A stretch of DNA of 63,927 nt, filler included, from Barthelona sp. PAP020 (lineage: Eukaryota): NCBI GenBank assembly GCA_040182905.1. It is 3 parts of 3 records of this genome, joined end to end, with 100 filler letters (N's around TTAATTAATTAA, not from the genome) between each part and the next. Parts side by side here need not be neighbours in the genome. Positions count along the whole stretch, not along the records: positions 1 to 24,529 come from JARQWU010000153.1; 2 more parts are not named here. One strand, given 5' to 3'. Shown in pieces: positions 1 through 63,927 of this stretch. Within the stretch, counting starts at the first letter, position 1; the number at the start of each line of letters is the position of its first letter. Position numbers and translations under genes: made by a program. The notes beneath the pieces are model-generated. The model did not search any database and was not told the origin of the DNA. It saw only the letters and a program-made list of their open reading frames with translations.

Positions 1-216
1 TCTCGGCTTGGAAATAATTGGCCCGTGCTTCTGAAAAATTGAAAATCTTTTCTAATACATCGTCTCAAAAGTTTCAACCAAATAAAAACTATTCCCTCTA
101 TTTCTCTCATTCACAAAGCGACTTTTGGAAAATTATTTGTCTGTTTTAATAAAAATTCAACAAAAATTGAAAATTTTGTTAAAACTTTCACAAAAAAATG
201 AAAGAAAAATACGAAT

Positions 217-1368
217 TTATAAATTTAATTCTTTCAAAACAACACAACTTGGACATACAGTATTAGAATCTTTCTCTTTATCGTTTTCTTTTTTTCGACT
301 ACTTGATTTCAATGGGTAATAATTTCGAACAAATTGAAAAAAGAAATCTAACTGATTGTCTACTTGATTTAATCCAGCGTACAAATGACTTAAAAAACTC
401 GTCTTGAAATGGTCCAATAAAGTCAATGTAACAGAATCAAATTGAAATGTCCAATTATTTCCGGGAAATTCAAGAGAAAGTTCAACAGCAAAAAACATTT
501 CTTTTACAAAGGAGGAATTATTGTCTGCTATTGAAGAAATCCAAAGCGATTGCACTGACCAAATATTTTTATCTCCTCTTGAACTTGATAAAGGCCCAAT
601 TCCAATAATTTGTCCTTGTATTGTTCTAATTAAAGGTATATTATTAATTAAATGTGTTAAACAAAATCCTTTGTTTTGATTGATATCACAAGGCTTTATT
701 TCACAACTTGAATATGAACTTATTTTCAAACTTAAATTGTCAGAAAACATCCGCGAATCATTCAACATGAGGGTTCTATCAGTTTTTTCAAATTGAAATT
801 GAAGAAAAAAATCGCCTACAATTCTTCTGAAAAGAGACAAAAAATTTTCTTCATATTTGTCAATCATTGATGGATATGCGTATACTAAAGGACATGAACC
901 ATCAGAATCAAAATATATGCCATCTAATGACAACAAATTCGGTAAAACATTTTTAACAATGTTTCGATACTCAACACTTGAATAAGGATAATAACAGTAA
1001 CGTTTTCCAGATATGTATAAATGTTTTAAGCCAATAAGATCATTTAATGAAGGTAATAAACTTTCCAAATTAATTCGGTCCCCTAAACCAGCAATAATTA
1101 AAGTATGAGGATTTAAATTGTATTTATTTATCAAATTAATCACATTTTTTACTGTTTGAAATGTTTGAAAACATAAATCAATCATTTCAATATCATTTCC
1201 CCTTTGTTTTAATTCTTCTTCAACATATGTATAATCTATTTTCGTATGGTCATTTCGATTTAATGATAATAGGTGTAATGTTTGATTATACATATAAACA
1301 TTGTTTTGGATTTTTTTTGGATTTTTTGAATTTGTTTGATTTTTATTCTTTTTTTCAACAATTATCAC
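217..1368 (-). CDS. Divergent LRR + NTF2-like protein, possibly mRNA export factor NXF1/Mex67; start uncertain
   Basis: LRR-cap motif YRNIVKNVLPNLLSLDG followed by FRRIVGDFF..FEKTDRTLML, resembling the NXF1 LRR to NTF2L junction. The ORF start is GTG, so the real start is unresolved. Confidence 0.4.
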   Translation of the reverse strand: MIIVEKKNKNQTNSKNPKKIQNNVYMYNQTLHLLSLNRNDHTKIDYTYVEEELKQRGNDIEMIDLCFQTFQTVKNVINLINKYNLNPHTLIIAGLGDRINLESLLPSLNDLIGLKHLYISGKRYCYYPYSSVEYRNIVKNVLPNLLSLDGIYFDSDGSCPLVYAYPSMIDKYEENFLSLFRRIVGDFFLQFQFEKTDRTLMLNDSRMFSDNLSLKISSYSSCEIKPCDINQNKGFCLTHLINNIPLIRTIQGQIIGIGPLSSSRGDKNIWSVQSLWISSIADNNSSFVKEMFFAVELSLEFPGNNWTFQFDSVTLTLLDHFKTSFLSHLYAGLNQVDNQLDFFFQFVRNYYPLKSSSRKKENDKEKDSNTVCPSCVVLKELNL

Positions 1369-1596
1369 CTAATATTAGAATTAGGGATAATAATATTTCA
1401 CTGGTAAAAATAATCAATTTTCCTTTATTTTCATTATTGATAATAAGATTTGTTCACATTCATATTCATATAATAAAATATACACTTTTATAATTATCAA
1501 TTAAAAGAAAGAAAAGAGCAATTTAAAATTGTCAATTGGAAAGACATTGAAAGGGAAAGATCATTTTTGACTTTTTTCTTTAAAGAAATTTAAAAC

Positions 1597-2553
1597 ATGT
1601 TAGTTCTTATTGCTGATTCTTTTTCAAATGATGGTATTGAAACCCTCAAAAATGCTGGTCATGAAATTGTTTTTGATTCCAGTTTGAAGGAAGCTGCCTT
1701 GAAAGAAGCTCTTGAAAAGCATAATCCTGAAGTCTTAGTTGTTCGTTCAACTAAGGTTCCTGAAGATATGTTAACTGTTGCTTCTAATCTTAAATTCATT
1801 ATTCGTGCCGGTGCTGGTTATAATACTATTGCTTTTGAAAAGGCTGGTGAAATGGGAATTGCTGTTTCCAACGTTCCTGGAGTCAACTCTATTGCGGTTG
1901 CTGAATTGACAATGGCTTTAGCTTTGGCTATGGACCGTAAGATTGCTGATAATGTCATCACTATTCGCAGTAATAAGTGGAATAAGAAGAAATTCTCAAA
2001 GGCTGCTGGTATGTACGGAAAGACTTTTGGTATTATTGGATTTGGTAACATTGGTTATCATGTTGCAACTCGTGCCAAAGCTTTTGGTATGGATGTTTTA
2101 GCCTATGATCCTGGTAGAACTGCTGAAGATATTGCTTCTTTTGATGTTGAACCATGTTCTGATATGTTAGATCTTGTTGCACGTTCTGATTTCATTTCTG
2201 TTCATGTTCCTTTAATCAAACCCACTAAGGGAATGATTAATCGTGAATTTGTTGATACAATGAAGCCAGGTGCTTGTGTTTTAAACATGTCTCGTGGTGG
2301 AATCCATGATGATGAAGCATTGTTGTATGGTATGAATGAAAGAGGAATTTTTGTTTGTGCTGATGTTTTCAATAATGAACCTGCAGCCACAGAGGCTGAT
2401 TTTACTGATGCTGTTGCTCAACATCCCAGCTGTTATGGTACTTGTCACATTGGTGCCTCTACAGAACAAGCCACTGCCGCCATTGGTGAAAGAACTGTTG
2501 AAATGATCCTTCATTATGCTGAAACTCAAGAAACTCTTCATCGCGTTAATTAA
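1597..2553 (+). CDS. serA: D-3-phosphoglycerate dehydrogenase / D-2-hydroxyacid dehydrogenase, short form without ACT domain
   Basis: VVRSTKV, RAGAGYNTI, NSIAVAEL, Rossmann GIIGFGNIG, NMSRGG, DVFNNEP, catalytic HIGAST; strongly biased codon usage (GCT/GGT/CGT). Confidence 0.8.
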   Translation: MLVLIADSFSNDGIETLKNAGHEIVFDSSLKEAALKEALEKHNPEVLVVRSTKVPEDMLTVASNLKFIIRAGAGYNTIAFEKAGEMGIAVSNVPGVNSIAVAELTMALALAMDRKIADNVITIRSNKWNKKKFSKAAGMYGKTFGIIGFGNIGYHVATRAKAFGMDVLAYDPGRTAEDIASFDVEPCSDMLDLVARSDFISVHVPLIKPTKGMINREFVDTMKPGACVLNMSRGGIHDDEALLYGMNERGIFVCADVFNNEPAATEADFTDAVAQHPSCYGTCHIGASTEQATAAIGERTVEMILHYAETQETLHRVN

Positions 2554-2623
2554 ATAAGATAACATGTTTCCTTCGTGTGTAAATGTAGTGTTTTTTGGTT
2601 TTTTTACTAAAAAAAAATATTTT

Positions 2624-3889
2624 TTATTGATTGTTTATCATTGTATTGAATATTTTTGTTTTTTGGGAGTCTGACAAAGTATGTGATGATGCAAAAATTT
2701 TGCTTCCATGTTTGATGTCATCAACACTATCTATTTGCTCAAAATTTTCATCGTAAAGAAATCTGATTGGCCCAGTTATGGAAGGTATATGTGTTTGTAA
2801 TTGAAGACAAAAGCTGTTAATGGTCTTTGTTCGCAATTTGTTTAATACTATGACGACTTTACTTGACCCATCAATGTTTAGCACATGAACAGTGGGAGTT
2901 TCATGTTTGTTCATCTTCATTGTTGATATTGGGGCTCGTCGCCTTGTTGTTGCTTGAACTTTTAAGCGCAATCTAGGTAAAGGTATTATGTTGCGAACTT
3001 CGTAAATTCTTCTTTCTTTTATTGGATGTATTGGATTATGAACAATAATCCTTTCTAGCCTCCAGATCGAATTCAAACATTTAATTTCCATTCCAACTGT
3101 TGATATCAATTTTGGTAGTTGATCCCCATGAAAGAGGCTGTGAGGAATGTGTTCACTGTCTTTGAAAAATTTCTTCAGTTCAGTTATTGATGAAAGGTCT
3201 TTTGGAATTTCCAAAATGTGACAATCTTTGCATCCAAGTTTTGACGAAAAAATAAATACTTCTTTCATGAGATCATTTGAGCAAAGTAAAGCTTCATCCG
3301 AGTTCTTTTGTTTTACCATAACTCTTTGCCCAGACTCGATTAATGTAATATCTAAGAGAGAACCATCAGGATGGCAAAGATCTATTTCTGTTGTTGGATG
3401 TAGTTGAAGATTTCCTAAAATACATTGTTTTAAGGATATCAAACTTCTCAAGGCATTTGTAGGTATCTTTACATAAATTCTTTGGGGATCTCCATCTATT
3501 TGCATTTCCAACATCAACGGTATTGTTTTTGAATTTGTTATAATACTCCTTGTATTTATTATTCTGTTACTGTCAACTGAGTCATTATCATTGAAGCAAC
3601 TTGAATGTACTGCTTTTTTCAATTTATTTAACAACTGAATGGATCTTTCTTTCCCAAATTGCATTGGAGTTGCAATATAATGACGATTCTTTTCCAGCTC
3701 ATTTACTCTTCGAATTTTTTCACCTTCAAGACTGTATAAATATGAAATAGTTCCACAAGGTGTTGGTAGTGTATTTCTGATATGCGTAAGAAGTTGAGTA
3801 ATTGTTCTGAAAATTGTTGTGTCTATTCCGATTTCATACCCTTCATTGCTACAATCACCCCACAAATACAACTTTACTCGAGTATACAT
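2624..3889 (-). CDS. Protein with tandem doublecortin (DCX)-like domains
   Basis: N-terminal ISYLYSLEGEKIRRVNELEKNRHYIA and C-terminal IRFLYDENFEQIDSVDDIKHGSKIFAS match the DCX pattern; two more degenerate copies lie between. Confidence 0.6.
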   Translation of the reverse strand: MYTRVKLYLWGDCSNEGYEIGIDTTIFRTITQLLTHIRNTLPTPCGTISYLYSLEGEKIRRVNELEKNRHYIATPMQFGKERSIQLLNKLKKAVHSSCFNDNDSVDSNRIINTRSIITNSKTIPLMLEMQIDGDPQRIYVKIPTNALRSLISLKQCILGNLQLHPTTEIDLCHPDGSLLDITLIESGQRVMVKQKNSDEALLCSNDLMKEVFIFSSKLGCKDCHILEIPKDLSSITELKKFFKDSEHIPHSLFHGDQLPKLISTVGMEIKCLNSIWRLERIIVHNPIHPIKERRIYEVRNIIPLPRLRLKVQATTRRRAPISTMKMNKHETPTVHVLNIDGSSKVVIVLNKLRTKTINSFCLQLQTHIPSITGPIRFLYDENFEQIDSVDDIKHGSKIFASSHTLSDSQKTKIFNTMINNQ

Positions 3890-3987
3890 TTTAAGTATTT
3901 ATCATAATACTGACCTTACAAAATGGTGGATTGAACACCTAGTAAAAAAAAATATACAGTAATTTACAGTATTTTAAAAATGATATC

Positions 3988-4281
3988 CTAATGCTTGAAT
4001 TCTACCACTTGAACATTGACACCTTTGATAACCTTTAAGTGGTTGATAAGGTCTTGACTGAGTCCAGGGCGTTTTGAATCCAATGCTAACATCATGATTC
4101 CTTCTGTAGAGCATTTATTATCTTCACAATCATGAATACCAAGACGAGTTTTAACACAACAACCATGATTATGAATCTCTTTCTGAACAGAATTGGCAGC
4201 GAGATCTCTATTCAATACTTGAAGTAAAACAAATTTGTGAGTAATATTTCTTATTGTTTTTGAAATGGCAGATTTTAACAT
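3988..4281 (-). CDS. TM1266-like small ACT-fold protein ('iron-only hydrogenase system regulator' family) with short N-terminal presequence
   Basis: NRDLAANSVQKEIHNHGCCVKTRLGIHD..C..EGIMML ... LKVIKGVNVQ matches the family pattern; N-terminal extension MLKSAISKTIRN. Confidence 0.7.
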   Translation of the reverse strand: MLKSAISKTIRNITHKFVLLQVLNRDLAANSVQKEIHNHGCCVKTRLGIHDCEDNKCSTEGIMMLALDSKRPGLSQDLINHLKVIKGVNVQVVEFKH

Positions 4282-4493
4282 AACACAAGATCAACAAAAT
4301 AAAATGTTGTGTTAAATTGGTTTCTTTTGATCATTCTTGAACCTTTGATTTGATTCGTTTTGGTTTCTTTTTTGATTTTGTTGCAGCTTTTTATTTTAAC
4401 AGAAAAGAATAATAAGCAGTATTGTTTTCATAAATTTTTTTGCGAATATTGGTAACTTTCAGAAAGAAAACTGTTGTGTAAAAGTTAAAGAAT

Positions 4494-4781
4494 ATGACGG
4501 TTGCACAATGGGATGAATCACACATTGAGACCATATTAGAACCATTACAAGTTGATGAACCATTGATGGAAACCTATTCGACAGCATCTTCTTCAATAAT
4601 ATCATATGTTGCTGCAGTTGATAATTTTGATATAATTGAAGAAATTTACCAATATCCTGATCAATTATATGATTTGGAAAATATTGTAAGTTTTGATAGC
4701 AACACACAAGAAGCCAATTCTCCAGACAATTTAGGGATATTATTGACTCAACATAAAAGTTATTTGCTCTTCACACCATAG
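4494..4781 (+). CDS. GatC-like small protein (Asp/Glu-tRNA amidotransferase subunit C-like), tentative
   Basis: 95 aa; SSIISYVAAVDNFD, DLENIVSFD and terminal SYLLFTP are spaced like GatC's SILDYVEQLNEVD, DLKNVLRED and GYFKVP. Confidence 0.4.
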   Translation: MTVAQWDESHIETILEPLQVDEPLMETYSTASSSIISYVAAVDNFDIIEEIYQYPDQLYDLENIVSFDSNTQEANSPDNLGILLTQHKSYLLFTP

Positions 4782-4948
4782 TTTTGATTCATGTTTAATA
4801 ACTCAACAATTTTTTTCTTTAGTCAGTGAACAAAAAATGGTTGAATTTTTTTTTGATTGTTTTTTTTATTCTTTTGAAATGAGTTTTTATAAATAAAAAA
4901 GAATAATAATTTATAGTGAAAACAAAACACAAAATTTTATTGACATAA

Positions 4949-6286
4949 TTATTCATATTTTTTTTGAAGTTGAGAAATTTGTGCTAATCTGTTACCAATT
5001 GGAGGATGAGAATGTGTTAGTTTTGCGACCAAAGTATCTGGAGTGATTAATCCATGATTTGAAAGAGTACACAATGAAACCAAACCTTCTCCCAATTTAC
5101 AATTTTCTTTAAGAGTATTGCAAGCAAATTCATCTGCTTGAAATTCCATCTTCCAAGAGAAGTTATTCAAAACAAAATTGAGTAACAGATCAAAAGGTGT
5201 TAATAACATGGAATAAATACCGAATTGCAACAAAATAGGAATATTCATCTCATCAACAAACCAAAAATCTTTGGCAAAGTAAGTCATATAATGCTCAACA
5301 AAGATATACAAGCATAAATAGAAAATCAAATGAAATTGGTTAAAAATTAGCATCTTACCACTATGATGATGCTTATTGTGACCTATTTCATGTGCAATAA
5401 CAGAAAGGATTTCATCATTTTCCAATTCATTGATCACATTGTCAAAAATAACCAATTTCTTGGGTAAAAATGGTAAAACACTGAACATAAAGGCATTGCC
5501 ATGTTTTGTTCGTTTGGAAGCATCCATTATTTGGATGGATTTGATGTTGAAATTCACTTCTTGCGCATAAGTAAGAATTTTATCATAAAGTTCCCCTTCT
5601 TCCAATTTTTCGAACTTATTGAACATAGGCATGAATATGTAAAGATACAAATAGTTAAAAATTAATTGAAAAATTAAAATTCCCAAAAATACATATATTA
5701 GTGTTTGAGTTGATATTTTTTTCAACATTAAGATAGATAAAAATATAATTAAAGGCAAAATAAAGATAGAAATAACGCTAGACTTGAAAAAATCTTTAAA
5801 AAATTGTTTCAAGGTATTTGTATTGAAACCATGGCGCTCTTCAATAACAAATGAATTATACCAACTCCATGGAAGCTTTAAAGTTCGTAAAATTAAAGAA
5901 AAACTCAGAATTAAAAGAATAGAAACAAGATATTCATTTTGTGTAAATTGTTGAAAAAAATCCCATCCGTATTTAATTAAAGGAAAAAATAGATATAAAT
6001 ATGAACTGGGCAAAGTGATAAGAGTTTTCAATAAACCAAAACATAAGTTATCATTTTGATAATCCTGATTTTTATTAATATCTTCTTCACTAACATTTTC
6101 TTTAATTAATTGATGAACTTCTTTCTTTTTATTCGCAGAAAATTTTCTTTGATACAAATATAAATTGAATAAATCGTTTAGTATGCTTATGAAAATTATA
6201 AGTGCTCGATAAATCATAAGATTTAGAAGAATTGAAAAAAAAAAAAGAGTAAACATTCGAGGAAATTGTGATTTAAAACCTTCCAT
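4949..6286 (-). CDS. STE24: CAAX prenyl protease 1 (M48 zinc metalloprotease)
   Basis: Multi-TM; FVIEERHGFN, MDASKRTKHGNAF, zinc motif HEIGH, EFQAD, HSHPP..RL. Confidence 0.93.
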   Translation of the reverse strand: MEGFKSQFPRMFTLFFFSILLNLMIYRALIIFISILNDLFNLYLYQRKFSANKKKEVHQLIKENVSEEDINKNQDYQNDNLCFGLLKTLITLPSSYLYLFFPLIKYGWDFFQQFTQNEYLVSILLILSFSLILRTLKLPWSWYNSFVIEERHGFNTNTLKQFFKDFFKSSVISIFILPLIIFLSILMLKKISTQTLIYVFLGILIFQLIFNYLYLYIFMPMFNKFEKLEEGELYDKILTYAQEVNFNIKSIQIMDASKRTKHGNAFMFSVLPFLPKKLVIFDNVINELENDEILSVIAHEIGHNKHHHSGKMLIFNQFHLIFYLCLYIFVEHYMTYFAKDFWFVDEMNIPILLQFGIYSMLLTPFDLLLNFVLNNFSWKMEFQADEFACNTLKENCKLGEGLVSLCTLSNHGLITPDTLVAKLTHSHPPIGNRLAQISQLQKKYE

Positions 6287-6333
6287 TGTTTAATATTCAA
6301 TATTTATTGATGAATTTATTAATTTTTTAAGTT

Positions 6334-7086
6334 ATGAAATGTATTATATGTGAAAAAGATTCAAAATACAGATGTCCGAATTGTAGAAATCCTTATTGTT
6401 GTTCAAATTGTTTTAAAATTCATAAACAACAATCTAAATGTGAATCTACATCAAATGTCGAAAGATTTATTGATTTAAAACAATTTAATAACAATATTTT
6501 TGACAGAGATTTAACTTTTTTAAGTAACTCAAGTTTAACTGTGGAATTATCTAAAAGACAATTAAATCAAATAGAAAGTAATAATAAAAATAGAATATCT
6601 AAACGTTTTTCAAATTTGAAAAAATTTTGTTCAGATTTCAACATTTCCATAAATTTTCAACCAAATGTTTTTCAAAAACATTTGATTAATGACTCTTATT
6701 ATGATTTTCAAAGCAAAAGTTTAAAATTTCACTGTAGATTTCATTTTTTGGAAAACTTTCTTGGTAATACCTTTTTTGACTTGAAAGCTTCTTCTTCAAA
6801 TTTTACTTATACTATCAAAGAATTGTTTGATTTGATGACAAATGATATTCCTGCTTTACGACAAACTTTAATTTCCCATGGGTATGAGTCACCATCTTTT
6901 TGCTTTGTTAAAAATGGCACAAATGTGGACAAAGCTCAACTTAAATATTGTCAAGCCAATCATACATTGATTGATATTCTGATGGATGAGACGATTGAAG
7001 AATTTCCAGAGTTTATTGTTGCAAAGAATTTAGAAGGTCTTAATGACAGAGTCACACAATCTTTTGTTTTGTTTGTTCACAAATAG
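6334..7086 (+). CDS. BCD1: Box C/D snoRNA biogenesis protein (zf-HIT), BCD1/ZNHIT6-like
   Basis: N-terminal CxxC..YRCPNC..CCS.CFKIHK..C HIT finger; DLTFL segment; C-terminal TIEEFPEF. Confidence 0.8.
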   Translation: MKCIICEKDSKYRCPNCRNPYCCSNCFKIHKQQSKCESTSNVERFIDLKQFNNNIFDRDLTFLSNSSLTVELSKRQLNQIESNNKNRISKRFSNLKKFCSDFNISINFQPNVFQKHLINDSYYDFQSKSLKFHCRFHFLENFLGNTFFDLKASSSNFTYTIKELFDLMTNDIPALRQTLISHGYESPSFCFVKNGTNVDKAQLKYCQANHTLIDILMDETIEEFPEFIVAKNLEGLNDRVTQSFVLFVHK

Positions 7087-7998
7087 TCGTTCTTTTTGCC
7101 CACCTTCACTCGAAAAGTTTTTAAAGTTTTTTAATTTTGAAATTGGTGCATCGATGAATAAATGAAATATTTTTTGATTTTTATTTAAATTTAGGCAACT
7201 GATGTGGCCAGTAAACTGCCTAAATTCTGCTTCAAAATTGTATTTTCACATCTCAAACAAGATTACTTCTTCATAAGTTTGATAGGTGAAAAAATTTTGT
7301 TGTAAATATCAGATGGTTTTCTTTTGCTATTTCACCTCATAACACATATTTATTCCAAGAAAAATGTTGGGTAATGAAATAAAGATGATATAAAAATGTT
7401 CAATGCTACCTGATTGTGAAGCTTCTTGGCAAATCCCCAATCTTTGTCAGACTCAATGTCAGCAAAATGAGTAAGAGTCGCATGACTTCATTGGAAGTGA
7501 ACAAAGTGATGAAATTGTGATAACTATGATGATTGGTTGGCTAGAAAAAGTCAAAACCATTTGTTTAGGATATTCCGCAATATGACAAAACAATCAAAAA
7601 GTTTTGCTTTATTTATTAATTCACTGATATTCAACATTTTCATTCTTCACCAGTTTGCATATCAAATTCGTATTCCCCTGACCACTTATTTTGTTTGATT
7701 ATTTTATAGCAACAAAAAACAGGCAAATGATTGTTTTAATCAAATAAACTCTTTAAAATGAATTTTGAAAGTCTCAACAAATTTGATGTTCTCAAGTTTG
7801 GTGTTTGACATGCATTTAAAAATTCAATAATGAAAAAGAAAAAAACACAATTTATCAGTTTTATCAACAATACAATCAAAAAATGGATTAAATCCACCAT
7901 TTTTAAAATCATTTGCAACAATTATCAAAATATAAAATGAACAGAATGTGATAAGATGTGCAAGCGATTAAAAAAAAAAAGAATTTGAATTTTAACAA

Positions 7999-10779
7999 TC
8001 ATCTCAATCGAAGTTGCCCAGCTTCAATGAGTTTTTGAATTTTTCCTTGATAGACAGTCGGAATTCTAAATAAGAAGTCCTCATTTATTGAACCCGCCTT
8101 TTCCAGTCTTTGAAAGGCACCATCAGGTTTATTTACTCTAAAATACCATAAAGCAGCAACTAAATGGTCTTCAATATAACTTATAAATGGTACACACTGT
8201 TCATTTCCATGTTTTTCTTGAACCCATTGAACAACCCATTCAGATTTGATGTTCACACCTCTATCTAAGGTATTAATGACATCTGATAAGCTTCCACCAT
8301 CGATTAAACCTCTTAAACGACTGGATTGAAATAAGAGTTTTTGTAAATTTGTTATTTTTTTCACCTTTTCAGCTTCATTTTCTAAAAGCGTTCCGGAAGT
8401 CTTAAATAGAGTATAAACTATCTCACAAGGACTTGCAGTTGGCAAAATCTTTAATTTTTTGCAAATTTCATTCAATTCAAGGATTTTCTCACAATAAGAG
8501 ATATCTTTCGAAGTTAATGATGCTTTTTTCAAAATCTCTTCAGAATCTATGGTTAAATTATGTGAAATGTCATCGTTGACGTTTAAATTCCAAGCAAACT
8601 CCATTGTGATATCAACAGTCTTGGAAGTCAATCCTAACACTATTAATAAACGTTGTAGCCATTGTAAATCATGCAAAGCCAATGTTTCTTCGTCTTCATG
8701 TTGAGCATGAATAGGTATACTTGCTAAGATTGTTTTTTGAATGTAGCTTATCAATGGTGAGAGAGGTGCCTTCTTTAAAATTTGTAATACTTGTTCTTCA
8801 GTTAAAAGATCATGTTTTCTGAATAATGTATGTGCTACTTGAGCAAAAAGATCAGGATGATGTTCATTAGCTGATTCAGCCAGACATTTTCCAAATAAAT
8901 CCAAAAATTCGGGAGAATTATAGTCTAACAAAGATAATTGATGTAATCTCTGTTTAATCTTGAATTCCAAAGATTCCTCTTCATCCAGCAATTTAACACA
9001 AATATCGGTAAATTTTCTCTTTTCAGCAAATTCAGATAATTTGAGGAAAAACTCAGATTTACAAGCAAAAGATTCAGATCTGCTAAGACTGTTTTTGATG
9101 TCCTTAAGATTGGCAATAAACATTGGAATCTGCTCAGTAGTTATGGTCTCACTAGCAAATAATATTTTTTGCTTGCACAACTCTAACAGAATATTGTTTA
9201 AAAGCTCATTCTTTTTCGGGATTTCAAACAATCTCAAAATATGGATCGCATCTCTGAATAATCCACGATTGGTTAACATGTTACAAATATGAGGTATGCG
9301 AACCAATTCTAATTGATCAATAGTAATAGGCAAATGACATTGAAAGCGCAAATGATTTAGAATTCTCAATAATCGTAATGTATCTGTTCTTTCAGGTGTA
9401 AGTGTATCCTTGCAACTTAAAGCTAAATTGGTACCCAGAGTTAACAAAGACTTCTGTCTTTCCACATTCCATTCCTCAACCGCTGCTTCAATAAGTAAAT
9501 CAGCGATTTCATCAATTTTTTCGGCATTTTGGGCTTTCAATTTTGATAATAGCAAACTATCGTTGCCAGCAGAATAGAACATTGAAGCCTCATGCTCACT
9601 CTTTGATCCAAAGACCAATTTTGTTGTGATATCGACAAAACTGAAGAACTGTATACTGTCTAACCCAATAAATCTAACACCATCTGGTTCAGGGATGATA
9701 GATCCCCATGCTTCATTGCTAACCATCCTAGCAAAATATGTGTATGATGTAAAATACGCCTCTTTGGAAAGAATAGGAATAAAAACAATGTGCTCTGTGA
9801 ACCATAAACAGAGAGAAACAGGAGCATTCGGAGGGATACCAAAGAATTCAAATGCGATAAATTCAGAATCAAAATTACCATCTAACAAGCTGTTCATATG
9901 AAAGTATTTTACCAAATTGCAAAGTCCATCGTATATCATCAACTTAGACTTCAAAGATTCACTATTACGTGTTACAACAGCAATAAAATCATTACCGGAA
10001 ATAGTAATATTAGGCTTTTTGCTCCTTTTTATATGAGTGATAAATTCTTGATCTCCACTTAACTCTTCAACAACATGAGTTCGAATGGAACTTTCAGTCA
10101 CCAATAACAATAGAAGCTTATACCGAAATTCGTCAGCATTTATCTTAATAAACTCTTCAGTCAAAATGATACCACCAACGGACTTGCTGATACGGTCAAA
10201 AAATGGCAGTAACTTAATGATTTCCATTGAAAGGGGTAAACTATTTACCATAGAACCTGATATCTCTTCAGAACTTTGGTTATCAATGAAAGTATCCAAC
10301 TTATCAATGAAACATAACTCATAATTCAAATTGATTAATAATAAACCATGCAAAAAGGGATGCGCATATAAAATATGATTATTTGTTAGATTTTTTGGTA
10401 AATTATAAACTTCAGTTGGTCTATTTAATGAAACTAATTCAACTTTATTATGTTCATAGACTATCAAAATAATTTCATTCAATAATAAGCCAAAATTAAC
10501 AATTCTACCAAATTGTGAGTTTGTTTTATGTTTTTTAATCATTGTAGTATCCGCATTTAAAATGTAAAGAAAACCTCCACTGGAATAAGTATGATCACCA
10601 GTATCTGCAATCTTAGGTAATACTAAAAGCGGTCCTGCAAATGATGAAGAAGAAAACGCACAAGTACGCTTGGTTAAATCAATTAATTGAGGATCATCAA
10701 AAGTTGATCTAGTTATTGTTAATTTTCGATATGTTGAACTTCCAACATCAATATATGTATCAATATTCGGAAAATTCAT
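7999..10779 (-). CDS. VPS16: Vacuolar protein sorting 16 (HOPS/CORVET)
   Basis: IIPEPDGVRFI and LRLLRILNHLR..HLPITIDQL..MLTNRGLFRDAIHI match Vps16 signatures; beta-propeller plus alpha-solenoid layout, 926 aa. Confidence 0.8.
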   Translation of the reverse strand: MNFPNIDTYIDVGSSTYRKLTITRSTFDDPQLIDLTKRTCAFSSSSFAGPLLVLPKIADTGDHTYSSGGFLYILNADTTMIKKHKTNSQFGRIVNFGLLLNEIILIVYEHNKVELVSLNRPTEVYNLPKNLTNNHILYAHPFLHGLLLINLNYELCFIDKLDTFIDNQSSEEISGSMVNSLPLSMEIIKLLPFFDRISKSVGGIILTEEFIKINADEFRYKLLLLLVTESSIRTHVVEELSGDQEFITHIKRSKKPNITISGNDFIAVVTRNSESLKSKLMIYDGLCNLVKYFHMNSLLDGNFDSEFIAFEFFGIPPNAPVSLCLWFTEHIVFIPILSKEAYFTSYTYFARMVSNEAWGSIIPEPDGVRFIGLDSIQFFSFVDITTKLVFGSKSEHEASMFYSAGNDSLLLSKLKAQNAEKIDEIADLLIEAAVEEWNVERQKSLLTLGTNLALSCKDTLTPERTDTLRLLRILNHLRFQCHLPITIDQLELVRIPHICNMLTNRGLFRDAIHILRLFEIPKKNELLNNILLELCKQKILFASETITTEQIPMFIANLKDIKNSLSRSESFACKSEFFLKLSEFAEKRKFTDICVKLLDEEESLEFKIKQRLHQLSLLDYNSPEFLDLFGKCLAESANEHHPDLFAQVAHTLFRKHDLLTEEQVLQILKKAPLSPLISYIQKTILASIPIHAQHEDEETLALHDLQWLQRLLIVLGLTSKTVDITMEFAWNLNVNDDISHNLTIDSEEILKKASLTSKDISYCEKILELNEICKKLKILPTASPCEIVYTLFKTSGTLLENEAEKVKKITNLQKLLFQSSRLRGLIDGGSLSDVINTLDRGVNIKSEWVVQWVQEKHGNEQCVPFISYIEDHLVAALWYFRVNKPDGAFQRLEKAGSINEDFLFRIPTVYQGKIQKLIEAGQLRLR

Positions 10780-10992
10780 TTTCTATTACAAATAAAAATG
10801 TTTTTAAAGATTTTATTGTTGTTTTATTTGGACTTTTATCATGTTTATATGTTGTTTATTATGTATATATCTCCCTTTTACATATAACTTTTTTATTAAA
10901 TTCTTTTCATATCCTGGTCAATTTTTTTTTCTCTCTTTCATCATTATTTTCTTAATTTAAATGAATAATCTTGATATTGTATTATATTTTTA

Positions 10993-11360
10993 ATGTTTGT
11001 TGCTGACATATTTTTGGATACAGATTCTAATGACCCCACTTCTGCAACATTTACTTTCTTTGATGAAGACCATACTTTGGGTAATACTTTACGATATATT
11101 TTAATGGCAAAGTAACTCTGATTTATTGCGTGTTTATTCTGATTTTTAGTTCAAAAGTCGAATTTTGCGGTTGTTCCATTCCACATCCTCTTGAAAATAA
11201 AATGAAATTGCGTTTACAAACATATGAAGATGATGCAATTGAAGTGTTAATAGAAGCTGCTGATACAATTATGTGCATTTGTGATAGAGTTGAAGACAAA
11301 TTTGTGGCTGAATTGGAGATACATTTGTTGAATCAGGTCCTATTTGTGAACAATTTGTGA
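10993..11360 (+). CDS. POLR1D: RNA polymerase I/III subunit RPAC2 (AC19); exons 10993-11111 and 11150-11360
   Basis: Spliced product reads ...SATFTFFDEDHTLGNTLRYILMAN|SKVEFCGCSIPHPLENKMKLRLQT; 38-nt GT-AG intron at 11112-11149. Confidence 0.9.
11112..11149 (+). other. Spliceosomal intron (38 nt) in RPAC2
   Basis: GTAACT...TCTGATTTTTAG; removal joins the conserved DHTLGN and PHP motifs in frame. Confidence 0.9.
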
Positions 11361-11563
11361 TATTTTTAATAAATATAGTCTGTTTCCCTTCTTTTTTTGT
11401 CATTTGAGAGAAATTTTTAGTCAAAAAATCTTAGCTTTTAAGACGCAGCTACAGTTTATATATGATAAACATTCTTTTTAAATCTGGGCATTTCATTTAG
11501 AACAAAATAATACAATGAAAGATCAATTTATTCAAATATAACACTGAAATATTTGATTCAAAT

Positions 11564-11932
11564 TCAAATGTCTTCAGAAAGATTTATATTACTATTTTGA
11601 TGGTTCAAATATTTGGGTGTTCCCATATGTAGGATATTCCCAACCGTGAAGCAAGTATCTGTAATTTGTTCAATTGATGAAATTTCATTGGATGATTTAA
11701 CATGGAAATGATTGATAACAACAGGTCGTTCGCTTCTTTCTCTTGCTTTCCGACAAATAACAATACATACAACTAAAAAAATTACAAAAGCTAAAAATAT
11801 TCCTAAAATTATTAATGTGTTTAAAGGTATTATAATCACTTGGTTGTTTGGGGACGGATCTGCATTAGAAATTTTGGTTGAATTATCAAAACAAAGAACG
11901 CATTGAATAAATATTAATATATACAAGAGCAT
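11564..11932 (-). CDS. Small type I membrane protein, unknown function
   Basis: Signal peptide MLLYILIFIQCVLC, one TM helix followed by RKARER. Confidence 0.55.
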   Translation of the reverse strand: MLLYILIFIQCVLCFDNSTKISNADPSPNNQVIIIPLNTLIILGIFLAFVIFLVVCIVICRKARERSERPVVINHFHVKSSNEISSIEQITDTCFTVGNILHMGTPKYLNHQNSNINLSEDI

Positions 11933-12430
11933 AATCACATATTCACATGGAATATTATATTGAGTTTAAATGTGAAGTTTTTTTTTTAAAAAATTAACAT
12001 TAGATTGAAAGCTATTTTTAATCATTTTGTTGTTTACAATATTTCAAGTTTATAATATCATTACAGATATTTTAACATGATTTGGGGTGATCAATCATTT
12101 GTTTCCAAATACATATTTGAAAGGGGGAATGTTACCTTTTTTTTTTTTTTCATTTCTTTCAATTTTCAAAGAAAATAAATTAAAATAAAAAACAATACGT
12201 TAAACTGGGTTAAATTTATTTGAAACATAAACAGAAAAAACTAATAAAAATTAACACTTCATAGTTTTTTCATTTTGGTACAGCAATATTATCAACAAAA
12301 AACTATCATCATGATTTAAATGTTTAAAACATTGCAAATGTTTCATAAAATTGATAATTTTTCAAAATTAAAGGGAGAGCACGTGGTGAAAAGTTCAATT
12401 TTGATTTTCTTGTTCGGAATTCAGGATAGT

Positions 12431-13681
12431 TTATGATCTCTCTGAAATTTCACTTTCCTCTGTGTTTTCGTTGTCAACATCATTAGAAAGGTCTTTAGCA
12501 ACCTCATTATCTTCCACAGTAACAACAACATCATTATCAACTGGCTCAACGATTTCCTCTGTGTTTGAGCTGTTATCAACATCATTAGAAAGGTCTTTAG
12601 CAACCTCATTATCTTCCACAGTAACAACAACATCATTATCAACTGGCTCAACGATTTCCTCTGTATTTTCGTTGTCAACATCATTAGAAAGGTCTTCAGC
12701 AACTTTGGAAAGCACAATTACATTTTTTTCATCACTTGAACTTTTATTGAGTTCTGACCCCACAAGAGACTTATCTTCACTTGTATCAGAATCTGATATT
12801 GTTATTGACAACAAATCAACTTCTAAATCGGAATCTAATAACTCTGTTTTGTCATTTGACACAGCTTCTTTTTTGTTATCTTCAGTTGAAAGCTCACCAG
12901 AGTTTTTATCAACAACAAAATTCTCTAAACTGTTATTTTCATGCAAATTGATTTTGGATTTAGTTAATCTGGAACCAATAAATTCTCCCGTACTTGTAGC
13001 AATCGAATCACTAATCATCAAACTTGGGTTTGAAGTATCCTTTGTTCCAATGATATTAGAAGTCAAGCTAAAGCGTTTGGCATCAAATTTACCATCTGTG
13101 CTTTCAATATCTTCAGCAACATCAGCAGGATCTAACGATTTTGCCAATTTTTCCATCTCTTCAGCCTTCAAATACTCAGATTTAAACGTTAACAATTCCA
13201 AACTCAATGCAATTTTCTTTGAAAGTAACGAAATTGAAACACCCAAAAAAATGTCAATCCAATATAATAAATTGTATGGAAAACCATATCGTATTATTAT
13301 GACTATGGTGTGAAAAACACCAAAAGTAAAAAAAAAGTCGACATGCATAAAAAATCGTGGAATTAAAAATTGATGAGTAAATATTACAAATACAAAAGAT
13401 AGTAAGAATCCAAATGTATTTATATATCCTCTACCATCCAAATAAAAATAATTATAATTAAATAGCTGACACCATGTAAATTTTTCAGAAAAAAAATAAT
13501 CTAAAGTTTGAATAGCTATGAAATAATCTATATACCATACAATTAATGATACAATAAATCTGAATAATAATTTCATCAAAGACAATTGATGATATTGACT
13601 TTTTTTAGTATACATTTCATCAACTATGGTATATAAACTAAATATGATTATTATGGCAACAAATAATATTATTCCCCACAT
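12431..13681 (-). CDS. Multi-pass membrane protein with acidic repetitive C-terminal tail
   Basis: About 5 hydrophobic segments in the first ~170 aa, then a D/E/N/V-rich tail; first in-frame ATG at 13681. Confidence 0.6.
   Translation of the reverse strand: MWGIILFVAIIIIFSLYTIVDEMYTKKSQYHQLSLMKLLFRFIVSLIVWYIDYFIAIQTLDYFFSEKFTWCQLFNYNYFYLDGRGYINTFGFLLSFVFVIFTHQFLIPRFFMHVDFFFTFGVFHTIVIIIRYGFPYNLLYWIDIFLGVSISLLSKKIALSLELLTFKSEYLKAEEMEKLAKSLDPADVAEDIESTDGKFDAKRFSLTSNIIGTKDTSNPSLMISDSIATSTGEFIGSRLTKSKINLHENNSLENFVVDKNSGELSTEDNKKEAVSNDKTELLDSDLEVDLLSITISDSDTSEDKSLVGSELNKSSSDEKNVIVLSKVAEDLSNDVDNENTEEIVEPVDNDVVVTVEDNEVAKDLSNDVDNSSNTEEIVEPVDNDVVVTVEDNEVAKDLSNDVDNENTEESEISERS
12455..12705. repeat. Intragenic tandem repeat, ~99/102-bp unit, ~2.4 copies
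   Basis: Near-identical units encoding DLSNDVDN(E/SS)NTEEIVEPVDNDVVVTVEDNEVAK. Confidence 0.9.
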
Positions 13682-14060
13682 TAAAATAAACACACAATTG
13701 ATAGGATATTGGAAAAATTAATGGTTTGATAAGGGTTGAGATTTTTCTCTTCCTGATTTTTACGTTTTTAATTTTATAACTATTAATATTTAGGGTATAT
13801 TTTGAAATAAAACATTATTCTCAACAATTTTTCCTAAATTTAAAGTTGGTTTTTTTTCAATTTTTTCTGTTGTTTTACAAGCAAACTAGCTTTTGAAACA
13901 GTTAAAGGTATCCTTTTTTTTTTTTTTTTTTTAAAAGATCAAAGAAAAGATGAACAATGGTAAAGAATAAATTTGCAATCAAAAATCCTCAAGAAAAAGG
14001 TGGAACAAAAAAAAAAGGAATTTTTAATTTATCAACAAATGTAAAAAAATGAAATTCAAA

Positions 14061-16100
14061 TCAGTTTTCTTTCATGACTTGAACGGCACAGAATTTCAAT
14101 TCTGGAATTTTGGCAATTGGATCACAAACATCGTTGGTAAGTTTGTTTGCAGCGGCTTCTGCATAATGGAATGGAATAAAGATATCACCTTGTCTGACTC
14201 TTTTGAAAGCGCATTTGGCAACTATTTCTCCTCTTTTGGAAACTATCTTTACCATATCTCCTTCATTGATTCCTCTGACCTTTGCATCTTTTTCATTCAT
14301 CTCAACAATACATTCTGGAGCCAATTTGTTGAGCTTGGTACAACGACGAGTCATACTACCACTGTGATAATGTTGCAATTGTCTTCCAGTCATCAACACT
14401 AAAGGATAATCACTGTTAGGTAATTCTGCAGGTAAAGTATACTCACAAGGAGCAAATATTGCCAAACCATCAGGTTTGTTAAACCAATTTCTGTGTAAAA
14501 TAGGTGTTCCGGGATGATACTTGTCAGTACAGGGTGTATGAATACCATCAAGATTATCAATTCTGTCTAATGAAATGCCTCCATAAGAAGGTGTCATTTT
14601 AGCCATTTCATCAGTGATTTCAGATACATCCTTGTAATTCATAAGATATCCCATGGCGGTAGAAATTTTGCAAATTATTTCATAATCCGGAAGGGCTAAT
14701 CCAGGCGCATTTCTAACTTTTCTAATTCTTTGAACTCTTCTCTCTGTGTTTGTAACAGAACCATCCTCTTCAGCCAAAGCAGCAGCGGGCAAAACAACAT
14801 CTGCCAATTGAGCGGTTTCAGTAAGGAAAATATCAGAAACAACCAAGAAATCTAAATGTCCAAGAGCTTCAACAACATGATTAGCATTTGGATCTGTTAC
14901 AACAGGATTTTCTCCCATGATAAACATTCCTTTAAAATTACTTTCATGTGCAGCATTCATCATTTCACCAATTGAATAACCAATAGTGTTTGAAAGCTCA
15001 ACACCCCATTCTTTTTCAAAACGTTCTTGTGTTTCCTTATCTTCAACAGAGAAATAACTGGGGTAAACGTTAGGTAATGCACCTAAATCACAGGCTCCTT
15101 GTACATTGTTTTGACCACGAAGAGGATTAACACCCGCACCAGGTCTACCAATTTGTCCACATAGAAGTGCAAGATTGGCAATAGATCTAACATTAGCAAC
15201 ACCATGAGTATGTTGAGTTACACCCATAGTGTATACAATAGTTGCATTTTTAGCTTGAGCATACCAAAGTGCAACTTCACGAATAGCTTCAACAGACACA
15301 TCACAGATTTCAGCAGACTTTGCAACAGAAGTGTTGTTGATAATAGGCAATATTAAATCAAAATCTTTGGTCTTTGTTTCAATGAATTTCTTGTTATGAA
15401 GATTTTCTTCAATAATGATTTTCATAATGGCATTCAATAAGGGAATATCAGTACCAGGACGAATTTGAAGATGTCTATCTGCTTTCTTTGTTAAATCAAC
15501 AGCACGAGGATCAATAACAACTAATTTTGCTCCATTCTTAACAGCTCTGTTAATGGACAAAGCTGCCACAGGATGAGCTTCAGTGGTATTAGAACCAATG
15601 ACAAGAATCATATCAGATTCTTCCATATCAGCAAAAGTATTTGTCATTTGACCTGCGCCAAATGAAGCTCGAAGACCAGCAACAGTTGATGCATGACAAA
15701 GTCTGGCACAATGATCAACGTTATTGGTACCAAAGACAGCACGAATGAATTTTTGGAAAATATAATTGTCTTCATTGGAAGTACGAGCAGAGGATAAACC
15801 ACCCAAAGCATTGGAACCATATTGTTCTTTGATTTCTTTGAACTTCTTGGAAACTAATTCAATAGCTTCTTCCCAAGTTGCTTGTCTGAATGAACCGTCA
15901 GATCTACGAACAAGAGGACTTGTTAAACGATCATGATCTTCAAGGAAATCCATACCACTCATTCCTTTGATGCAAAGACTTCCTTTGTTAACAGCTGCGC
16001 ATTTAGCACCTTTTACTTTAACAATATGATCATGTTTCATTTGGAATTCAATGTTACAACCTACGCCACAATAGGGGCAAACAGAAGTAACAACACGGTC
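14061..16100 (-). other. Domain: formate dehydrogenase alpha/FdhF-like catalytic subunit (approximate N-terminal bound)
   Basis: CPYCGVGC...LCIKG [4Fe-4S] motif, SARTSNE, NNVDHCARLCH (metal-ligand Cys codon TGT at 15696-15698), GSNTTEAHP, MGVTQH, LRGQNNVQG, TNTERRVQ, TGRQLQHYHSG, NKLT...PELK. Confidence 0.93.
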
Positions 16101-19100
16101 TACATCTTCAATATCAACAGAAGTTTTCGGGATCTTCTTTGAAATTTCAGCCTTTTCAACCTTTTTGGTCTTTTTCTCAGTGGATTTAGCCTTTGGTTCT
16201 GTGTTTGAAGCAGAAACTTTGCCAACAAAACCATTAAATGTTCCTTCAATACCATCATCAGCTGCTTCATTGCATTTTACTAATGGTGCAAACATAACAA
16301 CATTCTTAGAAACCAATTTGTCATGAATAGAGATGGCTGCCTGACAGAAAAGATCATAATCAGATGAACCAAGTCCACAAATTGCACATTGAGCCTTAAC
16401 ATTAACACTATCCAATGCGTTGAAGAAACTTTCAGCATCAGCGGGGAATTCACCATCACCAACGGTTGATGTAACCATGATGACTTTATCATTAGTTTCT
16501 AATTCTTTAGCAGTTTCAGCATTCATTGGTTTAATTGGGACATTGAGTTTCTTTGCGATTGTATTGGCTAAACCTTCAGCATTGCCACTATCAGAACCAA
16601 ATAATACAATCATATTTGTTTCAGCAATTTTTTCAGTATTTTCAACTTTCTTTTCCTCAACTTTTTCAACTTTCTTTTTCTCAACTTTTTCAACTTTTAC
16701 CTCTTCAACTTTCTTTTCAACAGGTGCACCTAAATGTGCATCATGGAATTCTTTCATTTGACTAATTCTCCAATTCTTCAATTCAAGATCTTTTTCAAGC
16801 ATAGATTGAAGTGCTTCTGCACGTTCGGGATGAGATTTCATCAAAGTACGGAAACGATTTTCATTGAGAAGGAAATCACGTACAGATCCTTTAGGTGGTT
16901 TAGAATCAATGGATAATGGATTCTTTCCCTTAGCAATATTTGCAGGATTGTAACGATACAATGGCCAATATCCACATTCAACAGCTAATTGAGCTTGTGA
17001 ATAAGTTTGACCATTCACATTGTTAATACCGTGATTGATACAAGGTGAATATGCAAGAATAATGGAAGGACCATCATATTCTTCTGCTTCTTTAATAGCT
17101 TTCAATGCTTGAGCAGGATTAGCATTTACAGCAATAGAAGCAACATAAACACTACCAATACCCATAGCTAATAAACCAAGATCTTTTTTGGCTTGTCCTT
17201 TACCAGCAGCTGCAAATCTTGCAACAGCAGAACGAGGAGAAGATTTGGAAACTTGTCCACCTGTATTGGAATAAACTTCAGTATCTAAAACAAAAATATT
17301 ACAATTGATACCCATATTAAGGACATGATCGAGACCACCATAACCAATATCATAGGCCCAACCATCACCTCCCATTGTCCAAGCAACAGGGCGAATGAAA
17401 AGATGCTTAAGAGTATAAATTGATTTTTCAAGATCTGATCCTTCACCAACAAAGAAATTGTTGAGTTTATCACATAATTCCCTCGAAGGATCGCTTGTGT
17501 TGAGCCATTCTTCAAGTAAAGGTTTGACATTAGAATCAGCTTCGGGAAGATACAACTTGACAAAATATTGCAATCTTTCGCGCATTTTTTCCAAACCTAC
17601 CTTAACACCAAGACCAAATTCAGCAGTATCTTCAAATAATGTTCCCAAGAAAGCAGGTCCTCTTCCATTAGAATCCTTAGCCCAAGCAGAGGCTGGATAA
17701 GTACCACCCCAGACAAGAGAACAACCACAAGAATCAGATAAATACAATCTATCTCCCCATAATTGAGTAACCATTTTAATATGGGCAGTTTCACCACAAC
17801 CAGCGCAAGCGGCAGAATATTGAAGATATGGTTTTTGCATCATAGCATTCTTGACACCCTTATCATTGAATAACTTTCCAGCCTTTTCATCAAGAGCATT
17901 CTCTTCAATAATCTTCCATGTTTCAATTTGATCAATGGACTTACCACCCATTGTCAAAGCATCCTTTGGACATGCTGAAGCACAAACATGACAACCAAGA
18001 CAATCAAGAGGAGAAATTTGAATTGAGAATTCATGGCCTTTATTCTTTCCTTTCATTTCAATTCCATGAATATTGAATTCATTTTCAGATTCAACAACAA
18101 TTGGTCTGATCGAAGCATGAGGACATACTGCAACACATTCATTACATTGAATACATTTGTTAGAATCCCATGAAGGAACTTTTAAAGCAACACCACGCTT
18201 TTCATATTGAGAAGTACCAATTGGAACTAAACCACCAATGGCGGGAACAAATTTCGAAACTGGAATAGTGTGTCCTTTTTGATGCATATGAGGTAAAACA
18301 ACATTTTTAAACCACTCAGGTGCATCAGGATAAAGTTCAGGACGAACAAGAGGTAAAGTTTCAAGATCAGACCAAGAAAGGGGATAATCAATGGCTGTGA
18401 GGTGAGAAAGAGCTTGATCAACAGCAGCAATATTCTTGTTAACAACAGCATCACCCTTTTTTCCATAAGTACGTTTGATACCATCCTTCAATAAATTAAT
18501 GGCATGATCAATTTCAATAACTTCAGAAAGCTTGAAAAAAACTGTTTGCATAACCATATTGATTCTACCAGTTAAACCAACATTTTCAGCAATATTAGTG
18601 GCATGAATTGTGTACAATTTGATCTTCTTGTCAGCAATATCCTTTCTTAAACGTGCTGGGATATTCTTATCACAAGCTTCAATTGTTTGCCAATCACAAT
18701 TTATAACAAAGGCCGCACCTTCCTTGGCATTTGCAAGCAAATCATACATTTGAACATATGCTGCATTGTGACATGCAACATAATCAGCATTATTCACATG
18801 ATATGCTGACTTGATTTCAGTAGGTCCAAATCTCAAATGTGAAGTGGTAAATCCACCCGATTTCTTCGCATCATATTGGAAATATCCTTGACAATAGTAA
18901 TCAGTATTATCACCAATAATTTTAACAGCTTCCTTATTTGCTCCAACTGTACCATCAGCACCCAAAGCATAGAATAAACATTGTTTAGTGGTTTCTTCCA
19001 TTGTGTTAATTTCTTTATCAACGACAAGATTGCTAAATGTAAGATCATCATTCAAACCAACTGTGAAGAAATCACGTTTTTCGGTTTCAAAACCATTCTT

Positions 19101-22100
19101 AAATACAGATAAAGCATGAGAAGGAGTGTATTCCTTACCACCAATACCATAAATACCACAAAGAACTTCAATTTCAGGACGATTTTTAAACAAAGATTCA
19201 GAAACGGAAAGATAAAGAGGAGGCATAGAATTGTATTCAAGTGTTTTATCAAGAACTGTAACACACTTAACTGTGGAAGGCAAAGCAGAAAGAAGATGCT
19301 TGGTTGAGAAGGGTCTGAATAAACGTACTTTAATCAAACCTACCTTTTGACCTTGATTATTCAAGTACTTGACAGTTTCTTCAGTAGCATTAGCACAGGA
19401 AGACATCATAACAATGACATGTTCAGCATCCTTTGCACCAACATAATCAAAGAGATGATATTGACGACCAATAAGATTGGCAAAACGATTCATGCAGTCT
19501 TCAACAGCTTCAGGAACAGCTAAGAAATGTTCTTCGGCAGTTTGTTCAAATTGCCAGAAAGTATCTGCATTTTCAACACCTCCACGTGCGGTAGGTTTAT
19601 AATTATTCATAACACCACCACTGGATCTATATTTAGTCAATGCTTCAAAATTGTATAAAGATTTCATTTCTTCAGTAGTTAAGACATCAATCTTTGAAAC
19701 TTCATGAGAAACACGCATACCATCAAAGAAATGAACAATAGGAACACGAGTTTCAATTGTAGCAAGATGTGAAATGACAGCAAGATCATGAGCTTCTTGA
19801 ACTGAATTGGAAGATAACATCGACCATCCAGTTTGACGAATACTCATAACATCTGTATGATCACAGAAAATATTCATAGCTTGACCAGCAATAACACGAG
19901 AAGCAACATGGAAAACGCAAGGTTGCAATTCAGATGACATCTTGTACATATTTGGAACCATGAGTAACAATCCTTGAGAACAAGTATACGTTGAAGTAAG
20001 AGATCCGGTAACACTGGCACCATGAAGAGCACCTGAAACACCACCTTCAGATTGCATTTGTGTGGAAGGAACAGTACGTCCAAAAATGTTTAATCTTTGA
20101 TCAGAACCCCACTTGTCTGCATATTCACACATTGGTGAGGAAGGTGTGATAGGATAAAGGAAAGACATATCAGAATAAGCATAACCAGCAGTAATAGCTG
20201 CAGTATTTCCATCCATAGTCATCCAATTGGGTTGACGAGGTTTAACCAAATCAACAACAGGTTTAATGCTTCTCAAAACAAAATCAGCCTTGATTTCAGG
20301 TTGACTTCCTTTTGCCATTTCAGTAAGTCTTTCACCAACTTCTAACATTTGTTGAAGAGAAAGATGCTTATGATTAACATCATCTTCAAGGGCTTTTTGT
20401 AATTCTTCAGCTCTTTCAGGATGAGTTCTCAAAAGAGAAGAGAAACGTACTTCATTTTCAAGTAATTCTCTTAAAGGTTTCTTTGCAGGCTTATGATCAA
20501 TTTGAAGAGGATTCTTACCGGCAGCAACACGACGAGGATCATAACGGTAAAGTGGCCAATAACCAGTTTCAACAGCCAACGCTCCTTCAAAAACAGCAGA
20601 AGCAAGTCCCTTCTTAATACCATGATTAATACAAGGACAGTAAGCAAGAATAATAGAAGGACCATCATATTCTTCTGCTTCTTTGATAGCTTTTAATGCT
20701 TGAGTTCTGTTGGCACCAATGGAAATTGAAGCAACATAAACACCACCAATATTCATAGCATGAAGACCAAGATCTTTTTTGCGTTGATTTTTACCTAAAG
20801 CGGCAAATCTAGCTACAGCAGCACGAGGAGAAGCCTTAGAAACTTGTCCACCTGTATTAGAATAAACTTCAGTATCCATAACAAAAATGTTAGCATTCAA
20901 ACCCATATTAAGAACTTGGTCAAGACCACCAAATCCAATATCATAGGCCCAACCATCACCACCAATAATCCATGGAACTGGACGAACAAAAAGATGATAG
21001 TTATCCTTAATGGTTTGAAGTAAAAGTGAAGATTCAAGAGGTTCAATCAATTCATTAATTGAATCGGCAAGTTCTTGGGGAACAGTAACATCTTCATCAT
21101 ATAAAGCGATCCATTTCTTCAAAAGACCTTTCAAATCATCAGAAATGTTGGTTTCCAATAAAGCTTCAACATCATGTCTGAGATGAACCCTACGATTCTT
21201 TAAACCAATAGTCATTCCCAAACCAAATTCAGCAGCATCTTCAAACAAAGTACCCGCGAAGGAAGGTCCATGACCACGTTCATTTTGAGCCCATGCTGAG
21301 ACAGGATACATACCTCCCCAAACAAGAGAACAACCACAAGCATCAGCAATGTACAATTTTTCTTGGAAAAGTTGTGTGATTAATTTAACATGTGCAGTTT
21401 CCATACATCCAGCACATGCACCAGAAAATTCTAAGAAAGGTGTATGATATTGAACATCTTTCATGCTCTTGGAATCAAAAGAATCTCCATGTTTCTTTAC
21501 ATGAGTTGAATATTCGTGATTAAGAACATCACCTGCTGCTTCATCCAAAGGAACCATGGACAAGGCACCTTTCTTACAAACAGTAGAACAAACAGAACAA
21601 CCCATACAATCCAATGGAGAAACCTGGATTCTGTAAGATAACTCATCAGGATTTTTACCTTTAACTTTAACAGTTTCAAAAGTAGAAGGTGCAGTTTTCA
21701 ATTCTTCAGGATCTACTAAAGAAGGTCTAATAGCTGCATGAGAACAAACAGCGGTACAATCGTTACATTGAATACATTTAGCTGAATCCCAAATAGGAAC
21801 TTTTAATGCAACTCCTCTCTTTTCAAAACAAGTTGTACCAGTAGGGATAGCTCCTCCTTTTGCTTGAACAAATTTAGAAACAGGCAATAAATCACCCATT
21901 TGTCTTCCAACTGGAGCAACAATCTCTTTAAACCATTCAGAAGCATCTTTAGGTGGTTGATATTCATCAACAGCATCCAAAAGAGCCCAACTTTCAGGAT
22001 AAGCAATTTCAATGGTTGCTGCCAAAGCTTGATCAATAGCTTCAATATTTGAATCAACAACGGCTTGTCCTTTCTTTGAAAAAGTCTTAACGACAGCATT

Positions 22101-23861
22101 CTTCAACAATTCAACAGCTTGATCAACAGGTAAAACATTTGCCATACTAAAGAAAGCTGTTTGCATCACCATATTAATTCTACCAGTCAAACCAACACGA
22201 TCAGCAATAGCAAAAGCGTCGATTACAACAAACTTCAATTTTCTTACTGCAATGATTTTCTTCATTGTTGAGGGTAATTTCTTTTCTAATTCCTTTAAAT
22301 CCTTCCAGGAACAATTCAAAACAAAAGTAGCTCCTTGTTTAGCAGTACATAACATATCAAATTGAGTGATATAAGCAGGATTATGACAAGCAATATAATC
22401 AGCATCTCTAACACTATATTCAGCATGAATTTCTTCAGGACCAAATCTTAAATGTGAAACAGTGAAACCACCGGATTTCTTTGCATCATATTGGAAATAG
22501 CCCTGACAAAAATTATCAGAATTGTCACCAATAATTTTAATAGCACTCTTATTGGCAGAAACAGTACCATCAGCACCTAAAGCATAGAATAAACATTGTT
22601 TTACATCATCAGAAAGTGCATTTAAATGTTCGGTAACTTCAAGATGAGAATTTAAGAGATCATCAATAATTCCAATATTAAAGTCGTTCTTTGGAATATC
22701 TCTTTTCATATTTTCAAAAACTGCTAAAGCATCACTAGGAATAAATTCCTTTCCACCAATACCATATCTACCAGTGAAAACCTTAATATTAAGTTGTTTT
22801 CTACGACAAGCAGCAACGACATCAAGATATAAAGGTTCACCATTTGAACCTACCTCATGAGTCTTATCTAAAACAGTGATCATGTTAACTGAAGAAGGTA
22901 AAGCTTCAACAAAAAGATCAACAGAAAAAGGACGGAACAAACGGACCTTTAATAAACCAACTTTTTCTCCTCTTTGTACCAAGACCTTAACAACATCTTC
23001 AACAGCAGAAACACCTGATCCCATTAAAATAACAACTCTTTCTGCATCTGGGGCACCAACATAATCAAAAGCATGGTATCTACGACCAGTTAATTTGAAA
23101 AATTGATCCATAGTTTCTTCAACAATTTGAGGAACTTTATCAAAATAAGGTTGGGCAGCATGAACAAATTGCCAAAAAATATCAGGTCCTTCAACACCAC
23201 CTCTTTCATTGGGTTTATCAGCATTAACAATTGCACGATTGCGGAATTCGTTCAATTTTTCAAAAGGATACATTGATGAAATGTCTTCATTCGTCAAAAT
23301 ATCAATCTTATTGACCTCATGAGAAAGACGGAAACCATCAAAGAAGTGTAAAAATGGAACAGATGCTTTCACAGTAGCTAAATGAGAAATTGCACCAAAA
23401 TCATGAGCTTCTTGGACAGATGTAGATGATAACATAGACCAACCGGTTTGACGAACAGCCATTACATCGGAATGGTCACAAAATATATTCATAGCTTGAC
23501 CAGCAATAACTCTTGATGCAACATGGAAAACGCAAGGTTGCAATTCTCCAGCAATTTTATACATTTCAGGTAACATCAATAATAAACCTTGAGAACATGT
23601 GTATGTGGAAGTTAAAGCTCCAGTGACTGTGGCTCCATGAAGTGCACCAGAAACACCACCTTCAGATTGCATTTGAATGCAATCAACAACCTCTCCAAAA
23701 ATATTTTTTCTATTTTGGCCAGCCCATGTATCTGCCATCTCACACATTGGTGAAGATGGAGTAATTGGATAAAGGAAAGCTAAATCAGAACATGCATAAC
23801 CTGCTTGAATAGCTGCGGTATTTCCATCAACAGAATGATAATTTGGCTTACGATCTTGCAT
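14061..23861 (-). CDS. Fusion protein PFO-PFO-flavodoxin-formate dehydrogenase (Mo/W-bis-PGD), 3266 aa
   Basis: One uninterrupted ORF from ATG 23861 (MQDRKPNYHSVDGN...) containing two full PFO units, a flavodoxin and an FdhF-like catalytic subunit; see domain features. Confidence 0.92.
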   Translation of the reverse strand: MQDRKPNYHSVDGNTAAIQAGYACSDLAFLYPITPSSPMCEMADTWAGQNRKNIFGEVVDCIQMQSEGGVSGALHGATVTGALTSTYTCSQGLLLMLPEMYKIAGELQPCVFHVASRVIAGQAMNIFCDHSDVMAVRQTGWSMLSSTSVQEAHDFGAISHLATVKASVPFLHFFDGFRLSHEVNKIDILTNEDISSMYPFEKLNEFRNRAIVNADKPNERGGVEGPDIFWQFVHAAQPYFDKVPQIVEETMDQFFKLTGRRYHAFDYVGAPDAERVVILMGSGVSAVEDVVKVLVQRGEKVGLLKVRLFRPFSVDLFVEALPSSVNMITVLDKTHEVGSNGEPLYLDVVAACRRKQLNIKVFTGRYGIGGKEFIPSDALAVFENMKRDIPKNDFNIGIIDDLLNSHLEVTEHLNALSDDVKQCLFYALGADGTVSANKSAIKIIGDNSDNFCQGYFQYDAKKSGGFTVSHLRFGPEEIHAEYSVRDADYIACHNPAYITQFDMLCTAKQGATFVLNCSWKDLKELEKKLPSTMKKIIAVRKLKFVVIDAFAIADRVGLTGRINMVMQTAFFSMANVLPVDQAVELLKNAVVKTFSKKGQAVVDSNIEAIDQALAATIEIAYPESWALLDAVDEYQPPKDASEWFKEIVAPVGRQMGDLLPVSKFVQAKGGAIPTGTTCFEKRGVALKVPIWDSAKCIQCNDCTAVCSHAAIRPSLVDPEELKTAPSTFETVKVKGKNPDELSYRIQVSPLDCMGCSVCSTVCKKGALSMVPLDEAAGDVLNHEYSTHVKKHGDSFDSKSMKDVQYHTPFLEFSGACAGCMETAHVKLITQLFQEKLYIADACGCSLVWGGMYPVSAWAQNERGHGPSFAGTLFEDAAEFGLGMTIGLKNRRVHLRHDVEALLETNISDDLKGLLKKWIALYDEDVTVPQELADSINELIEPLESSLLLQTIKDNYHLFVRPVPWIIGGDGWAYDIGFGGLDQVLNMGLNANIFVMDTEVYSNTGGQVSKASPRAAVARFAALGKNQRKKDLGLHAMNIGGVYVASISIGANRTQALKAIKEAEEYDGPSIILAYCPCINHGIKKGLASAVFEGALAVETGYWPLYRYDPRRVAAGKNPLQIDHKPAKKPLRELLENEVRFSSLLRTHPERAEELQKALEDDVNHKHLSLQQMLEVGERLTEMAKGSQPEIKADFVLRSIKPVVDLVKPRQPNWMTMDGNTAAITAGYAYSDMSFLYPITPSSPMCEYADKWGSDQRLNIFGRTVPSTQMQSEGGVSGALHGASVTGSLTSTYTCSQGLLLMVPNMYKMSSELQPCVFHVASRVIAGQAMNIFCDHTDVMSIRQTGWSMLSSNSVQEAHDLAVISHLATIETRVPIVHFFDGMRVSHEVSKIDVLTTEEMKSLYNFEALTKYRSSGGVMNNYKPTARGGVENADTFWQFEQTAEEHFLAVPEAVEDCMNRFANLIGRQYHLFDYVGAKDAEHVIVMMSSCANATEETVKYLNNQGQKVGLIKVRLFRPFSTKHLLSALPSTVKCVTVLDKTLEYNSMPPLYLSVSESLFKNRPEIEVLCGIYGIGGKEYTPSHALSVFKNGFETEKRDFFTVGLNDDLTFSNLVVDKEINTMEETTKQCLFYALGADGTVGANKEAVKIIGDNTDYYCQGYFQYDAKKSGGFTTSHLRFGPTEIKSAYHVNNADYVACHNAAYVQMYDLLANAKEGAAFVINCDWQTIEACDKNIPARLRKDIADKKIKLYTIHATNIAENVGLTGRINMVMQTVFFKLSEVIEIDHAINLLKDGIKRTYGKKGDAVVNKNIAAVDQALSHLTAIDYPLSWSDLETLPLVRPELYPDAPEWFKNVVLPHMHQKGHTIPVSKFVPAIGGLVPIGTSQYEKRGVALKVPSWDSNKCIQCNECVAVCPHASIRPIVVESENEFNIHGIEMKGKNKGHEFSIQISPLDCLGCHVCASACPKDALTMGGKSIDQIETWKIIEENALDEKAGKLFNDKGVKNAMMQKPYLQYSAACAGCGETAHIKMVTQLWGDRLYLSDSCGCSLVWGGTYPASAWAKDSNGRGPAFLGTLFEDTAEFGLGVKVGLEKMRERLQYFVKLYLPEADSNVKPLLEEWLNTSDPSRELCDKLNNFFVGEGSDLEKSIYTLKHLFIRPVAWTMGGDGWAYDIGYGGLDHVLNMGINCNIFVLDTEVYSNTGGQVSKSSPRSAVARFAAAGKGQAKKDLGLLAMGIGSVYVASIAVNANPAQALKAIKEAEEYDGPSIILAYSPCINHGINNVNGQTYSQAQLAVECGYWPLYRYNPANIAKGKNPLSIDSKPPKGSVRDFLLNENRFRTLMKSHPERAEALQSMLEKDLELKNWRISQMKEFHDAHLGAPVEKKVEEVKVEKVEKKKVEKVEEKKVENTEKIAETNMIVLFGSDSGNAEGLANTIAKKLNVPIKPMNAETAKELETNDKVIMVTSTVGDGEFPADAESFFNALDSVNVKAQCAICGLGSSDYDLFCQAAISIHDKLVSKNVVMFAPLVKCNEAADDGIEGTFNGFVGKVSASNTEPKAKSTEKKTKKVEKAEISKKIPKTSVDIEDVDRVVTSVCPYCGVGCNIEFQMKHDHIVKVKGAKCAAVNKGSLCIKGMSGMDFLEDHDRLTSPLVRRSDGSFRQATWEEAIELVSKKFKEIKEQYGSNALGGLSSARTSNEDNYIFQKFIRAVFGTNNVDHCARLCHASTVAGLRASFGAGQMTNTFADMEESDMILVIGSNTTEAHPVAALSINRAVKNGAKLVVIDPRAVDLTKKADRHLQIRPGTDIPLLNAIMKIIIEENLHNKKFIETKTKDFDLILPIINNTSVAKSAEICDVSVEAIREVALWYAQAKNATIVYTMGVTQHTHGVANVRSIANLALLCGQIGRPGAGVNPLRGQNNVQGACDLGALPNVYPSYFSVEDKETQERFEKEWGVELSNTIGYSIGEMMNAAHESNFKGMFIMGENPVVTDPNANHVVEALGHLDFLVVSDIFLTETAQLADVVLPAAALAEEDGSVTNTERRVQRIRKVRNAPGLALPDYEIICKISTAMGYLMNYKDVSEITDEMAKMTPSYGGISLDRIDNLDGIHTPCTDKYHPGTPILHRNWFNKPDGLAIFAPCEYTLPAELPNSDYPLVLMTGRQLQHYHSGSMTRRCTKLNKLAPECIVEMNEKDAKVRGINEGDMVKIVSKRGEIVAKCAFKRVRQGDIFIPFHYAEAAANKLTNDVCDPIAKIPELKFCAVQVMKEN
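16218..16613 (-). other. Domain: flavodoxin (FMN-binding, CPR/PNO-type; approximate bounds)
   Basis: LFGSDSGNAEGLA phosphate loop, VTSTVGDGEFPADA, GLGSSDYDLFC. Confidence 0.9.
16755..20240 (-). other. Domain: pyruvate:ferredoxin oxidoreductase unit 2 (approximate bounds)
   Basis: YPITP, MQSEGG, GADGTVG, CIQCNEC...CP / CLGCHVC...CP, ACAGC, CGCS, GGDGWAYDIG, DTEVYSNTGGQ, PCINHG. Confidence 0.95.
20345..23861 (-). other. Domain: pyruvate:ferredoxin oxidoreductase unit 1 (approximate bounds)
   Basis: YPITP, MQSEGG, GADGTV, CIQCNDC...C / CMGCSVC...C 2[4Fe-4S] domain, ACAGC, CGCS, GGDGWAYDIG, DTEVYSNTGGQ, PCINHG. Confidence 0.95.
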
Positions 23862-24529
23862 TTGTAAATTGAAACACAACGTAAAAATTTAACAATGAAA
23901 ATGGAAAATGAAGTTTTGAAAATCCTGCAGGTGTGAAAGACTTCTCGAGAAGAATTTTTTTTCAAAGTTCTGAATAATTAATCAACCTCAATTGTTGCAC
24001 ACGAAACGGTTATTGATGTCAAAAATACTTTAAATTTATCGAAATTTTTGGATTTATGAAAAGGTTATTTCATACTTCCAAATGTAATTATTTTTACAAT
24101 GTTTTATTGCCACGTAATACAATTTTGAATATTTTATTGGTTATTTCACTTTAGAAAAAAATTATTTTGTATTTTCTATTCCTTTAAAATTTGTTTTGGA
24201 AAATGAGCCTTATTATTTTATTTTATTCATTTTGCAATTCAAATCAGGAAACAAAATTTGAAAAAATTTTGAATTGAGTGAAAATTCACCCCTTGTTTCC
24301 TGTACCAAAGAACTTTTTTTTTTGCTTTTGTTTTTTCAAGTAAATGAGTAATCTTTTATGAGACATATGATTTTTGTAATATTTTCCTTCGTATTGCAAT
24401 CAACAAAAGTTTTTCAAATGACTAGTCTTCTTTTCATAAATGTGTGGATTCTATATGTTAATTTCTTATTTATAAATTGTTGTTTTTTGTTTACCCACAT
24501 TTTACAACCTTTTTTTTTTTTTTTTTTTT

Positions 24530-24629
24530 NNNNNNNNNNNNNNNNNNNNNNNNNNNNNNNNNNNNNNNNNNNNTTAATTAATTAANNNNNNNNNNNNNNN
24601 NNNNNNNNNNNNNNNNNNNNNNNNNNNNN
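24530..24629. other. Artificial contig spacer
   Basis: 44 N + TTAATTAATTAA (stops in all six frames) + 44 N. Confidence 0.97.
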
Positions 24630-25402
24630 GTAAAACTTTCCTTTAGCCCCTTGATTCGCTTTAATGTCTCCACTTATGTTCTCTTTGTAGGACTTTGATA
24701 TTCCATGTTGACCTAATTTATTTGCTTGTATCCTTAATCTTTGAATTCTCCAATTACTGTTATTAATACTTGAGCTTTTCAATTTTGATACCCATTTACA
24801 TCAGAAATTGCAAGAAGAAACCTTAAACACATGTGTATTCTCTTTTAAATGAAATCCGTCGGTTTTGCTACGAACACTTCTTGTTCTGATTCTGGTTTAT
24901 AAAAAGCTTGCCCTTTATTAAAAAATAATCCTCTTTCTTTTTTATCATATTGATTTAATTTTATGGAATATTCTAGTTTTTAATAATACAGACCGGTTCA
25001 AAGATAACAAGAAATTTTTTGAGAGAGTAAATTGTCTTATTTTCTTGCTCAAATGGTTTTTGTTGAAAGTTGAAACTTTGCAAAACCAATCTTAGATTTT
25101 GAGTGATTTAGCATATGGAAAGTTGGCAAGAATAATATGGGATACAGTTTGGATGACTTGAACATCTCCCAGTTCTCTTTAATTTGGGGCGGTTGTAAAA
25201 ATGCATACAATGGGAAGTGGATTTCCACCTCTAATAAATAATTCTGATTATTAGGCAATTGTTTATAATATAAGTTTGGTTAAACCCTCACTTAGGTCTT
25301 TTCAAAAGATTGCACTGAATGATTATGATTGCCTCTTTCTTTTGTTCTCTTCTTTCTTATGAAAAAAAAAATGACAAAGTTTATGGCGTCCAATAATCCG
25401 GT

Positions 25403-26506
25403 TTAAAAATGATGGGATAAGCTCATTCCAATACCTCCAAACATTTCTGCTTTGAGTTCAGGAACTTTGTTTTCAATCTCTTCTTCCTTCTCTTCTTCTT
25501 CTTCTTCTTCTTCTTCTTCTTCTTCTTCTTCTTCTCTTTCAAGTCTTTCTCTTTCTCTTTTCATCATTTCTTCTTCTTCTATATCTCTTCTTTCGGCTTC
25601 TTCTTCCATATCTCTTTCAATATCAATTGGAGTTTTATACATTGTTCTGGCTTGTTTTTCATGAGCACATTCGGAGATCATGATGTTAGCATACTCTTCT
25701 TCTAATGCTTCTATTATTTTGTTATTTGTAGGAAGTTCTGTTTCTTCAATCATTGATATTTTCATAATCATTTGAGTTGACGAAACAATAATTGCGGCTT
25801 TTGCATTCTTTAAAGTGTCTGTGTGGAAATTTTGAATCCTACAGGGAATATTTAATTTCTTGGCAATGTTGATTATTTCCTGTCTTGTAAAACCGTCAAA
25901 TACTTTTGGTCCACTTGGTGGAGTTACTAACTCATTCTGATTGTTGATAATGAATACATTTCCATGTGAGGATTGAAATACGTTGTCATCATGTCGGTCA
26001 AAATAAATTACATCTTCAAAACCTCTAGTTTTGAGATCCTTCAGTAATAATAATGAAGGTAATAAACTAGTAGTCTTTACATTACAAGTATATGCTCTTG
26101 GATCTGGACAAAGAGCAACTTTGAGGGTGTTTTCCTTAGTTAACTCAGGTATCCATCTACTTTCACAAGAAATGAATAAATTTGGTTCAAAATTATCTGG
26201 AATAAACCAATATCCTCCATGAAAATTACCTGGAGTTGCTAATAGTGTACAAGTCCCCAGTCCAATCAAATTTCTTTCAACCAGAAATTGAATTTGTTTG
26301 TTCAAGAATTCTTCATCGAATTCAAAGTTCAATTCCAATTTTTTACAATTTTTGAGAAATCTTTGAACATGTTGTTTTAATCTGAAACAATTGTAGTCAC
26401 AAATAGGAATGATCTCATAGACACCTGTTCCATAAAGCAATCCCATTTCATTTGTAACTGAAAATTTGGGATCTTCCAAAAATTCACCGTTTTTCCAGTA
26501 TAACAT
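25403..26506 (-). CDS. PLP-dependent aminotransferase class IV (D-amino-acid aminotransferase/BCAT-like) with poly-Glu tail; alternative ATG at 26551
   Basis: YWKNGEF, GLLYGTGVYE, FRLKQHVQRF, Schiff-base Lys in NVKTTSLL, GNVF, DGFTR, SSTQMI. Confidence 0.85.
   Translation of the reverse strand: MLYWKNGEFLEDPKFSVTNEMGLLYGTGVYEIIPICDYNCFRLKQHVQRFLKNCKKLELNFEFDEEFLNKQIQFLVERNLIGLGTCTLLATPGNFHGGYWFIPDNFEPNLFISCESRWIPELTKENTLKVALCPDPRAYTCNVKTTSLLPSLLLLKDLKTRGFEDVIYFDRHDDNVFQSSHGNVFIINNQNELVTPPSGPKVFDGFTRQEIINIAKKLNIPCRIQNFHTDTLKNAKAAIIVSSTQMIMKISMIEETELPTNNKIIEALEEEYANIMISECAHEKQARTMYKTPIDIERDMEEEAERRDIEEEEMMKRERERLEREEEEEEEEEEEEEEEKEEEIENKVPELKAEMFGGIGMSLSHHF
25480..25620. repeat. (TTC)n/GAA microsatellite encoding poly-Glu
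   Basis: Run of TTC triplets on the plus strand. Confidence 0.85.
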
Positions 26507-26650
26507 GGTAAAAAAATATAAATTAAACTGTTTATATGATTGTGTTTGCATTTACTAATAAAGGAATGTTTTTTTGAAAACCTTGCCTGAGCTCTTTTTT
26601 AAATTTCCTCTTCTTTTTCTTATTTCAAATATATGAGACAAAAATAGTAA

Positions 26651-27187
26651 ATGAAGCTGTCAATAAACGAAGTTTATTTTTCAAATTATTCAGTGCAACA
26701 GAATTTCAAATTTCATATTTGGATGAGTGAGATTAATGATAATAATGCAAACACTGAAAAGGATTTTGATACTTCTCAAGGATATGTTGATATAATTAAA
26801 CAAAACATTCATCAATCAAAATTGTTTCAACGAAATGAAAAACTCCAAGCATTGGTTACGAAATCCTTTCACATTTTGAATTTGGATGCTGATTGTCGTT
26901 TATTAGAGGCAGATATTCGTCAAAGAATGAATACTATTCAAGATCTTGAGAAGGTTGCTCAGGAAATTGAAAAAGAATTTGTTGCCTATGACTTATCTTT
27001 AAGAAATACTGAAAATAAAGGAAGTGGTGTTGGTTTATCATTTATCGCTCAAACCAAAAAATGCGAAAAAGAATATTTGTCAAAAATTTCTTCTCTTCAA
27101 GTATCAGATTGCATATATTATAGTACACATAAACCTTCAAAAATAAAAGCAACAAGGGAAAGAATATTCGACAAAAAAAAATTGTAA
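26651..27187 (+). CDS. Hypothetical coiled-coil protein (start may be the later ATG at 26723)
   Basis: 178-aa ORF with plausible composition; no recognised motif. Confidence 0.45.
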   Translation: MKLSINEVYFSNYSVQQNFKFHIWMSEINDNNANTEKDFDTSQGYVDIIKQNIHQSKLFQRNEKLQALVTKSFHILNLDADCRLLEADIRQRMNTIQDLEKVAQEIEKEFVAYDLSLRNTENKGSGVGLSFIAQTKKCEKEYLSKISSLQVSDCIYYSTHKPSKIKATRERIFDKKKL

Positions 27188-27271
27188 ATGTATATCTCTT
27201 TATCTATTATTTATCACAAATCGAAAACGATAAACATTATGACCAAAGAACTTAATACCGTATTAAGAAAA

Positions 27272-27640
27272 TTATAATTTGTAAGAGTGACCGTTTTGGG
27301 CAATACGATTAGCAACTCTTAAATAACGGCAACGACCAGTACCAGTAGAACGACGACGGTTATTCTTAAGAGCCCAGTTAACTATAAATTAGAAGAACAT
27401 TGATGAAATTACATACAATCACGCATTTTTGGACTGGGGAATCCACAAGAAGCACAAGTGCTCTTTCTAACGTGGAAAGAACGGCGTCCACAACGACGGC
27501 AAAGAGTGTGAGAATGACGATTGCGCTTACCTTGAGCGGGAGTACCTTTGGACTAAAAGTTAGAAACTATGTTCAAAATAAAAGGAATTGATAATAATAT
27601 AGCATCAAATATTATTATATGATCAAAATGAACATACCAT
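27272..27640 (-). CDS. RPL37: 60S ribosomal protein L37 (eL37), 82 aa; exons 27638-27640, 27417-27552, 27272-27381
   Basis: Spliced: [67 protein letters not shown]...; GTATGT..AG introns at 27553-27637 (85 nt) and 27382-27416 (35 nt). Absent from the ORF track. Confidence 0.97.
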
Positions 27641-28117
27641 TTAAAGAAATATAAGGGAAAAACTAATCTAATATTTTTTATAAACTTTTGAACCTTTTTT
27701 TTTTTTTTGTAAATTCTTTCAACAATGGGTTATTGATGATTTTATTTATTAATACGGGGATAAAGGTCACATATTTAAAGAAAAATTGTTGGAATATGTT
27801 CTTTCAGAGAATTAGTTTCACATTGATCTTATTTTAACAATATATAGTATTTTAGGCCATTTAATTAGAAAATTACTGTTATTAAAAAGATTTAAAATTG
27901 CTTTTCAAAGTTCCAGATAATTTTCTTTTCTTTTCTATTAATAATAAACAATTCATGTGCTTTCAGTTTTTATTAAGTTGATCAATTGTTTTTCAACAAA
28001 TAGAGTTAATTGAACAAAAAAAATTGAGAAAACTCAGCATTTTATGTCAATTTCGATGTTGCTTATGTACATATCTTCAAATAACAAAAAAAATATGGAA
28101 CAACTGTTTCATTTATC

Positions 28118-28297
28118 TTAATTTTGATTTTTTTTGGCATCTGCTTTTCTTTGTTTTTGTCTCATTATTTCGGCTTGTTGTTCACGATATTGAGTGACTG
28201 TCATACCATCAGGGATGGTTCGTTGATTCTTGTTAATTTTGGCTTGCTTTTTTGCATTTTTAGCTCGTGATATTTCTCTTGCGTTACCTCTTGCCAT
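28118..28297 (-). CDS. SERF/4F5 small EDRK-rich factor
   Basis: MARGNAREISRAKNAKK ... AEIMRQKQRKAD. Confidence 0.88.
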   Translation of the reverse strand: MARGNAREISRAKNAKKQAKINKNQRTIPDGMTVTQYREQQAEIMRQKQRKADAKKNQN

Positions 28298-28366
28298 TAA
28301 CACAAAATGGAAATTGTTTGTTTGTACAAAAAAATTGGTTGATTTTTCTTCCTTTTTTTTACATGA

Positions 28367-29401
28367 ATGAAAATTTATGATATTGAGGTTTTTGATGTCA
28401 CTAATGTAGAAGAAAATACCTATGTTTATTGTGAAAATGTCAAAGCTGAATTGCTTGAAACTTTTTTGATAAAAGTTAGATCCTCTTTGATTGTGAAAAA
28501 AATTACCATATTTTTTAAGAATTGGTTTATTGAAAGTTCTTCAAGGATAAAATGCAGTTGCAAGTTAGCGGCAATAAAAATTGAGTTCACTCCAAAAGAA
28601 ATTTTGGGAAAATTTTCATCAAAAACTGTTATGTCTGGTTTCAATCATGATTGTTCCTTGGATTTTACTCATGTAGAAGATGAGAATGAAGCAAAAGAAA
28701 TTCTTTTGCTTGCTCAATTTTCATTGAATTATTTCACACATTTGACCAAATTTGAAACTTTAATTCCTGCTTCACCACTCCAATTTTATTACTTGTTGTC
28801 GTTTTTACAAAATGTTGATTCTCTGATTGAGTTGTATTTAGAAGATATTTTTTCAACAACTGCTTTAAATTTTGTTTTTCAAAAACCTTTTGCTTTGCCA
28901 AAGAATTTGAAAGTTTTACATTTAATTGACTGTGACTTATCAAATTGTGTGATTCAAACATTTATTCATTGTTTACCAAAATTGTTCACATTAAATTTGA
29001 CTAAATGTGTTGGATTTGATGAAAATATCATGGAAATATTGGAAACTGTGAATTGTAAAGAACTGTTTTTGGACCAATCATCTGTCCCATCAACCTTCAA
29101 TTTTTCTCATAACAATTTGAAGGTTTTATCCTTAAATAAGTGTTGTATTACACATTGTAACATTTTTTGTAAAAGTTTAGAAAATTTATACCTTGGAAAT
29201 AATAATTTCGAGAGCATCAATTCTATCAATCTTGAAGTTGATTATCTTATCATATTTGATGTTGAACATTGTGGTTTAGATGAAAAGGATTTGATGGATT
29301 TACTTGAAAGAGTAAATTGTGGGAAAATTTATGTTAGAGGAAATTTAAATTATAGAATTGACTCACTTAAAACAAAATTTAACGGCATCGAATTCATTTA
29401 G
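28367..29401 (+). CDS. Leucine-rich repeat protein
   Basis: Repeated LxxLxLxxC/N (LKVLHLIDC, LFTLNLTKC, LKVLSLNKC, LENLYLGNN). Confidence 0.7.
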   Translation: MKIYDIEVFDVTNVEENTYVYCENVKAELLETFLIKVRSSLIVKKITIFFKNWFIESSSRIKCSCKLAAIKIEFTPKEILGKFSSKTVMSGFNHDCSLDFTHVEDENEAKEILLLAQFSLNYFTHLTKFETLIPASPLQFYYLLSFLQNVDSLIELYLEDIFSTTALNFVFQKPFALPKNLKVLHLIDCDLSNCVIQTFIHCLPKLFTLNLTKCVGFDENIMEILETVNCKELFLDQSSVPSTFNFSHNNLKVLSLNKCCITHCNIFCKSLENLYLGNNNFESINSINLEVDYLIIFDVEHCGLDEKDLMDLLERVNCGKIYVRGNLNYRIDSLKTKFNGIEFI

Positions 29402-29552
29402 AAAAATCACACAAAATATTTTTGTAAATCGTTCCTTTTTTTATTCTCTTTTGTTTTGATATTTGAATGCTTAAATAAATATTTTTTTGGTTGATAACAA
29501 ACGAGATTGTGAGCAAATAAGGGTTTGTAACTTTTTCTTTTTTTCTTTTGTG

Positions 29553-29789
29553 ATGAAACGATTTGTTGATCTCAAATGGAGACTTGAAGCAACAGTTTCC
29601 GATGTTGATAATCCCACACCGGTAGAACCTCGATTTTTATTGGAATTTATTTTCGAAGATGGTACAAATCAAATTGTCAGAACAAATTATGCAATGTTAA
29701 AACATATGTATAACGAATTAGAAAATATTTGGGCCAATCAATTTACACAACCAGCTCATATGCTGAAAAATATTAAACACAACAGATAA
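29553..29789 (+). CDS. COMM-domain-only protein (COMMD2-like)
   Basis: FVDLKWRLE...EPRFLLEF...TNYAMLKHMYNELE ...NIK; 78 aa. Confidence 0.75.
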   Translation: MKRFVDLKWRLEATVSDVDNPTPVEPRFLLEFIFEDGTNQIVRTNYAMLKHMYNELENIWANQFTQPAHMLKNIKHNR

Positions 29790-29846
29790 ACAAAAAAAAT
29801 TTTTTTTCTTTAAAATTTTATGAACTATCAAAAAAATAAAATGACA

Positions 29847-30491
29847 TTAAACCTTGGTGAAAGAAACAACATCACAGGCTTGAACTTCATCTTCCCAAGA
29901 TTGAATGATTTGGAAAACATCTTCTTCAATGGAACAATCATCATCAACTATGATACAAACACAAACACACTTCTTGGTACCGAAAACGTGAGGTTCAACC
30001 TTACCACCCTTCCAAGTGAGACCATTAATTTCAAGAGCTAAAGTACGGTCTAATACAGCTTGCATATCAGTTTCAACATCCATGGGCTTGATTTCAAAAA
30101 CAACATTGGATTTACCAGAAGCGTGTTGTTTCTTGGAAGACTTGGCAGTCTTGGCGACCTCTTCAATCTTACGAAGATATTCAGCTTCATCTTCAGATTC
30201 AGAATCAGAATCGGAACCAAAAACATCAAAATCAGATCCTGATTCAGAATCAGAATCAGATTCTTCGGCAGGAAGTTCACATTCCATAGTTTTTTCACCA
30301 GGGAAAGATTTTCTGTCTTCTTCACTGAAAGATGCCATGTGGTTTAACCAACGTGCAAGATTGGGACAACCAGAAGGTAATTCCAAATCCTTGATCAAAG
30401 AATAAATTTCATGATCATCAGCAGTAGGAATGTGTCCACCAAAGTATGAGTTTGTGAGTAAGAAAACGTTTAAGTCGATAGGATAAAGCAT
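29847..30491 (-). CDS. EEF1B: Translation elongation factor 1-beta
   Basis: SYFGGHIPTADD, PNLARWLNH, DFDVFGSD, KSNVVFEIKPMDVETDM, VQACDVVSFTKV. Confidence 0.95.
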   Translation of the reverse strand: MLYPIDLNVFLLTNSYFGGHIPTADDHEIYSLIKDLELPSGCPNLARWLNHMASFSEEDRKSFPGEKTMECELPAEESDSDSESGSDFDVFGSDSDSESEDEAEYLRKIEEVAKTAKSSKKQHASGKSNVVFEIKPMDVETDMQAVLDRTLALEINGLTWKGGKVEPHVFGTKKCVCVCIIVDDDCSIEEDVFQIIQSWEDEVQACDVVSFTKV

Positions 30492-30914
30492 TTCAAAAGA
30501 AAAAAAAGTAATTAACTTTGACAAACAAATGTTTTTCTTTAAAAATTTATTTTTTTTTGTAGTGCTCTGCAAAAAATTTAAAAGCTCAACCATAATTAAT
30601 GGTAGTGTTGTTAGGTTTTTGTCAAACAACTGTTAACTTTGCTTGAATAATTTTTTTCGGTTGTGTTTTTTAAAAAAAAATTTTTTGTGCTTTGAAAAAT
30701 TGTTGAATATTTTGTAAATACATGACTAAATTAAATCCTGTTATTCTTTTGTTCAAAATGAAAAAATGAATTTGAAAAAATAAATTTGCTTTTAAAACAC
30801 ACAAAAAAAAGAAAATAACATCAAGATTTGAAAATGTTGGGACAATTTTATTGTGTTTAATGGGTAAATGGGATATTTTGGATTTCAATTTCAAATTTTT
30901 TTTTTTTTAAACCA

Positions 30915-31766
30915 ATGAATAATTCTGAACAATTTGAAGAATACACACCGCCAAATATCCATCCCAAAGAACACAGTTTCTTACCAAAAGAAAAAACGGA
31001 AATATACAAACGTACACATAACAATTATGAAGTCGGTGAAAGAATTCGAGGACTAACAACAGAAGAGGAATTAGCCAAATTTGGCTGTAATCCTGGGGAT
31101 TTCACTTTTGGTTGCAAAAATAGTACAACACCTCAAAAAACAGGAATTACAATATTACCCAACGAAAGTATTGAATCTATTGCACCTATAGCCAGTAAAA
31201 AATATTCTAAAAATTATGAAACTGGAAAACAAATATTGAAAAATCCAGAATTAAAAGGTGTTGAAAATCAGATTCATGGAATGCAAAAACGTATTGAGGA
31301 TGAAAGTGTTGCTAGTTGTGTTGATAATGGCGAACTGATCATCACCAGAAGGGAGTATAATGAATTAAATAACAGCAGAAAACCGTCGGATAAATTTAAT
31401 GAAACTGTTTTTGGAATAGCTTCAACAACATCTACACGAAGAGCACCGGAAATTCGCCCTTTGGGAGATATTACACCTTATGCTGATGAACCTTCCTGTG
31501 AAGCTTTAACAAAACCTGGTGATTATTCAGAGTATGGACTTTTAGATGATGATTTGATGAATGCTTTACCTAAAGAACAATTATATGATGCGTTTGTAAA
31601 TTCTGGGGCTATAAACGAAGATTTGATGAATTTATTATATCAAAGAGCTACCAGTCTCATTTCCTCTGGTGATGTATCAATTAAACTACTGTTAGAAGTT
31701 CTTAAAGAATATCGTATTAATGAGGATCGTGTCAAAAAAGGACTGAAACCAATTAGTTTATTCTAA
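30915..31766 (+). CDS. EFHB/CFAP21-like axonemal microtubule inner protein
   Basis: YKRTHNNYEVGE and APEIRPLGDITPYADEPSCEALTKP..YGLLDDD....PKEQL resemble EFHB conserved blocks. Confidence 0.65.
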   Translation: MNNSEQFEEYTPPNIHPKEHSFLPKEKTEIYKRTHNNYEVGERIRGLTTEEELAKFGCNPGDFTFGCKNSTTPQKTGITILPNESIESIAPIASKKYSKNYETGKQILKNPELKGVENQIHGMQKRIEDESVASCVDNGELIITRREYNELNNSRKPSDKFNETVFGIASTTSTRRAPEIRPLGDITPYADEPSCEALTKPGDYSEYGLLDDDLMNALPKEQLYDAFVNSGAINEDLMNLLYQRATSLISSGDVSIKLLLEVLKEYRINEDRVKKGLKPISLF

Positions 31767-32012
31767 GTATCAATTTAACTTGATATTGAGATTGTATTTT
31801 TATTTTTAATAAATCTTGTTTTTTTTTTTTGTTGTTTTGTATGGAAAAAATTTATTTTCGAAGAAGAAGGAGAAAAAAAATATTCTTCCGAACCCTTTTT
31901 TATGAAGGTATGAAGGTGCAAAAATAAAGAAAAATGTGTTTCAATGGTGAACGATTCAAAGCTTAAGAATAAAAAATTAACTTGTGACTTTTTTTTATGA
32001 AATGAAAAGTGT

Positions 32013-32537
32013 TTGATGATTGCAAAAGAAATTATTGATCATTTATCACAATTTAATGAAAATTTTGCAAATACTTGGATTCTTTTTCGAAAAAAATTAT
32101 CAACAAATGATTTTATTCATGTTTTAAATCCCACAAATCCAACTTTAAGACCATATTTTTTATGCCTAGAAGCTTTATTTGGTATTGATATGTTTGCTTC
32201 CTCTCATATGACAAATTATTTTCAAAATCATTTGATAGATGGTTCTATTATTCCATCAATTAATGAATTAATTCGAGATTTTGACATTTCCTTTCTTGAA
32301 CCTCATCTAAAACAAAGATTTATATTCGTTGCTTCCAAAATATTTTTTCCCAATGTCAGTCAAATGACACAGGAAATTTTTAATTTATCAATGATTAATC
32401 ATAATTCCACAATAAATAAATTTAGCGACCCAGAAATACTTCTATGTGGATTTCTCCAGTATACTTATTATTTCTTGGTTATTGACATAAATCCATTGAG
32501 TTACACTTCAAAAACAACAAATAACTTTATAAAATAA
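32013..32537 (+). CDS. Hypothetical protein
   Basis: 174-aa ORF; start and possible upstream exon unresolved. Confidence 0.35.
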   Translation: MMIAKEIIDHLSQFNENFANTWILFRKKLSTNDFIHVLNPTNPTLRPYFLCLEALFGIDMFASSHMTNYFQNHLIDGSIIPSINELIRDFDISFLEPHLKQRFIFVASKIFFPNVSQMTQEIFNLSMINHNSTINKFSDPEILLCGFLQYTYYFLVIDINPLSYTSKTTNNFIK

Positions 32538-32747
32538 CTTGTTTGATATTTTATTTTTTATTAATTCCATTGAACCTTTTTTATAGGAAACTTTTATCAC
32601 TTAAAATATCTTTAAATAAACATTTTAAACTTTTATGAATATATTAATAAAAGAAAAGGGAATATTTAAAACTGACGATTGCTGAAAGAAGAGATAACTG
32701 TGAACAATTAATCTTTTTCCAAAAGAGAATCAAGTTTTTTTCCAATA

Positions 32748-34880
32748 ATGAGTACAATAGGAATCGATTTTGGTGCAAATAGTATCTCTGTATCGATATA
32801 TAATGAATCGAATCAAAGTGAAATTTTACATTTTAATGGTAGTGATTTATCCATTGAAAATGCAATATGTTTCAAAGATGGTACGCGTATCTTTGGTGAA
32901 AGAGCAATGAAATTTATCTATAAAAATTCAAGTTGTGGTTTTTTTGAATTTTTAAAATTGAATCCATTCTATTCTCAAAAATGTCCTTCATCCAATGAAA
33001 TAGATGTTAATAAAATAAAATTATTATGTAATGATGTATCTCATTTTAAAAAAGACAATGAATATTATTTAGAAGAAATAGGTGCCATGTGGATTCGATA
33101 TATTGTAGCCCAAGCACAAAAACAAATAGGAAATACGGTTTCGCAAATTATTTTTAGTTATCCAGCGGGTGTTTCTCGGAAATACTTGACCTTTTTGAGA
33201 GATTGCTCAATATTAGGAAATTGCCGCAATTTAGGATTCAGGTCTAATTTATCTTCATTAGCTAGTTTATATTCTTATCGTTATTCTTCGAGTGTTAAGC
33301 CTGGTTATACTCTTTTAATTGTAGATAGTGGTCATATTCAAACTTCTATTGGTTTATATCAGTATAGTCAAAGATGGAATGCGTTGGCTGTTGATATCAT
33401 ACCTCTAGGTGGTTCTACTTTTTCAGATAGTCTTTATGATCTGATTTGTGAGAAGGATCAATCTGCTGAAGGAAGTGTTTTAAAGAAAGCTTTAGGTAGA
33501 TTAAAGAAAGAGTTGAGCACTAATGATCAGGCAATATACGACTTTGAAGTTGATGGTGAAGATTTTGAAATTGTTATCAATAGGAGCGAATACGAAACAC
33601 GACTGTCTGAACAGATTCTCAAAATTTCTGAATCTATTGATAAAATATCAGTAATTCCTGCATTCGCCAACATAACTGATGTCATTGTTAGTGGTGGTAA
33701 TGGAAGAACACCTATCATTAGATCGTTACTTGAAGATAAATTGCAACCAATAAAGATCAATCTTTCATTTGCTGGTGATGATGTATTTGCTTTAGGTTTA
33801 CTAACACCAACTCCAACCAATGATGTGTTTGTAGGTGGTTTGGCATTGCAAAACATGGAGTCAAGTGAAATGCAGTTGGTACAACAGCCATTTTCTTCAA
33901 CTGAATTTGAAGACATGAGTTTTGATTTAAGAATTCCTAATTCTGCTAACAGATTATTAGAAATGCATAGTGAAGGGCATTTGATTCTCAGTGACTTTGA
34001 ATCCACAAGTGGAAAAATAATACTAAATCAAAGGAATGGTAAAATAAGTGGTTTTGACAGTGTTACATATCAAGAAATACCATTATTAATCTCCAATTTG
34101 CCTTCAGCAGAAAGAGAAACATTATTTAAAAAACTGAATGATTTTGATCGTTTGGATGCTGATTATGAAAAGTTTGGTGAAAAAAAAAATCTTGCTGAAG
34201 CTTTTATTCTCGAGATTCAATCAGATTTACAACATTTGCAAAAATTGACTCATGAATTTGAGAATGAATTGCACACTATTGATTCTATCGATCAAATAGA
34301 AGAAAAAATGCAATATTTGAAGCAAGAAGTTCAAAACTGCTTCTTTAAACATTCACCCAAAACAGCAAATCGTCCTCGAACATCAACGGCAAGAGCAAAA
34401 TCTTCAGATGATAAATTGAATGTGCCAACCGCTGGAAAAGTTCAATCTCAACCAATTTCTCAACAACAACCGCAACAACCACAAATGCAACCGCAATCAC
34501 AACAATCAAGAAGAAAAAAAGGCAAAAGTTCTTCAACTGCTTCAAGAGGTTACTCTGACCAACCTAACTTTTCTATGCAACAACCACCAGAATATGCTTC
34601 ACAAAATTATTACACCCCTCCAGAATTTTATGGTTCTCCACAAAGAAATCCAAGTCAGCAATATTTGGAGCCCCAATTTCAACAGCAACCACAATTTCCT
34701 CAACAACTCATTGGTCCTCAAAGATTTAGCAAAAAATCAGATCAACCCATGAGAAAGTTGAACAATCCTAATGCAAACAGATATGGCCTTCCAAAATCCA
34801 AAAAATCAAAATTCCCAAAACCAGCAACCAACCCTTCATATGCTGAAAAGCAAAAGCCTTGGTGGGATTCTTTCTTTTAG
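32748..34880 (+). CDS. Divergent Hsp70-superfamily (Hsp110-like) protein with Q/P-rich tail
   Basis: IGIDFG, RIFGERA, IVDSGH, LGGSTF, LKKELS, VSGGNGRTP, KKNLAEAFI. Confidence 0.8.
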   Translation: MSTIGIDFGANSISVSIYNESNQSEILHFNGSDLSIENAICFKDGTRIFGERAMKFIYKNSSCGFFEFLKLNPFYSQKCPSSNEIDVNKIKLLCNDVSHFKKDNEYYLEEIGAMWIRYIVAQAQKQIGNTVSQIIFSYPAGVSRKYLTFLRDCSILGNCRNLGFRSNLSSLASLYSYRYSSSVKPGYTLLIVDSGHIQTSIGLYQYSQRWNALAVDIIPLGGSTFSDSLYDLICEKDQSAEGSVLKKALGRLKKELSTNDQAIYDFEVDGEDFEIVINRSEYETRLSEQILKISESIDKISVIPAFANITDVIVSGGNGRTPIIRSLLEDKLQPIKINLSFAGDDVFALGLLTPTPTNDVFVGGLALQNMESSEMQLVQQPFSSTEFEDMSFDLRIPNSANRLLEMHSEGHLILSDFESTSGKIILNQRNGKISGFDSVTYQEIPLLISNLPSAERETLFKKLNDFDRLDADYEKFGEKKNLAEAFILEIQSDLQHLQKLTHEFENELHTIDSIDQIEEKMQYLKQEVQNCFFKHSPKTANRPRTSTARAKSSDDKLNVPTAGKVQSQPISQQQPQQPQMQPQSQQSRRKKGKSSSTASRGYSDQPNFSMQQPPEYASQNYYTPPEFYGSPQRNPSQQYLEPQFQQQPQFPQQLIGPQRFSKKSDQPMRKLNNPNANRYGLPKSKKSKFPKPATNPSYAEKQKPWWDSFF

Positions 34881-35315
34881 TGAATAAATATTAAAAAAAA
34901 TTTGATTGGAAAAAACTTGAAAAGGCAGTTTATTTTTTTTTTTTTAGAATGAAAATGAATAAAAAAGAAAAAACATTATTGTTTTGAAACATCAAATATA
35001 CTGTTAGTTAGTCGTAACATTCATTAGACTGTCTAAAATGATAACAAAATATTTATTAATGGAAAAAAATGAAACTTGATAAATGAAGGGAACTTTTGCT
35101 CCTGTATCGATATCATGCTTTCCCAAATTTTTATAAAGATTCAAAAATCACACAAGACAAATGTAATGTTGCAAACAAATAAAAATAAAAAACAACGTTT
35201 CTTTTCGGAAGATTTTCTTTTTTGATGTAAAATTTCGTTTTTTACCAAATAAAGAAATCAAAATACTTCATTTTTATAAAAGAATCATTTTTGGAAATAG
35301 AATAATACAAATTTA

Positions 35316-38138
35316 ATGGAAAAGAAAAATTACAATTTTGAAGAGATTTTTATTTGCAATGGTAATGTATTAATTGAGAATTTAAATTCGAAATTTGGTC
35401 GACTATTTAATTTTTTAAAGAAATTATTGCCTAATCATTCATTGATATTTGACAGAAATGAAAATGATGAATATGCATTTGTTGGAAGTTTCCTTGGAAT
35501 TTTTCAAACATTATTATTAAAAGATAAGATACAAGGTAAAGAATTATTAAATGAATGCAAAGAATATCTGGATGAGTTTAAAATTGCTATACCTTCATTG
35601 AATCTGTTTATTGAATTTATAATGGGATCAACAAGTGAAGAATACTCAATTAATGAATTTAATCAATCTATTTCTTTAATTTTTTCCATAGTTAACTGTT
35701 TCCCAGTGGATAGTGTAAAAAAGTTCAAAAAACTTATTATATTTCATGAATTTCCTTCAGAAATTGCTAACAATAATGAATATATTGGCTCTTTTTCATT
35801 AATTTATGAAAATTTTATTTTTGATTGTGTTGATTGTATAGATGGAAGTCAATATGAACAAATTATAAGATTTAGAAAAAATGTTGCTCATTTTTTACAA
35901 AGTATAAAAGAAAAAGATGTGCAAATGACTTTGAAAGCCGTAAAATATTTAAATAATTTGAATTTTACAAAAAAGGGAACATTCCTGAATTGTTTAAAAT
36001 TAGAAATTGCCAGATTATGTGTTATTTTTAGTGAACATGCAGTTAGAATCATCAAACCAAATAGGTTTACCTTTTTGGAAGATATTCTTCAGCAAAAATC
36101 GAAGTATTACTCGAAGTCGAAAATTGACTTGAATTCGAGTGAATTTGTTGCAATAACAGGTTTTTCAAACAAGGAATATGCTGAGAATTCAAAGTTGAGA
36201 CAAAATGACAATCAAGCGCAAGAGAGGTTTTGGAATGGTTTGAATTCTTCAGATTCATATTCAAATGCGTTGACAGAATCGATATCAGGTGGAACTCCTT
36301 GTGTTTTTGAGGAAAGTTTCACTTCTATTATGGTTGATTCTTCAAATAAACTAATTAGTTTTGCACTAACGGATGAAACTCAAGAGATTACAGAGGATTT
36401 CTATTGTCAAGTTGATGATGAACTTACAATTCTCCCTGTTAGTGGAAGTACCATTGATTCTTTTTATACTTGTTCATATTTAAGCGATTATGACAGTAAT
36501 TTAATTGCTACGCCCAAATTGATTCAAGCAATGAACAAAACAAACATGTCTGTTGTTGATGGGATATTAAAAACTAATATTGAATCACCATGCAACACTT
36601 TGATTCAAAAAATTATCCCAACTGATAAACAAAATAAACTCCAGCAAAAGAATGAAAATGAGCTGAACATGATGTGTATTAGACCCATTGACATCATAAA
36701 CAAAATTGAAAAAAGTCAATATATTAGCATTGTAGAACCTCCTGAATTGATAAGAAATGAAGACGATGAATTATATTGCATACGTGTGAAAGAAATGTTT
36801 AATAGTATTTACAGGTATGAGTTCTTTGATGAAAATGAAAGAACAACGCAATATGATAAGTTTTGTAAAGTTTTCAAAAGTTTTCAAAAAGATATGATCA
36901 ATGATAATAATATTCTACCATTGATTCTCAAAGTTATTGAATTTACCAACAGTGAAGATATCATTAGTTTTCATGTTTGGAAACCTTATATCATTCTTAA
37001 AAAGTTTGTTCAACATTCAATCAATGTTAAAAAACCAGAAATATTTGAAAGTTTTGTAGATTTAAATGTCTTAGATACTATTGTACACAATATTTATAGC
37101 GTTTTAGATAAATTAAAATTGAGTGAAGATTTTCATATCAGGGAAACAGAAATTTCAAATCTTATCAAAAACTTTAAGATTATCAGAGAAACTGTTTGCA
37201 TTTTATTGCAATCAAATTCAATTTTTAATGAATGTTTCAAAATTTCTTTTGTATTAATGAATAATGAAAATCAAAATAAACAAAATTACATCACATACAC
37301 ATTAATTGAAGAGTTGATATTAATAATAAATAATTTAACTACAATCTTTATGAAATTATTGACAAAATTTACAAAAGTTAGTAATTTTATTATTGATTTT
37401 GAAGAATTATTGAAACAATTTTTTTCCATCATATTAAGTTTGTGCAATGATTTGAATGAAAATTTGTACGTTCATTTAATTCGAAAAGATATATATGACA
37501 TTTTTTTTAAAACTTTGATAAAATTATTTAATATGAATGATATTCACATTAAAATAGCTCAAAATTGTTTAAATAATGTTCAAAGCCATAGCATAAGGTT
37601 ATGTCGATTTTTTTTAATTGGATTGGATTTTTTTTTGAAAAGAGATAAAGAAAACATTCTCATTATCAATTCATTACTGAAATGTTTGGCGAAAACATCA
37701 GAATTGACAAGAAATATTTTGTATTTATTTATTACCTGGCATAATACTCAAAAAAATTTCAATTTCAATTCCCTGTTAAACAATAAATTTTGGGCTTCAA
37801 TTTTTTTGAATTTTAAGAATTTATCAAATTTATCCGTTGTTGATACAGGTGTATTTGTTTTAAATGAATTATTAAATCAAAACAATTCAAAATACCAATT
37901 ATCAAATCATAAAATGTTTTGTTTATTCAGGTTTTTAAACAATTTTGAAGATTTGTTAAAAAAATCTTATTGTATATTTTTAAATAATTTCTTACCACTT
38001 ATTTCAAACGATTTTGATCCAAATCAGATCAATTATCCTGTGAATTCAAATTATGTTATTCATTGTTTAAAAAGTTTGAACAATTCAGATTTCACTTTAA
38101 TCATTGATAAATGTCAAAATGTAGTGATGAATGATTAA
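35316..38138 (+). CDS. Large hypothetical protein, probably helical-repeat C-terminus
   Basis: 940-aa ORF; no recognised motif. Confidence 0.6.
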   Translation: MEKKNYNFEEIFICNGNVLIENLNSKFGRLFNFLKKLLPNHSLIFDRNENDEYAFVGSFLGIFQTLLLKDKIQGKELLNECKEYLDEFKIAIPSLNLFIEFIMGSTSEEYSINEFNQSISLIFSIVNCFPVDSVKKFKKLIIFHEFPSEIANNNEYIGSFSLIYENFIFDCVDCIDGSQYEQIIRFRKNVAHFLQSIKEKDVQMTLKAVKYLNNLNFTKKGTFLNCLKLEIARLCVIFSEHAVRIIKPNRFTFLEDILQQKSKYYSKSKIDLNSSEFVAITGFSNKEYAENSKLRQNDNQAQERFWNGLNSSDSYSNALTESISGGTPCVFEESFTSIMVDSSNKLISFALTDETQEITEDFYCQVDDELTILPVSGSTIDSFYTCSYLSDYDSNLIATPKLIQAMNKTNMSVVDGILKTNIESPCNTLIQKIIPTDKQNKLQQKNENELNMMCIRPIDIINKIEKSQYISIVEPPELIRNEDDELYCIRVKEMFNSIYRYEFFDENERTTQYDKFCKVFKSFQKDMINDNNILPLILKVIEFTNSEDIISFHVWKPYIILKKFVQHSINVKKPEIFESFVDLNVLDTIVHNIYSVLDKLKLSEDFHIRETEISNLIKNFKIIRETVCILLQSNSIFNECFKISFVLMNNENQNKQNYITYTLIEELILIINNLTTIFMKLLTKFTKVSNFIIDFEELLKQFFSIILSLCNDLNENLYVHLIRKDIYDIFFKTLIKLFNMNDIHIKIAQNCLNNVQSHSIRLCRFFLIGLDFFLKRDKENILIINSLLKCLAKTSELTRNILYLFITWHNTQKNFNFNSLLNNKFWASIFLNFKNLSNLSVVDTGVFVLNELLNQNNSKYQLSNHKMFCLFRFLNNFEDLLKKSYCIFLNNFLPLISNDFDPNQINYPVNSNYVIHCLKSLNNSDFTLIIDKCQNVVMND

Positions 38139-38439
38139 ATTTGAGATATTTGTAAAAATTTTTAATGTGAAAGGAGAATTTTTTTTTTGTTTTTTAATTT
38201 TATTGTTTGCAAGTTATTGATTGTTTATCAATTTATTGAAGATCTCTTAAATTAGTAAAAAGAAAAAGGATTCAAAAAGCAGGCAAAACTCAAAAATCAC
38301 AAAACTTTTAAATGTATTGAAACAGATGGTACCACTTTGTAAAATTCTTGTCAAATCAAATATTGATGATGGGTTTTTGAATATATGAATCATAAACCAA
38401 GAACAACCTTTGAAAATAAAGACTAAAATTATTTATAAA

Positions 38440-39876
38440 TTAAAGTTGTTGAATCCATTGATACAAACCAAAAATCTGTATAAAGACTCCAACTAATATT
38501 AAACTCCAACATTGCCATCTATAAGGATTTGTCTTTGGAGATTTCCCTTTTTTCTTTGCCAATTGATGACACTTAAAATGCATTAAACAAGGAAATTGGA
38601 AAAAATAAAATGGAGCAATGGTGGCTCCAGCAAAAGCAGTAACAAAACTAATATTTTTGAAAAGATAAGCAAATAACAAACAAACGAAAATTGTACCAAT
38701 TGAAATAAAGAATCGAGCTTTAAAACTGTTGGAAAGGGAGGATGGTTGATCAGCCATCGAATAATGCACATCCTTCTTTTGAGTCTTACTCAATACACTT
38801 TGAACTGAAAGACGACATGCATAAGCTAACACAGGAAAACTGAAAATCAAAACGAGGATAATAGCTATTCGACAAAAAATAATGACCAGGTCATTGTTTG
38901 GAAAAGAGTTTAGAACGTTATCTGCAATATCGGAACCAAATAAACAATATCCACTGACTCCCATGAATAAATAACATAAAGCAGGGATAAATATAGCGAT
39001 TGATACTGATTTACTGATTTTTTCAAAACTTCTACCTTGCAACTCTTTGTAGAATACAGACATTTGAAAATGTGCGAAAAATCCAAAAATAATAGCAGGT
39101 GTGCCCTCAATGAATTTTATTGACAATTCGAACATTTTGATCTTTTCAATGGGTAATTCACCAATATTCAAGAAAAATTTCACAATAACAACAAAAACAA
39201 TGAAGAAAATACAGATAATCGATAAAGATGAAGTGAATGCAAGTGATTTCATATCTTTCATGCACATCAATGGTAAACAACAACATAAGAGACACACTCC
39301 AGCGATAATAAACATATGTACATCATCTATTTCACCAAACATCAATCCTAATATGGAATGTAAATAATCCTTAATGATAATAGTATATGTGGTTAAACAC
39401 AACAAAGAAAATGTAGCAATTGAGACATCTGAATATTTAGATGCTCGATAACCGAACAATTTTTCAATGGTCAATGCCAAAGAAAAACGCTTTGTGTATG
39501 AAGCAGCGTATACATAAAGCATTAAAGTGAACTTTGAGATAAACCCAAATAAAACCATAACTAAAATGCCACCAATAAGACCACAACAACTAATTGCATA
39601 TGGTATCATTAAAGAACCGGCTCCTACCATACAGTTAGATATGTTTGCAACTGTTTGTTGTATAGTAGCTCCTTTTGAAGGAAATCCATGCTTCACAGAG
39701 TAAGGAATACCAGAATCAAGTCTGTCAACAACAATATTAGATTCAACTTCATCAATTAAATTCTGATCCTTTAAATCAATATTTTCTAAATCAGGTAAAT
39801 TAATACCAATAAAAGAAGTGCGATGGTTTGTTAAAGATGATGATTGTTGTTCTTTTTCAGTATAATTACCAACCAT
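38440..39876 (-). CDS. Amino acid transporter, AAAP/SLC38 family
   Basis: NCMVGAGSLMIPYA, ~11 TM helices, FGFFAHFQ, GYCLFG..NVLNSF, FAGAT. Confidence 0.92.
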   Translation of the reverse strand: MVGNYTEKEQQSSSLTNHRTSFIGINLPDLENIDLKDQNLIDEVESNIVVDRLDSGIPYSVKHGFPSKGATIQQTVANISNCMVGAGSLMIPYAISCCGLIGGILVMVLFGFISKFTLMLYVYAASYTKRFSLALTIEKLFGYRASKYSDVSIATFSLLCLTTYTIIIKDYLHSILGLMFGEIDDVHMFIIAGVCLLCCCLPLMCMKDMKSLAFTSSLSIICIFFIVFVVIVKFFLNIGELPIEKIKMFELSIKFIEGTPAIIFGFFAHFQMSVFYKELQGRSFEKISKSVSIAIFIPALCYLFMGVSGYCLFGSDIADNVLNSFPNNDLVIIFCRIAIILVLIFSFPVLAYACRLSVQSVLSKTQKKDVHYSMADQPSSLSNSFKARFFISIGTIFVCLLFAYLFKNISFVTAFAGATIAPFYFFQFPCLMHFKCHQLAKKKGKSPKTNPYRWQCWSLILVGVFIQIFGLYQWIQQL

Positions 39877-40175
39877 AAAAAAAAATGAAGAATAATTCTC
39901 TCCTTTGATGTTGAGGTGTCATTCTCATTTAAGTCGAAAGAATTCTTTTCTTCAAATATTCTTTTCTCATTTTTATCATTAAAATTACTAATACAACATA
40001 TCCCAACAAAATATTATTTGACACAAAATTTCTTTTTTTTTCAAGAGAATATTGGAATAAAAAACTATATTCCTCTGTCATTGCTTTGATTATATTGAGA
40101 ATTTAATAAAAACTTGAAAGAATTCTTTTGTTGTTTACAACTTAAACACAAACCCTTTTTTTTTTGTTTTTGAAT

Positions 40176-40865
40176 ATGAGAGCAGCATTTTGGACTTCAA
40201 TTACAGATATTGTTGTAACTATGAATACATTAGTGAATATGATATTTTTAATGATTAAAAATCCCATTTCTTTAAAAACAAAAAGTGGGTTATTAGTTTA
40301 TGGATTTTATATTATTAATGCGTTAGCTACAGGATTAGGTGCTTTGTATCATTGGAAGGAAGGATATTTCGTTAAAGGCAGTGCTGAAGATTTTTTTTGG
40401 TGGTCTTTTGTTAAGTATCCTGCCATCACTTTATGTCCTTACATGTTATATCTTTATGCAGTTATAGTTTTACCAACTGATCATTGTATTTTGAAGGACT
40501 ATTCAGATATCATCTCTTCTATTTGTCTGGGTTTGATTGTGCTGTTTAATATATTAATTATTCCTAATCATTCATTCAGAATGATTCAAGTTACACAATC
40601 ATTTATTATTGTATTAGTTATCATGTATGCGTTTGTGTCGAATGATGATCGCACCATCAATCTTTTCAAATCTAGACATATTTGGTATTTAGTTGGAGTA
40701 ATAGTTGCATCAATTCCTTCAATTTTTTCATGGAAAATTTCAGATTCTTTCAATCATAATGACATTTATCATGTGTTGTTATTCTTTACAATTTTTATTT
40801 TAAGTTGGTCTGTATATCCTTTGCTTCAATCTAAAATTGATAGTCATTATGAAACCATTCAATAG
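40176..40865 (+). CDS. 7-TM protein with CREST-like His motifs (DUF6962-like)
   Basis: TSITD, LGALYH and FNHNDIYH in a 7-TM frame. Confidence 0.55.
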   Translation: MRAAFWTSITDIVVTMNTLVNMIFLMIKNPISLKTKSGLLVYGFYIINALATGLGALYHWKEGYFVKGSAEDFFWWSFVKYPAITLCPYMLYLYAVIVLPTDHCILKDYSDIISSICLGLIVLFNILIIPNHSFRMIQVTQSFIIVLVIMYAFVSNDDRTINLFKSRHIWYLVGVIVASIPSIFSWKISDSFNHNDIYHVLLFFTIFILSWSVYPLLQSKIDSHYETIQ

Positions 40866-41012
40866 GGTTGTCAGTGTGTGTTAAAAAGAATATCTTGTAA
40901 AAAAAAAATGTTTCTTTTTCAACCTTCAACTCAAACATTTTTTGATCTTTGTACAATAATTACGATAACAATGGTTCATTACTTCATCAGAAATATGCTT
41001 TAAAAAAGAAGC

Positions 41013-42182
41013 TCACAGAACATCAACAAGCATGTTTAAATCAACTTTTGACAAATGGTTGTAAACCTTTTGAATGAAATCACATCTCTCTTCAAATTCA
41101 GTATTATTTCTGGTTAAATTATGTGACAAATTATCCAAAGAATTCATTGAACTTCTTGAACAATTGCTCAAATCGTTGATTTTCTTGGACATATCATGTA
41201 CATTTGCTCTTAATCTTTTATTTTCTTCTCGCAAATAATTATTTTGCTGAAAATAATGCAAATATTTTTCTTTTTCATTTTTAATTTCGTTTTCCTTTGA
41301 TTCTAACCGAATTATTAATTGATGAAAATCCAATGTTTGATCGTTGTCAGGTATATGATGGATAGGGAAATGGAAAAATGATTTAGATCTTTCCAAACGA
41401 TCCTTTAAACATTTATTCTCATCTGTTAATCGATTTCGTGCAAGAATTTCATTTTTTAAATTTTTGTTCTTTTCAAATAGTTCTGCCTGCTGTTTTTTGT
41501 TTTCTATTTCTTCAGCCGTAACTCTTTCTGCACCTTTTTTTAACATTAATAATTCATCTAATTTTTGATGTTTTATCTTATATTGATTCACTTTCATCAA
41601 TAAATCACCCCTTTCATCATTCAAATTTTTTAATCTCTGCTCTTTTTCATTTAAAACTCGTCTTAACCAATTAAAATCTTCTTTATATTGAAAACTCTCT
41701 TCTACAACTGCATTAAAAGCAACAACATCAACGTTATCTTGTGCTTCTTCATATGATTCTTTAATTTCAATAACTTTTTTCTCCATAATAGATGTTTGAT
41801 TCAAATATTGTTGATTATCCTGCAAAATCTGTTTCAAATGTTGTTTCAACAATAAATTAGTTTCTTTTTCCTTTTCTATTTCACATAATTTGGATTTCCA
41901 AGCTTTTTCAAACTTTAATTTTATAGAATTCAACTCTTCTGTACGCTCTTTTAAAAAATTTTCATGAAATTCATTTTTGAAAATTATTCCATTCAGCAGT
42001 ATTTGTTTATCGTCATTTAATTTGGTTATTTTATTTTGTAATCCAACATTTATTAAATGATATTCCTCAATTTCAACGTTCTTTTGTTGTAGTATTTTCA
42101 AATTGAATTCTTGCTTTTGATTTAACTCTTGTAATCGTCGATTTATGTCGATTATTTTCAATTCTTTCAATTCATTTGACAT
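41013..42182 (-). CDS. Coiled-coil protein
   Basis: E/K/L/N/Q-rich heptads throughout. Confidence 0.6.
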   Translation of the reverse strand: MSNELKELKIIDINRRLQELNQKQEFNLKILQQKNVEIEEYHLINVGLQNKITKLNDDKQILLNGIIFKNEFHENFLKERTEELNSIKLKFEKAWKSKLCEIEKEKETNLLLKQHLKQILQDNQQYLNQTSIMEKKVIEIKESYEEAQDNVDVVAFNAVVEESFQYKEDFNWLRRVLNEKEQRLKNLNDERGDLLMKVNQYKIKHQKLDELLMLKKGAERVTAEEIENKKQQAELFEKNKNLKNEILARNRLTDENKCLKDRLERSKSFFHFPIHHIPDNDQTLDFHQLIIRLESKENEIKNEKEKYLHYFQQNNYLREENKRLRANVHDMSKKINDLSNCSRSSMNSLDNLSHNLTRNNTEFEERCDFIQKVYNHLSKVDLNMLVDVL

Positions 42183-42578
42183 AAAATATACATCAATTAT
42201 CAAAAACTCTTCAAAAGATTTTAATGCATTTCAATATTTCTGTTGTAAACATATAGATAAAACATTTATAAAAACTGCATGTAAAGAGATCAGCGAATAA
42301 CTCCAAATTATAACGAAAAAACAATCCAATTAAAACCATTTTTTCATATAAATTTTGTTCAATTATTCATTATTAGAATTATTTATATATAATAACATGA
42401 TATTTGAACTTTGAAGCATTTATTCTTTAATGATCAATCAAAAACCAATTAATTCGTAGAAATATCTTGATTGTTGTTGATTTAAAGATAAATATTATAT
42501 TGATTGAAATATTTTTGCATTTTGTCAAGTCAATAATTTTGTTTGGTTTTTTTAATTTATAATTTTTATGAAGATCAA

Positions 42579-43835
42579 ATGAAACCGATAATATACCTTT
42601 CAATTGTATTATTATTAATATTTACCGTTTGTTCTTGTGAAAACTGGGCTTTATTAATTTGTGGCTCAAAAGGATTTACCAATTATCGACATCAAGCGGA
42701 TGTTGCACACCATTATAAAAGCTTATTAAATTATGGGTTTCCTAAAGACAGGATTATTGTTATGAGCTACAATGATGTTCCAACACACTCTCAAAACCCT
42801 TATCCTAACCGAATTTTTAACGATTTGTCTTTAAATATTAATTATAATAAAGATTTTGAAGTGGATTATGCTGGAATTAATGTTACAATAGATAATTTTT
42901 TTGGGGTTTTAGAAGGAAAACCAGGAATAATTAATGGTGGAAATGGAAAATATATTGATGCTCAAGCAGGCGATTACATTTATTTGTATTTTTCTGATCA
43001 TGGAATGTCAAAATTAATTGCTTTTCCCAATGGTGAATTGTACGCTGATGAACTTGAACCCAGCATTGATTATCTTACCAATACGAAAAAAATTAAGGGA
43101 ATTTTGTTTATGATTGAAGCATGTTACTCAGGATCCATGTTTCAAGGGTTGAGTTCCTATCAAAATTGGGTTGCAATTACTGCAGCAAATGCATTTGAAG
43201 TGTCTTACTCATGCTCTTTACATGCTATGCTTGGTACATCTCCGTGTGATTCTTTTAGTTATGCTTTGGTTGACATGTATGACAGTTATTTTGATTTTGA
43301 GATGCCTTTAGATATTTCATTGTCGAAGGTTAAAAGCACAATAGCCAGTTCAGTATCTTTATCTCACGTTATGGTTTATGGGCCGTTGCAAAAGGAAAAA
43401 TTATCCAAATTCATACCTTACAACCCTTCTTCGTTCAGTTCGAGCTTTGTTTCACAGGTAAATGAGAAAAAAAGATTAAGAAAGAAAACGTCTAAAGTTG
43501 GTCATTCTAACATTGATGCTTCAATAAAGCATTTGGAAGAGATGTTCTCTGTGGATGTGCCTTTTCATCGTACCAGCTTGAAATTCAAAAAGAACCAACA
43601 TGACTATCAGACCAAGCTTTTAATTAACCTTGCAAAATCTTTAGATATTAATCTATTTTCTTCGACACAAGGAAATGACTTGAAGTGTTTCAAAAAATTT
43701 TACAAGCTTTTTATCAAAAAATGTCATCGTATATACGATGCTGCTAGAATGTATGGCCATATCTTTGATCATTGCTGTGATAATGATTTAAATTTGGAAG
43801 ATTTCGAAAAAGTTTTAGAGAAATTCTGTGCATAA
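42579..43835 (+). CDS. Legumain / asparaginyl endopeptidase (C13)
   Basis: Signal peptide; NYRHQAD, catalytic SDHG and IEACYSGSMF. Confidence 0.95.
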   Translation: MKPIIYLSIVLLLIFTVCSCENWALLICGSKGFTNYRHQADVAHHYKSLLNYGFPKDRIIVMSYNDVPTHSQNPYPNRIFNDLSLNINYNKDFEVDYAGINVTIDNFFGVLEGKPGIINGGNGKYIDAQAGDYIYLYFSDHGMSKLIAFPNGELYADELEPSIDYLTNTKKIKGILFMIEACYSGSMFQGLSSYQNWVAITAANAFEVSYSCSLHAMLGTSPCDSFSYALVDMYDSYFDFEMPLDISLSKVKSTIASSVSLSHVMVYGPLQKEKLSKFIPYNPSSFSSSFVSQVNEKKRLRKKTSKVGHSNIDASIKHLEEMFSVDVPFHRTSLKFKKNQHDYQTKLLINLAKSLDINLFSSTQGNDLKCFKKFYKLFIKKCHRIYDAARMYGHIFDHCCDNDLNLEDFEKVLEKFCA

Positions 43836-44072
43836 ATGTATATATATGTTATTTCTTGTATCTTTTCATGATGACTTTATTACACACAATATTTATAGTC
43901 AAAAACAACATAAAACACCAAATAATTAATTGATAAAAAGGTGGAATGAACAACAAATTTTTTGTATCTTCTGTAGAAATATAAATAATATGAAACGGAT
44001 GAATTCAAAAATATATTCATAAGAATTCAAAAAAATTTGTGGTAAGAAAATTATTCTTTTTCATATTTCATT

Positions 44073-45224
44073 ATGTTGCAGTCAATAACGAATTTTGTTC
44101 AAACAACAGTATTGAGGAGATCTGATGCACAAATATTAGCATTACAATTGACAAATTCAACTGATGAAACTCCCAAAAATCAAGATTTGCAAGCATTATG
44201 TGAATTATCAAGAAATTATGAAGGATATACCGATATATTTGAAGTTTTTTACCAAAGATTGAAGCAATCATATCATGAATATATTTCGATTTCCAAAACA
44301 TTGCATGCCATTCAATATCTTATCATTCATGGCAGTGATTCATTATTAGATTTAATTTCAACCAAGTTTCATCGATTAATTCGTACATTGGAGAATTTTG
44401 AATTTTTTGACTCCGAAAATCAAGATAAAGGAAGAGTTGTGAGGAATAATGCTAAACGTATAATGTTACTTGTTACTGATCCTTCTGTATTAGCCGATGA
44501 AAGAGCGAAGGTAAAGGATGTTAAAAAACGTTTGACTGGAATCACAGGAAATGATAGGTTCAGAGGACTTACAAATGATGCCAAGATTGTTTCTGCAAAT
44601 TTTCGTTCAACTGCTATTGATCAAGAGGTGTTAAAACCTGGACAATATGTTCTCACATCTGTTGGTAGTGAAGATCTATCAAAAAGTCAAAACAATTCAC
44701 ATATGATGAAACCAAAAGAAGACCAAAAGAAGGAAGCCACAGAAGCTTTTGATTTCTTTCAAGAAACTCCCGTGCAACCTGCAGACACTGTTCAATCCAA
44801 CTTTATCCAACAACAAATGGCTGTAAAAAAAAAAGAAGAAGAAACAGATTTTTTCCAAGTTGAAAATAACAATTCATTTCAATCGGATTTTTTTAGTGAA
44901 ACTGCAACTGACAACATTTCTTCAGTGAAAACGAAAGAAATTAATGGATTAGATTCATTATTTGATGATATTGACACTTCGAATTTCAAATTAGAAACCA
45001 ACCAAAAAGAAGAAAACTCATTTTTGGATTTTGAAAATTCAAAGAAAAACAATGACTCTTTTGATATTTTAGACATTTTTGACTCTGTAAAACCTTCAAA
45101 CAATCAACAAATCAATCAAACTAAGAATACTCATCATCATCATCAAGTTAATTCCAACATTCAACGATCAAATATTACAGTTTCCCATAATACCGATGAT
45201 TTATTCGATGAATTATTTGCTTAG
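44073..45224 (+). CDS. ENTH-domain epsin-related protein
   Basis: N-terminal ENTH (KTLHAIQYLIIHGS, DKGRVVR..AK, LADERAK) and a disordered tail with DFF/DLF motifs. Confidence 0.88.
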   Translation: MLQSITNFVQTTVLRRSDAQILALQLTNSTDETPKNQDLQALCELSRNYEGYTDIFEVFYQRLKQSYHEYISISKTLHAIQYLIIHGSDSLLDLISTKFHRLIRTLENFEFFDSENQDKGRVVRNNAKRIMLLVTDPSVLADERAKVKDVKKRLTGITGNDRFRGLTNDAKIVSANFRSTAIDQEVLKPGQYVLTSVGSEDLSKSQNNSHMMKPKEDQKKEATEAFDFFQETPVQPADTVQSNFIQQQMAVKKKEEETDFFQVENNNSFQSDFFSETATDNISSVKTKEINGLDSLFDDIDTSNFKLETNQKEENSFLDFENSKKNNDSFDILDIFDSVKPSNNQQINQTKNTHHHHQVNSNIQRSNITVSHNTDDLFDELFA

Positions 45225-45832
45225 TTGTAAAACATCATGTCTTTTTAATAAATATTCCAAATTTAAATTTTCTTTTGATTTATTCAATACATTTTATCCT
45301 GAAAAAGAATTCTTTTGAAATGGCACAAAAGTTTTCTGATAATTTGCTTTTTCTTGTTGAAATCTGTTAAAACAATCCATTTTTTTAAATTTTACTTTAA
45401 TTGTTAAAATTATGCAATTATTCACAAACATTGAAAAATGTCCAAGTTAAATAAAAAAAAAAATAAATTTATTCCAATATCTTTCAACAATAATTCTATT
45501 GACCAACAGAATCACCTTTTGGTAAATATAAACCTTTAAACAATAGATTAATAAAAAAAAGAAAAAACTTTTCTGCACAATCTTTTCAAAGAGATTGTCT
45601 ATAACCCAATCTATGACTGAATTACTGTTAAATGAAAAAAGGTTGTTTAAAAAACATAAAAAATAGGATTAATTTATTTCAGTTGTTGAACAGCATATAC
45701 TTTTCCTTCAAAAAGATCATAAGATTGTTCATTTTACATTTTTCCAACTATAATTTTAGGAAGATGCCTAAAAACATTGTTAACAATCTCCGTTAAAAAT
45801 ATGGGAGAAATTACCCTTTTTTTTTCTTTCAA

Positions 45833-46510
45833 ATGAATTCTCCATATTTCACACAATATTTATGGAATGGCATCAATCCATATCTATATAGTGAATACAC
45901 AGTGTCAAATCATGTTTCAAATCCAATGTATCCGATGATTTCATACAGTTATATAACTCCCGATTCAAATGTACCAAAAATCTCAAACATGCCAAATTTT
46001 CCATATTATTTTGTCCCTAATTTATCAGATGTTGTAGAAAAAAAACAGATGGAACCTGCTAGAAAAACAGTGATTGAAAAGAAAAAAAAAATTGAAAAGC
46101 CACAACCACCTCAACCTTTGCAGACAACAAGGTCAGAAAAAAAGATTGGAAACCTGTGTAATTTTTTAAAAAACAAACTGTCAGAAACTCCTCTGACCAG
46201 AAATGAAATCGCTGAAATGTCTGGCTTTTCAAGACAACGTGTTTCAACAGCTGTATCTGTTTTCAAAGCTCTAGGTTTAATAACGGAGATTAATGGAAAC
46301 GATTCAGAAATCACTGAAAAATTGGAAAAAAAGGGTCTGTTGAAATATTCCCCAAAAGTTCATGATGCGTATCTTTCTTTTAATGAAAACGTTGCTGACA
46401 AAATATTTGCAGCTCGTCATCAAGTTAGAATATTAAAACAGCAATTATACAATCAATCACTTGAGATGATTGGAATTGTAAGTTCAGAAAGAGCAGATGA
46501 AATAAAATAA
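45833..46510 (+). CDS. E2F/DP-like winged-helix protein, divergent
   Basis: KKIGNLCNFL...NEIAEMSGFSRQRVSTAVSVFKALGLI resembles the E2F_TDP fold, followed by a short coiled coil. Confidence 0.55.
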   Translation: MNSPYFTQYLWNGINPYLYSEYTVSNHVSNPMYPMISYSYITPDSNVPKISNMPNFPYYFVPNLSDVVEKKQMEPARKTVIEKKKKIEKPQPPQPLQTTRSEKKIGNLCNFLKNKLSETPLTRNEIAEMSGFSRQRVSTAVSVFKALGLITEINGNDSEITEKLEKKGLLKYSPKVHDAYLSFNENVADKIFAARHQVRILKQQLYNQSLEMIGIVSSERADEIK

Positions 46511-47282
46511 ACTTTAGTAGAGTTGAGAGCAATTCTTCATTGGATGTGCCAATTATTTAATTTATAAAATAAATCATGTAAAATGACAGTTTTCTTTTTC
46601 GTTTTAATTTTTGTTGAATTTCATTGATCTATTGGTTGATAAATATCAATAGCAATAAAGTCTTGAATATGTAAATGCATAAAAATAGAAATGTGAAAAA
46701 AAAAATCCAATAGCAATCAATATCAAACAACCATCATCATTATTTTCAGTTTTGAATGAATCAAAAATTCAATTCAATGTAAAATAAAGTTTTAATTGAA
46801 AGATTACTGTTGAATGAAAAGTTTTGAGTTCGTTTGAACTACCACTAAATCTTTTGAAGAAATCATCAAAAAAAATTGAAACCTTTTATTCAAAGATTAG
46901 TTTTTCAGAAACATGAAGTTTATAAAAGATAAATCTTAAAAGATAAAAATTTCAAAAATCAATATTGAGTCTTTTCCAAATCCAAATGATAAGTAAAAAG
47001 GCATTAGAATCTATTGAACAAATAAAAGGAAAAATTTTAAACAAAAAATGAAGATCTTTCACAAAAATGACCAAAAGAACACTTATTCTTTTTCTGACAA
47101 CCAAATATTACCTTAAAAGTTCATTGAATGAGTCTTAATTTCAATACTTTATAATTTTACATGTTTTAAATCACTATTTCCTCAAAAAAAGAATATTATT
47201 TGATTGGAAAACAAAAAAAATATTTTACATTTTTACATAATAATAAATAAAGAACAAAAATATGCACAAGTAAAAAATATGA

Positions 47283-49144
47283 TCATATTTTCAACAACGG
47301 TTTAGCACCTCCTGATAATTTATTGTCTTTCTTCTTTTTGCCTCCAAACTTATCACCTTCACCAGATTTAATTTCATTAATCAAAGCAGCCATAGCATTT
47401 TCACCCTTCTTACCCTTCTTATCAGTAATTTTCTTACCAACGTCCTTGGCTTTTCTTTTCTTTTTCTTAATTTGCTCTTTGGGAACTCTTTCTTTAAATT
47501 CTTCATACCACTTTTCCATCAATTCTAAGAATTCAAGTGGTTCTTGTTTTTGAGCAACTTTCTCTTTATAACCCAAGTATTTTAACAAATTCACAAACTC
47601 AGTTGATAATTTGGATGTTTCTGCTTCCAATTTTTTTAAAGTTTCAGGGAACACATTAGCAAATTCTGTCAATTTGCTATAACACTTAACTTCATGATCC
47701 AAATTGGTGATCAAATACTCAATTGAATCTTTTGCCTTTTTATAGCTATCTTTTAGCCCTTTCAAAACATCTTCGGCCGCTTGAGGTGGACATTTCGTTG
47801 AACCCTTAATCGCACTCAGTTGTTCTACCATTTCCCTCATGCTGCTATTATCCTTATCAAAACAATATTGAATTACATGGTCTAACAATGTCTTTTTACT
47901 TGTGTTATCATTAATATCTTTCAACTTAAATAACAACGTCCATTCAAACCCATCAGCTTGCCCACGCTTTGTGCCACCATTCATATAATTACCAAAAGCT
48001 AAAACTACTCCAATAAATTCCTTTAATCGTGTACTTGTCTTCAGCTGTTCCATGAAAAGCTTGAAATGTTTGATGGGCCTCTCTACATCGTTGATCATAT
48101 CATCCACGTTGCGAATGAACAACCAACTTTGCAATAAATGAAGGCAATTATCTATCTTCACAATTCTTCGACAAAATTCTTCAGCTTCACCTAATCGTTG
48201 TCCAGGCTGAGCATTTTTCATGGCAGTTTCAATGTTGCTTACTTCTTCTTCAGTGGGAAAATATGATATGAGTGTTTCCATCAATTGAGTATTGATTGCT
48301 TCATCATCCCATGTTTCTACAGCTTCCCTTAACTTATCAAAGGGTGGGAACTTCTTAATTGCCAAATTTATCGCTTGAGATTTTTTTCCAGGAAGAGCGT
48401 TTATTATTTTGGGAACGTCAGCCTTTGTTTCAACTTTCTTCTTTGTGGTTACTTTTGCAGCAAAAATTCCTTCAATGTAATCAACATCCAGATTTGGTTC
48501 TGTAACTGCACCAAACAAAAAATCTTTTCTTTCTTCTGGCTTCAACAACATCCTTGTCCAATGAATCGGTTTCATTTTCTTTGTCGGATTGATCACTTCT
48601 TTTGTTGCAACTGCTTTTCCTCCTTTTTTGCCTCCAGGTGGCCCTCCCATTGGTTTCATTCCAGGTGGTAACATCATTCCAGGTGGTCCCATAGGTAGTC
48701 CTCCAGGTGGTCCCATTGGTGGTCCTGTAGGTGGTCCCATTGGTGGTCCAGTTGGTGGTCCTGTAGGTGGTCCCATTGGTCCTGTTGGTGGTCCAGTTGG
48801 TGGTCCCATTGGTGGTCCTCCAGGTGGTCCCATTGGTCCTGTTGGTGGTCCAGTTGGTGGTCCCATTGGTGGTCCTCCAGGTGGTCCCATTGGTCCTGTT
48901 GGTGGTCCAGTTGGTGGTCCAGTTGGTGGTCCAGTTGGTGGTCCTGTAGGTGGTCCCATTGGTCCTGTTGGTGGTCCTGTAGGTGGTCCCATTGGTGGTC
49001 CAGTTGGTGGTCCTGTAGGTGGTCCCATTGGTGGTCCTGTAGGTGGTCCCATTGGTGGTCCTGTAGGTGGTCCAGTTGGTGGTCCTGTAGGTGGTCCAGT
49101 TGGTGGTCCTGTAGGTGGTCCTGTAGGTGGTCCCATTGGTCCTG
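47283..49144 (-). CDS. Formin (FH1-FH2), 5' end truncated by contig break
   Basis: MKPIHW, KSQAINLAI, LGEAEEF, VLAFGNYMNGGTKRGQADGF, LKD..DN...TLL. Confidence 0.93.
48630..49144. repeat. 12-bp/9-bp minisatellite encoding GPP(T/M/G) repeats (formin FH1)
   Basis: Tandem GGTGGTCC(A/T/C)-type units running into the contig end. Confidence 0.92.
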
Positions 49145-49244
49145 NNNNNNNNNNNNNNNNNNNNNNNNNNNNNNNNNNNNNNNNNNNNTTAATTAATTAA
49201 NNNNNNNNNNNNNNNNNNNNNNNNNNNNNNNNNNNNNNNNNNNN
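49145..49244. other. Artificial contig spacer
   Basis: 44 N + TTAATTAATTAA + 44 N. Confidence 0.97.
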
Positions 49245-49765
49245 GGAACCAACAACTTTAACAAAAAAGATACTGCGTTTTCTCTTAAAAATGCCAAAAA
49301 TACACATGAAGAGATATAGAAGCCGTCGAGAATGAGTACAATAAGAAAGAAGCCATAATAGTGCACATTGGGGAATGGTTGATACAGAAAGCAAAAAAAG
49401 ATAATCACCAAAGATGATGGCATTAAAAAAACGGCGGTTTTCATTTTTTTCATGTAAAAAGGATAAAAAGAAATAACTTGAGGCGACAAAAAAGAACAAA
49501 TCAATAAAACACCTCTTATTAACGTGATTATTAATTCAAAAGAAACAAACATTCCTGAATAAATATAATCTCTGCTTGTGATCAAACCAATTACAACTGA
49601 AAACACAAAAAGAGTTATAACAACTACCTGTAGCCCATAGGGTCGAACTATTGCTTGCAAAAATGTAGCATCTTCCGGTATTCTTTGCAAACTCCCATCT
49701 TTCGAAAATTCAAAATCATTGATTACAATAGAATCCTTGAAATGTATGTTTTGAGGAAAATACAT
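49245..49765 (-). CDS. Membrane protein, 3'-truncated paralogue of 56183-57559
   Basis: Starts MYFPQNIHFKDSIVINDFEFSKDG; 49245-49347 is the exact reverse complement of 56628-56730. Confidence 0.8.
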
Positions 49766-49911
49766 GAAATAATAACTCCAAACATCATTAAAAAAAAAGA
49801 GTGCCCCTTTCAAAGTTGACTATTTTGTGGAAAAATGTTGTTTCCTTCCAATATTTGATATTACGAAATAAAAAACATGTACAAATTTATTGCTTTGAGG
49901 ACTTTGGTTTA

Positions 49912-51660
49912 TCACCTTTTCTTCTTCCTTCTTCCTTTTGTTTTGTTTTGTTGTTGATCTTGTTGTTGCTGTCTTTCATCAGATTGCTCATTTTCATGTT
50001 CAGTTTCCTTGATTTGCTTTTGAGTTTGTTTTAAAATTGTCTTACTTCCTAAATCTTCATGTTCAACTTCATTATCATCATCATCATCATCATCATCATC
50101 ATTATCATCATCCTCTTCATTAAGATTTTTGTTTATACTTCCAACTATTTTCTGTGGTTGGTCATTTGATTGATTTAAAAGGGAAAAATCTTCAATAATC
50201 TGAGATGAATAATTGACATTTGAATTCTGATTCACGGTAAAAATGCTATCTGATACAGCATTCATTAATTGGCCTATTGTATCATTATCATCATCAATAA
50301 TTGGATACTTAGAATCAATATTCTTGTCAAAAACGTTGGGATAAATATTTGATTCATCTTTGTAAAATACTCCAGCTGAAATGAAAAAAGGAATTCTGGT
50401 CTTTTCAATGGTGGTTAGTTCGATTTTGTTTATATTTATTTCATTGCTTTCAATTGTTGATATTAACTGGATTTGATCGAATGATGAATGTCTGAAAGTC
50501 TTTTCTGTCAGGTTAAGAATGGAATACTTTTTTTGGCTAATAAACATAAACAACAAATGATTATCGTCAAAACGACAAATGTTAAATTTCGTTTTGAGTT
50601 CTTTCAACTCCTCCAAATTTTGTTTCATTGAAATATCCTTGTAATGTATCTTTTCATTAGAATGCAATATATGAGTCGTGAGATTGTTTGAAGTAACAAC
50701 ACAATAATCAAAGAGATTAAATGATGCTCCCAACACGAGTTTATTTGGCTTGTAACCCCTAAAATAACACATATTTTCTTTCAGCATCACATTCATTTTG
50801 TCAATCATAATGTCTAAAACGATGATAATTCGACCACTTTCATCAGTTACCATCATTTGAGTTCCATTCTCCAACAAAAATGCTTGACCCAATTGTATGT
50901 TTTTGAATGAATAAATACAGGCTGATGAAACCGGTTCCAAAGAAATAACAAACATATAGGTGTTTAAACTATCACTTTTTGGTGTTTTATTCAAACTAGA
51001 TGACACATTAGATATAACAGCAGAACGTTCCAATTGAAGAATGCCTGAAGCTATGTTTCCTAAAGTGCTAAAAACATCTTTTGTAACAGAACCTACTTTC
51101 TTGGCTGAACTAACAACACTTTGGGAAAATGAAATATCAAAAGGAATTGTTGACTCAATAATTATTGAGTTGTAACTAGAAATCGTTTTTCCAATTATAA
51201 CCAAAAACTGCTCATTAATACATAAATCCAAAATTTTATTAAATTTTCCTTCATAAATACACGTTAAATCAACAAACCTATACACAAATAATTGATTTAC
51301 CTTCGTAATACAACATAAATGATTATGTGAACAATATTGTTTTGTGACAAAAATTTCTTTGGGTGATTCCCAAACTTTTTGGCCATTATTTATTGAAATT
51401 ATTTCGACAGTTCCATTTGGATTCAAAATTGATATGCATAAACCATGAACTGAACAATTTGACAACAGTAATCCATGAATCGATGTAATATTTTCAAGAC
51501 TACAAATAATCTTCCCTTTTAAAGGATGACAATCTGTCCATCCAATGCATTGAATTGAAGAATTATAACCAAAAATGGTTATTGAACTAAATTCCAGTAA
51601 TGGAGATTTACAATGTTCAACCCATTTCAAATTTAATGATAAAAACTCATTCGATATCAT
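49912..51660 (-). CDS. BCAS3/Atg18-like WD40 propeller protein
   Basis: GTQMMVTDESGR and YFRGYK......SF....VVTSNNLTTHI resemble BCAS3/PROPPIN motifs; acidic/basic tail. Confidence 0.5.
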   Translation of the reverse strand: MISNEFLSLNLKWVEHCKSPLLEFSSITIFGYNSSIQCIGWTDCHPLKGKIICSLENITSIHGLLLSNCSVHGLCISILNPNGTVEIISINNGQKVWESPKEIFVTKQYCSHNHLCCITKVNQLFVYRFVDLTCIYEGKFNKILDLCINEQFLVIIGKTISSYNSIIIESTIPFDISFSQSVVSSAKKVGSVTKDVFSTLGNIASGILQLERSAVISNVSSSLNKTPKSDSLNTYMFVISLEPVSSACIYSFKNIQLGQAFLLENGTQMMVTDESGRIIIVLDIMIDKMNVMLKENMCYFRGYKPNKLVLGASFNLFDYCVVTSNNLTTHILHSNEKIHYKDISMKQNLEELKELKTKFNICRFDDNHLLFMFISQKKYSILNLTEKTFRHSSFDQIQLISTIESNEININKIELTTIEKTRIPFFISAGVFYKDESNIYPNVFDKNIDSKYPIIDDDNDTIGQLMNAVSDSIFTVNQNSNVNYSSQIIEDFSLLNQSNDQPQKIVGSINKNLNEEDDDNDDDDDDDDDNEVEHEDLGSKTILKQTQKQIKETEHENEQSDERQQQQDQQQNKTKGRRKKKR

Positions 51661-51800
51661 TTCATATTGAATTTAATCTTAAAAACAATAAAACTTGAAA
51701 TAAAAAAATGATTTCTGCTCCAACCATTTGTTTTTTATTTTAAGAAGGTTTGACCAACCATAAACAAAAATTTAAAATTTGTATTTATAATTTACACATA

Positions 51801-54191
51801 TTATGTTGTGGTTGATGAAGATGATGTAGATTTTCTTCTCACAGGCTTAGATTTAGTTTTCACAGATGATGATACTTTTCTTACACCCATGCTTCTGCTG
51901 TTGCTCGTTAGTGATGATTTGGGTTTTTTCTTTAGTTTTTTAACAGTCACCGTTTTGTTAGATGTCGAATTTCTTGGAATGACTTCGGATTTAACTTTCC
52001 TTGACATATCGCTTTTGAAATTATCAACAAGCGTTTTTGGACGAGCAGATCGTACCGTTATTATTTCATCATTTTCAAAAACTTCAGATTCAACGCTGTT
52101 CAACTGATCTAATTCAATATTGGTGGTTGAGGTTTCAATTTCTGAAAATAAAGGTTTTTCAACTTCTTTTGCTGGCAAAAATTCTTTTGATATTATGGGC
52201 AAGGGATTGGAACATTTTTCAGGGGGTGACATCAAAAATTCTTCACTCAATAATTGAGCTAATTGTTTCTTTAACTGATATTCTTCAACTTTCAAAGAAT
52301 ACAAACCATCCTCCGCTAACGAACATGCATCCACTTCTTCCTCAAAACTATTGGTTAATTTCTTTAAATTTGGATCTGATTGATTCTCTAAGCGAACAAT
52401 TTCTTTCATTGTCTTTCGAATTTCTCTTTCATTAACCAAACGTTTATTCTTTGTTGATACAATGATAGTGTCTTGAATTTCTCTTCGACTTAAAGCATTA
52501 GCTTTGATTTCTGACAATTCCTTCCCTAATGTATTGTTCTGTTCACTTATAATCTCATAAACTTGTATCAAACTTTGAACATCTGCCTCCAACTGATCTT
52601 TTGTCTCTTGATTCTTAATTATCAATTGTTCTCTGGCTTTTTCCTGTTCATTTACCAACTCTTCAAGGTTTTCGGCTTGAATTATTGCAGATTCAATAGA
52701 TTTTCTAACTTCAGCCAACATTTCTTGTCTTTGCTTCAATTCATTCAATCTTGAGCGATATAGTTCCGGCATAGATGAACGAATCTGAGAAATCCTAATT
52801 TTCAGCAGCTGTTTTAAATATTCATGCAAATTATGATTAATGTGGTTCAGTGAAACGTCAACATTTATCAAAGGGGTATCTGGATTTTCTTCTAAAACAT
52901 CCAAAAGACCAATAACCAATTCATTGTCAAACATGTTGTCCCTCAAATTCAAATATTCCAATGTCTTATTTTTGAACAAACTGTTGATCAAGGCATCTTG
53001 ACTTTCAAAACCTATCCTATTTTCCATCAGATTAACATAAGTTAACATACAATCTTTATTTCCCAAAAATTCAGCTATTGATTCCAATCCTTCATTGTTG
53101 ATCAAATTCTTTGCCAGACTAATTTTTCTTAAAGAGCATCCTGATTCTGAAAAGGCACTAAACATATGATGAACATCAGTGATCTGACAATCCTCAAGAT
53201 ACAACACTTCCAGCTTACCTCTAGGCAGCAATGCAACCGTTGTTAAAATAAAAATGCTCTGATTATCCAAAATATTCTCACTGAAATCTAAGGTAGTAAT
53301 GTTGGTCTTTATGAAAGATCGACAAAAAGCGTTCAAAGAAACACTCGATTTAATATCGTTGCTTCTTAAATTCAAATTCTTTAAGCTCTGTAATTTTGGT
53401 AATATTTGGGACAAAATTTGCAATCCAGATGAACCTATCCTATTACGTGATAAATTTAAGGTTTCTAACGACAACTCTATTTTAGTTTGAATTAATCCAT
53501 TGACAAAACTTTGAATTCCCTTCATACCCAAATTGTTTGATGTTAGATTACAAGAAACTAAAGATGGACAATTACCAATACCACTGCCTAAAGCAAAAGA
53601 TCCCTCCTCAGATATTCCATTGCCATCCAAATTAAGGTATTGTAAAACAGGGGATTCTTCCATGAATTTTGACAATGCGACTGCACCATTCCTGCCCAAA
53701 TGATTTCTATTCAAACCAGAATGCCCACTTAAATCAATAAAACACAAATGTGAACTGCCTTTAATTGTTTCAAAAAAATATTTGTACCCTTTGGACCCAA
53801 TTTCATTAGCTCTTAAATCAACAGCGGCAATTTTTGACTGTCGGATAAACGGTGCCAGAATAATAACACCATCATCTTTCAATTTATTTCCAAAAAGGTC
53901 TAACATATGATATCGTCTAATAAATAATGGGTTAGCCAAAATATCTGTTAAAACCCTTGCAGAATTTGTACCTAAACCCAAACTCCTCAAACAAAATATA
54001 TTCCCCATGCAATTACTGGCAATAACATTGTAAAATCTTAATTTTCGACTTTCATCTACAGGTATTTGTAAATCTTCACATCTTGCAGAAAATAACCTGT
54101 CAATAATTCTTTGATTCAAAGGAATATTTTCAAAATCTATTTCATTTCCACATATTTCTACACAAACACTTTTAAAATCACTTGAATCCAT
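51801..54191 (-). CDS. RNI-like leucine-rich repeat protein with coiled coil and basic tail
   Basis: Many ~28-aa LxxLxLxxNxI/LxxxG repeats. Confidence 0.85.
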   Translation of the reverse strand: MDSSDFKSVCVEICGNEIDFENIPLNQRIIDRLFSARCEDLQIPVDESRKLRFYNVIASNCMGNIFCLRSLGLGTNSARVLTDILANPLFIRRYHMLDLFGNKLKDDGVIILAPFIRQSKIAAVDLRANEIGSKGYKYFFETIKGSSHLCFIDLSGHSGLNRNHLGRNGAVALSKFMEESPVLQYLNLDGNGISEEGSFALGSGIGNCPSLVSCNLTSNNLGMKGIQSFVNGLIQTKIELSLETLNLSRNRIGSSGLQILSQILPKLQSLKNLNLRSNDIKSSVSLNAFCRSFIKTNITTLDFSENILDNQSIFILTTVALLPRGKLEVLYLEDCQITDVHHMFSAFSESGCSLRKISLAKNLINNEGLESIAEFLGNKDCMLTYVNLMENRIGFESQDALINSLFKNKTLEYLNLRDNMFDNELVIGLLDVLEENPDTPLINVDVSLNHINHNLHEYLKQLLKIRISQIRSSMPELYRSRLNELKQRQEMLAEVRKSIESAIIQAENLEELVNEQEKAREQLIIKNQETKDQLEADVQSLIQVYEIISEQNNTLGKELSEIKANALSRREIQDTIIVSTKNKRLVNEREIRKTMKEIVRLENQSDPNLKKLTNSFEEEVDACSLAEDGLYSLKVEEYQLKKQLAQLLSEEFLMSPPEKCSNPLPIISKEFLPAKEVEKPLFSEIETSTTNIELDQLNSVESEVFENDEIITVRSARPKTLVDNFKSDMSRKVKSEVIPRNSTSNKTVTVKKLKKKPKSSLTSNSRSMGVRKVSSSVKTKSKPVRRKSTSSSSTTT

Positions 54192-54546
54192 GTTTCATCA
54201 CCAAAAAAAAATATTGAAAAAAGGTTGCCAAATAAAAAATATAAAAAAAGAGCTTTGGTGTTTCTACGTTACTTATCTGTCATTAATTGAGGCATTTTAT
54301 TGTATTAAAAACCAGAATGTCAAAAACTAATCTTTCATTCAAAAAATTTTGCCATTGAAAGTGAAGAAAAAAGAAATCATCAAGAAAATGGGTATTTATT
54401 GAAAAACCGAAAGGTAAAAAACCAATAGGGAACAAGAAATAATAAAAACAAAACAAACAGTGAATTATGATCATAAAAACTCCAACACACAGAAATATTG
54501 CAAATAAAAATCACTTGAATCACCCAAAAGCCATTACCAGAACTGC

Positions 54547-54624
54547 TTACTTGGCTCTTGCGCGTAATTTTCTGCGGGCTCTTTTAAGTCTTCTAACTCT
54601 TTTCTTTTTCCATTTGTCTCTCAT
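54547..54624 (-). CDS. RPL41: Ribosomal protein L41 (eL41/eS32), 25 aa
   Basis: MRDKWKKKRVRRLKRARRKLRARAK*; below the ORF-track length cutoff. Confidence 0.95.
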   Translation of the reverse strand: MRDKWKKKRVRRLKRARRKLRARAK

Positions 54625-54627
54625 TTT

Positions 54628-54661
54628 CTAATATTAGATTGGGAAAATTGAAAAAAAATAC
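54628..54661 (-). other. Probable 34-nt 5'-UTR intron of RPL41
   Basis: AG|GTATTT...TCTAATATTAG|AAAATG; size and signals similar to the coding-region introns. Confidence 0.55.
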
Positions 54662-54787
54662 CTAATAAAACAATAAAATTGTGAAGAAGAAAAAATATTG
54701 AATTTTGGAAAAGTTGGTAATTTTTTTGAAAAGTTGATTTTTGAGTGAAAGAAAAGGAATTTCTATTATCCAACCAATGCTATAATA

Positions 54788-55987
54788 ATGGATTTTTATC
54801 AAGAACTGATAGATTTGAATCCGTTTTATTTGTTTTTATCTGCAACAAGAGATCAATTTGAAAATCAACCAAAATTCTATGATGATATTCATGATTTATT
54901 AAGTATGGCAATCAGAAACAATTATATTATACTTATACCAGATACTAGATATCTTGTTGGTGTCAAATTCCACAATTTGGAATTTATTAAATCACATCTA
55001 ATAACGAAGTCCAGAATTTTTTATGATGAATATATAACAGCTAATGGTAAAATTTTACATATAGATGAAAATACACATGTTTTAACTGCAGATTCTATTT
55101 CTCGAAGGGAAGTTAAGAGATTTCCTGGTAGGAAACAAGTTTTCTTGCCTCATGGAGCGATCCCTTGTAGGCTTATTTCCAAACCTATTATTGATGATTA
55201 TCATGAATTCAACAGGAATTTGTTTGAGAATAGAAGTAATTTGTTCAATATTGACAGGTTTTTAAAAAAATGGAGTGTTAATGAACCAATAATTGAAACA
55301 TTCAATCAAAAATTATTGGTATTTCAAGACGATATGTCCGTTATTTCATCGGAAAAGGGATCTGCTCAATATTTGCATCGTATTTGTCAACAAACATTGG
55401 ATAAGTTGTGTGAGAGGAATCCTGATTATAAGATGTGGGTTAGTACCTCTGATGCGTTGAATGGTGACCTCCATTTGACTTTGCTAACGTATTCACTTTT
55501 AAAATGTCCTTCTTTTTTTAATCAATTAGATCGACGTTGTCAACAAATGAATTTGGTTTTAGAAATGGCATGTATTAAGATGCCCCTTCCTGAAGAACTT
55601 GAATCATACCCTGATGTGTCTGATTTAGCAAGGTTATTTCTTGATTTGAAGAAAGAAAGCATTTTAGAGAAATATGCAGCTTTAAAAAAGTTTGGTGAAA
55701 AGATACAAGGAATTGAATTGTTAGATGAAGATAACAACATCATACCTATCACTGGTGATCATATTGTACCTCTTTGTGAGTGTGTATTACTTTCTTTGGG
55801 AAAAATTTGTAATGAAACAAACGAAGAATTTCCTCATATATACTCTAACATGGAATATATTCGACAATTTATTTTGAAACCTCCAGAAGGTGTTTTAAGT
55901 GGAGAAATTGAACATGTTCTTATTGATATTTTAGCTGCTTCCAACAAACTCAAAACTTATTATCAAACAAATGTATATCATAAATGA
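54788..55987 (+). CDS. VPS9-domain Rab GEF, VARP/ANKRD27 N-terminal-like
   Basis: NPFYLFL, IILIP, YITANGK (VARP N-terminus) and ITGDHIVP...YSNMEYIRQF...GEIEHVL (VPS9). Confidence 0.7.
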   Translation: MDFYQELIDLNPFYLFLSATRDQFENQPKFYDDIHDLLSMAIRNNYIILIPDTRYLVGVKFHNLEFIKSHLITKSRIFYDEYITANGKILHIDENTHVLTADSISRREVKRFPGRKQVFLPHGAIPCRLISKPIIDDYHEFNRNLFENRSNLFNIDRFLKKWSVNEPIIETFNQKLLVFQDDMSVISSEKGSAQYLHRICQQTLDKLCERNPDYKMWVSTSDALNGDLHLTLLTYSLLKCPSFFNQLDRRCQQMNLVLEMACIKMPLPEELESYPDVSDLARLFLDLKKESILEKYAALKKFGEKIQGIELLDEDNNIIPITGDHIVPLCECVLLSLGKICNETNEEFPHIYSNMEYIRQFILKPPEGVLSGEIEHVLIDILAASNKLKTYYQTNVYHK

Positions 55988-56182
55988 ACAAATTATAAAT
56001 AAACACATCATATAGATATTTTATTGTTTTATTTTAATTTTTGGCAGTTAAATACAAAGTGATGGTAATTGAAAGATTTAATTCAAGTGAAGATCAATGA
56101 AATCATATCTTTGTAAGATTATTTTTTTTTTTCTGAACAGATTCTATTATTTGTTTGTGCATAACTTTTATGAAATTTATTC

Positions 56183-57559
56183 ATGTATTTTCCTGAAAAT
56201 ATCCATTTCAATGATTCTATTGTGATCAATGATTTTGAATTTTCAAAAGATGGAAACTTACAACGAATTCCAGAGGATAATGCTCTAATTCAAAAAGTAG
56301 TTCGATCTTATGGGTTTCCTGTGGTTTTATGTTCGATTTTTATCTTTTCTACTGGTGTTGGTTTAGGTTCCAGCATGCAATACTTTTATTCTGGCATGTT
56401 TGTATCTTATGAAATGGTAATTTGCATGTTAAGAGGCATTGTATTCTTTTGTTCCTTGTTATCATCACAACTAACAGCGTTTTTTCCTTATTATTTGGAG
56501 AAAATGCGAAGCTATGGCACATATTTATCGTCCTCTATGTTGACATTATTTTATTGTTTCTTATATCAATCTTTAGTCGAAGATATCAGTTCTTTTACAT
56601 TTGAGACTGTTCAACATTTCGAAAATGTTCTTATTGTACTCATTCTCGACGGCTTCTATATCTCTTCATGTGTATTTTTGGCATTTTTAAGAGAAAACGC
56701 AGTATCTTTTTTGTTAAAGTTGTTGGTTCCCCTTATTAGTGGCATATTTTTTGTGTTGATGAAGCCATCCACAACAGTTCGCTGTATTTTTATAGTAGTT
56801 GCGATTATTCTGTTGATGGTGTGTATGAGTTTTACAATTAGACTCAGAAAGCGTGTTATATCGTTCAGTGACCTAAAATTGCCTTTAATTATCAACATTA
56901 AACCATTTGTGTTCAACTATTTTTGTGCTATTTGTTTTTTTGTGGTGCTATTTTTTGCTTTTGACTCAGACACTGCAAGGGAACAGCGATTATATTTGTT
57001 TATTGTATCTTCGTTGCGATTGATTGGAACTGTTTTTGAATCAATTGAGTTGATAAAAATATTGATTATTTCACCGTTTAAAATGTTTTCAAATTTGTTC
57101 GATACCCTTGAATCATCTTTAGTTCATAGTGATAGCAGTGAAAGTGTGGGTAAATTCCAAAGGAGTAGGAGCAATACACAAAATTTCAACACATCGTCAT
57201 TTTCATTTGCAAATGAACATCCAAATTCGATCATCATAAACACAGAGTGGGTTGTTCTTTTTGTAAATGGAGAATTGTTTCATGAGGATTTCAATCCCAA
57301 AAATCTCTTCATGACGTACAAAACTTTAGATGAGTTAGTTTTATCATCGCATTTCAAAGAGTTGTTGGATTTTAAGCAGTGGGGGATGCAAACTATGGAA
57401 AATTTTGATAACTCAACTGAACAAGAAAGAGAAAAAATAGTTAGCTTCAAGTTCTTTGATCCAAACATGTTCAATGGGAATCCTTTTATTGTTGAAATTA
57501 AGTGGACATTATTTAAAACCAAACACGGGGCATTTTTCTATGTTGGTGTATTCAATTAA
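56183..57559 (+). CDS. Multi-pass membrane protein with C-terminal PAS/PAC-like domain
   Basis: About 8 TM segments, then HPNSIIINTEWVVLFVN...F and GNPFIVEIKWTL...GAFFYVGVFN. Confidence 0.6.
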   Translation: MYFPENIHFNDSIVINDFEFSKDGNLQRIPEDNALIQKVVRSYGFPVVLCSIFIFSTGVGLGSSMQYFYSGMFVSYEMVICMLRGIVFFCSLLSSQLTAFFPYYLEKMRSYGTYLSSSMLTLFYCFLYQSLVEDISSFTFETVQHFENVLIVLILDGFYISSCVFLAFLRENAVSFLLKLLVPLISGIFFVLMKPSTTVRCIFIVVAIILLMVCMSFTIRLRKRVISFSDLKLPLIINIKPFVFNYFCAICFFVVLFFAFDSDTAREQRLYLFIVSSLRLIGTVFESIELIKILIISPFKMFSNLFDTLESSLVHSDSSESVGKFQRSRSNTQNFNTSSFSFANEHPNSIIINTEWVVLFVNGELFHEDFNPKNLFMTYKTLDELVLSSHFKELLDFKQWGMQTMENFDNSTEQEREKIVSFKFFDPNMFNGNPFIVEIKWTLFKTKHGAFFYVGVFN

Positions 57560-57821
57560 TGTAAATTGTTTAATTTCAATTTTTCTTTAGTTTCTTTTAT
57601 TGTTGGTTTGCATGTGATGTAAGTAGGAGCGAAGGAAAGGAGGGAACAAAAGTTTTCAATAAATGTCTTCCATCGTTTCTTCATTAATTTTTATTTAGAG
57701 TTACACATTCATTTAAAGAAGAGTTTAGGAGGATTTTAACTTGAATTTTTTCAATATAAAAGTTGGATTTTTAGTTCCGGTGATAACCGTCAAGATTAAT
57801 CTCACTTATTTTACAAATGAA

Positions 57822-60389
57822 ATGATTTTAGAAGTGCCAGAAAGTTTTGATGAACATTTAACTTTGGATGGAACACCTGAAAGAACATACTCAATATTAT
57901 CAAATCCTCCAATTTCATCATCATCTGTTGACAATTTTCTTTTTTCGATATTGTGTTGTTGTGTTCAATTAACATTGACAATTTACTATGTTATCAGAAA
58001 GGAATTGTTTCTGGTTTCTATGCTGTACTTTGTTTTTGATTTTTTATTTATCAGTTCCATTTTATTTTCTCTACACGATTACATTCCCAAACTATTGGAA
58101 AATTTCTCGTATTTCGAGTATAATTACATCTCTTCCTTGAAAGAAGAATGGAAGAATTGCAGAAAGAGCATATTGAACAGATCAATTACTTTTTTTAATT
58201 TTATGGGAGCCATTAATGTATGTTTGACCATAGTTTTGAACAAAGTTGACAAGAGCTTTCAGATTATTATCTTTTTATCATTGTTTCTCGCTGCTTTAAT
58301 ATTTAACAATAGCATAGTTCGAAGTTTATGCAAAAACCTCAGAGTATTGATTGTTAACTTTGGAATGAATGTCAAAATGAATGAAATATCCCCAGAAGAG
58401 AAAGATGAAAAGAATTTACCTATTTTTTTACACATGCTTGGATATTCTCTATTGGTTGCTCTTCCTCCACTGTTTTTTGCAGTGTTCAAGATTGGAACTG
58501 AATGGAAGTGGATATTGTCGTCTTTTTCTGCAGGGTTGGGAATCAGTATTTTGAGATTACAAAAGAACTTTGCCTTAAAATTTTTGGCATATTTTTACGC
58601 TGTGATTGTGGCAATGCTGCAAATAGCTGCTGGGGTTACTTATTACGTCACAAAAGGACCAATAGACCACCAAACGTTGGCTCATTTGGATATTCATAAC
58701 GTTGATGCAATTGTCAACTCGAATAAGTTGATTTCTTTTGTGGGAATCTTCTTTTTTATCTTGATGGTTCCAGTTTTCACATTAAGTAAACGCAGGTTTT
58801 CCTCGAAAAAAGGATATTTCTTTGCTTTTGTTGTTGCCACTCTGATGATTTACAGTTTTTCGCCATTCTGGGATGTTTTGAGCACCCTTCAAATCAACCC
58901 ACTGCAGACAAAGGTTGTTCAATCTCAAGAGGAAATAACTCAAGTGAAGTCACTATACGAAACATTAAGTACAAAGAAAACCGTTTTTCAAACTGGTAAC
59001 ACAAAAAAGAATGTCATCATGATTGTCACTGAGAGTTTGGAACAAGCGTACTATGAAAATCCTGTTCTCAAACGATACATACCAGACCTTGTGAAATATC
59101 AGGAGAATTCGTATAGCTTCGACAACATCAAGTCATACCCTGGAACCACTTTCACTGCTGCTGGACTGTTTTCTTTGTTTTGTTCGTTGCCTTTGCTGGA
59201 GAAGGGTGCTGGAAATACTGCTTTTGCAAGTTTTGACCCTTCGAGTGTCATTGGGACAAACAAGTGTTTTCCTGGACATTTAAAGAAAAATGGGTACAAA
59301 ACAGTATTTATGAATGGAGGAAGAGCAAATTTCGGAGGAAAGGGCAATATCGTCAAGGCGGCCGGAATTTCGGAATTTTATGGGTTCAAGGATTGGGAAA
59401 AAGAGCATCCAAAGTCACATTTCAACAGCTGGGGACTTTATGATTCCTTTTTATTTCAGCACAGCTATGATAAAGTCAAAGAGTTAGAAAAGCAGTTTAA
59501 GGAGAATGGAGATCCCTATTTCTTGTCATTGCTGACAGTTTCAACGCATGGACCTCATGGTTTTATGGATTTTGAATGTGCTCACATGGATATAAAGGAA
59601 GAAGTGGAGTTTTTGAGAACGTTAAAATGTCACAACCACATGTTAATTGATCTGTTGAGGAAGTTGGAGGAAACGGTCAACTTGGACAACACAATGATAG
59701 TTCTCGTGGCTGATCACATTGCGATGCGCAACCAAATTTCAGATATTTTGGACTCAATACCTAATCGCAGAATTAGTTTTATGATGAAGAGCAATTGGTT
59801 GGATTTTAAGCGTAATCATAATGTGGGAACTCATTTTGACGTTGGGCCCACAATAATGGAGGCTTTGGGACATTCTCTTGTAGATTTTCATCTTGGTCAA
59901 TCATTGATGAGTAACAGTCAAGGTTATTGTCATGAGCATGATATTTCATCAGCATTTTTGAAGAAGAACTTTGACATTTATGGTTATTCACATCACTTGA
60001 AGGAATGCAGTTATTCAAAGCAGGATAAGGAGCCTTCAAACAGAAAAATGAAAGTGATGGTAAACTATCGTGATCGATTGGTGAATTTAAATGGAGAGAA
60101 CATTCATGTGACCCAATCTGGAAATCCTTTATCATTCAGAAATCAGTTTGTTATCAAAGTTGATCACACTTTTAAAATTGAATCCATATACGTCAAATCG
60201 ACGGACAGTCGAGTTTTCGAGTCGGAAAAGGATTTTGAGGATTCAATCTTTTTAGTGTTCACGTTATCACGTGGCTTTCAGGTCCATACAGGCCCTGCAA
60301 ACATTTACAGATTTAGGAAAAGAAGCATTCAAACCATTCTCATTCAAAAGAATGAGCTGAACAATAAATTTATCGTGTCTCCCATTTAA
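57822..60389 (+). CDS. Phosphoglycerol transferase I / LTA-synthase-family membrane sulfatase (MdoB/OpgB-like)
   Basis: TM N-terminus, then NVIMIVTESLE, PGTTFTAAG, GYKTVFMNG, WGLYD, LLTVSTHGPHG, VADHIAMRN, HFDVGPTI. Confidence 0.85.
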   Translation: MILEVPESFDEHLTLDGTPERTYSILSNPPISSSSVDNFLFSILCCCVQLTLTIYYVIRKELFLVSMLYFVFDFLFISSILFSLHDYIPKLLENFSYFEYNYISSLKEEWKNCRKSILNRSITFFNFMGAINVCLTIVLNKVDKSFQIIIFLSLFLAALIFNNSIVRSLCKNLRVLIVNFGMNVKMNEISPEEKDEKNLPIFLHMLGYSLLVALPPLFFAVFKIGTEWKWILSSFSAGLGISILRLQKNFALKFLAYFYAVIVAMLQIAAGVTYYVTKGPIDHQTLAHLDIHNVDAIVNSNKLISFVGIFFFILMVPVFTLSKRRFSSKKGYFFAFVVATLMIYSFSPFWDVLSTLQINPLQTKVVQSQEEITQVKSLYETLSTKKTVFQTGNTKKNVIMIVTESLEQAYYENPVLKRYIPDLVKYQENSYSFDNIKSYPGTTFTAAGLFSLFCSLPLLEKGAGNTAFASFDPSSVIGTNKCFPGHLKKNGYKTVFMNGGRANFGGKGNIVKAAGISEFYGFKDWEKEHPKSHFNSWGLYDSFLFQHSYDKVKELEKQFKENGDPYFLSLLTVSTHGPHGFMDFECAHMDIKEEVEFLRTLKCHNHMLIDLLRKLEETVNLDNTMIVLVADHIAMRNQISDILDSIPNRRISFMMKSNWLDFKRNHNVGTHFDVGPTIMEALGHSLVDFHLGQSLMSNSQGYCHEHDISSAFLKKNFDIYGYSHHLKECSYSKQDKEPSNRKMKVMVNYRDRLVNLNGENIHVTQSGNPLSFRNQFVIKVDHTFKIESIYVKSTDSRVFESEKDFEDSIFLVFTLSRGFQVHTGPANIYRFRKRSIQTILIQKNELNNKFIVSPI

Positions 60390-60461
60390 ATCTGCCTTTG
60401 CCTTTAAAGGATTTTCAATACATATTTTTGTAAATAGTTTTTTAATACATTATTTTGCCTT

Positions 60462-61004
60462 TCATGTCGTTTCTTCCTTTAGGGGTCCAATACCGGCATC
60501 TCTACTGCCATCAGCTGGAAATGGTGTCTTCATGTTGGCTTCAACCAGAATCGCATGCAATTCATCCAAAAAGTCGTTGACATTGGTAAAATTGTCCTCA
60601 TGAAATAGTAAGTATCCCTGTTTGTCCAGCACATACACATGTAAATGATGATCTCTTGAACTCAAACCGAGACATGTTTTCAATTGCTTGGCTTCGGCAA
60701 ACACATTTGCGATTCGTTTTTGATCCTCAACCGAGCAGTGTGTGTGCAAGCTATGCTGCAACCAAGGTTTTATAATGAGCGAGGCAGTGTTAAATGTGAA
60801 AATTTCAAACCAATCACTTGAAAATTGAGGGTAGGAAAACTCTTTGATGTAATCAACAATCTGCTGTGCTGTAAAACGATGTTCGTAATGATTTAGTACC
60901 AGAAGGACGGTTGGTTTGTCAATAAAATCTGAAGGAATTTGCACAAAGTTACCATGGGAAGTAACGCAGGTGAAGACGGGAAATGGTTGGTTTATTTCAG
61001 CCAT
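60462..61004 (-). CDS. ATP10-like thioredoxin-fold protein
   Basis: FPVF...G....P......PTVL, WFEI...IKPWLQHSL, LGL....HVYVLDKQG; no CxxC. Confidence 0.55.
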   Translation of the reverse strand: MAEINQPFPVFTCVTSHGNFVQIPSDFIDKPTVLLVLNHYEHRFTAQQIVDYIKEFSYPQFSSDWFEIFTFNTASLIIKPWLQHSLHTHCSVEDQKRIANVFAEAKQLKTCLGLSSRDHHLHVYVLDKQGYLLFHEDNFTNVNDFLDELHAILVEANMKTPFPADGSRDAGIGPLKEETT

Positions 61005-61375
61005 TATTTGATCTGTTGACAAAAATCAGTATTGCTAATGCATATGAAAACATTATCTCACAAACAAATATGACTTGCAAACGAACAAATTTACGATTAC
61101 CGCACCAAGTTGAAATTATCTGAAGAATAAAAACAAGCAAACAAAAAATCTCTACCACTCATAAAAAATTGTTGAATCGCAAATAATTTAAAAATGCACT
61201 AAAACATCCCAAAACAATTCATGTGAAACGTGTACCCCATTAGAAGCTGGATTTTTTTTTGTTGAAGTTGAAAAAAAAACGGTTTCTTTTTTTTTAAGGA
61301 TATACAATTAGTGCAGTTTTACGGATTTTCCTTTTGAAACTCATTGTTTTTTTTTAATATTATCAACTCTTGAAC

Positions 61376-62761
61376 ATGTTTTGGAAAATTTTGAAGATAA
61401 TTAAAGATAATTTAGTATTGGCAATGCCAATAACAATGGTACTTGGTTTTGCCTTTGGATATTTTTTTGATGCTCAACCTTTGAAGGTTCTACTTACTCC
61501 TTTCACATTCTTGATGGTATTTCCAATGATGATAAATATCCCTTTCCAAATGATCGTGAAAGGCAAAGATTGGACCCTTCAATTGGTTACTTTGGTGTTG
61601 AACTTCATAGTGGTACCATGTATTGCATTTTTATTTGGAAAGATGTTCTTCCCAAGCGATAATTACAAAGTCATGGGTCTTTTATTGTGTGGTTTACTGC
61701 CAACCAGTGGAATGACGATCAGTTGGACATCAATATCCAACGGAAACACGCCATCTGCTGTCAAGATGACCATTATTGGGTTGGTTCTTGGATCACTTGC
61801 CACTCCTCTTTACTTGAATTTCTTCATGGGTACTTCTGTTGAAATTGATATGAGGTTGATTTTTGAACCAATTATCTATGTTGTCTTTTTGCCTCTGATT
61901 CTTGGCGTCATCACACGTTGGGCAATTATCAAAATTTGGAGTTTACCCACATTCAACAAAAATGTGAAGCCCAAAAATCCTCTTCTTTCTCTGCTTTTTG
62001 TTTTACTTATTATTTTTGTTGCAATGAGTCTGAAGGCAAAGGGAATTGCAAAGGAACTTGGTCAATTTTTCTTTTTGTTGATCCCTGTAACTGTTGTATA
62101 CATCATCAACTTTGTTATTTCAACCCTCATCGGAAAATTCTTCTTTAAAAGAGGCGACGCTCTTGCGTTGGTATTTGGGTCAACCCTCAGAAATTTATCA
62201 ATTGCTCTTGCTATCGCCATGGCTGCTTTTGGTACCGAAGGTGCTAGTATGGCTCTTATTATTGCTGTATCATTTGTTGTACAGGCTCAACTTGCTGCCT
62301 GGTATGTTAAACTGGCCAACAAATTCTTTGGTCCTCCTCCTGCTCAAGATCCAGCAGCACCAGGCCCTTCAGGTGACTCCAAGCCAACCTCAGGTGAGAA
62401 AGAAATGAAACCTGAGAAATCATTGGTCAATGAAGAGGTTAAAATTGATGATGTTCAAATTGAAATACAAGATACAAAGGAACTCCAAGATAAGGATGTT
62501 CATTCCACAGACTCACCTTTCGATTCAACCACCAATGATGCATCCACCGAAATACTTCAAAGTGAATCATTGGCAGACGCTGTTGAGACAGAACAAAAGA
62601 TTCAGGAACAAGAACAAGAAGAACAAGAACAAGAACAAGAAGAATCTGCTGTGGATAGTTCAGTTCATGAAACTGATGAAGAAACGCAGGACAAGGATGC
62701 TATTGACACAACATCTGAAACCGAGGATATCCCATCAGAAATAGAAAACACCAGTGATTGA
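61376..62761 (+). CDS. Acr3/BASS (SBF) family transporter, 'arsenic resistance protein'-like, with long acidic tail
   Basis: PFTFLMVFPMM, LLPTSGMTISWT..GN, KMTIIGLVLGSLATP, RNLSIALAIA; ~10 TM. Confidence 0.85.
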   Translation: MFWKILKIIKDNLVLAMPITMVLGFAFGYFFDAQPLKVLLTPFTFLMVFPMMINIPFQMIVKGKDWTLQLVTLVLNFIVVPCIAFLFGKMFFPSDNYKVMGLLLCGLLPTSGMTISWTSISNGNTPSAVKMTIIGLVLGSLATPLYLNFFMGTSVEIDMRLIFEPIIYVVFLPLILGVITRWAIIKIWSLPTFNKNVKPKNPLLSLLFVLLIIFVAMSLKAKGIAKELGQFFFLLIPVTVVYIINFVISTLIGKFFFKRGDALALVFGSTLRNLSIALAIAMAAFGTEGASMALIIAVSFVVQAQLAAWYVKLANKFFGPPPAQDPAAPGPSGDSKPTSGEKEMKPEKSLVNEEVKIDDVQIEIQDTKELQDKDVHSTDSPFDSTTNDASTEILQSESLADAVETEQKIQEQEQEEQEQEQEESAVDSSVHETDEETQDKDAIDTTSETEDIPSEIENTSD

Positions 62762-62887
62762 TCTCACCAACGTCTCCTCTCACATCCTCATTTTGTGTTC
62801 TAATTTTAGTCTTTTCGTATATTTTGTAAACTTTTCGTTTCTTTATTCTTATTTAACTGGCGCAATTCAAAGAAAAAACTAAGACGG

Positions 62888-63616
62888 TCATTTATTTTGT
62901 AATTTTTCTTTCAGATAATTTGCATATTGGGTCGCTTCTTCAAAAGTAATTGCATTTAAGAAATCACATTTGGTTGATTCATAATCCCACAAAAAAACAG
63001 AATTTGATGTCCGACCAACATTTGCTTCCAATTTCTTTGGAACTTTTCTTGTGATTTTTTTTTCTTGATGGAGAATTTTGGTCGCCTCAACTTCTCGAAA
63101 ATATTCCAAATATTCATCAAAATCCATTTCTTTAACACCACAATTTCTGGTCAAACTTCTCAAATCAATCTTAATTTTTTTATTTTCAGCTGCCAAAGCA
63201 AAAGAACAAGCTATCATTAATGCATTTGGTTCCTTTACATCATCAAATTGTTTTTTCATATATGAAACACAAATCATTTCTCCTAACGTTGCAACATCAG
63301 GACTTGAAAAAATATTCCCAAGATCTGTAAAAGTGATAGGATAAGCCTCTAAAATAAATGGTTGATAAAAATTGACTGCCTTTTCAAATGATCTTCTTCT
63401 ATATCTTATATTCGCCATTGAGCAAATCTTATTAACCTCACAAAAATGTCCCAAACGTTCAAGAGCAAGATGTATTACAACACATTCAATGTATTCACTA
63501 ATATGAGGTTTTGTTTGGATATATTTAATGGTTTCATAAAAATTTGACGTAACTTGGAATATATTTCTTGAATTTGATAATTTTAGGCCTTCTAAAATGT
63601 TTTGAATGGCCTCCAT
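62888..63616 (-). CDS. ORC6: Origin recognition complex subunit 6-like (TFIIB/cyclin fold)
   Basis: VVIHLA, ITFTDLGNIFS, KKIKID......GVK..DFD and C-terminal YANYLKEKL are colinear with metazoan ORC6; 242 aa. Confidence 0.65.
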   Translation of the reverse strand: MEAIQNILEGLKLSNSRNIFQVTSNFYETIKYIQTKPHISEYIECVVIHLALERLGHFCEVNKICSMANIRYRRRSFEKAVNFYQPFILEAYPITFTDLGNIFSSPDVATLGEMICVSYMKKQFDDVKEPNALMIACSFALAAENKKIKIDLRSLTRNCGVKEMDFDEYLEYFREVEATKILHQEKKITRKVPKKLEANVGRTSNSVFLWDYESTKCDFLNAITFEEATQYANYLKEKLQNK

Positions 63617-63768
63617 TCATGAACACAAATAAAAGTTATTTGTGTGATTTTTATTTATCATATTTGAATAATCTCATTGCTAAAAAGAAAAACTCTTCGG
63701 AATTTTAAAAGATAAAAAGGCAAAATTGAAAAAACCTTTTTTTAAAAATTTGTTTATTGTCTTTGCAC

Positions 63769-63927
63769 ATGAGTTCGAGTCCCATATTTACAAATGAATC
63801 GAATGAAATCAAACAAGCATATGTTTCACCCCGAAAGAAACAATTACTAGATTTTTTAAATGACACTGACCAATTAAAGCAAGAAATTAATTTGCAAGAC
63901 AAAAAATTACATTTTAAAGATGGGTTT
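63769..63927 (+). CDS. 5' part of a hypothetical protein running off the window
   Basis: ATG at 63769, open for 53 codons to the window end (MSSSPIFTNESNEIKQ...). Confidence 0.45.
   Translation, partial: MSSSPIFTNESNEIKQAYVSPRKKQLLDFLNDTDQLKQEINLQDKKLHFKDGF

What the first reader, a model, noticed from the sequence alone, without database searches (positions are those of the whole stretch)
14061..23861. Giant PFO-PFO-flavodoxin-formate dehydrogenase fusion: candidate single-chain pyruvate-to-acetyl-CoA-plus-formate enzyme in a eukaryote
Seen: one 3266-aa ORF ordered PFO1 / ~35-aa linker / PFO2 / KVE-rich linker / flavodoxin / K-rich linker / FdhF-like FDH, with cofactor motifs intact. These predict 2 TPP, 7 [4Fe-4S], 1 FMN and 1 Mo/W-bis-PGD. 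It shares a contig with Vps16, STE24 and an intron-containing RPAC2, and its codon style looks uniform across domains. Known: PFO yields acetyl-CoA, CO2 and 2 low-potential electrons (about -500 mV). Mo/W FDHs reversibly reduce CO2 to formate (about -420 mV). The familiar eukaryotic PFO fusion, PNO, ends in an FAD/NADPH domain rather than FDH. Inference: electrons, and perhaps CO2, pass from PFO via flavodoxin to FDH. The net reaction equals pyruvate formate-lyase without a glycyl radical, activase or hydrogenase, giving a built-in electron sink that would excrete formate (possibly to syntrophic partners). Formate-driven pyruvate synthesis is the alternative direction. No presequence precedes PFO1, so it is probably cytosolic. 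I know of no described protein with this architecture, but I could not search.
Basis: partly seen in the sequence, partly recalled or inferred. Interest (0 to 1): 0.97.

Follow-up and report, generated by a model that had tools for sequence, protein, structure and literature searches.

The report
Protist pyruvate-to-formate giant fusion enzyme
An oxygen-avoiding single-celled eukaryote has one giant gene joining two pyruvate-splitting enzymes, an electron carrier and a bacterial-type formate dehydrogenase; the layout is already listed in a paper's supplementary tables but untested, and it likely dumps electrons from pyruvate onto carbon dioxide to make formate, which would need a molybdenum/tungsten cofactor form described as prokaryote-only.

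Summary
The 3266-aa ORF is real: PFO, PFO, flavodoxin, FdhF-type formate dehydrogenase (FDH), with all cluster and metal ligands intact. It is not an assembly chimera: a colinear 3240-aa orthologue exists in Barthelona sp. PCE, 54% identical end to end. It is not undescribed either: Williams et al. 2024 list it as 'PFO-FdhF fusion' in Supplementary Data 1 and 2, but the main text never mentions the FDH and I found no test of it. New here: the PFO halves are of the host lineage, while the FDH nests among prokaryotic enzymes and has flavodoxin where they have an Fe-S relay. In the authors' table for PCE the fusion is the most expressed PFO (704 FPKM) while pyruvate formate-lyase is 0. Both orthologues carry a eukaryotic Fe-S-delivery motif just before the FDH (0 of 165 homologues do). 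The PFO pocket is altered. Best reading: pyruvate to acetyl-CoA plus formate through CO2 reduction (0.55). Direction, substrate and supply of the Mo/W-bis-PGD cofactor are untested.

The parts
14061..23861 (-). whole ORF, 3266 aa, PFO-PFO-flavodoxin-FDH
   Evidence: full-length orthologue P0002
20346..23861 (-). PFO half 1 (residues 1-1172): TPP, three [4Fe-4S]
   Evidence: TIGR02176 1542 bits, cut-off 911; motifs and alignments to 6cin/1b0p
20226..20345 (-). linker 1, about 40 aa
16737..20225 (-). PFO half 2 (residues 1213-2375): TPP, three [4Fe-4S]
   Evidence: TIGR02176 1471 bits; motifs
16617..16736 (-). K/V/E-rich linker 2, about 30 aa shorter in the orthologue
16227..16616 (-). short-chain flavodoxin domain (residues 2416-2545)
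   Evidence: PF00258 E 1.6e-18; best PDB match 6gaq flavodoxin E 2.5e-13; 38% identical to the orthologue
16098..16226 (-). K-rich linker 3
16101..16115 (-). DIEDV pentapeptide (residues 2583-2587), matching the CIA targeting complex client motif
   Evidence: motif from PMC12910081; identical in P0002, 0 of 165 homologues
14061..16097 (-). FdhF-type formate dehydrogenase catalytic domain (residues 2589-3266), Cys form, one [4Fe-4S]
   Evidence: TIGR01591 857 bits, cut-off 666; model pLDDT above 90, Foldseek 7vw6 and 1fdi at rmsd 1.5-1.6

Best explanation
This is a real, conserved barthelonid fusion gene whose product likely works in the cytosol as a self-contained pyruvate-oxidising, CO2-reducing enzyme: the two PFO halves would pair within one chain, the tethered flavodoxin would carry their electrons one at a time to the formate dehydrogenase, and that domain would reduce CO2 to formate. 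Net: pyruvate + CoA to acetyl-CoA + formate, the result of pyruvate formate-lyase without a glycyl radical. Shown: domain order, intact ligands, conservation in two species, separate origins of PFO and FDH. Taken from the authors' table: high expression of the orthologue with PFL at zero. Inferred: intramolecular PFO dimer, electron path, direction, pyruvate as the substrate, cofactor loading. CO2 probably moves by free diffusion, since the linkers are long, charged and differ in length between species.
For: Orthologue colinear, 54% identical over 3287 columns. FDH is as conserved between species (57%) as the PFO halves (56-57%) and keeps 120 of 123 near-invariant columns, equal to the median of 90 homologues. 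114 of the 120 closest FDHs are 870-945 aa, nearly all listed with an N-terminal NuoG-type Fe-S relay; here that relay is absent and flavodoxin stands in its place, so the FDH cluster's nearest carrier is the PFO-linked flavodoxin. Barthelonids also have PFO+flavodoxin+flavorubredoxin and skoliomonads PFO+flavodoxin: a PFO-flavodoxin platform with exchangeable end acceptors. Authors' FPKM in PCE: fusion 704, other PFOs 476 and 45, PFL 0, top-100 cut-off 794; the four skoliomonad PFL rows I saw are 1201-3532 and no such fusion is listed for skoliomonads. With recalled potentials the reaction is about -13.5 kJ/mol. DIEDV motif and no presequence fit cytosolic maturation.
Against: No activity data exist. 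No bis-MGD/FdhD machinery has been shown for barthelonids: 'molybd' has 0 hits in the genome paper's text and readable supplements and no genome was available to search. A hydrogenase is expressed at 856 FPKM in PCE and PFL and its activase are encoded in both barthelonids, so other sinks and a possible formate source exist; PFL 0 is one condition, one species, and its gene-model cell is 7802 nt for a 745-aa protein, so the value may be a mapping artefact. The driving force is small and reversible. Three of five DaPFOR methyl-pocket residues are changed. The nearest FDHs often sit beside NuoE-like genes (27 of 80 loci), a setting compatible with formate oxidation.
Confidence: 0.55

Rival explanations
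1. Shared-flavodoxin electron source: both PFO and FDH work oxidatively (pyruvate and formate oxidation) and load the flavodoxin, which hands electrons to outside partners such as the HydA-flavodoxin-CysJ hydrogenase. Formate-driven pyruvate synthesis is the less likely sub-case.
For: HydA g1780 at 856 FPKM in PCE; PFL and PFLA genes present in both barthelonids; closest FDHs are NuoG-type, with NuoE-like neighbours in 27 of 80 loci; flavodoxin is on long flexible linkers.
Against: PFL, the obvious internal formate source, is at 0 FPKM in PCE while the fusion is at 704. Two donors sharing one single-electron carrier would compete, giving little reason to keep them fused (inference). Pyruvate synthesis from formate is uphill by about 13.5 kJ/mol on recalled potentials.
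Confidence: 0.22
2. Same electron path, but the PFO halves prefer or also take another 2-oxoacid (for example 2-oxobutyrate), making it a 2-oxoacid-to-acyl-CoA-plus-formate enzyme.
For: DaPFOR's pocket is Leu121, Ala219, Ile843, Asn996, Met1202 (PMC5020499 passage). All four fusion halves have Met, Val, Val at the first three; none of 118 other PFO hits showed this where the pattern could be read (109, 102 and 102 of 118 readable). New Cys at 89, 128 and 842 are shared by the four halves.
Against: The changes are conservative and roughly volume-neutral; Thr31, Glu64, Arg114 and Asn996 equivalents are kept; both halves pass the pyruvate:ferredoxin equivalog cut-off.
Confidence: 0.13
3. The FDH domain is not loaded with cofactor in vivo; the protein acts as a PFO-flavodoxin with an inert or repurposed tail.
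For: No Moco, MobA or FdhD genes are reported for barthelonids; diplomonads, their fornicate relatives, lost Mo use (PMC6147048 passage); the DMSO reductase family is called prokaryote-only (abstract starts).
Against: 120 and 118 of 123 near-invariant FDH columns kept; metal-ligand Cys, His, Arg and Lys kept in both species; FDH as conserved as PFO; Pelomyxa has FdhF with an FdhD fusion, so eukaryotic use has a precedent in sequence.
Confidence: 0.08
4. Assembly chimera or bacterial contamination.
For: A scaffold gap lies 670 bp upstream of the start; no reads could be laid on the gene.
Against: Colinear orthologue on a 2.1-Mb contig of another species; eukaryotic neighbours on the same gap-free stretch; uniform codon use; PFO halves group with skoliomonad PFOs at 100/100; the two FDHs form one clade, support 1.0, among 92 sequences.
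Confidence: 0.02

Closest known systems
'PFO-FdhF fusion protein' g1634 and PAP153g00100 of Barthelona spp. (Williams et al. 2024, PMC11316075, Supplementary Data 1 and 2)
   Same: Same architecture, written out as PFO + PFO + Flavodoxin + Formate dehydrogenase; the printed first 400 residues of one row match this ORF and those of the other match P0002.
   Different: Only a table entry: no mention of the FDH in the main text, no function, direction, cofactor supply or phylogeny given in the parts I could read. The main supplementary PDF was unreadable.
Pyruvate:NADP+ oxidoreductase (PNO) of Euglena and Cryptosporidium (architecture recalled); PFO+flavodoxin+flavorubredoxin of barthelonids
   Same: PFO joined through a flavodoxin domain to a terminal acceptor module.
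   Different: The terminal module is a Mo/W-bis-PGD FDH, not an FAD/NADPH domain or a flavodiiron protein; PFO is doubled in tandem.
Homodimeric PFOR of Moorella thermoacetica (6cin) and Desulfovibrio africanus (1b0p)
   Same: Domain order, carboxylate-binding and TPP residues, all 12 cluster Cys per half.
   Different: Two non-identical halves (57%) in one chain; methyl pocket Met/Val/Val; extra Cys; no domain VII.
Cytoplasmic FdhF/FdhA: T. kivui HDCR FdhF (7qv7), methanogen FdhA (9t1s, 7bkb), M. extorquens W-FDH1 (7vw6), E. coli FDH-H (1aa6)
   Same: Fold (rmsd about 1.5), [4Fe-4S] ligands, Lys, Cys/Sec-His, Arg.
   Different: Wired to PFO through flavodoxin rather than to hydrogenase, F420 or NAD modules; eukaryotic host; preceded by a CIA-type motif.
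Pyruvate formate-lyase
   Same: Same predicted net reaction.
   Different: No homology; redox route through free CO2 instead of radical C-C cleavage, so formate carbon should exchange with bulk CO2.
FdhF and NifU-FdhD of Pelomyxa schiedti and Mastigella (PMC8887013, PMC10711303)
   Same: FdhF-type gene in an anaerobic eukaryote, untested.
   Different: Not reported as fused to PFO; an FdhD is known there and not in barthelonids.

Membership tests
Homodimeric pyruvate:ferredoxin/flavodoxin oxidoreductase (TIGR02176) | Score above the equivalog cut-off | tested here: met
   1542 and 1471 bits against 911
Homodimeric pyruvate:ferredoxin/flavodoxin oxidoreductase (TIGR02176) | TPP motif, Thr31/Glu64/Arg114/Asn996 equivalents, three [4Fe-4S] per half | tested here: met
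Homodimeric pyruvate:ferredoxin/flavodoxin oxidoreductase (TIGR02176) | Pyruvate-specific methyl pocket as in DaPFOR | tested here: inconclusive
   Leu121, Ala219, Ile843 are Met, Val, Val; Asn kept; effect on specificity unknown
Homodimeric pyruvate:ferredoxin/flavodoxin oxidoreductase (TIGR02176) | Two halves pair to build shared active sites | not testable with these tools
   2375 residues exceed the folding limits
FdhF/Fdh-alpha Mo/W formate dehydrogenase (TIGR01591) | Score above cut-off and below the nitrate reductase cut-offs | tested here: met
   857 against 666; NasC 556 against 1100; NapA 365 against 904
FdhF/Fdh-alpha Mo/W formate dehydrogenase (TIGR01591) | [4Fe-4S] Cys x4, Lys, metal-ligand Cys/Sec followed by His, active-site Arg, four-domain fold | tested here: met
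FdhF/Fdh-alpha Mo/W formate dehydrogenase (TIGR01591) | Host supplies sulfurated Mo/W-bis-PGD (MoaA-E, MoeA, MobA, FdhD) | not testable with these tools
   No genome held; no such gene among the 27 window ORFs scanned; not covered in the readable paper files
Pyruvate:NADP+ oxidoreductase (PNO) | C-terminal FAD and NADPH binding domains after flavodoxin | tested here: not met
   No FAD/NAD-binding Pfam among 20 families; FDH instead
Pyruvate formate-lyase | Glycyl-radical domain | tested here: not met
   No PFL or Gly_radical family; works like PFL at most
HDCR / formate hydrogenlyase | Hydrogenase module coupled to FdhF | tested here: not met
   No hydrogenase domain in the chain
CIA targeting complex clients (Pentapeptide type, PMC12910081) | D-[IVLM]-E-[DEN]-(not charged or large polar) motif | tested here: met
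   DIEDV in both orthologues, 12 and 11 residues before the first FDH cluster Cys; 0 of 165 homologues; shuffle probability 0.007 and 0.012
CIA targeting complex clients (Pentapeptide type, PMC12910081) | Binding to CIA1-CIA2 | not tested
   CIA1 and CIA2 are reported in all BaSk taxa; the motif paper warns that the motif alone is insufficient

The most novel reading that the evidence does not exclude
Barthelonids have replaced pyruvate formate-lyase with a single-chain, radical-free pyruvate:CO2 oxidoreductase. It would be the first CO2-reducing Mo/W-bis-PGD enzyme shown in a eukaryote, built by bolting a laterally acquired FDH onto the host's PFO-flavodoxin platform and tagging it for the eukaryotic cytosolic Fe-S machinery. 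The protist must then either make bis-PGD with a pathway not yet found in eukaryotes or take the cofactor from its bacterial prey.
Probability: 0.45. Interest if true: 0.85.

Novelty: new variant of a known kind. Interest (0 to 1): 0.62.

Why it matters
If it works as proposed, a eukaryote uses CO2 as its fermentative electron sink with an enzyme family that reviews call prokaryote-only, which adds a third route beside PFO/hydrogenase and PFL to the anaerobic metabolism of protists and forces the question of how a eukaryote gets bis-PGD. A natural single chain coupling PFO to FDH is also a ready model for reversible formate plus acetyl-CoA to pyruvate chemistry without an oxygen-labile glycyl radical. 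The score is held down because the architecture is already catalogued, each module is of a known kind, FdhF is already known from Pelomyxa, and the function is untested.

Tried and rejected
RNA reads: no RNA holder listed, so junctions were not checked with reads. Metagenome scan for a lineage-specific PFO motif: 0 matches. Genome-contig scan with the FDH domain: 1 distant locus from 47 candidates. Prokaryotic precedent: 0 of 80 FDH loci had a PFO or flavodoxin match; only 35 of 80 held 12 kb or more and the flavodoxin probe is divergent, so this is a weak test. None of the best 150 of 32,923 representative hits had a best stretch covering the flavodoxin part, and the barthelonid proteins themselves were not listed there. 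Flavodoxin models were poor: pLDDT below 50 over residues 56-171 in the two-domain model and mean 46.8 alone, so no docking geometry was obtained. The flavodoxin-FDH complex job never ran because the queue was full: no verdict. The Atlas gave no answer. A second match to the CIA motif (residue 2745) lies inside the FDH fold and has a counterpart in a methanogen FDH, so I disregard it. Independent duplication of PFO in each species was considered: within-species shared sites outnumber half-specific ones 65 to 23 (16 crossed) and the PCE halves pair at 100/100, but both second halves share indels and motifs, so an old duplication with later homogenisation is my reading; not resolved. Donor of the FDH: not identified, sister support 0.80 and mostly unnamed sequences. 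Paper searches that found no description of the fusion's function: (0 papers); others (0 papers; 0 passages) gave nothing.

Full report
Observation. The window holds one minus-strand ORF of 3266 aa from the ATG at 23861 to the stop at 14061, with no N inside. Pfam gives the order PFO, PFO, flavodoxin, molybdopterin oxidoreductase. Each module passes its curated cut-off: PFO halves 1542 and 1471 bits against 911 (TIGR02176), FDH 857 against 666 (TIGR01591), with nitrate reductase models far below theirs. Both PFO halves keep the TPP motif, the Thr31/Glu64/Arg114/Asn996 equivalents and 12 cluster cysteines; the FDH keeps four cluster Cys, Lys2632, Cys2722-His2723 and Arg2915. An AlphaFold model of the FDH part has pLDDT above 90 and matches M. 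extorquens FDH1 and E. coli FDH-H at rmsd 1.5-1.6; the flavodoxin part did not model well and rests on sequence.

Not an artefact. Neighbours on the same gap-free stretch (1..24529) include Vps16, a CAAX protease, doublecortin and an RPAC2-like gene with a 38-nt intron. Codon usage correlates at 0.92-0.96 between domains. A search of long proteins with the C-terminal 917 residues returned 3 of 6190 candidates: this protein, an unrelated GltD-FDH fusion (P0003), and P0002 from Barthelona sp. PCE, 3240 aa, colinear and 54% identical over 3287 columns. No sequencing run was listed, so junctions were not checked with reads.

Already catalogued, not studied. In Williams et al. [quoted passage not shown] The printed first 400 residues of one row match this ORF, so the host is a barthelonid metamonad. 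The main text mentions formate only in connection with PFL and says merely that some PFOs carry extra ferredoxin or flavodoxin domains; 'molybd' has 0 hits in the text and the readable files. The main supplementary PDF and one scanned file could not be read and may bear on this. The earlier transcriptome paper (PMC7542792, passages) has no 'formate'. No paper in the library holds both 'Barthelona' and 'formate dehydrogenase'; searches showed no study of such a fusion in their listings. FdhF and a NifU-FdhD fusion are reported from Pelomyxa and Mastigella (PMC8887013, PMC10711303, passages), so FdhF in an anaerobic eukaryote has a precedent in sequence.

How it was built. The best two hits of PFO half 2 are skoliomonad PFOs; the four fusion halves form a clade (99/99) sister to them (100/100) in a 12-row tree (same grouping in a 30-row tree). 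The two FDH domains form one clade (1.0) among 92 sequences, nested in otherwise mostly unnamed homologues whose named members are prokaryotic; the donor is unresolved. The closest FDHs are 50-54% identical; 114 of 120 are 870-945 aa and nearly all are listed with an N-terminal NuoG-type Fe-S relay. The fusion lacks that relay and has flavodoxin there. None of 80 FDH loci had PFO or flavodoxin nearby (weak, 35 of 80 held 12 kb or more). The supplement lists PFO+flavodoxin in all three skoliomonads and PFO+flavodoxin+flavorubredoxin in both barthelonids. My reading (inference): a host PFO-flavodoxin platform gained a laterally acquired FDH as one of its end acceptors, and the tandem PFO lets the obligate dimer (recalled) form within one chain. 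The halves share more sites within species (65) than by position (23; 16 crossed), which suggests homogenisation after an old duplication, but independent duplications are not excluded.

A eukaryotic tag. The one conserved word in the otherwise divergent linker before the FDH is DIEDV, identical in both species, 12 and 11 residues before the first cluster Cys. It fits the client motif of the cytosolic Fe-S targeting complex, D-[IVLM]-E-[DEN]-(not charged or large polar), of Ren et al. 2026 (PMC12910081; abstract, passages, Discussion). Of 270 FDH homologues, 165 had enough upstream sequence and a readable cluster motif; 0 of 165 have the motif within 30 residues upstream; shuffling the linkers gives it with probability 0.007 and 0.012. 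The control is imperfect because in most homologues that stretch belongs to a folded domain, and the paper warns that the motif alone is not enough. CIA1 and CIA2 are reported in all these taxa, and 3 of the 4 flavodoxin-PFL-activase sequences printed show the motif in the matching linker (read by eye). This fits cytosolic maturation of a working enzyme.

Direction. The authors' values for PCE are 704 FPKM for the fusion, 476 and 45 for the other PFOs, 856 for the main hydrogenase, 0 for PFL and 32 for its activase; the top-100 cut-off is 794. In skoliomonads, for which no fusion is listed, PFL genes are among the top 100 (four rows seen, 1201-3532). This reciprocal pattern suggests the fusion does PFL's job, but it is one species and one condition, and the zero may be a gene-model artefact. 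With recalled potentials (-500 and -430 mV) pyruvate to formate is about -13.5 kJ/mol, small and reversible. I put 0.55 on pyruvate to acetyl-CoA plus formate, 0.22 on both ends feeding flavodoxin for outside acceptors, 0.13 on another 2-oxoacid, 0.08 on an unloaded FDH and 0.02 on artefact. Nothing here supports CO2 channelling or syntrophy.

Results against a simple reading. The DaPFOR methyl pocket is Leu121, Ala219, Ile843, Asn996 and Met1202 (PMC5020499, passages). All four fusion halves have Met, Val and Val at the first three, and new Cys at 89, 128 and 842; among 118 other PFO hits none showed these where readable (109, 102 and 102 of 118). Pyruvate is therefore inferred, not shown. 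The larger gap is the cofactor: abstracts call the DMSO reductase family prokaryote-only (PMC4633490 and PMC10609526, abstract starts in the listing), diplomonads lost Mo use (PMC6147048, passages), and I could not search for MoaA, MobA or FdhD because no genome is held. Against decay, the FDH keeps 120 of 123 near-invariant columns (orthologue 118; median of 90 homologues 120) and is as conserved between species as the PFO halves.

Verdict. Real and conserved; architecture already annotated in supplementary tables but undiscussed and untested in what I could read. It works like PNO in layout and probably like PFL in net chemistry, and belongs to neither family. New variant of a known kind, interest 0.62; 0.85 if CO2 reduction and cofactor loading are shown.

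Noticed in passing
P0003 residues 856-1286: A GltD-FDH fusion from an unnamed metagenome contig has a 431-aa intein-like insert (Cys start, Asn end, faint LAGLIDADG hit) just before the CARLCH metal-ligand motif.
   Followed up: partly
window 24530-24629 and 49145-49244: Scaffold joins written as 44 N, a TTAATTAATTAA all-frame stop linker, 44 N; the window is at least three contigs.
   Followed up: yes
window 57822-60389 (+): Membrane protein with a C-terminal sulfatase domain, resembling bacterial LTA-synthase/phosphoglycerol transferase layouts (resemblance recalled); its codon use is unlike the fusion's. Possible lateral transfer.
   Followed up: no
window 1597-2553 (+): D-2-hydroxyacid dehydrogenase (SerA-like, label recalled) with codon use very close to the fusion's (0.87-0.96), suggesting high expression.
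   Followed up: no
window 61376-62761 (+) and 40176-40865 (+): Sodium/bile-acid symporter family transporter with an acidic tail, and a DUF6962 membrane protein; both may be prokaryote-derived.
   Followed up: no
window 49193-49765 (-) and 56183-57559 (+): Two related membrane-protein ORFs in inverted orientation sharing a near-identical stretch; the first runs into a scaffold gap.
   Followed up: no
PMC11316075 Supplementary Data 1: BaSk PFL-activating enzymes appear to carry an N-terminal flavodoxin-like domain, and 3 of 4 printed sequences have the CIA client motif in the linker, the same arrangement as in the fusion.
   Followed up: partly
window 12431-13693 (-): Membrane protein with a C-terminal acidic tandem repeat and no Pfam match, directly downstream of the fusion.
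   Followed up: no

What the first reader, a model, noticed from the sequence alone, without database searches (positions are those of the whole stretch)
14061..16100. Mo/W-bis-PGD (DMSO-reductase family) formate dehydrogenase encoded in a eukaryotic nuclear contig
Seen: CPYCGVGC-x-C [4Fe-4S] ligands, the conserved Lys (LCIKG), the CARLCH active site with Cys where E. coli FdhF has Sec, the adjacent His, and the catalytic Arg in RGQNNVQG. Known: characterised eukaryotic molybdoenzymes belong to the sulfite oxidase, xanthine oxidase and mARC types. Eukaryotic FDHs are metal-free NAD enzymes, and bis-PGD enzymes need MobA and usually FdhD. Inference: laterally acquired from an anaerobic prokaryote, implying that a bis-MGD pathway was also acquired. 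None of those genes is in this window.
Basis: partly seen in the sequence, partly recalled or inferred. Interest (0 to 1): 0.88.

Follow-up and report, generated by a model that had tools for sequence, protein, structure and literature searches.

The report
Protist pyruvate-to-formate fusion enzyme
An anaerobic single-celled eukaryote carries one giant nuclear gene joining two pyruvate-oxidising enzymes, a flavodoxin and a bacterial-type formate dehydrogenase; it likely passes pyruvate's electrons onto CO2 to make formate and would need a molybdenum or tungsten cofactor that a recent review still calls prokaryote-only, although the fusion itself is already listed in a 2024 supplementary table.

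Summary
The formate dehydrogenase (FDH) is real, and every named motif is present. It is not a stand-alone gene. It is the last domain of one intron-free 3,266-aa frame (23861-14061, minus strand): PFOR-PFOR-flavodoxin-FDH. The gene is nuclear: it shares an N-free contig with eukaryote-specific genes, has host codon use, and has a full-length orthologue in Barthelona sp. PCE. The two FDH domains form one clade among prokaryotic FDHs, donor unresolved, and keep all 48 of the most conserved columns. Williams et al. 2024 list this gene as 'PFO-FdhF' in supplementary tables; their main text never mentions FDH or molybdenum. Pelomyxa already has a listed FdhF, FdhD and MobA. Best reading (0.55): PFOR electrons pass through flavodoxin to reduce CO2 to formate, a radical-free equivalent of pyruvate formate-lyase; formate oxidation is the main rival (0.22). 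The bis-MGD pathway could not be checked because no genome is held. The scan's notes showed no earlier report of this fusion. New variant of a known kind; interest 0.65.

The parts
14061..23861 (-). Single intron-free ORF, 3,266 aa from ATG 23861 (frame open from TTG 23879): PFOR-PFOR-flavodoxin-FDH fusion
   Evidence: a 3,266-aa 100% match exists in the protein collection (P0002); length and the 400 residues shown match gene model PAP153g00100 in Supplementary Data 1 of PMC11316075
20346..23834 (-). PFOR domain 1 (aa 16-1178): YPITP, QSEGG, HVASR, two ferredoxin-type 4Fe-4S motifs, SGACAGC, GDGWAYD, EVYSNTGGQ, PCINHG all intact
   Evidence: TIGR02176 1541.6 bits, cut-off 911; alignment
20223..20345 (-). 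About 40-aa linker between the two PFOR domains
   Evidence: similar length in the PCE orthologue
16776..20222 (-). PFOR domain 2 (aa 1220-2368), 57% identical to domain 1, same motifs intact
   Evidence: TIGR02176 1465.2 bits; 1215.7 bits to Moorella PFOR 6cin
16617..16775 (-). Lys/Glu/Val-rich linker (KVEE repeats)
   Evidence: sequence; much shorter in PCE
16236..16607 (-). Flavodoxin (FMN) domain, aa 2425-2548; GSDSGNAE, STVGDGEFP and GLGSSDYDLFC loops
   Evidence: PF00258 67.7 bits, cut-off 25; best PDB hits are a flavodoxin (6gaq) and a NOS FMN domain; 39% identical to the PCE domain
16098..16235 (-). Lys-rich linker ending in a VDIEDV stretch shared with PCE
14061..16097 (-). FdhF/FdhA-type formate dehydrogenase catalytic core (aa 2595-3272): one 4Fe-4S site, Cys metal ligand, His, Arg, C-terminal molybdopterin-dinucleotide domain; lacks the N-terminal Fe-S module of its nearest prokaryotic relatives
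   Evidence: model pLDDT 96.5; TM 0.97-0.98 to 7vw6 and 1fdi
15693..15710 (-). Active-site CARLCH: C2728 (TGT) and H2729
15096..15119 (-). RGQNNVQG with catalytic R2921
2624..11357 (.). Eukaryote-specific neighbours on the same N-free contig: doublecortin (2624-3889), CAAX protease Ste24 (4949-6286), BCD1/zf-HIT (6334-7086), Vps16-like (7999-10779), RNA polymerase Rpb11-type subunit (11085-11357)
24530..24629 (.). Artificial scaffold linker N44-TTAATTAATTAA-N44 marking the end of the gene's contig

Best explanation
This nuclear gene of a barthelonid flagellate encodes one polypeptide of two PFOR domains, a flavodoxin and an FdhF-type formate dehydrogenase, which likely works as an internal wire that oxidises pyruvate and uses the electrons to reduce CO2 to formate at a predicted Mo/W-bis-MGD site. 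Shown: architecture, intact catalytic motifs in all four domains, nuclear location, conservation in a second genus, and prokaryotic affinity of the FDH against host-lineage affinity of the PFORs. Inferred: (1) the two PFOR copies fold as a single-chain version of the PFOR homodimer; (2) pyruvate + CoA gives acetyl-CoA + CO2 + 2 e-; (3) the tethered flavodoxin replaces both free ferredoxin and the N-terminal Fe-S relay that the donor FDH had, carrying electrons one at a time to the FDH 4Fe-4S cluster; (4) the metal site reduces CO2 to formate. The net reaction, pyruvate + CoA -> acetyl-CoA + formate, is that of pyruvate formate-lyase without a glycyl radical. Acetyl-CoA would yield ATP through the ADP-forming ACS these organisms have, and formate would leave as the electron sink. 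Cytosolic location is likely (no presequence predicted in the published table). An own bis-MGD pathway is inferred, about 0.75, not shown.
For: Architecture. Orthologue P0003 (Barthelona sp. PCE, 3,240 aa, 2.13-Mb contig; 54% identity overall, 57% in the FDH); the two strains are now separate genera (PMC13087550, passages). Both FDH domains keep 48 of 48 columns that are at least 90% conserved in 101 diverse representatives, and 189 and 192 of 211 columns conserved in the 120 nearest homologues, against 149 for E. coli FdhF, after about 0.86 substitutions per site between them. Sibling logic: both barthelonids also have PFO+flavodoxin+flavorubredoxin, and skoliomonads have PFO+flavodoxin; PNO has the same chassis (P0280). 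In those the module after PFO-flavodoxin is the electron acceptor (established knowledge). Thermodynamics from PMC5861303 (passages): -500 mV to -430 mV gives -13.5 kJ/mol, and flavodoxin SQ/HQ couples are generally below -400 mV. Precedent for ferredoxin-driven CO2 reduction in Clostridium pasteurianum (PMC8965080, passages). Published expression in PCE: fusion FPKM 704, stand-alone PFO 44.6, PFL 0; in skoliomonads, with no such fusion listed, PFL reaches FPKM 982-4092 in 7 rows of the top-100 lists. No HydE/F/G maturases in the clade, and the only 'HydA' row seen for PAP020 is its Nar1 model. Pelomyxa shows that a eukaryote can carry FdhF with FdhD and MobA.
Against: No activity, metal or cofactor data. 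Moco, MobA and FdhD genes were not examined in either barthelonid, and 'molybd' and 'FdhD' have no hits in 5 of the 6 supplementary files of PMC11316075 that could be searched (those tables are selective). The flavodoxin also resembles NOS/CysJ/CPR-type FMN domains, whose lower couple is near -270 to -330 mV (recalled); that would make CO2 reduction uphill. Both strains retain PFL and its activase, a source of formate to oxidise, and PCE expresses a long HydA at FPKM 856 that could take the electrons. The PFL value of 0 belongs to an odd gene model (7,802 nt for 745 aa), other rows have implausibly low values (0.84, 0.86), no FPKM exists for PAP020, and the fusion is not in PCE's top 100. The paper's text says PAP020 has a HydA with a targeting signal, at odds with the rows I saw.
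Confidence: 0.55

Rival explanations
1. Convergent donor hub: the FDH oxidises formate (from PFL, one-carbon metabolism or prey) and, like the PFORs, loads the flavodoxin, which passes electrons out to an [FeFe]-hydrogenase or the flavodiiron oxygen-removing module; a formate hydrogen-lyase-like role.
For: PFL and PFLA present in both strains; PCE HydA FPKM 856 and PFO-Fld-flavorubredoxin FPKM 476; formate to H2 is near equilibrium (-3.1 kJ/mol); this role was proposed for the Pelomyxa FdhF (PMC10579272, passages); the FMN domain resembles diflavin-reductase types.
Against: A covalent PFOR-Fld-FDH chain short-circuits the stronger donor into the weaker one. The same chassis ends in an acceptor in PNO and in the flavorubredoxin sibling. 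PFL FPKM is 0 in PCE (noisy). A fermenter gains little by making more electrons.
Confidence: 0.22
2. The FDH domain is a cofactor-less relic or scaffold, because the host cannot make bis-MGD, or it works only with cofactor salvaged from prey.
For: No Moco gene seen in the window or in the searchable supplements; a 2026 review says DMSO-reductase-family enzymes occur only in prokaryotes (PMC13653126, passages); orphan molybdoproteins without a full pathway occur in prokaryotes (PMC6147048, passages).
Against: Metal ligand, His, Arg, Lys and the guanine-dinucleotide contact positions are all retained in two genera at 57% identity; non-catalytic NuoG scores far below its cut-off; Pelomyxa has MobA and FdhD.
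Confidence: 0.08
3. Reverse use: formate oxidation drives reductive carboxylation of acetyl-CoA to pyruvate (formate assimilation).
For: Both half-reactions are reversible (established knowledge); the wiring allows it.
Against: Uphill by 13.5 kJ/mol; a phagotroph has no evident need to fix carbon, and consuming acetyl-CoA costs it ATP.
Confidence: 0.07
4. The C-terminal domain is a bis-PGD enzyme with another substrate (nitrate or a sulfur oxyanion) serving as a respiratory sink for PFOR electrons.
For: Nap is structurally close (TM 0.97); NasC 556 and NapA 365 bits.
Against: Only the FDH model passes its cut-off; the top 8 fold hits and top 10 sequence hits are FDH-type; Cys-His and RGQ-N motifs are FDH-type.
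Confidence: 0.04
5. Assembly chimera or bacterial contamination.
For: The window is a concatenation of contigs; the gene has no introns; read support could not be examined.
Against: One unbroken frame on an N-free contig with five eukaryote-specific genes; GC3 0.18-0.23 like the host, and FDH codon use correlates 0.92-0.95 with the PFOR domains; the same four-domain order in an independent assembly of another genus; the PFORs group with a Skoliomonas PFO (SH-aLRT 100).
Confidence: 0.02

Closest known systems
'PFO-FdhF fusion protein' of Barthelona sp. PAP020 (PAP153g00100) and PCE (g1634 / PCE1_000018), Williams et al. 2024, PMC11316075, Supplementary Data 1 and 2
   Same: Same gene: 3,272 aa, 9,819 nt and the 400 residues shown match; same domain list 'PFO + PFO + Flavodoxin + Formate dehydrogenase', filed under LGT.
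   Different: Only listed. The main text has 0 hits for 'molybd' and its 'formate' hits are PFL (section 11 read whole). No active-site, cofactor, phylogenetic or mechanistic analysis was seen. The main Supplementary Information PDF and one scanned file could not be read.
Pelomyxa schiedti FdhF with NifU-FdhD and MobA (PMC8887013, PMC10579272, PMC10711303)
   Same: DMSO-reductase-family genes with maturation factors listed in a eukaryotic genome.
   Different: Not described as PFOR-fused; read as formate oxidation. The first 400 residues shown for Pelo_718 have TLCSMSG, not CARLCH, so that copy is probably not a canonical FDH; the sequence of Pelo_6878 was not seen.
Pyruvate:NADP+ oxidoreductase (PNO) and barthelonid PFO-flavodoxin-flavorubredoxin
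   Same: PFOR fused to a flavodoxin and then a terminal redox module.
   Different: Terminal module is a metal FDH, not an FAD/NADP or flavodiiron domain; PFOR is doubled.
Prokaryotic FdhF/FdhA: E. coli FdhF (1aa6/1fdi), HDCR FdhF (7qv7), M. extorquens W-FDH1 (7vw6), F420-FDH (9t1s, 7bkb)
   Same: Same fold (TM 0.94-0.98 for the full-length chains), cluster ligands, Lys, His, Arg and dinucleotide contacts.
   Different: Cys ligand instead of E. coli's Sec (all 120 nearest homologues also have Cys); no separate electron-transfer subunits; N-terminal Fe-S module replaced by a flavodoxin.
Clostridium pasteurianum ferredoxin:CO2 oxidoreductase fed by PFOR; pyruvate formate-lyase
   Same: Same predicted net chemistry, pyruvate to acetyl-CoA + formate (for the CO2 reductase; PFL from established knowledge).
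   Different: There the steps are separate proteins linked by free ferredoxin, or one glycyl-radical enzyme; here one polypeptide in a eukaryote.

Membership tests
Metal-dependent FDH (FdhF/FdhA type, DMSO-reductase family) | Passes the curated FDH-alpha model | tested here: met
   TIGR01591 856.8 vs cut-off 666.25, profile 2-672 of 672
Metal-dependent FDH (FdhF/FdhA type, DMSO-reductase family) | Four Cys of the proximal 4Fe-4S cluster and the bridging Lys | tested here: met
   C2601/2604/2608/2636 and K2638 align to E. coli C8/11/15/42 and K44; same in PCE
Metal-dependent FDH (FdhF/FdhA type, DMSO-reductase family) | Cys/Sec metal ligand followed by His, and the active-site Arg | tested here: met
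   C2728, H2729, R2921
Metal-dependent FDH (FdhF/FdhA type, DMSO-reductase family) | bis-MGD contact positions and four-domain fold | tested here: met
   Positions equal to E. coli N176, D202, R204, G221, M297, Q335, G402, E403, D429, T579, R581, H585, N662, K679 are kept in both species (the list of contact positions is recalled, not from a call); PF01568; TM 0.97 to 1fdi
Metal-dependent FDH (FdhF/FdhA type, DMSO-reductase family) | Bound Mo- or W-bis-MGD with sulfido ligand; formate/CO2 activity | not testable with these tools
   needs purified protein
Metal-dependent FDH (FdhF/FdhA type, DMSO-reductase family) | Host encodes Moco synthesis, MobA and FdhD | not testable with these tools
   no genome held; none in the window
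NuoG (non-catalytic) | Passes the NuoG model; has lost metal ligand and cofactor contacts | tested here: not met
   187.6 vs 470 bits; ligands retained
Nap/Nas nitrate reductases | Passes NapA or NasC model | tested here: not met
   365 vs 904 and 556 vs 1100 bits
Single-chain PFOR (TIGR02176) | Full-length model match with TPP motif, substrate residues and three 4Fe-4S sites | tested here: met
   1541.6 and 1465.2 vs 911 bits; motifs in all four barthelonid copies; alignment to 6cin
Single-chain PFOR (TIGR02176) | Pyruvate specificity; dimer formed by the two tandem copies | not testable with these tools
   too large for the folding tools; the loop after HVASR differs from canonical PFORs
PNO (pyruvate:NADP+ oxidoreductase) | PFOR + flavodoxin + FAD/NADP-binding domain | tested here: not met
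   no FAD or NAD(P)-binding family among the 20 Pfam matches; works like PNO in wiring only
Laterally acquired nuclear gene | On a host contig, host composition, shared with a related eukaryote, nested among prokaryotic homologues | tested here: met
Laterally acquired nuclear gene | Identified donor lineage | tested here: inconclusive
   sister group unsupported (0.32; open polytomy); most homologues unnamed
Laterally acquired nuclear gene | Read depth and transcript continuity | not testable with these tools
   no run was listed; only a published FPKM for the PCE orthologue

The most novel reading that the evidence does not exclude
Barthelonids built a single-chain, radical-free 'pyruvate formate-lyase' by grafting a prokaryotic Mo/W-bis-MGD CO2 reductase onto a doubled host PFOR-flavodoxin, make the bis-MGD (perhaps tungsten) cofactor themselves, and use CO2 rather than protons as a main electron sink: the first working DMSO-reductase-family enzyme, and possibly the first tungsten enzyme, in a eukaryote.
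Probability: 0.45. Interest if true: 0.85.

Novelty: new variant of a known kind. Interest (0 to 1): 0.65.

Why it matters
A 2026 review states that DMSO-reductase-family enzymes are found only in prokaryotes and that no tungsten enzyme is known in eukaryotes. A conserved, expressed, intact-looking FdhF in two culturable protist genera makes that directly testable. If the fusion reduces CO2, it adds a fourth way to split pyruvate in anaerobic eukaryotes (beside PFO, PNO and PFL), offers an electron sink in a lineage without hydrogenase maturases, and would make formate a cross-feeding currency with the surrounding bacteria. A natural one-chain PFOR-to-FDH wire is also a template for CO2-reduction and formate-assimilation engineering. 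Interest is held at 0.65 because the architecture is already catalogued in a supplement, Pelomyxa gives a genomic precedent, and direction and cofactor supply are untested.

Tried and rejected
Whole genome: none held, so the Moco/MobA/FdhD search could not be run. Sequencing runs: none was listed, so no reads were laid; this is no evidence either way. Cluster look-ups could not be made, so the unnamed long FDH homologues stay without taxonomy. DNA-pattern scans gave only distant or partial FDHs: 1 locus of 47 stretches in genome contigs and 3 of 85 in metagenome contigs. Other fused forms: 4 hits among 4,809 candidates of 1,799-5,726 aa, only P0003 with the PFOR architecture; none of the best 150 representatives matched the flavodoxin part of a Fld+FDH query (32,192 hits in all, only 150 seen). 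Scan notes: nothing by place, relatives or words; by sequence only 8 unrelated prokaryotic FDH operons. Literature: 0 papers for PFO-FdhF/PFOR-FDH spellings and 0 for 'molybdenum cofactor' + 'anaerobic protist' + 'guanylyltransferase'; some searches gave only the papers cited. The careful IQ-TREE search did not finish and the quick tree is reported; the script stopped with an error after printing its tree. No complex prediction was run: the domains are covalently joined and carrier docking rarely scores. Rejected: stand-alone FDH gene; Sec recoding (codon is TGT); NuoG or Nap identity; contamination; the ORF at 1597-2553 as an NAD-dependent FDH (120 vs cut-off 329 bits); Cys in place of Sec as a peculiarity (120 of 120 nearest homologues have Cys, though Sec proteins may be under-called).
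Full report
Observation. The ligand codon is TGT. The 683-residue stretch passes TIGR01591 (856.8 bits, cut-off 666) and fails the NuoG, NapA and NasC cut-offs. Its best solved relatives are FDHs by sequence and by fold: a model from a 75-row alignment has pLDDT 96.5 and TM-scores of 0.97-0.98 to 7vw6 and 1fdi. Residue numbers below count from the TTG frame (P0001); subtract 6 for the ATG start.

The stretch is the end of a single 3,272-codon frame, 23879-14061, first ATG at 23861. Its order is PFOR (1541.6 bits), PFOR (1465.2 bits), flavodoxin (PF00258, 67.7 bits), FDH. Both PFOR copies keep the substrate motifs, the TPP motif and the cysteines of three 4Fe-4S sites. The 120 nearest stand-alone FDHs are 50-54% identical, and most are about 900 aa with an N-terminal Fe-S module; in the fusion that module is gone and the flavodoxin sits in its place.

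Is it nuclear? The window is three contigs joined by artificial linkers. The gene lies on the first (1-24529, no N) with doublecortin, Ste24, BCD1, a Vps16-like gene and an Rpb11-type subunit. GC3 of the domains is 0.18-0.23, as in host genes, and FDH codon use correlates 0.92-0.95 with the PFOR domains and 0.82 with the pooled host ORFs. A search of the FDH region among 4,809 candidates of 1,799-5,726 aa gave 4 hits: the protein itself, P0003 of Barthelona sp. PCE with the same architecture on a 2.13-Mb contig, and two unrelated fusions. P0003 is 54% identical overall. The two strains are now different genera (PMC13087550, passages). Read depth could not be checked; no run was listed.

Origin. 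The two FDH domains form a clade in a 225-row FastTree (0.997; 225 of 276 stored proteins passed a full-length filter) and in a 56-row quick IQ-TREE (SH-aLRT 100; the careful search did not finish). The sister group is unsupported in both, and most homologues are unnamed, so the donor is unresolved. The four PFOR domains group with a Skoliomonas PFO (SH-aLRT 100; 37 rows), and the best hit to the PFOR2-flavodoxin junction is a Skoliomonas PFO-flavodoxin. I infer that a prokaryotic FDH core was grafted onto a host PFO-flavodoxin chassis before the two genera split.

Is the FDH kept functional? Against E. coli FdhF, C8/11/15/42, K44, Sec140 (Cys here), H141 and R333 are kept in both species, as are most dinucleotide-contact positions (that list of positions is recalled). 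Both keep 48 of 48 columns conserved at 90% in 101 of the 150 diverse representatives (49 dropped as partial or with long inserts). Of 211 columns conserved at 95% in the 120 nearest homologues, the window keeps 189, PCE 192 and E. coli 149; that set was chosen by likeness to the window, so PCE is the fairer test. This fits selection for a cofactor-loaded enzyme but does not show one.

What is in print. Williams et al. 2024 (PMC11316075; main-text passages, section 11 whole, supplement 4 whole, searches of 5 of 6 supplementary files) list 'PFO-FdhF fusion protein' under LGT for PCE (FPKM 704) and PAP020, the latter matching this gene in length and in the 400 residues shown, with the domain list in Supplementary Data 2. 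The main text mentions neither FDH nor molybdenum (preprint passages). The main Supplementary Information PDF was too large to read and one file is a scan; either might say more. Yazaki et al. 2020 (PMC7542792, passages) has no hit for 'formate'. Pelomyxa schiedti has a listed FdhF and NifU-FdhD (PMC8887013 and PMC10711303, passages and a supplement search) and a second FdhF plus a molybdenum cofactor guanylyltransferase (PMC10579272, passages and supplement search). A 2026 review still calls the family exclusively prokaryotic (PMC13653126, passages). Searches for the fusion by name found 0 papers.

Mechanism. Best reading (0.55): pyruvate + CoA -> acetyl-CoA + CO2 at the PFORs, electrons through the tethered flavodoxin to the FDH cluster, and CO2 -> formate at the metal. 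With -500 and -430 mV (PMC5861303, passages) this is -13.5 kJ/mol. Ferredoxin-driven CO2 reduction is known from C. pasteurianum (PMC8965080, passages). The same chassis ends in an acceptor module in PNO and in the barthelonid PFO-flavodoxin-flavorubredoxin. In PCE the fusion has FPKM 704 and PFL 0, while skoliomonads, with no fusion listed, express PFL at 982-4092. The clade lacks hydrogenase maturases. Against: the FMN domain also resembles NOS/CysJ types, whose potentials (recalled) would be too high; PFL and PFLA genes persist in both strains; PCE expresses a long hydrogenase at FPKM 856; the PFL zero sits on an odd gene model in a noisy column; and the fusion is not in PCE's top 100. Formate oxidation feeding hydrogenase or the flavodiiron module is therefore a serious rival (0.22). 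A cofactor-less or salvage-dependent domain (0.08), reverse flux (0.07), another substrate (0.04) and artefact (0.02) follow. The single-chain PFOR pseudo-dimer is inferred from the known homodimeric state of PFOR and a linker of about 40 aa; it was not modelled.

Cofactor pathway. No Moco, MobA or FdhD gene is in the window, no genome is held, and the scan's notes had nothing for this genome.

Verdict. Observation confirmed, interpretation partly supported. By every sequence and structure feature I could test, the domain is an FdhF-type FDH; cofactor and activity are untestable here. The protein works like PNO in wiring and is predicted to match PFL in net chemistry, but belongs to neither family. 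New variant of a known kind, already catalogued in a supplement but, as far as my searches reach, never analysed or assayed. Interest 0.65; the most novel reading has probability 0.45 and would merit 0.85.

Noticed in passing
window 24530-24629 and 49145-49244: Artificial N44-TTAATTAATTAA-N44 linkers: the window is three concatenated contigs, so adjacency across them means nothing.
   Followed up: yes
P0003 (PCE orthologue), PFOR1 vs PFOR2: The two PCE copies group together (68% identical, up to 84% in the C-terminal block; SH-aLRT 100) rather than each with its positional counterpart in the window protein: gene conversion within PCE or independent doubling.
   Followed up: partly
P0004 (unnamed, 1,848 aa): 2Fe-2S + GltD-like + FDH protein with an intein-like insert of about 430 aa placed exactly in the DH|CARLCH active-site loop.
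   Followed up: no
P0127 (unnamed, 1,589 aa): GltD-like + FDH + C-terminal MobA-like domain in one chain (PF12804 50 bits; Atlas leads at 0.89); groups with P0004 (SH-aLRT 92). Taxonomy unknown.
   Followed up: partly
PMC8887013 Table S2, Pelo_718: The protein labelled FdhF lacks CARLCH in the 400 residues shown and looks like another bis-PGD family; a later paper names a different gene (Pelo_6878) as FdhF.
   Followed up: partly
PMC11316075 Supplementary Data 1 and 2, PAP020 rows: The only HydA row seen for PAP020 is the same model listed as Nar1, whereas the text infers MRO hydrogenase activity.
   Followed up: partly
window 1597-2553 (+): Short phosphoglycerate-dehydrogenase-like D-2-hydroxyacid dehydrogenase on the same contig; below all cut-offs.
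   Followed up: partly
window 25403-26551 (-): Class IV aminotransferase closest to D-amino-acid transaminases, with a Glu-rich tail; possible bacterial origin.
   Followed up: no
window 57741-60389 (+) and 61370-62761 (+): Phosphoglycerol-transferase-like sulfatase and an SBF/ACR3-like transporter on the third contig, with higher GC3 (0.38, 0.34) than most host genes.
   Followed up: no
window 45833-46510 (+) and 40164-40865 (+): ORF with a Crp/MarR-like helix-turn-helix, and a DUF6962 membrane protein.
   Followed up: no
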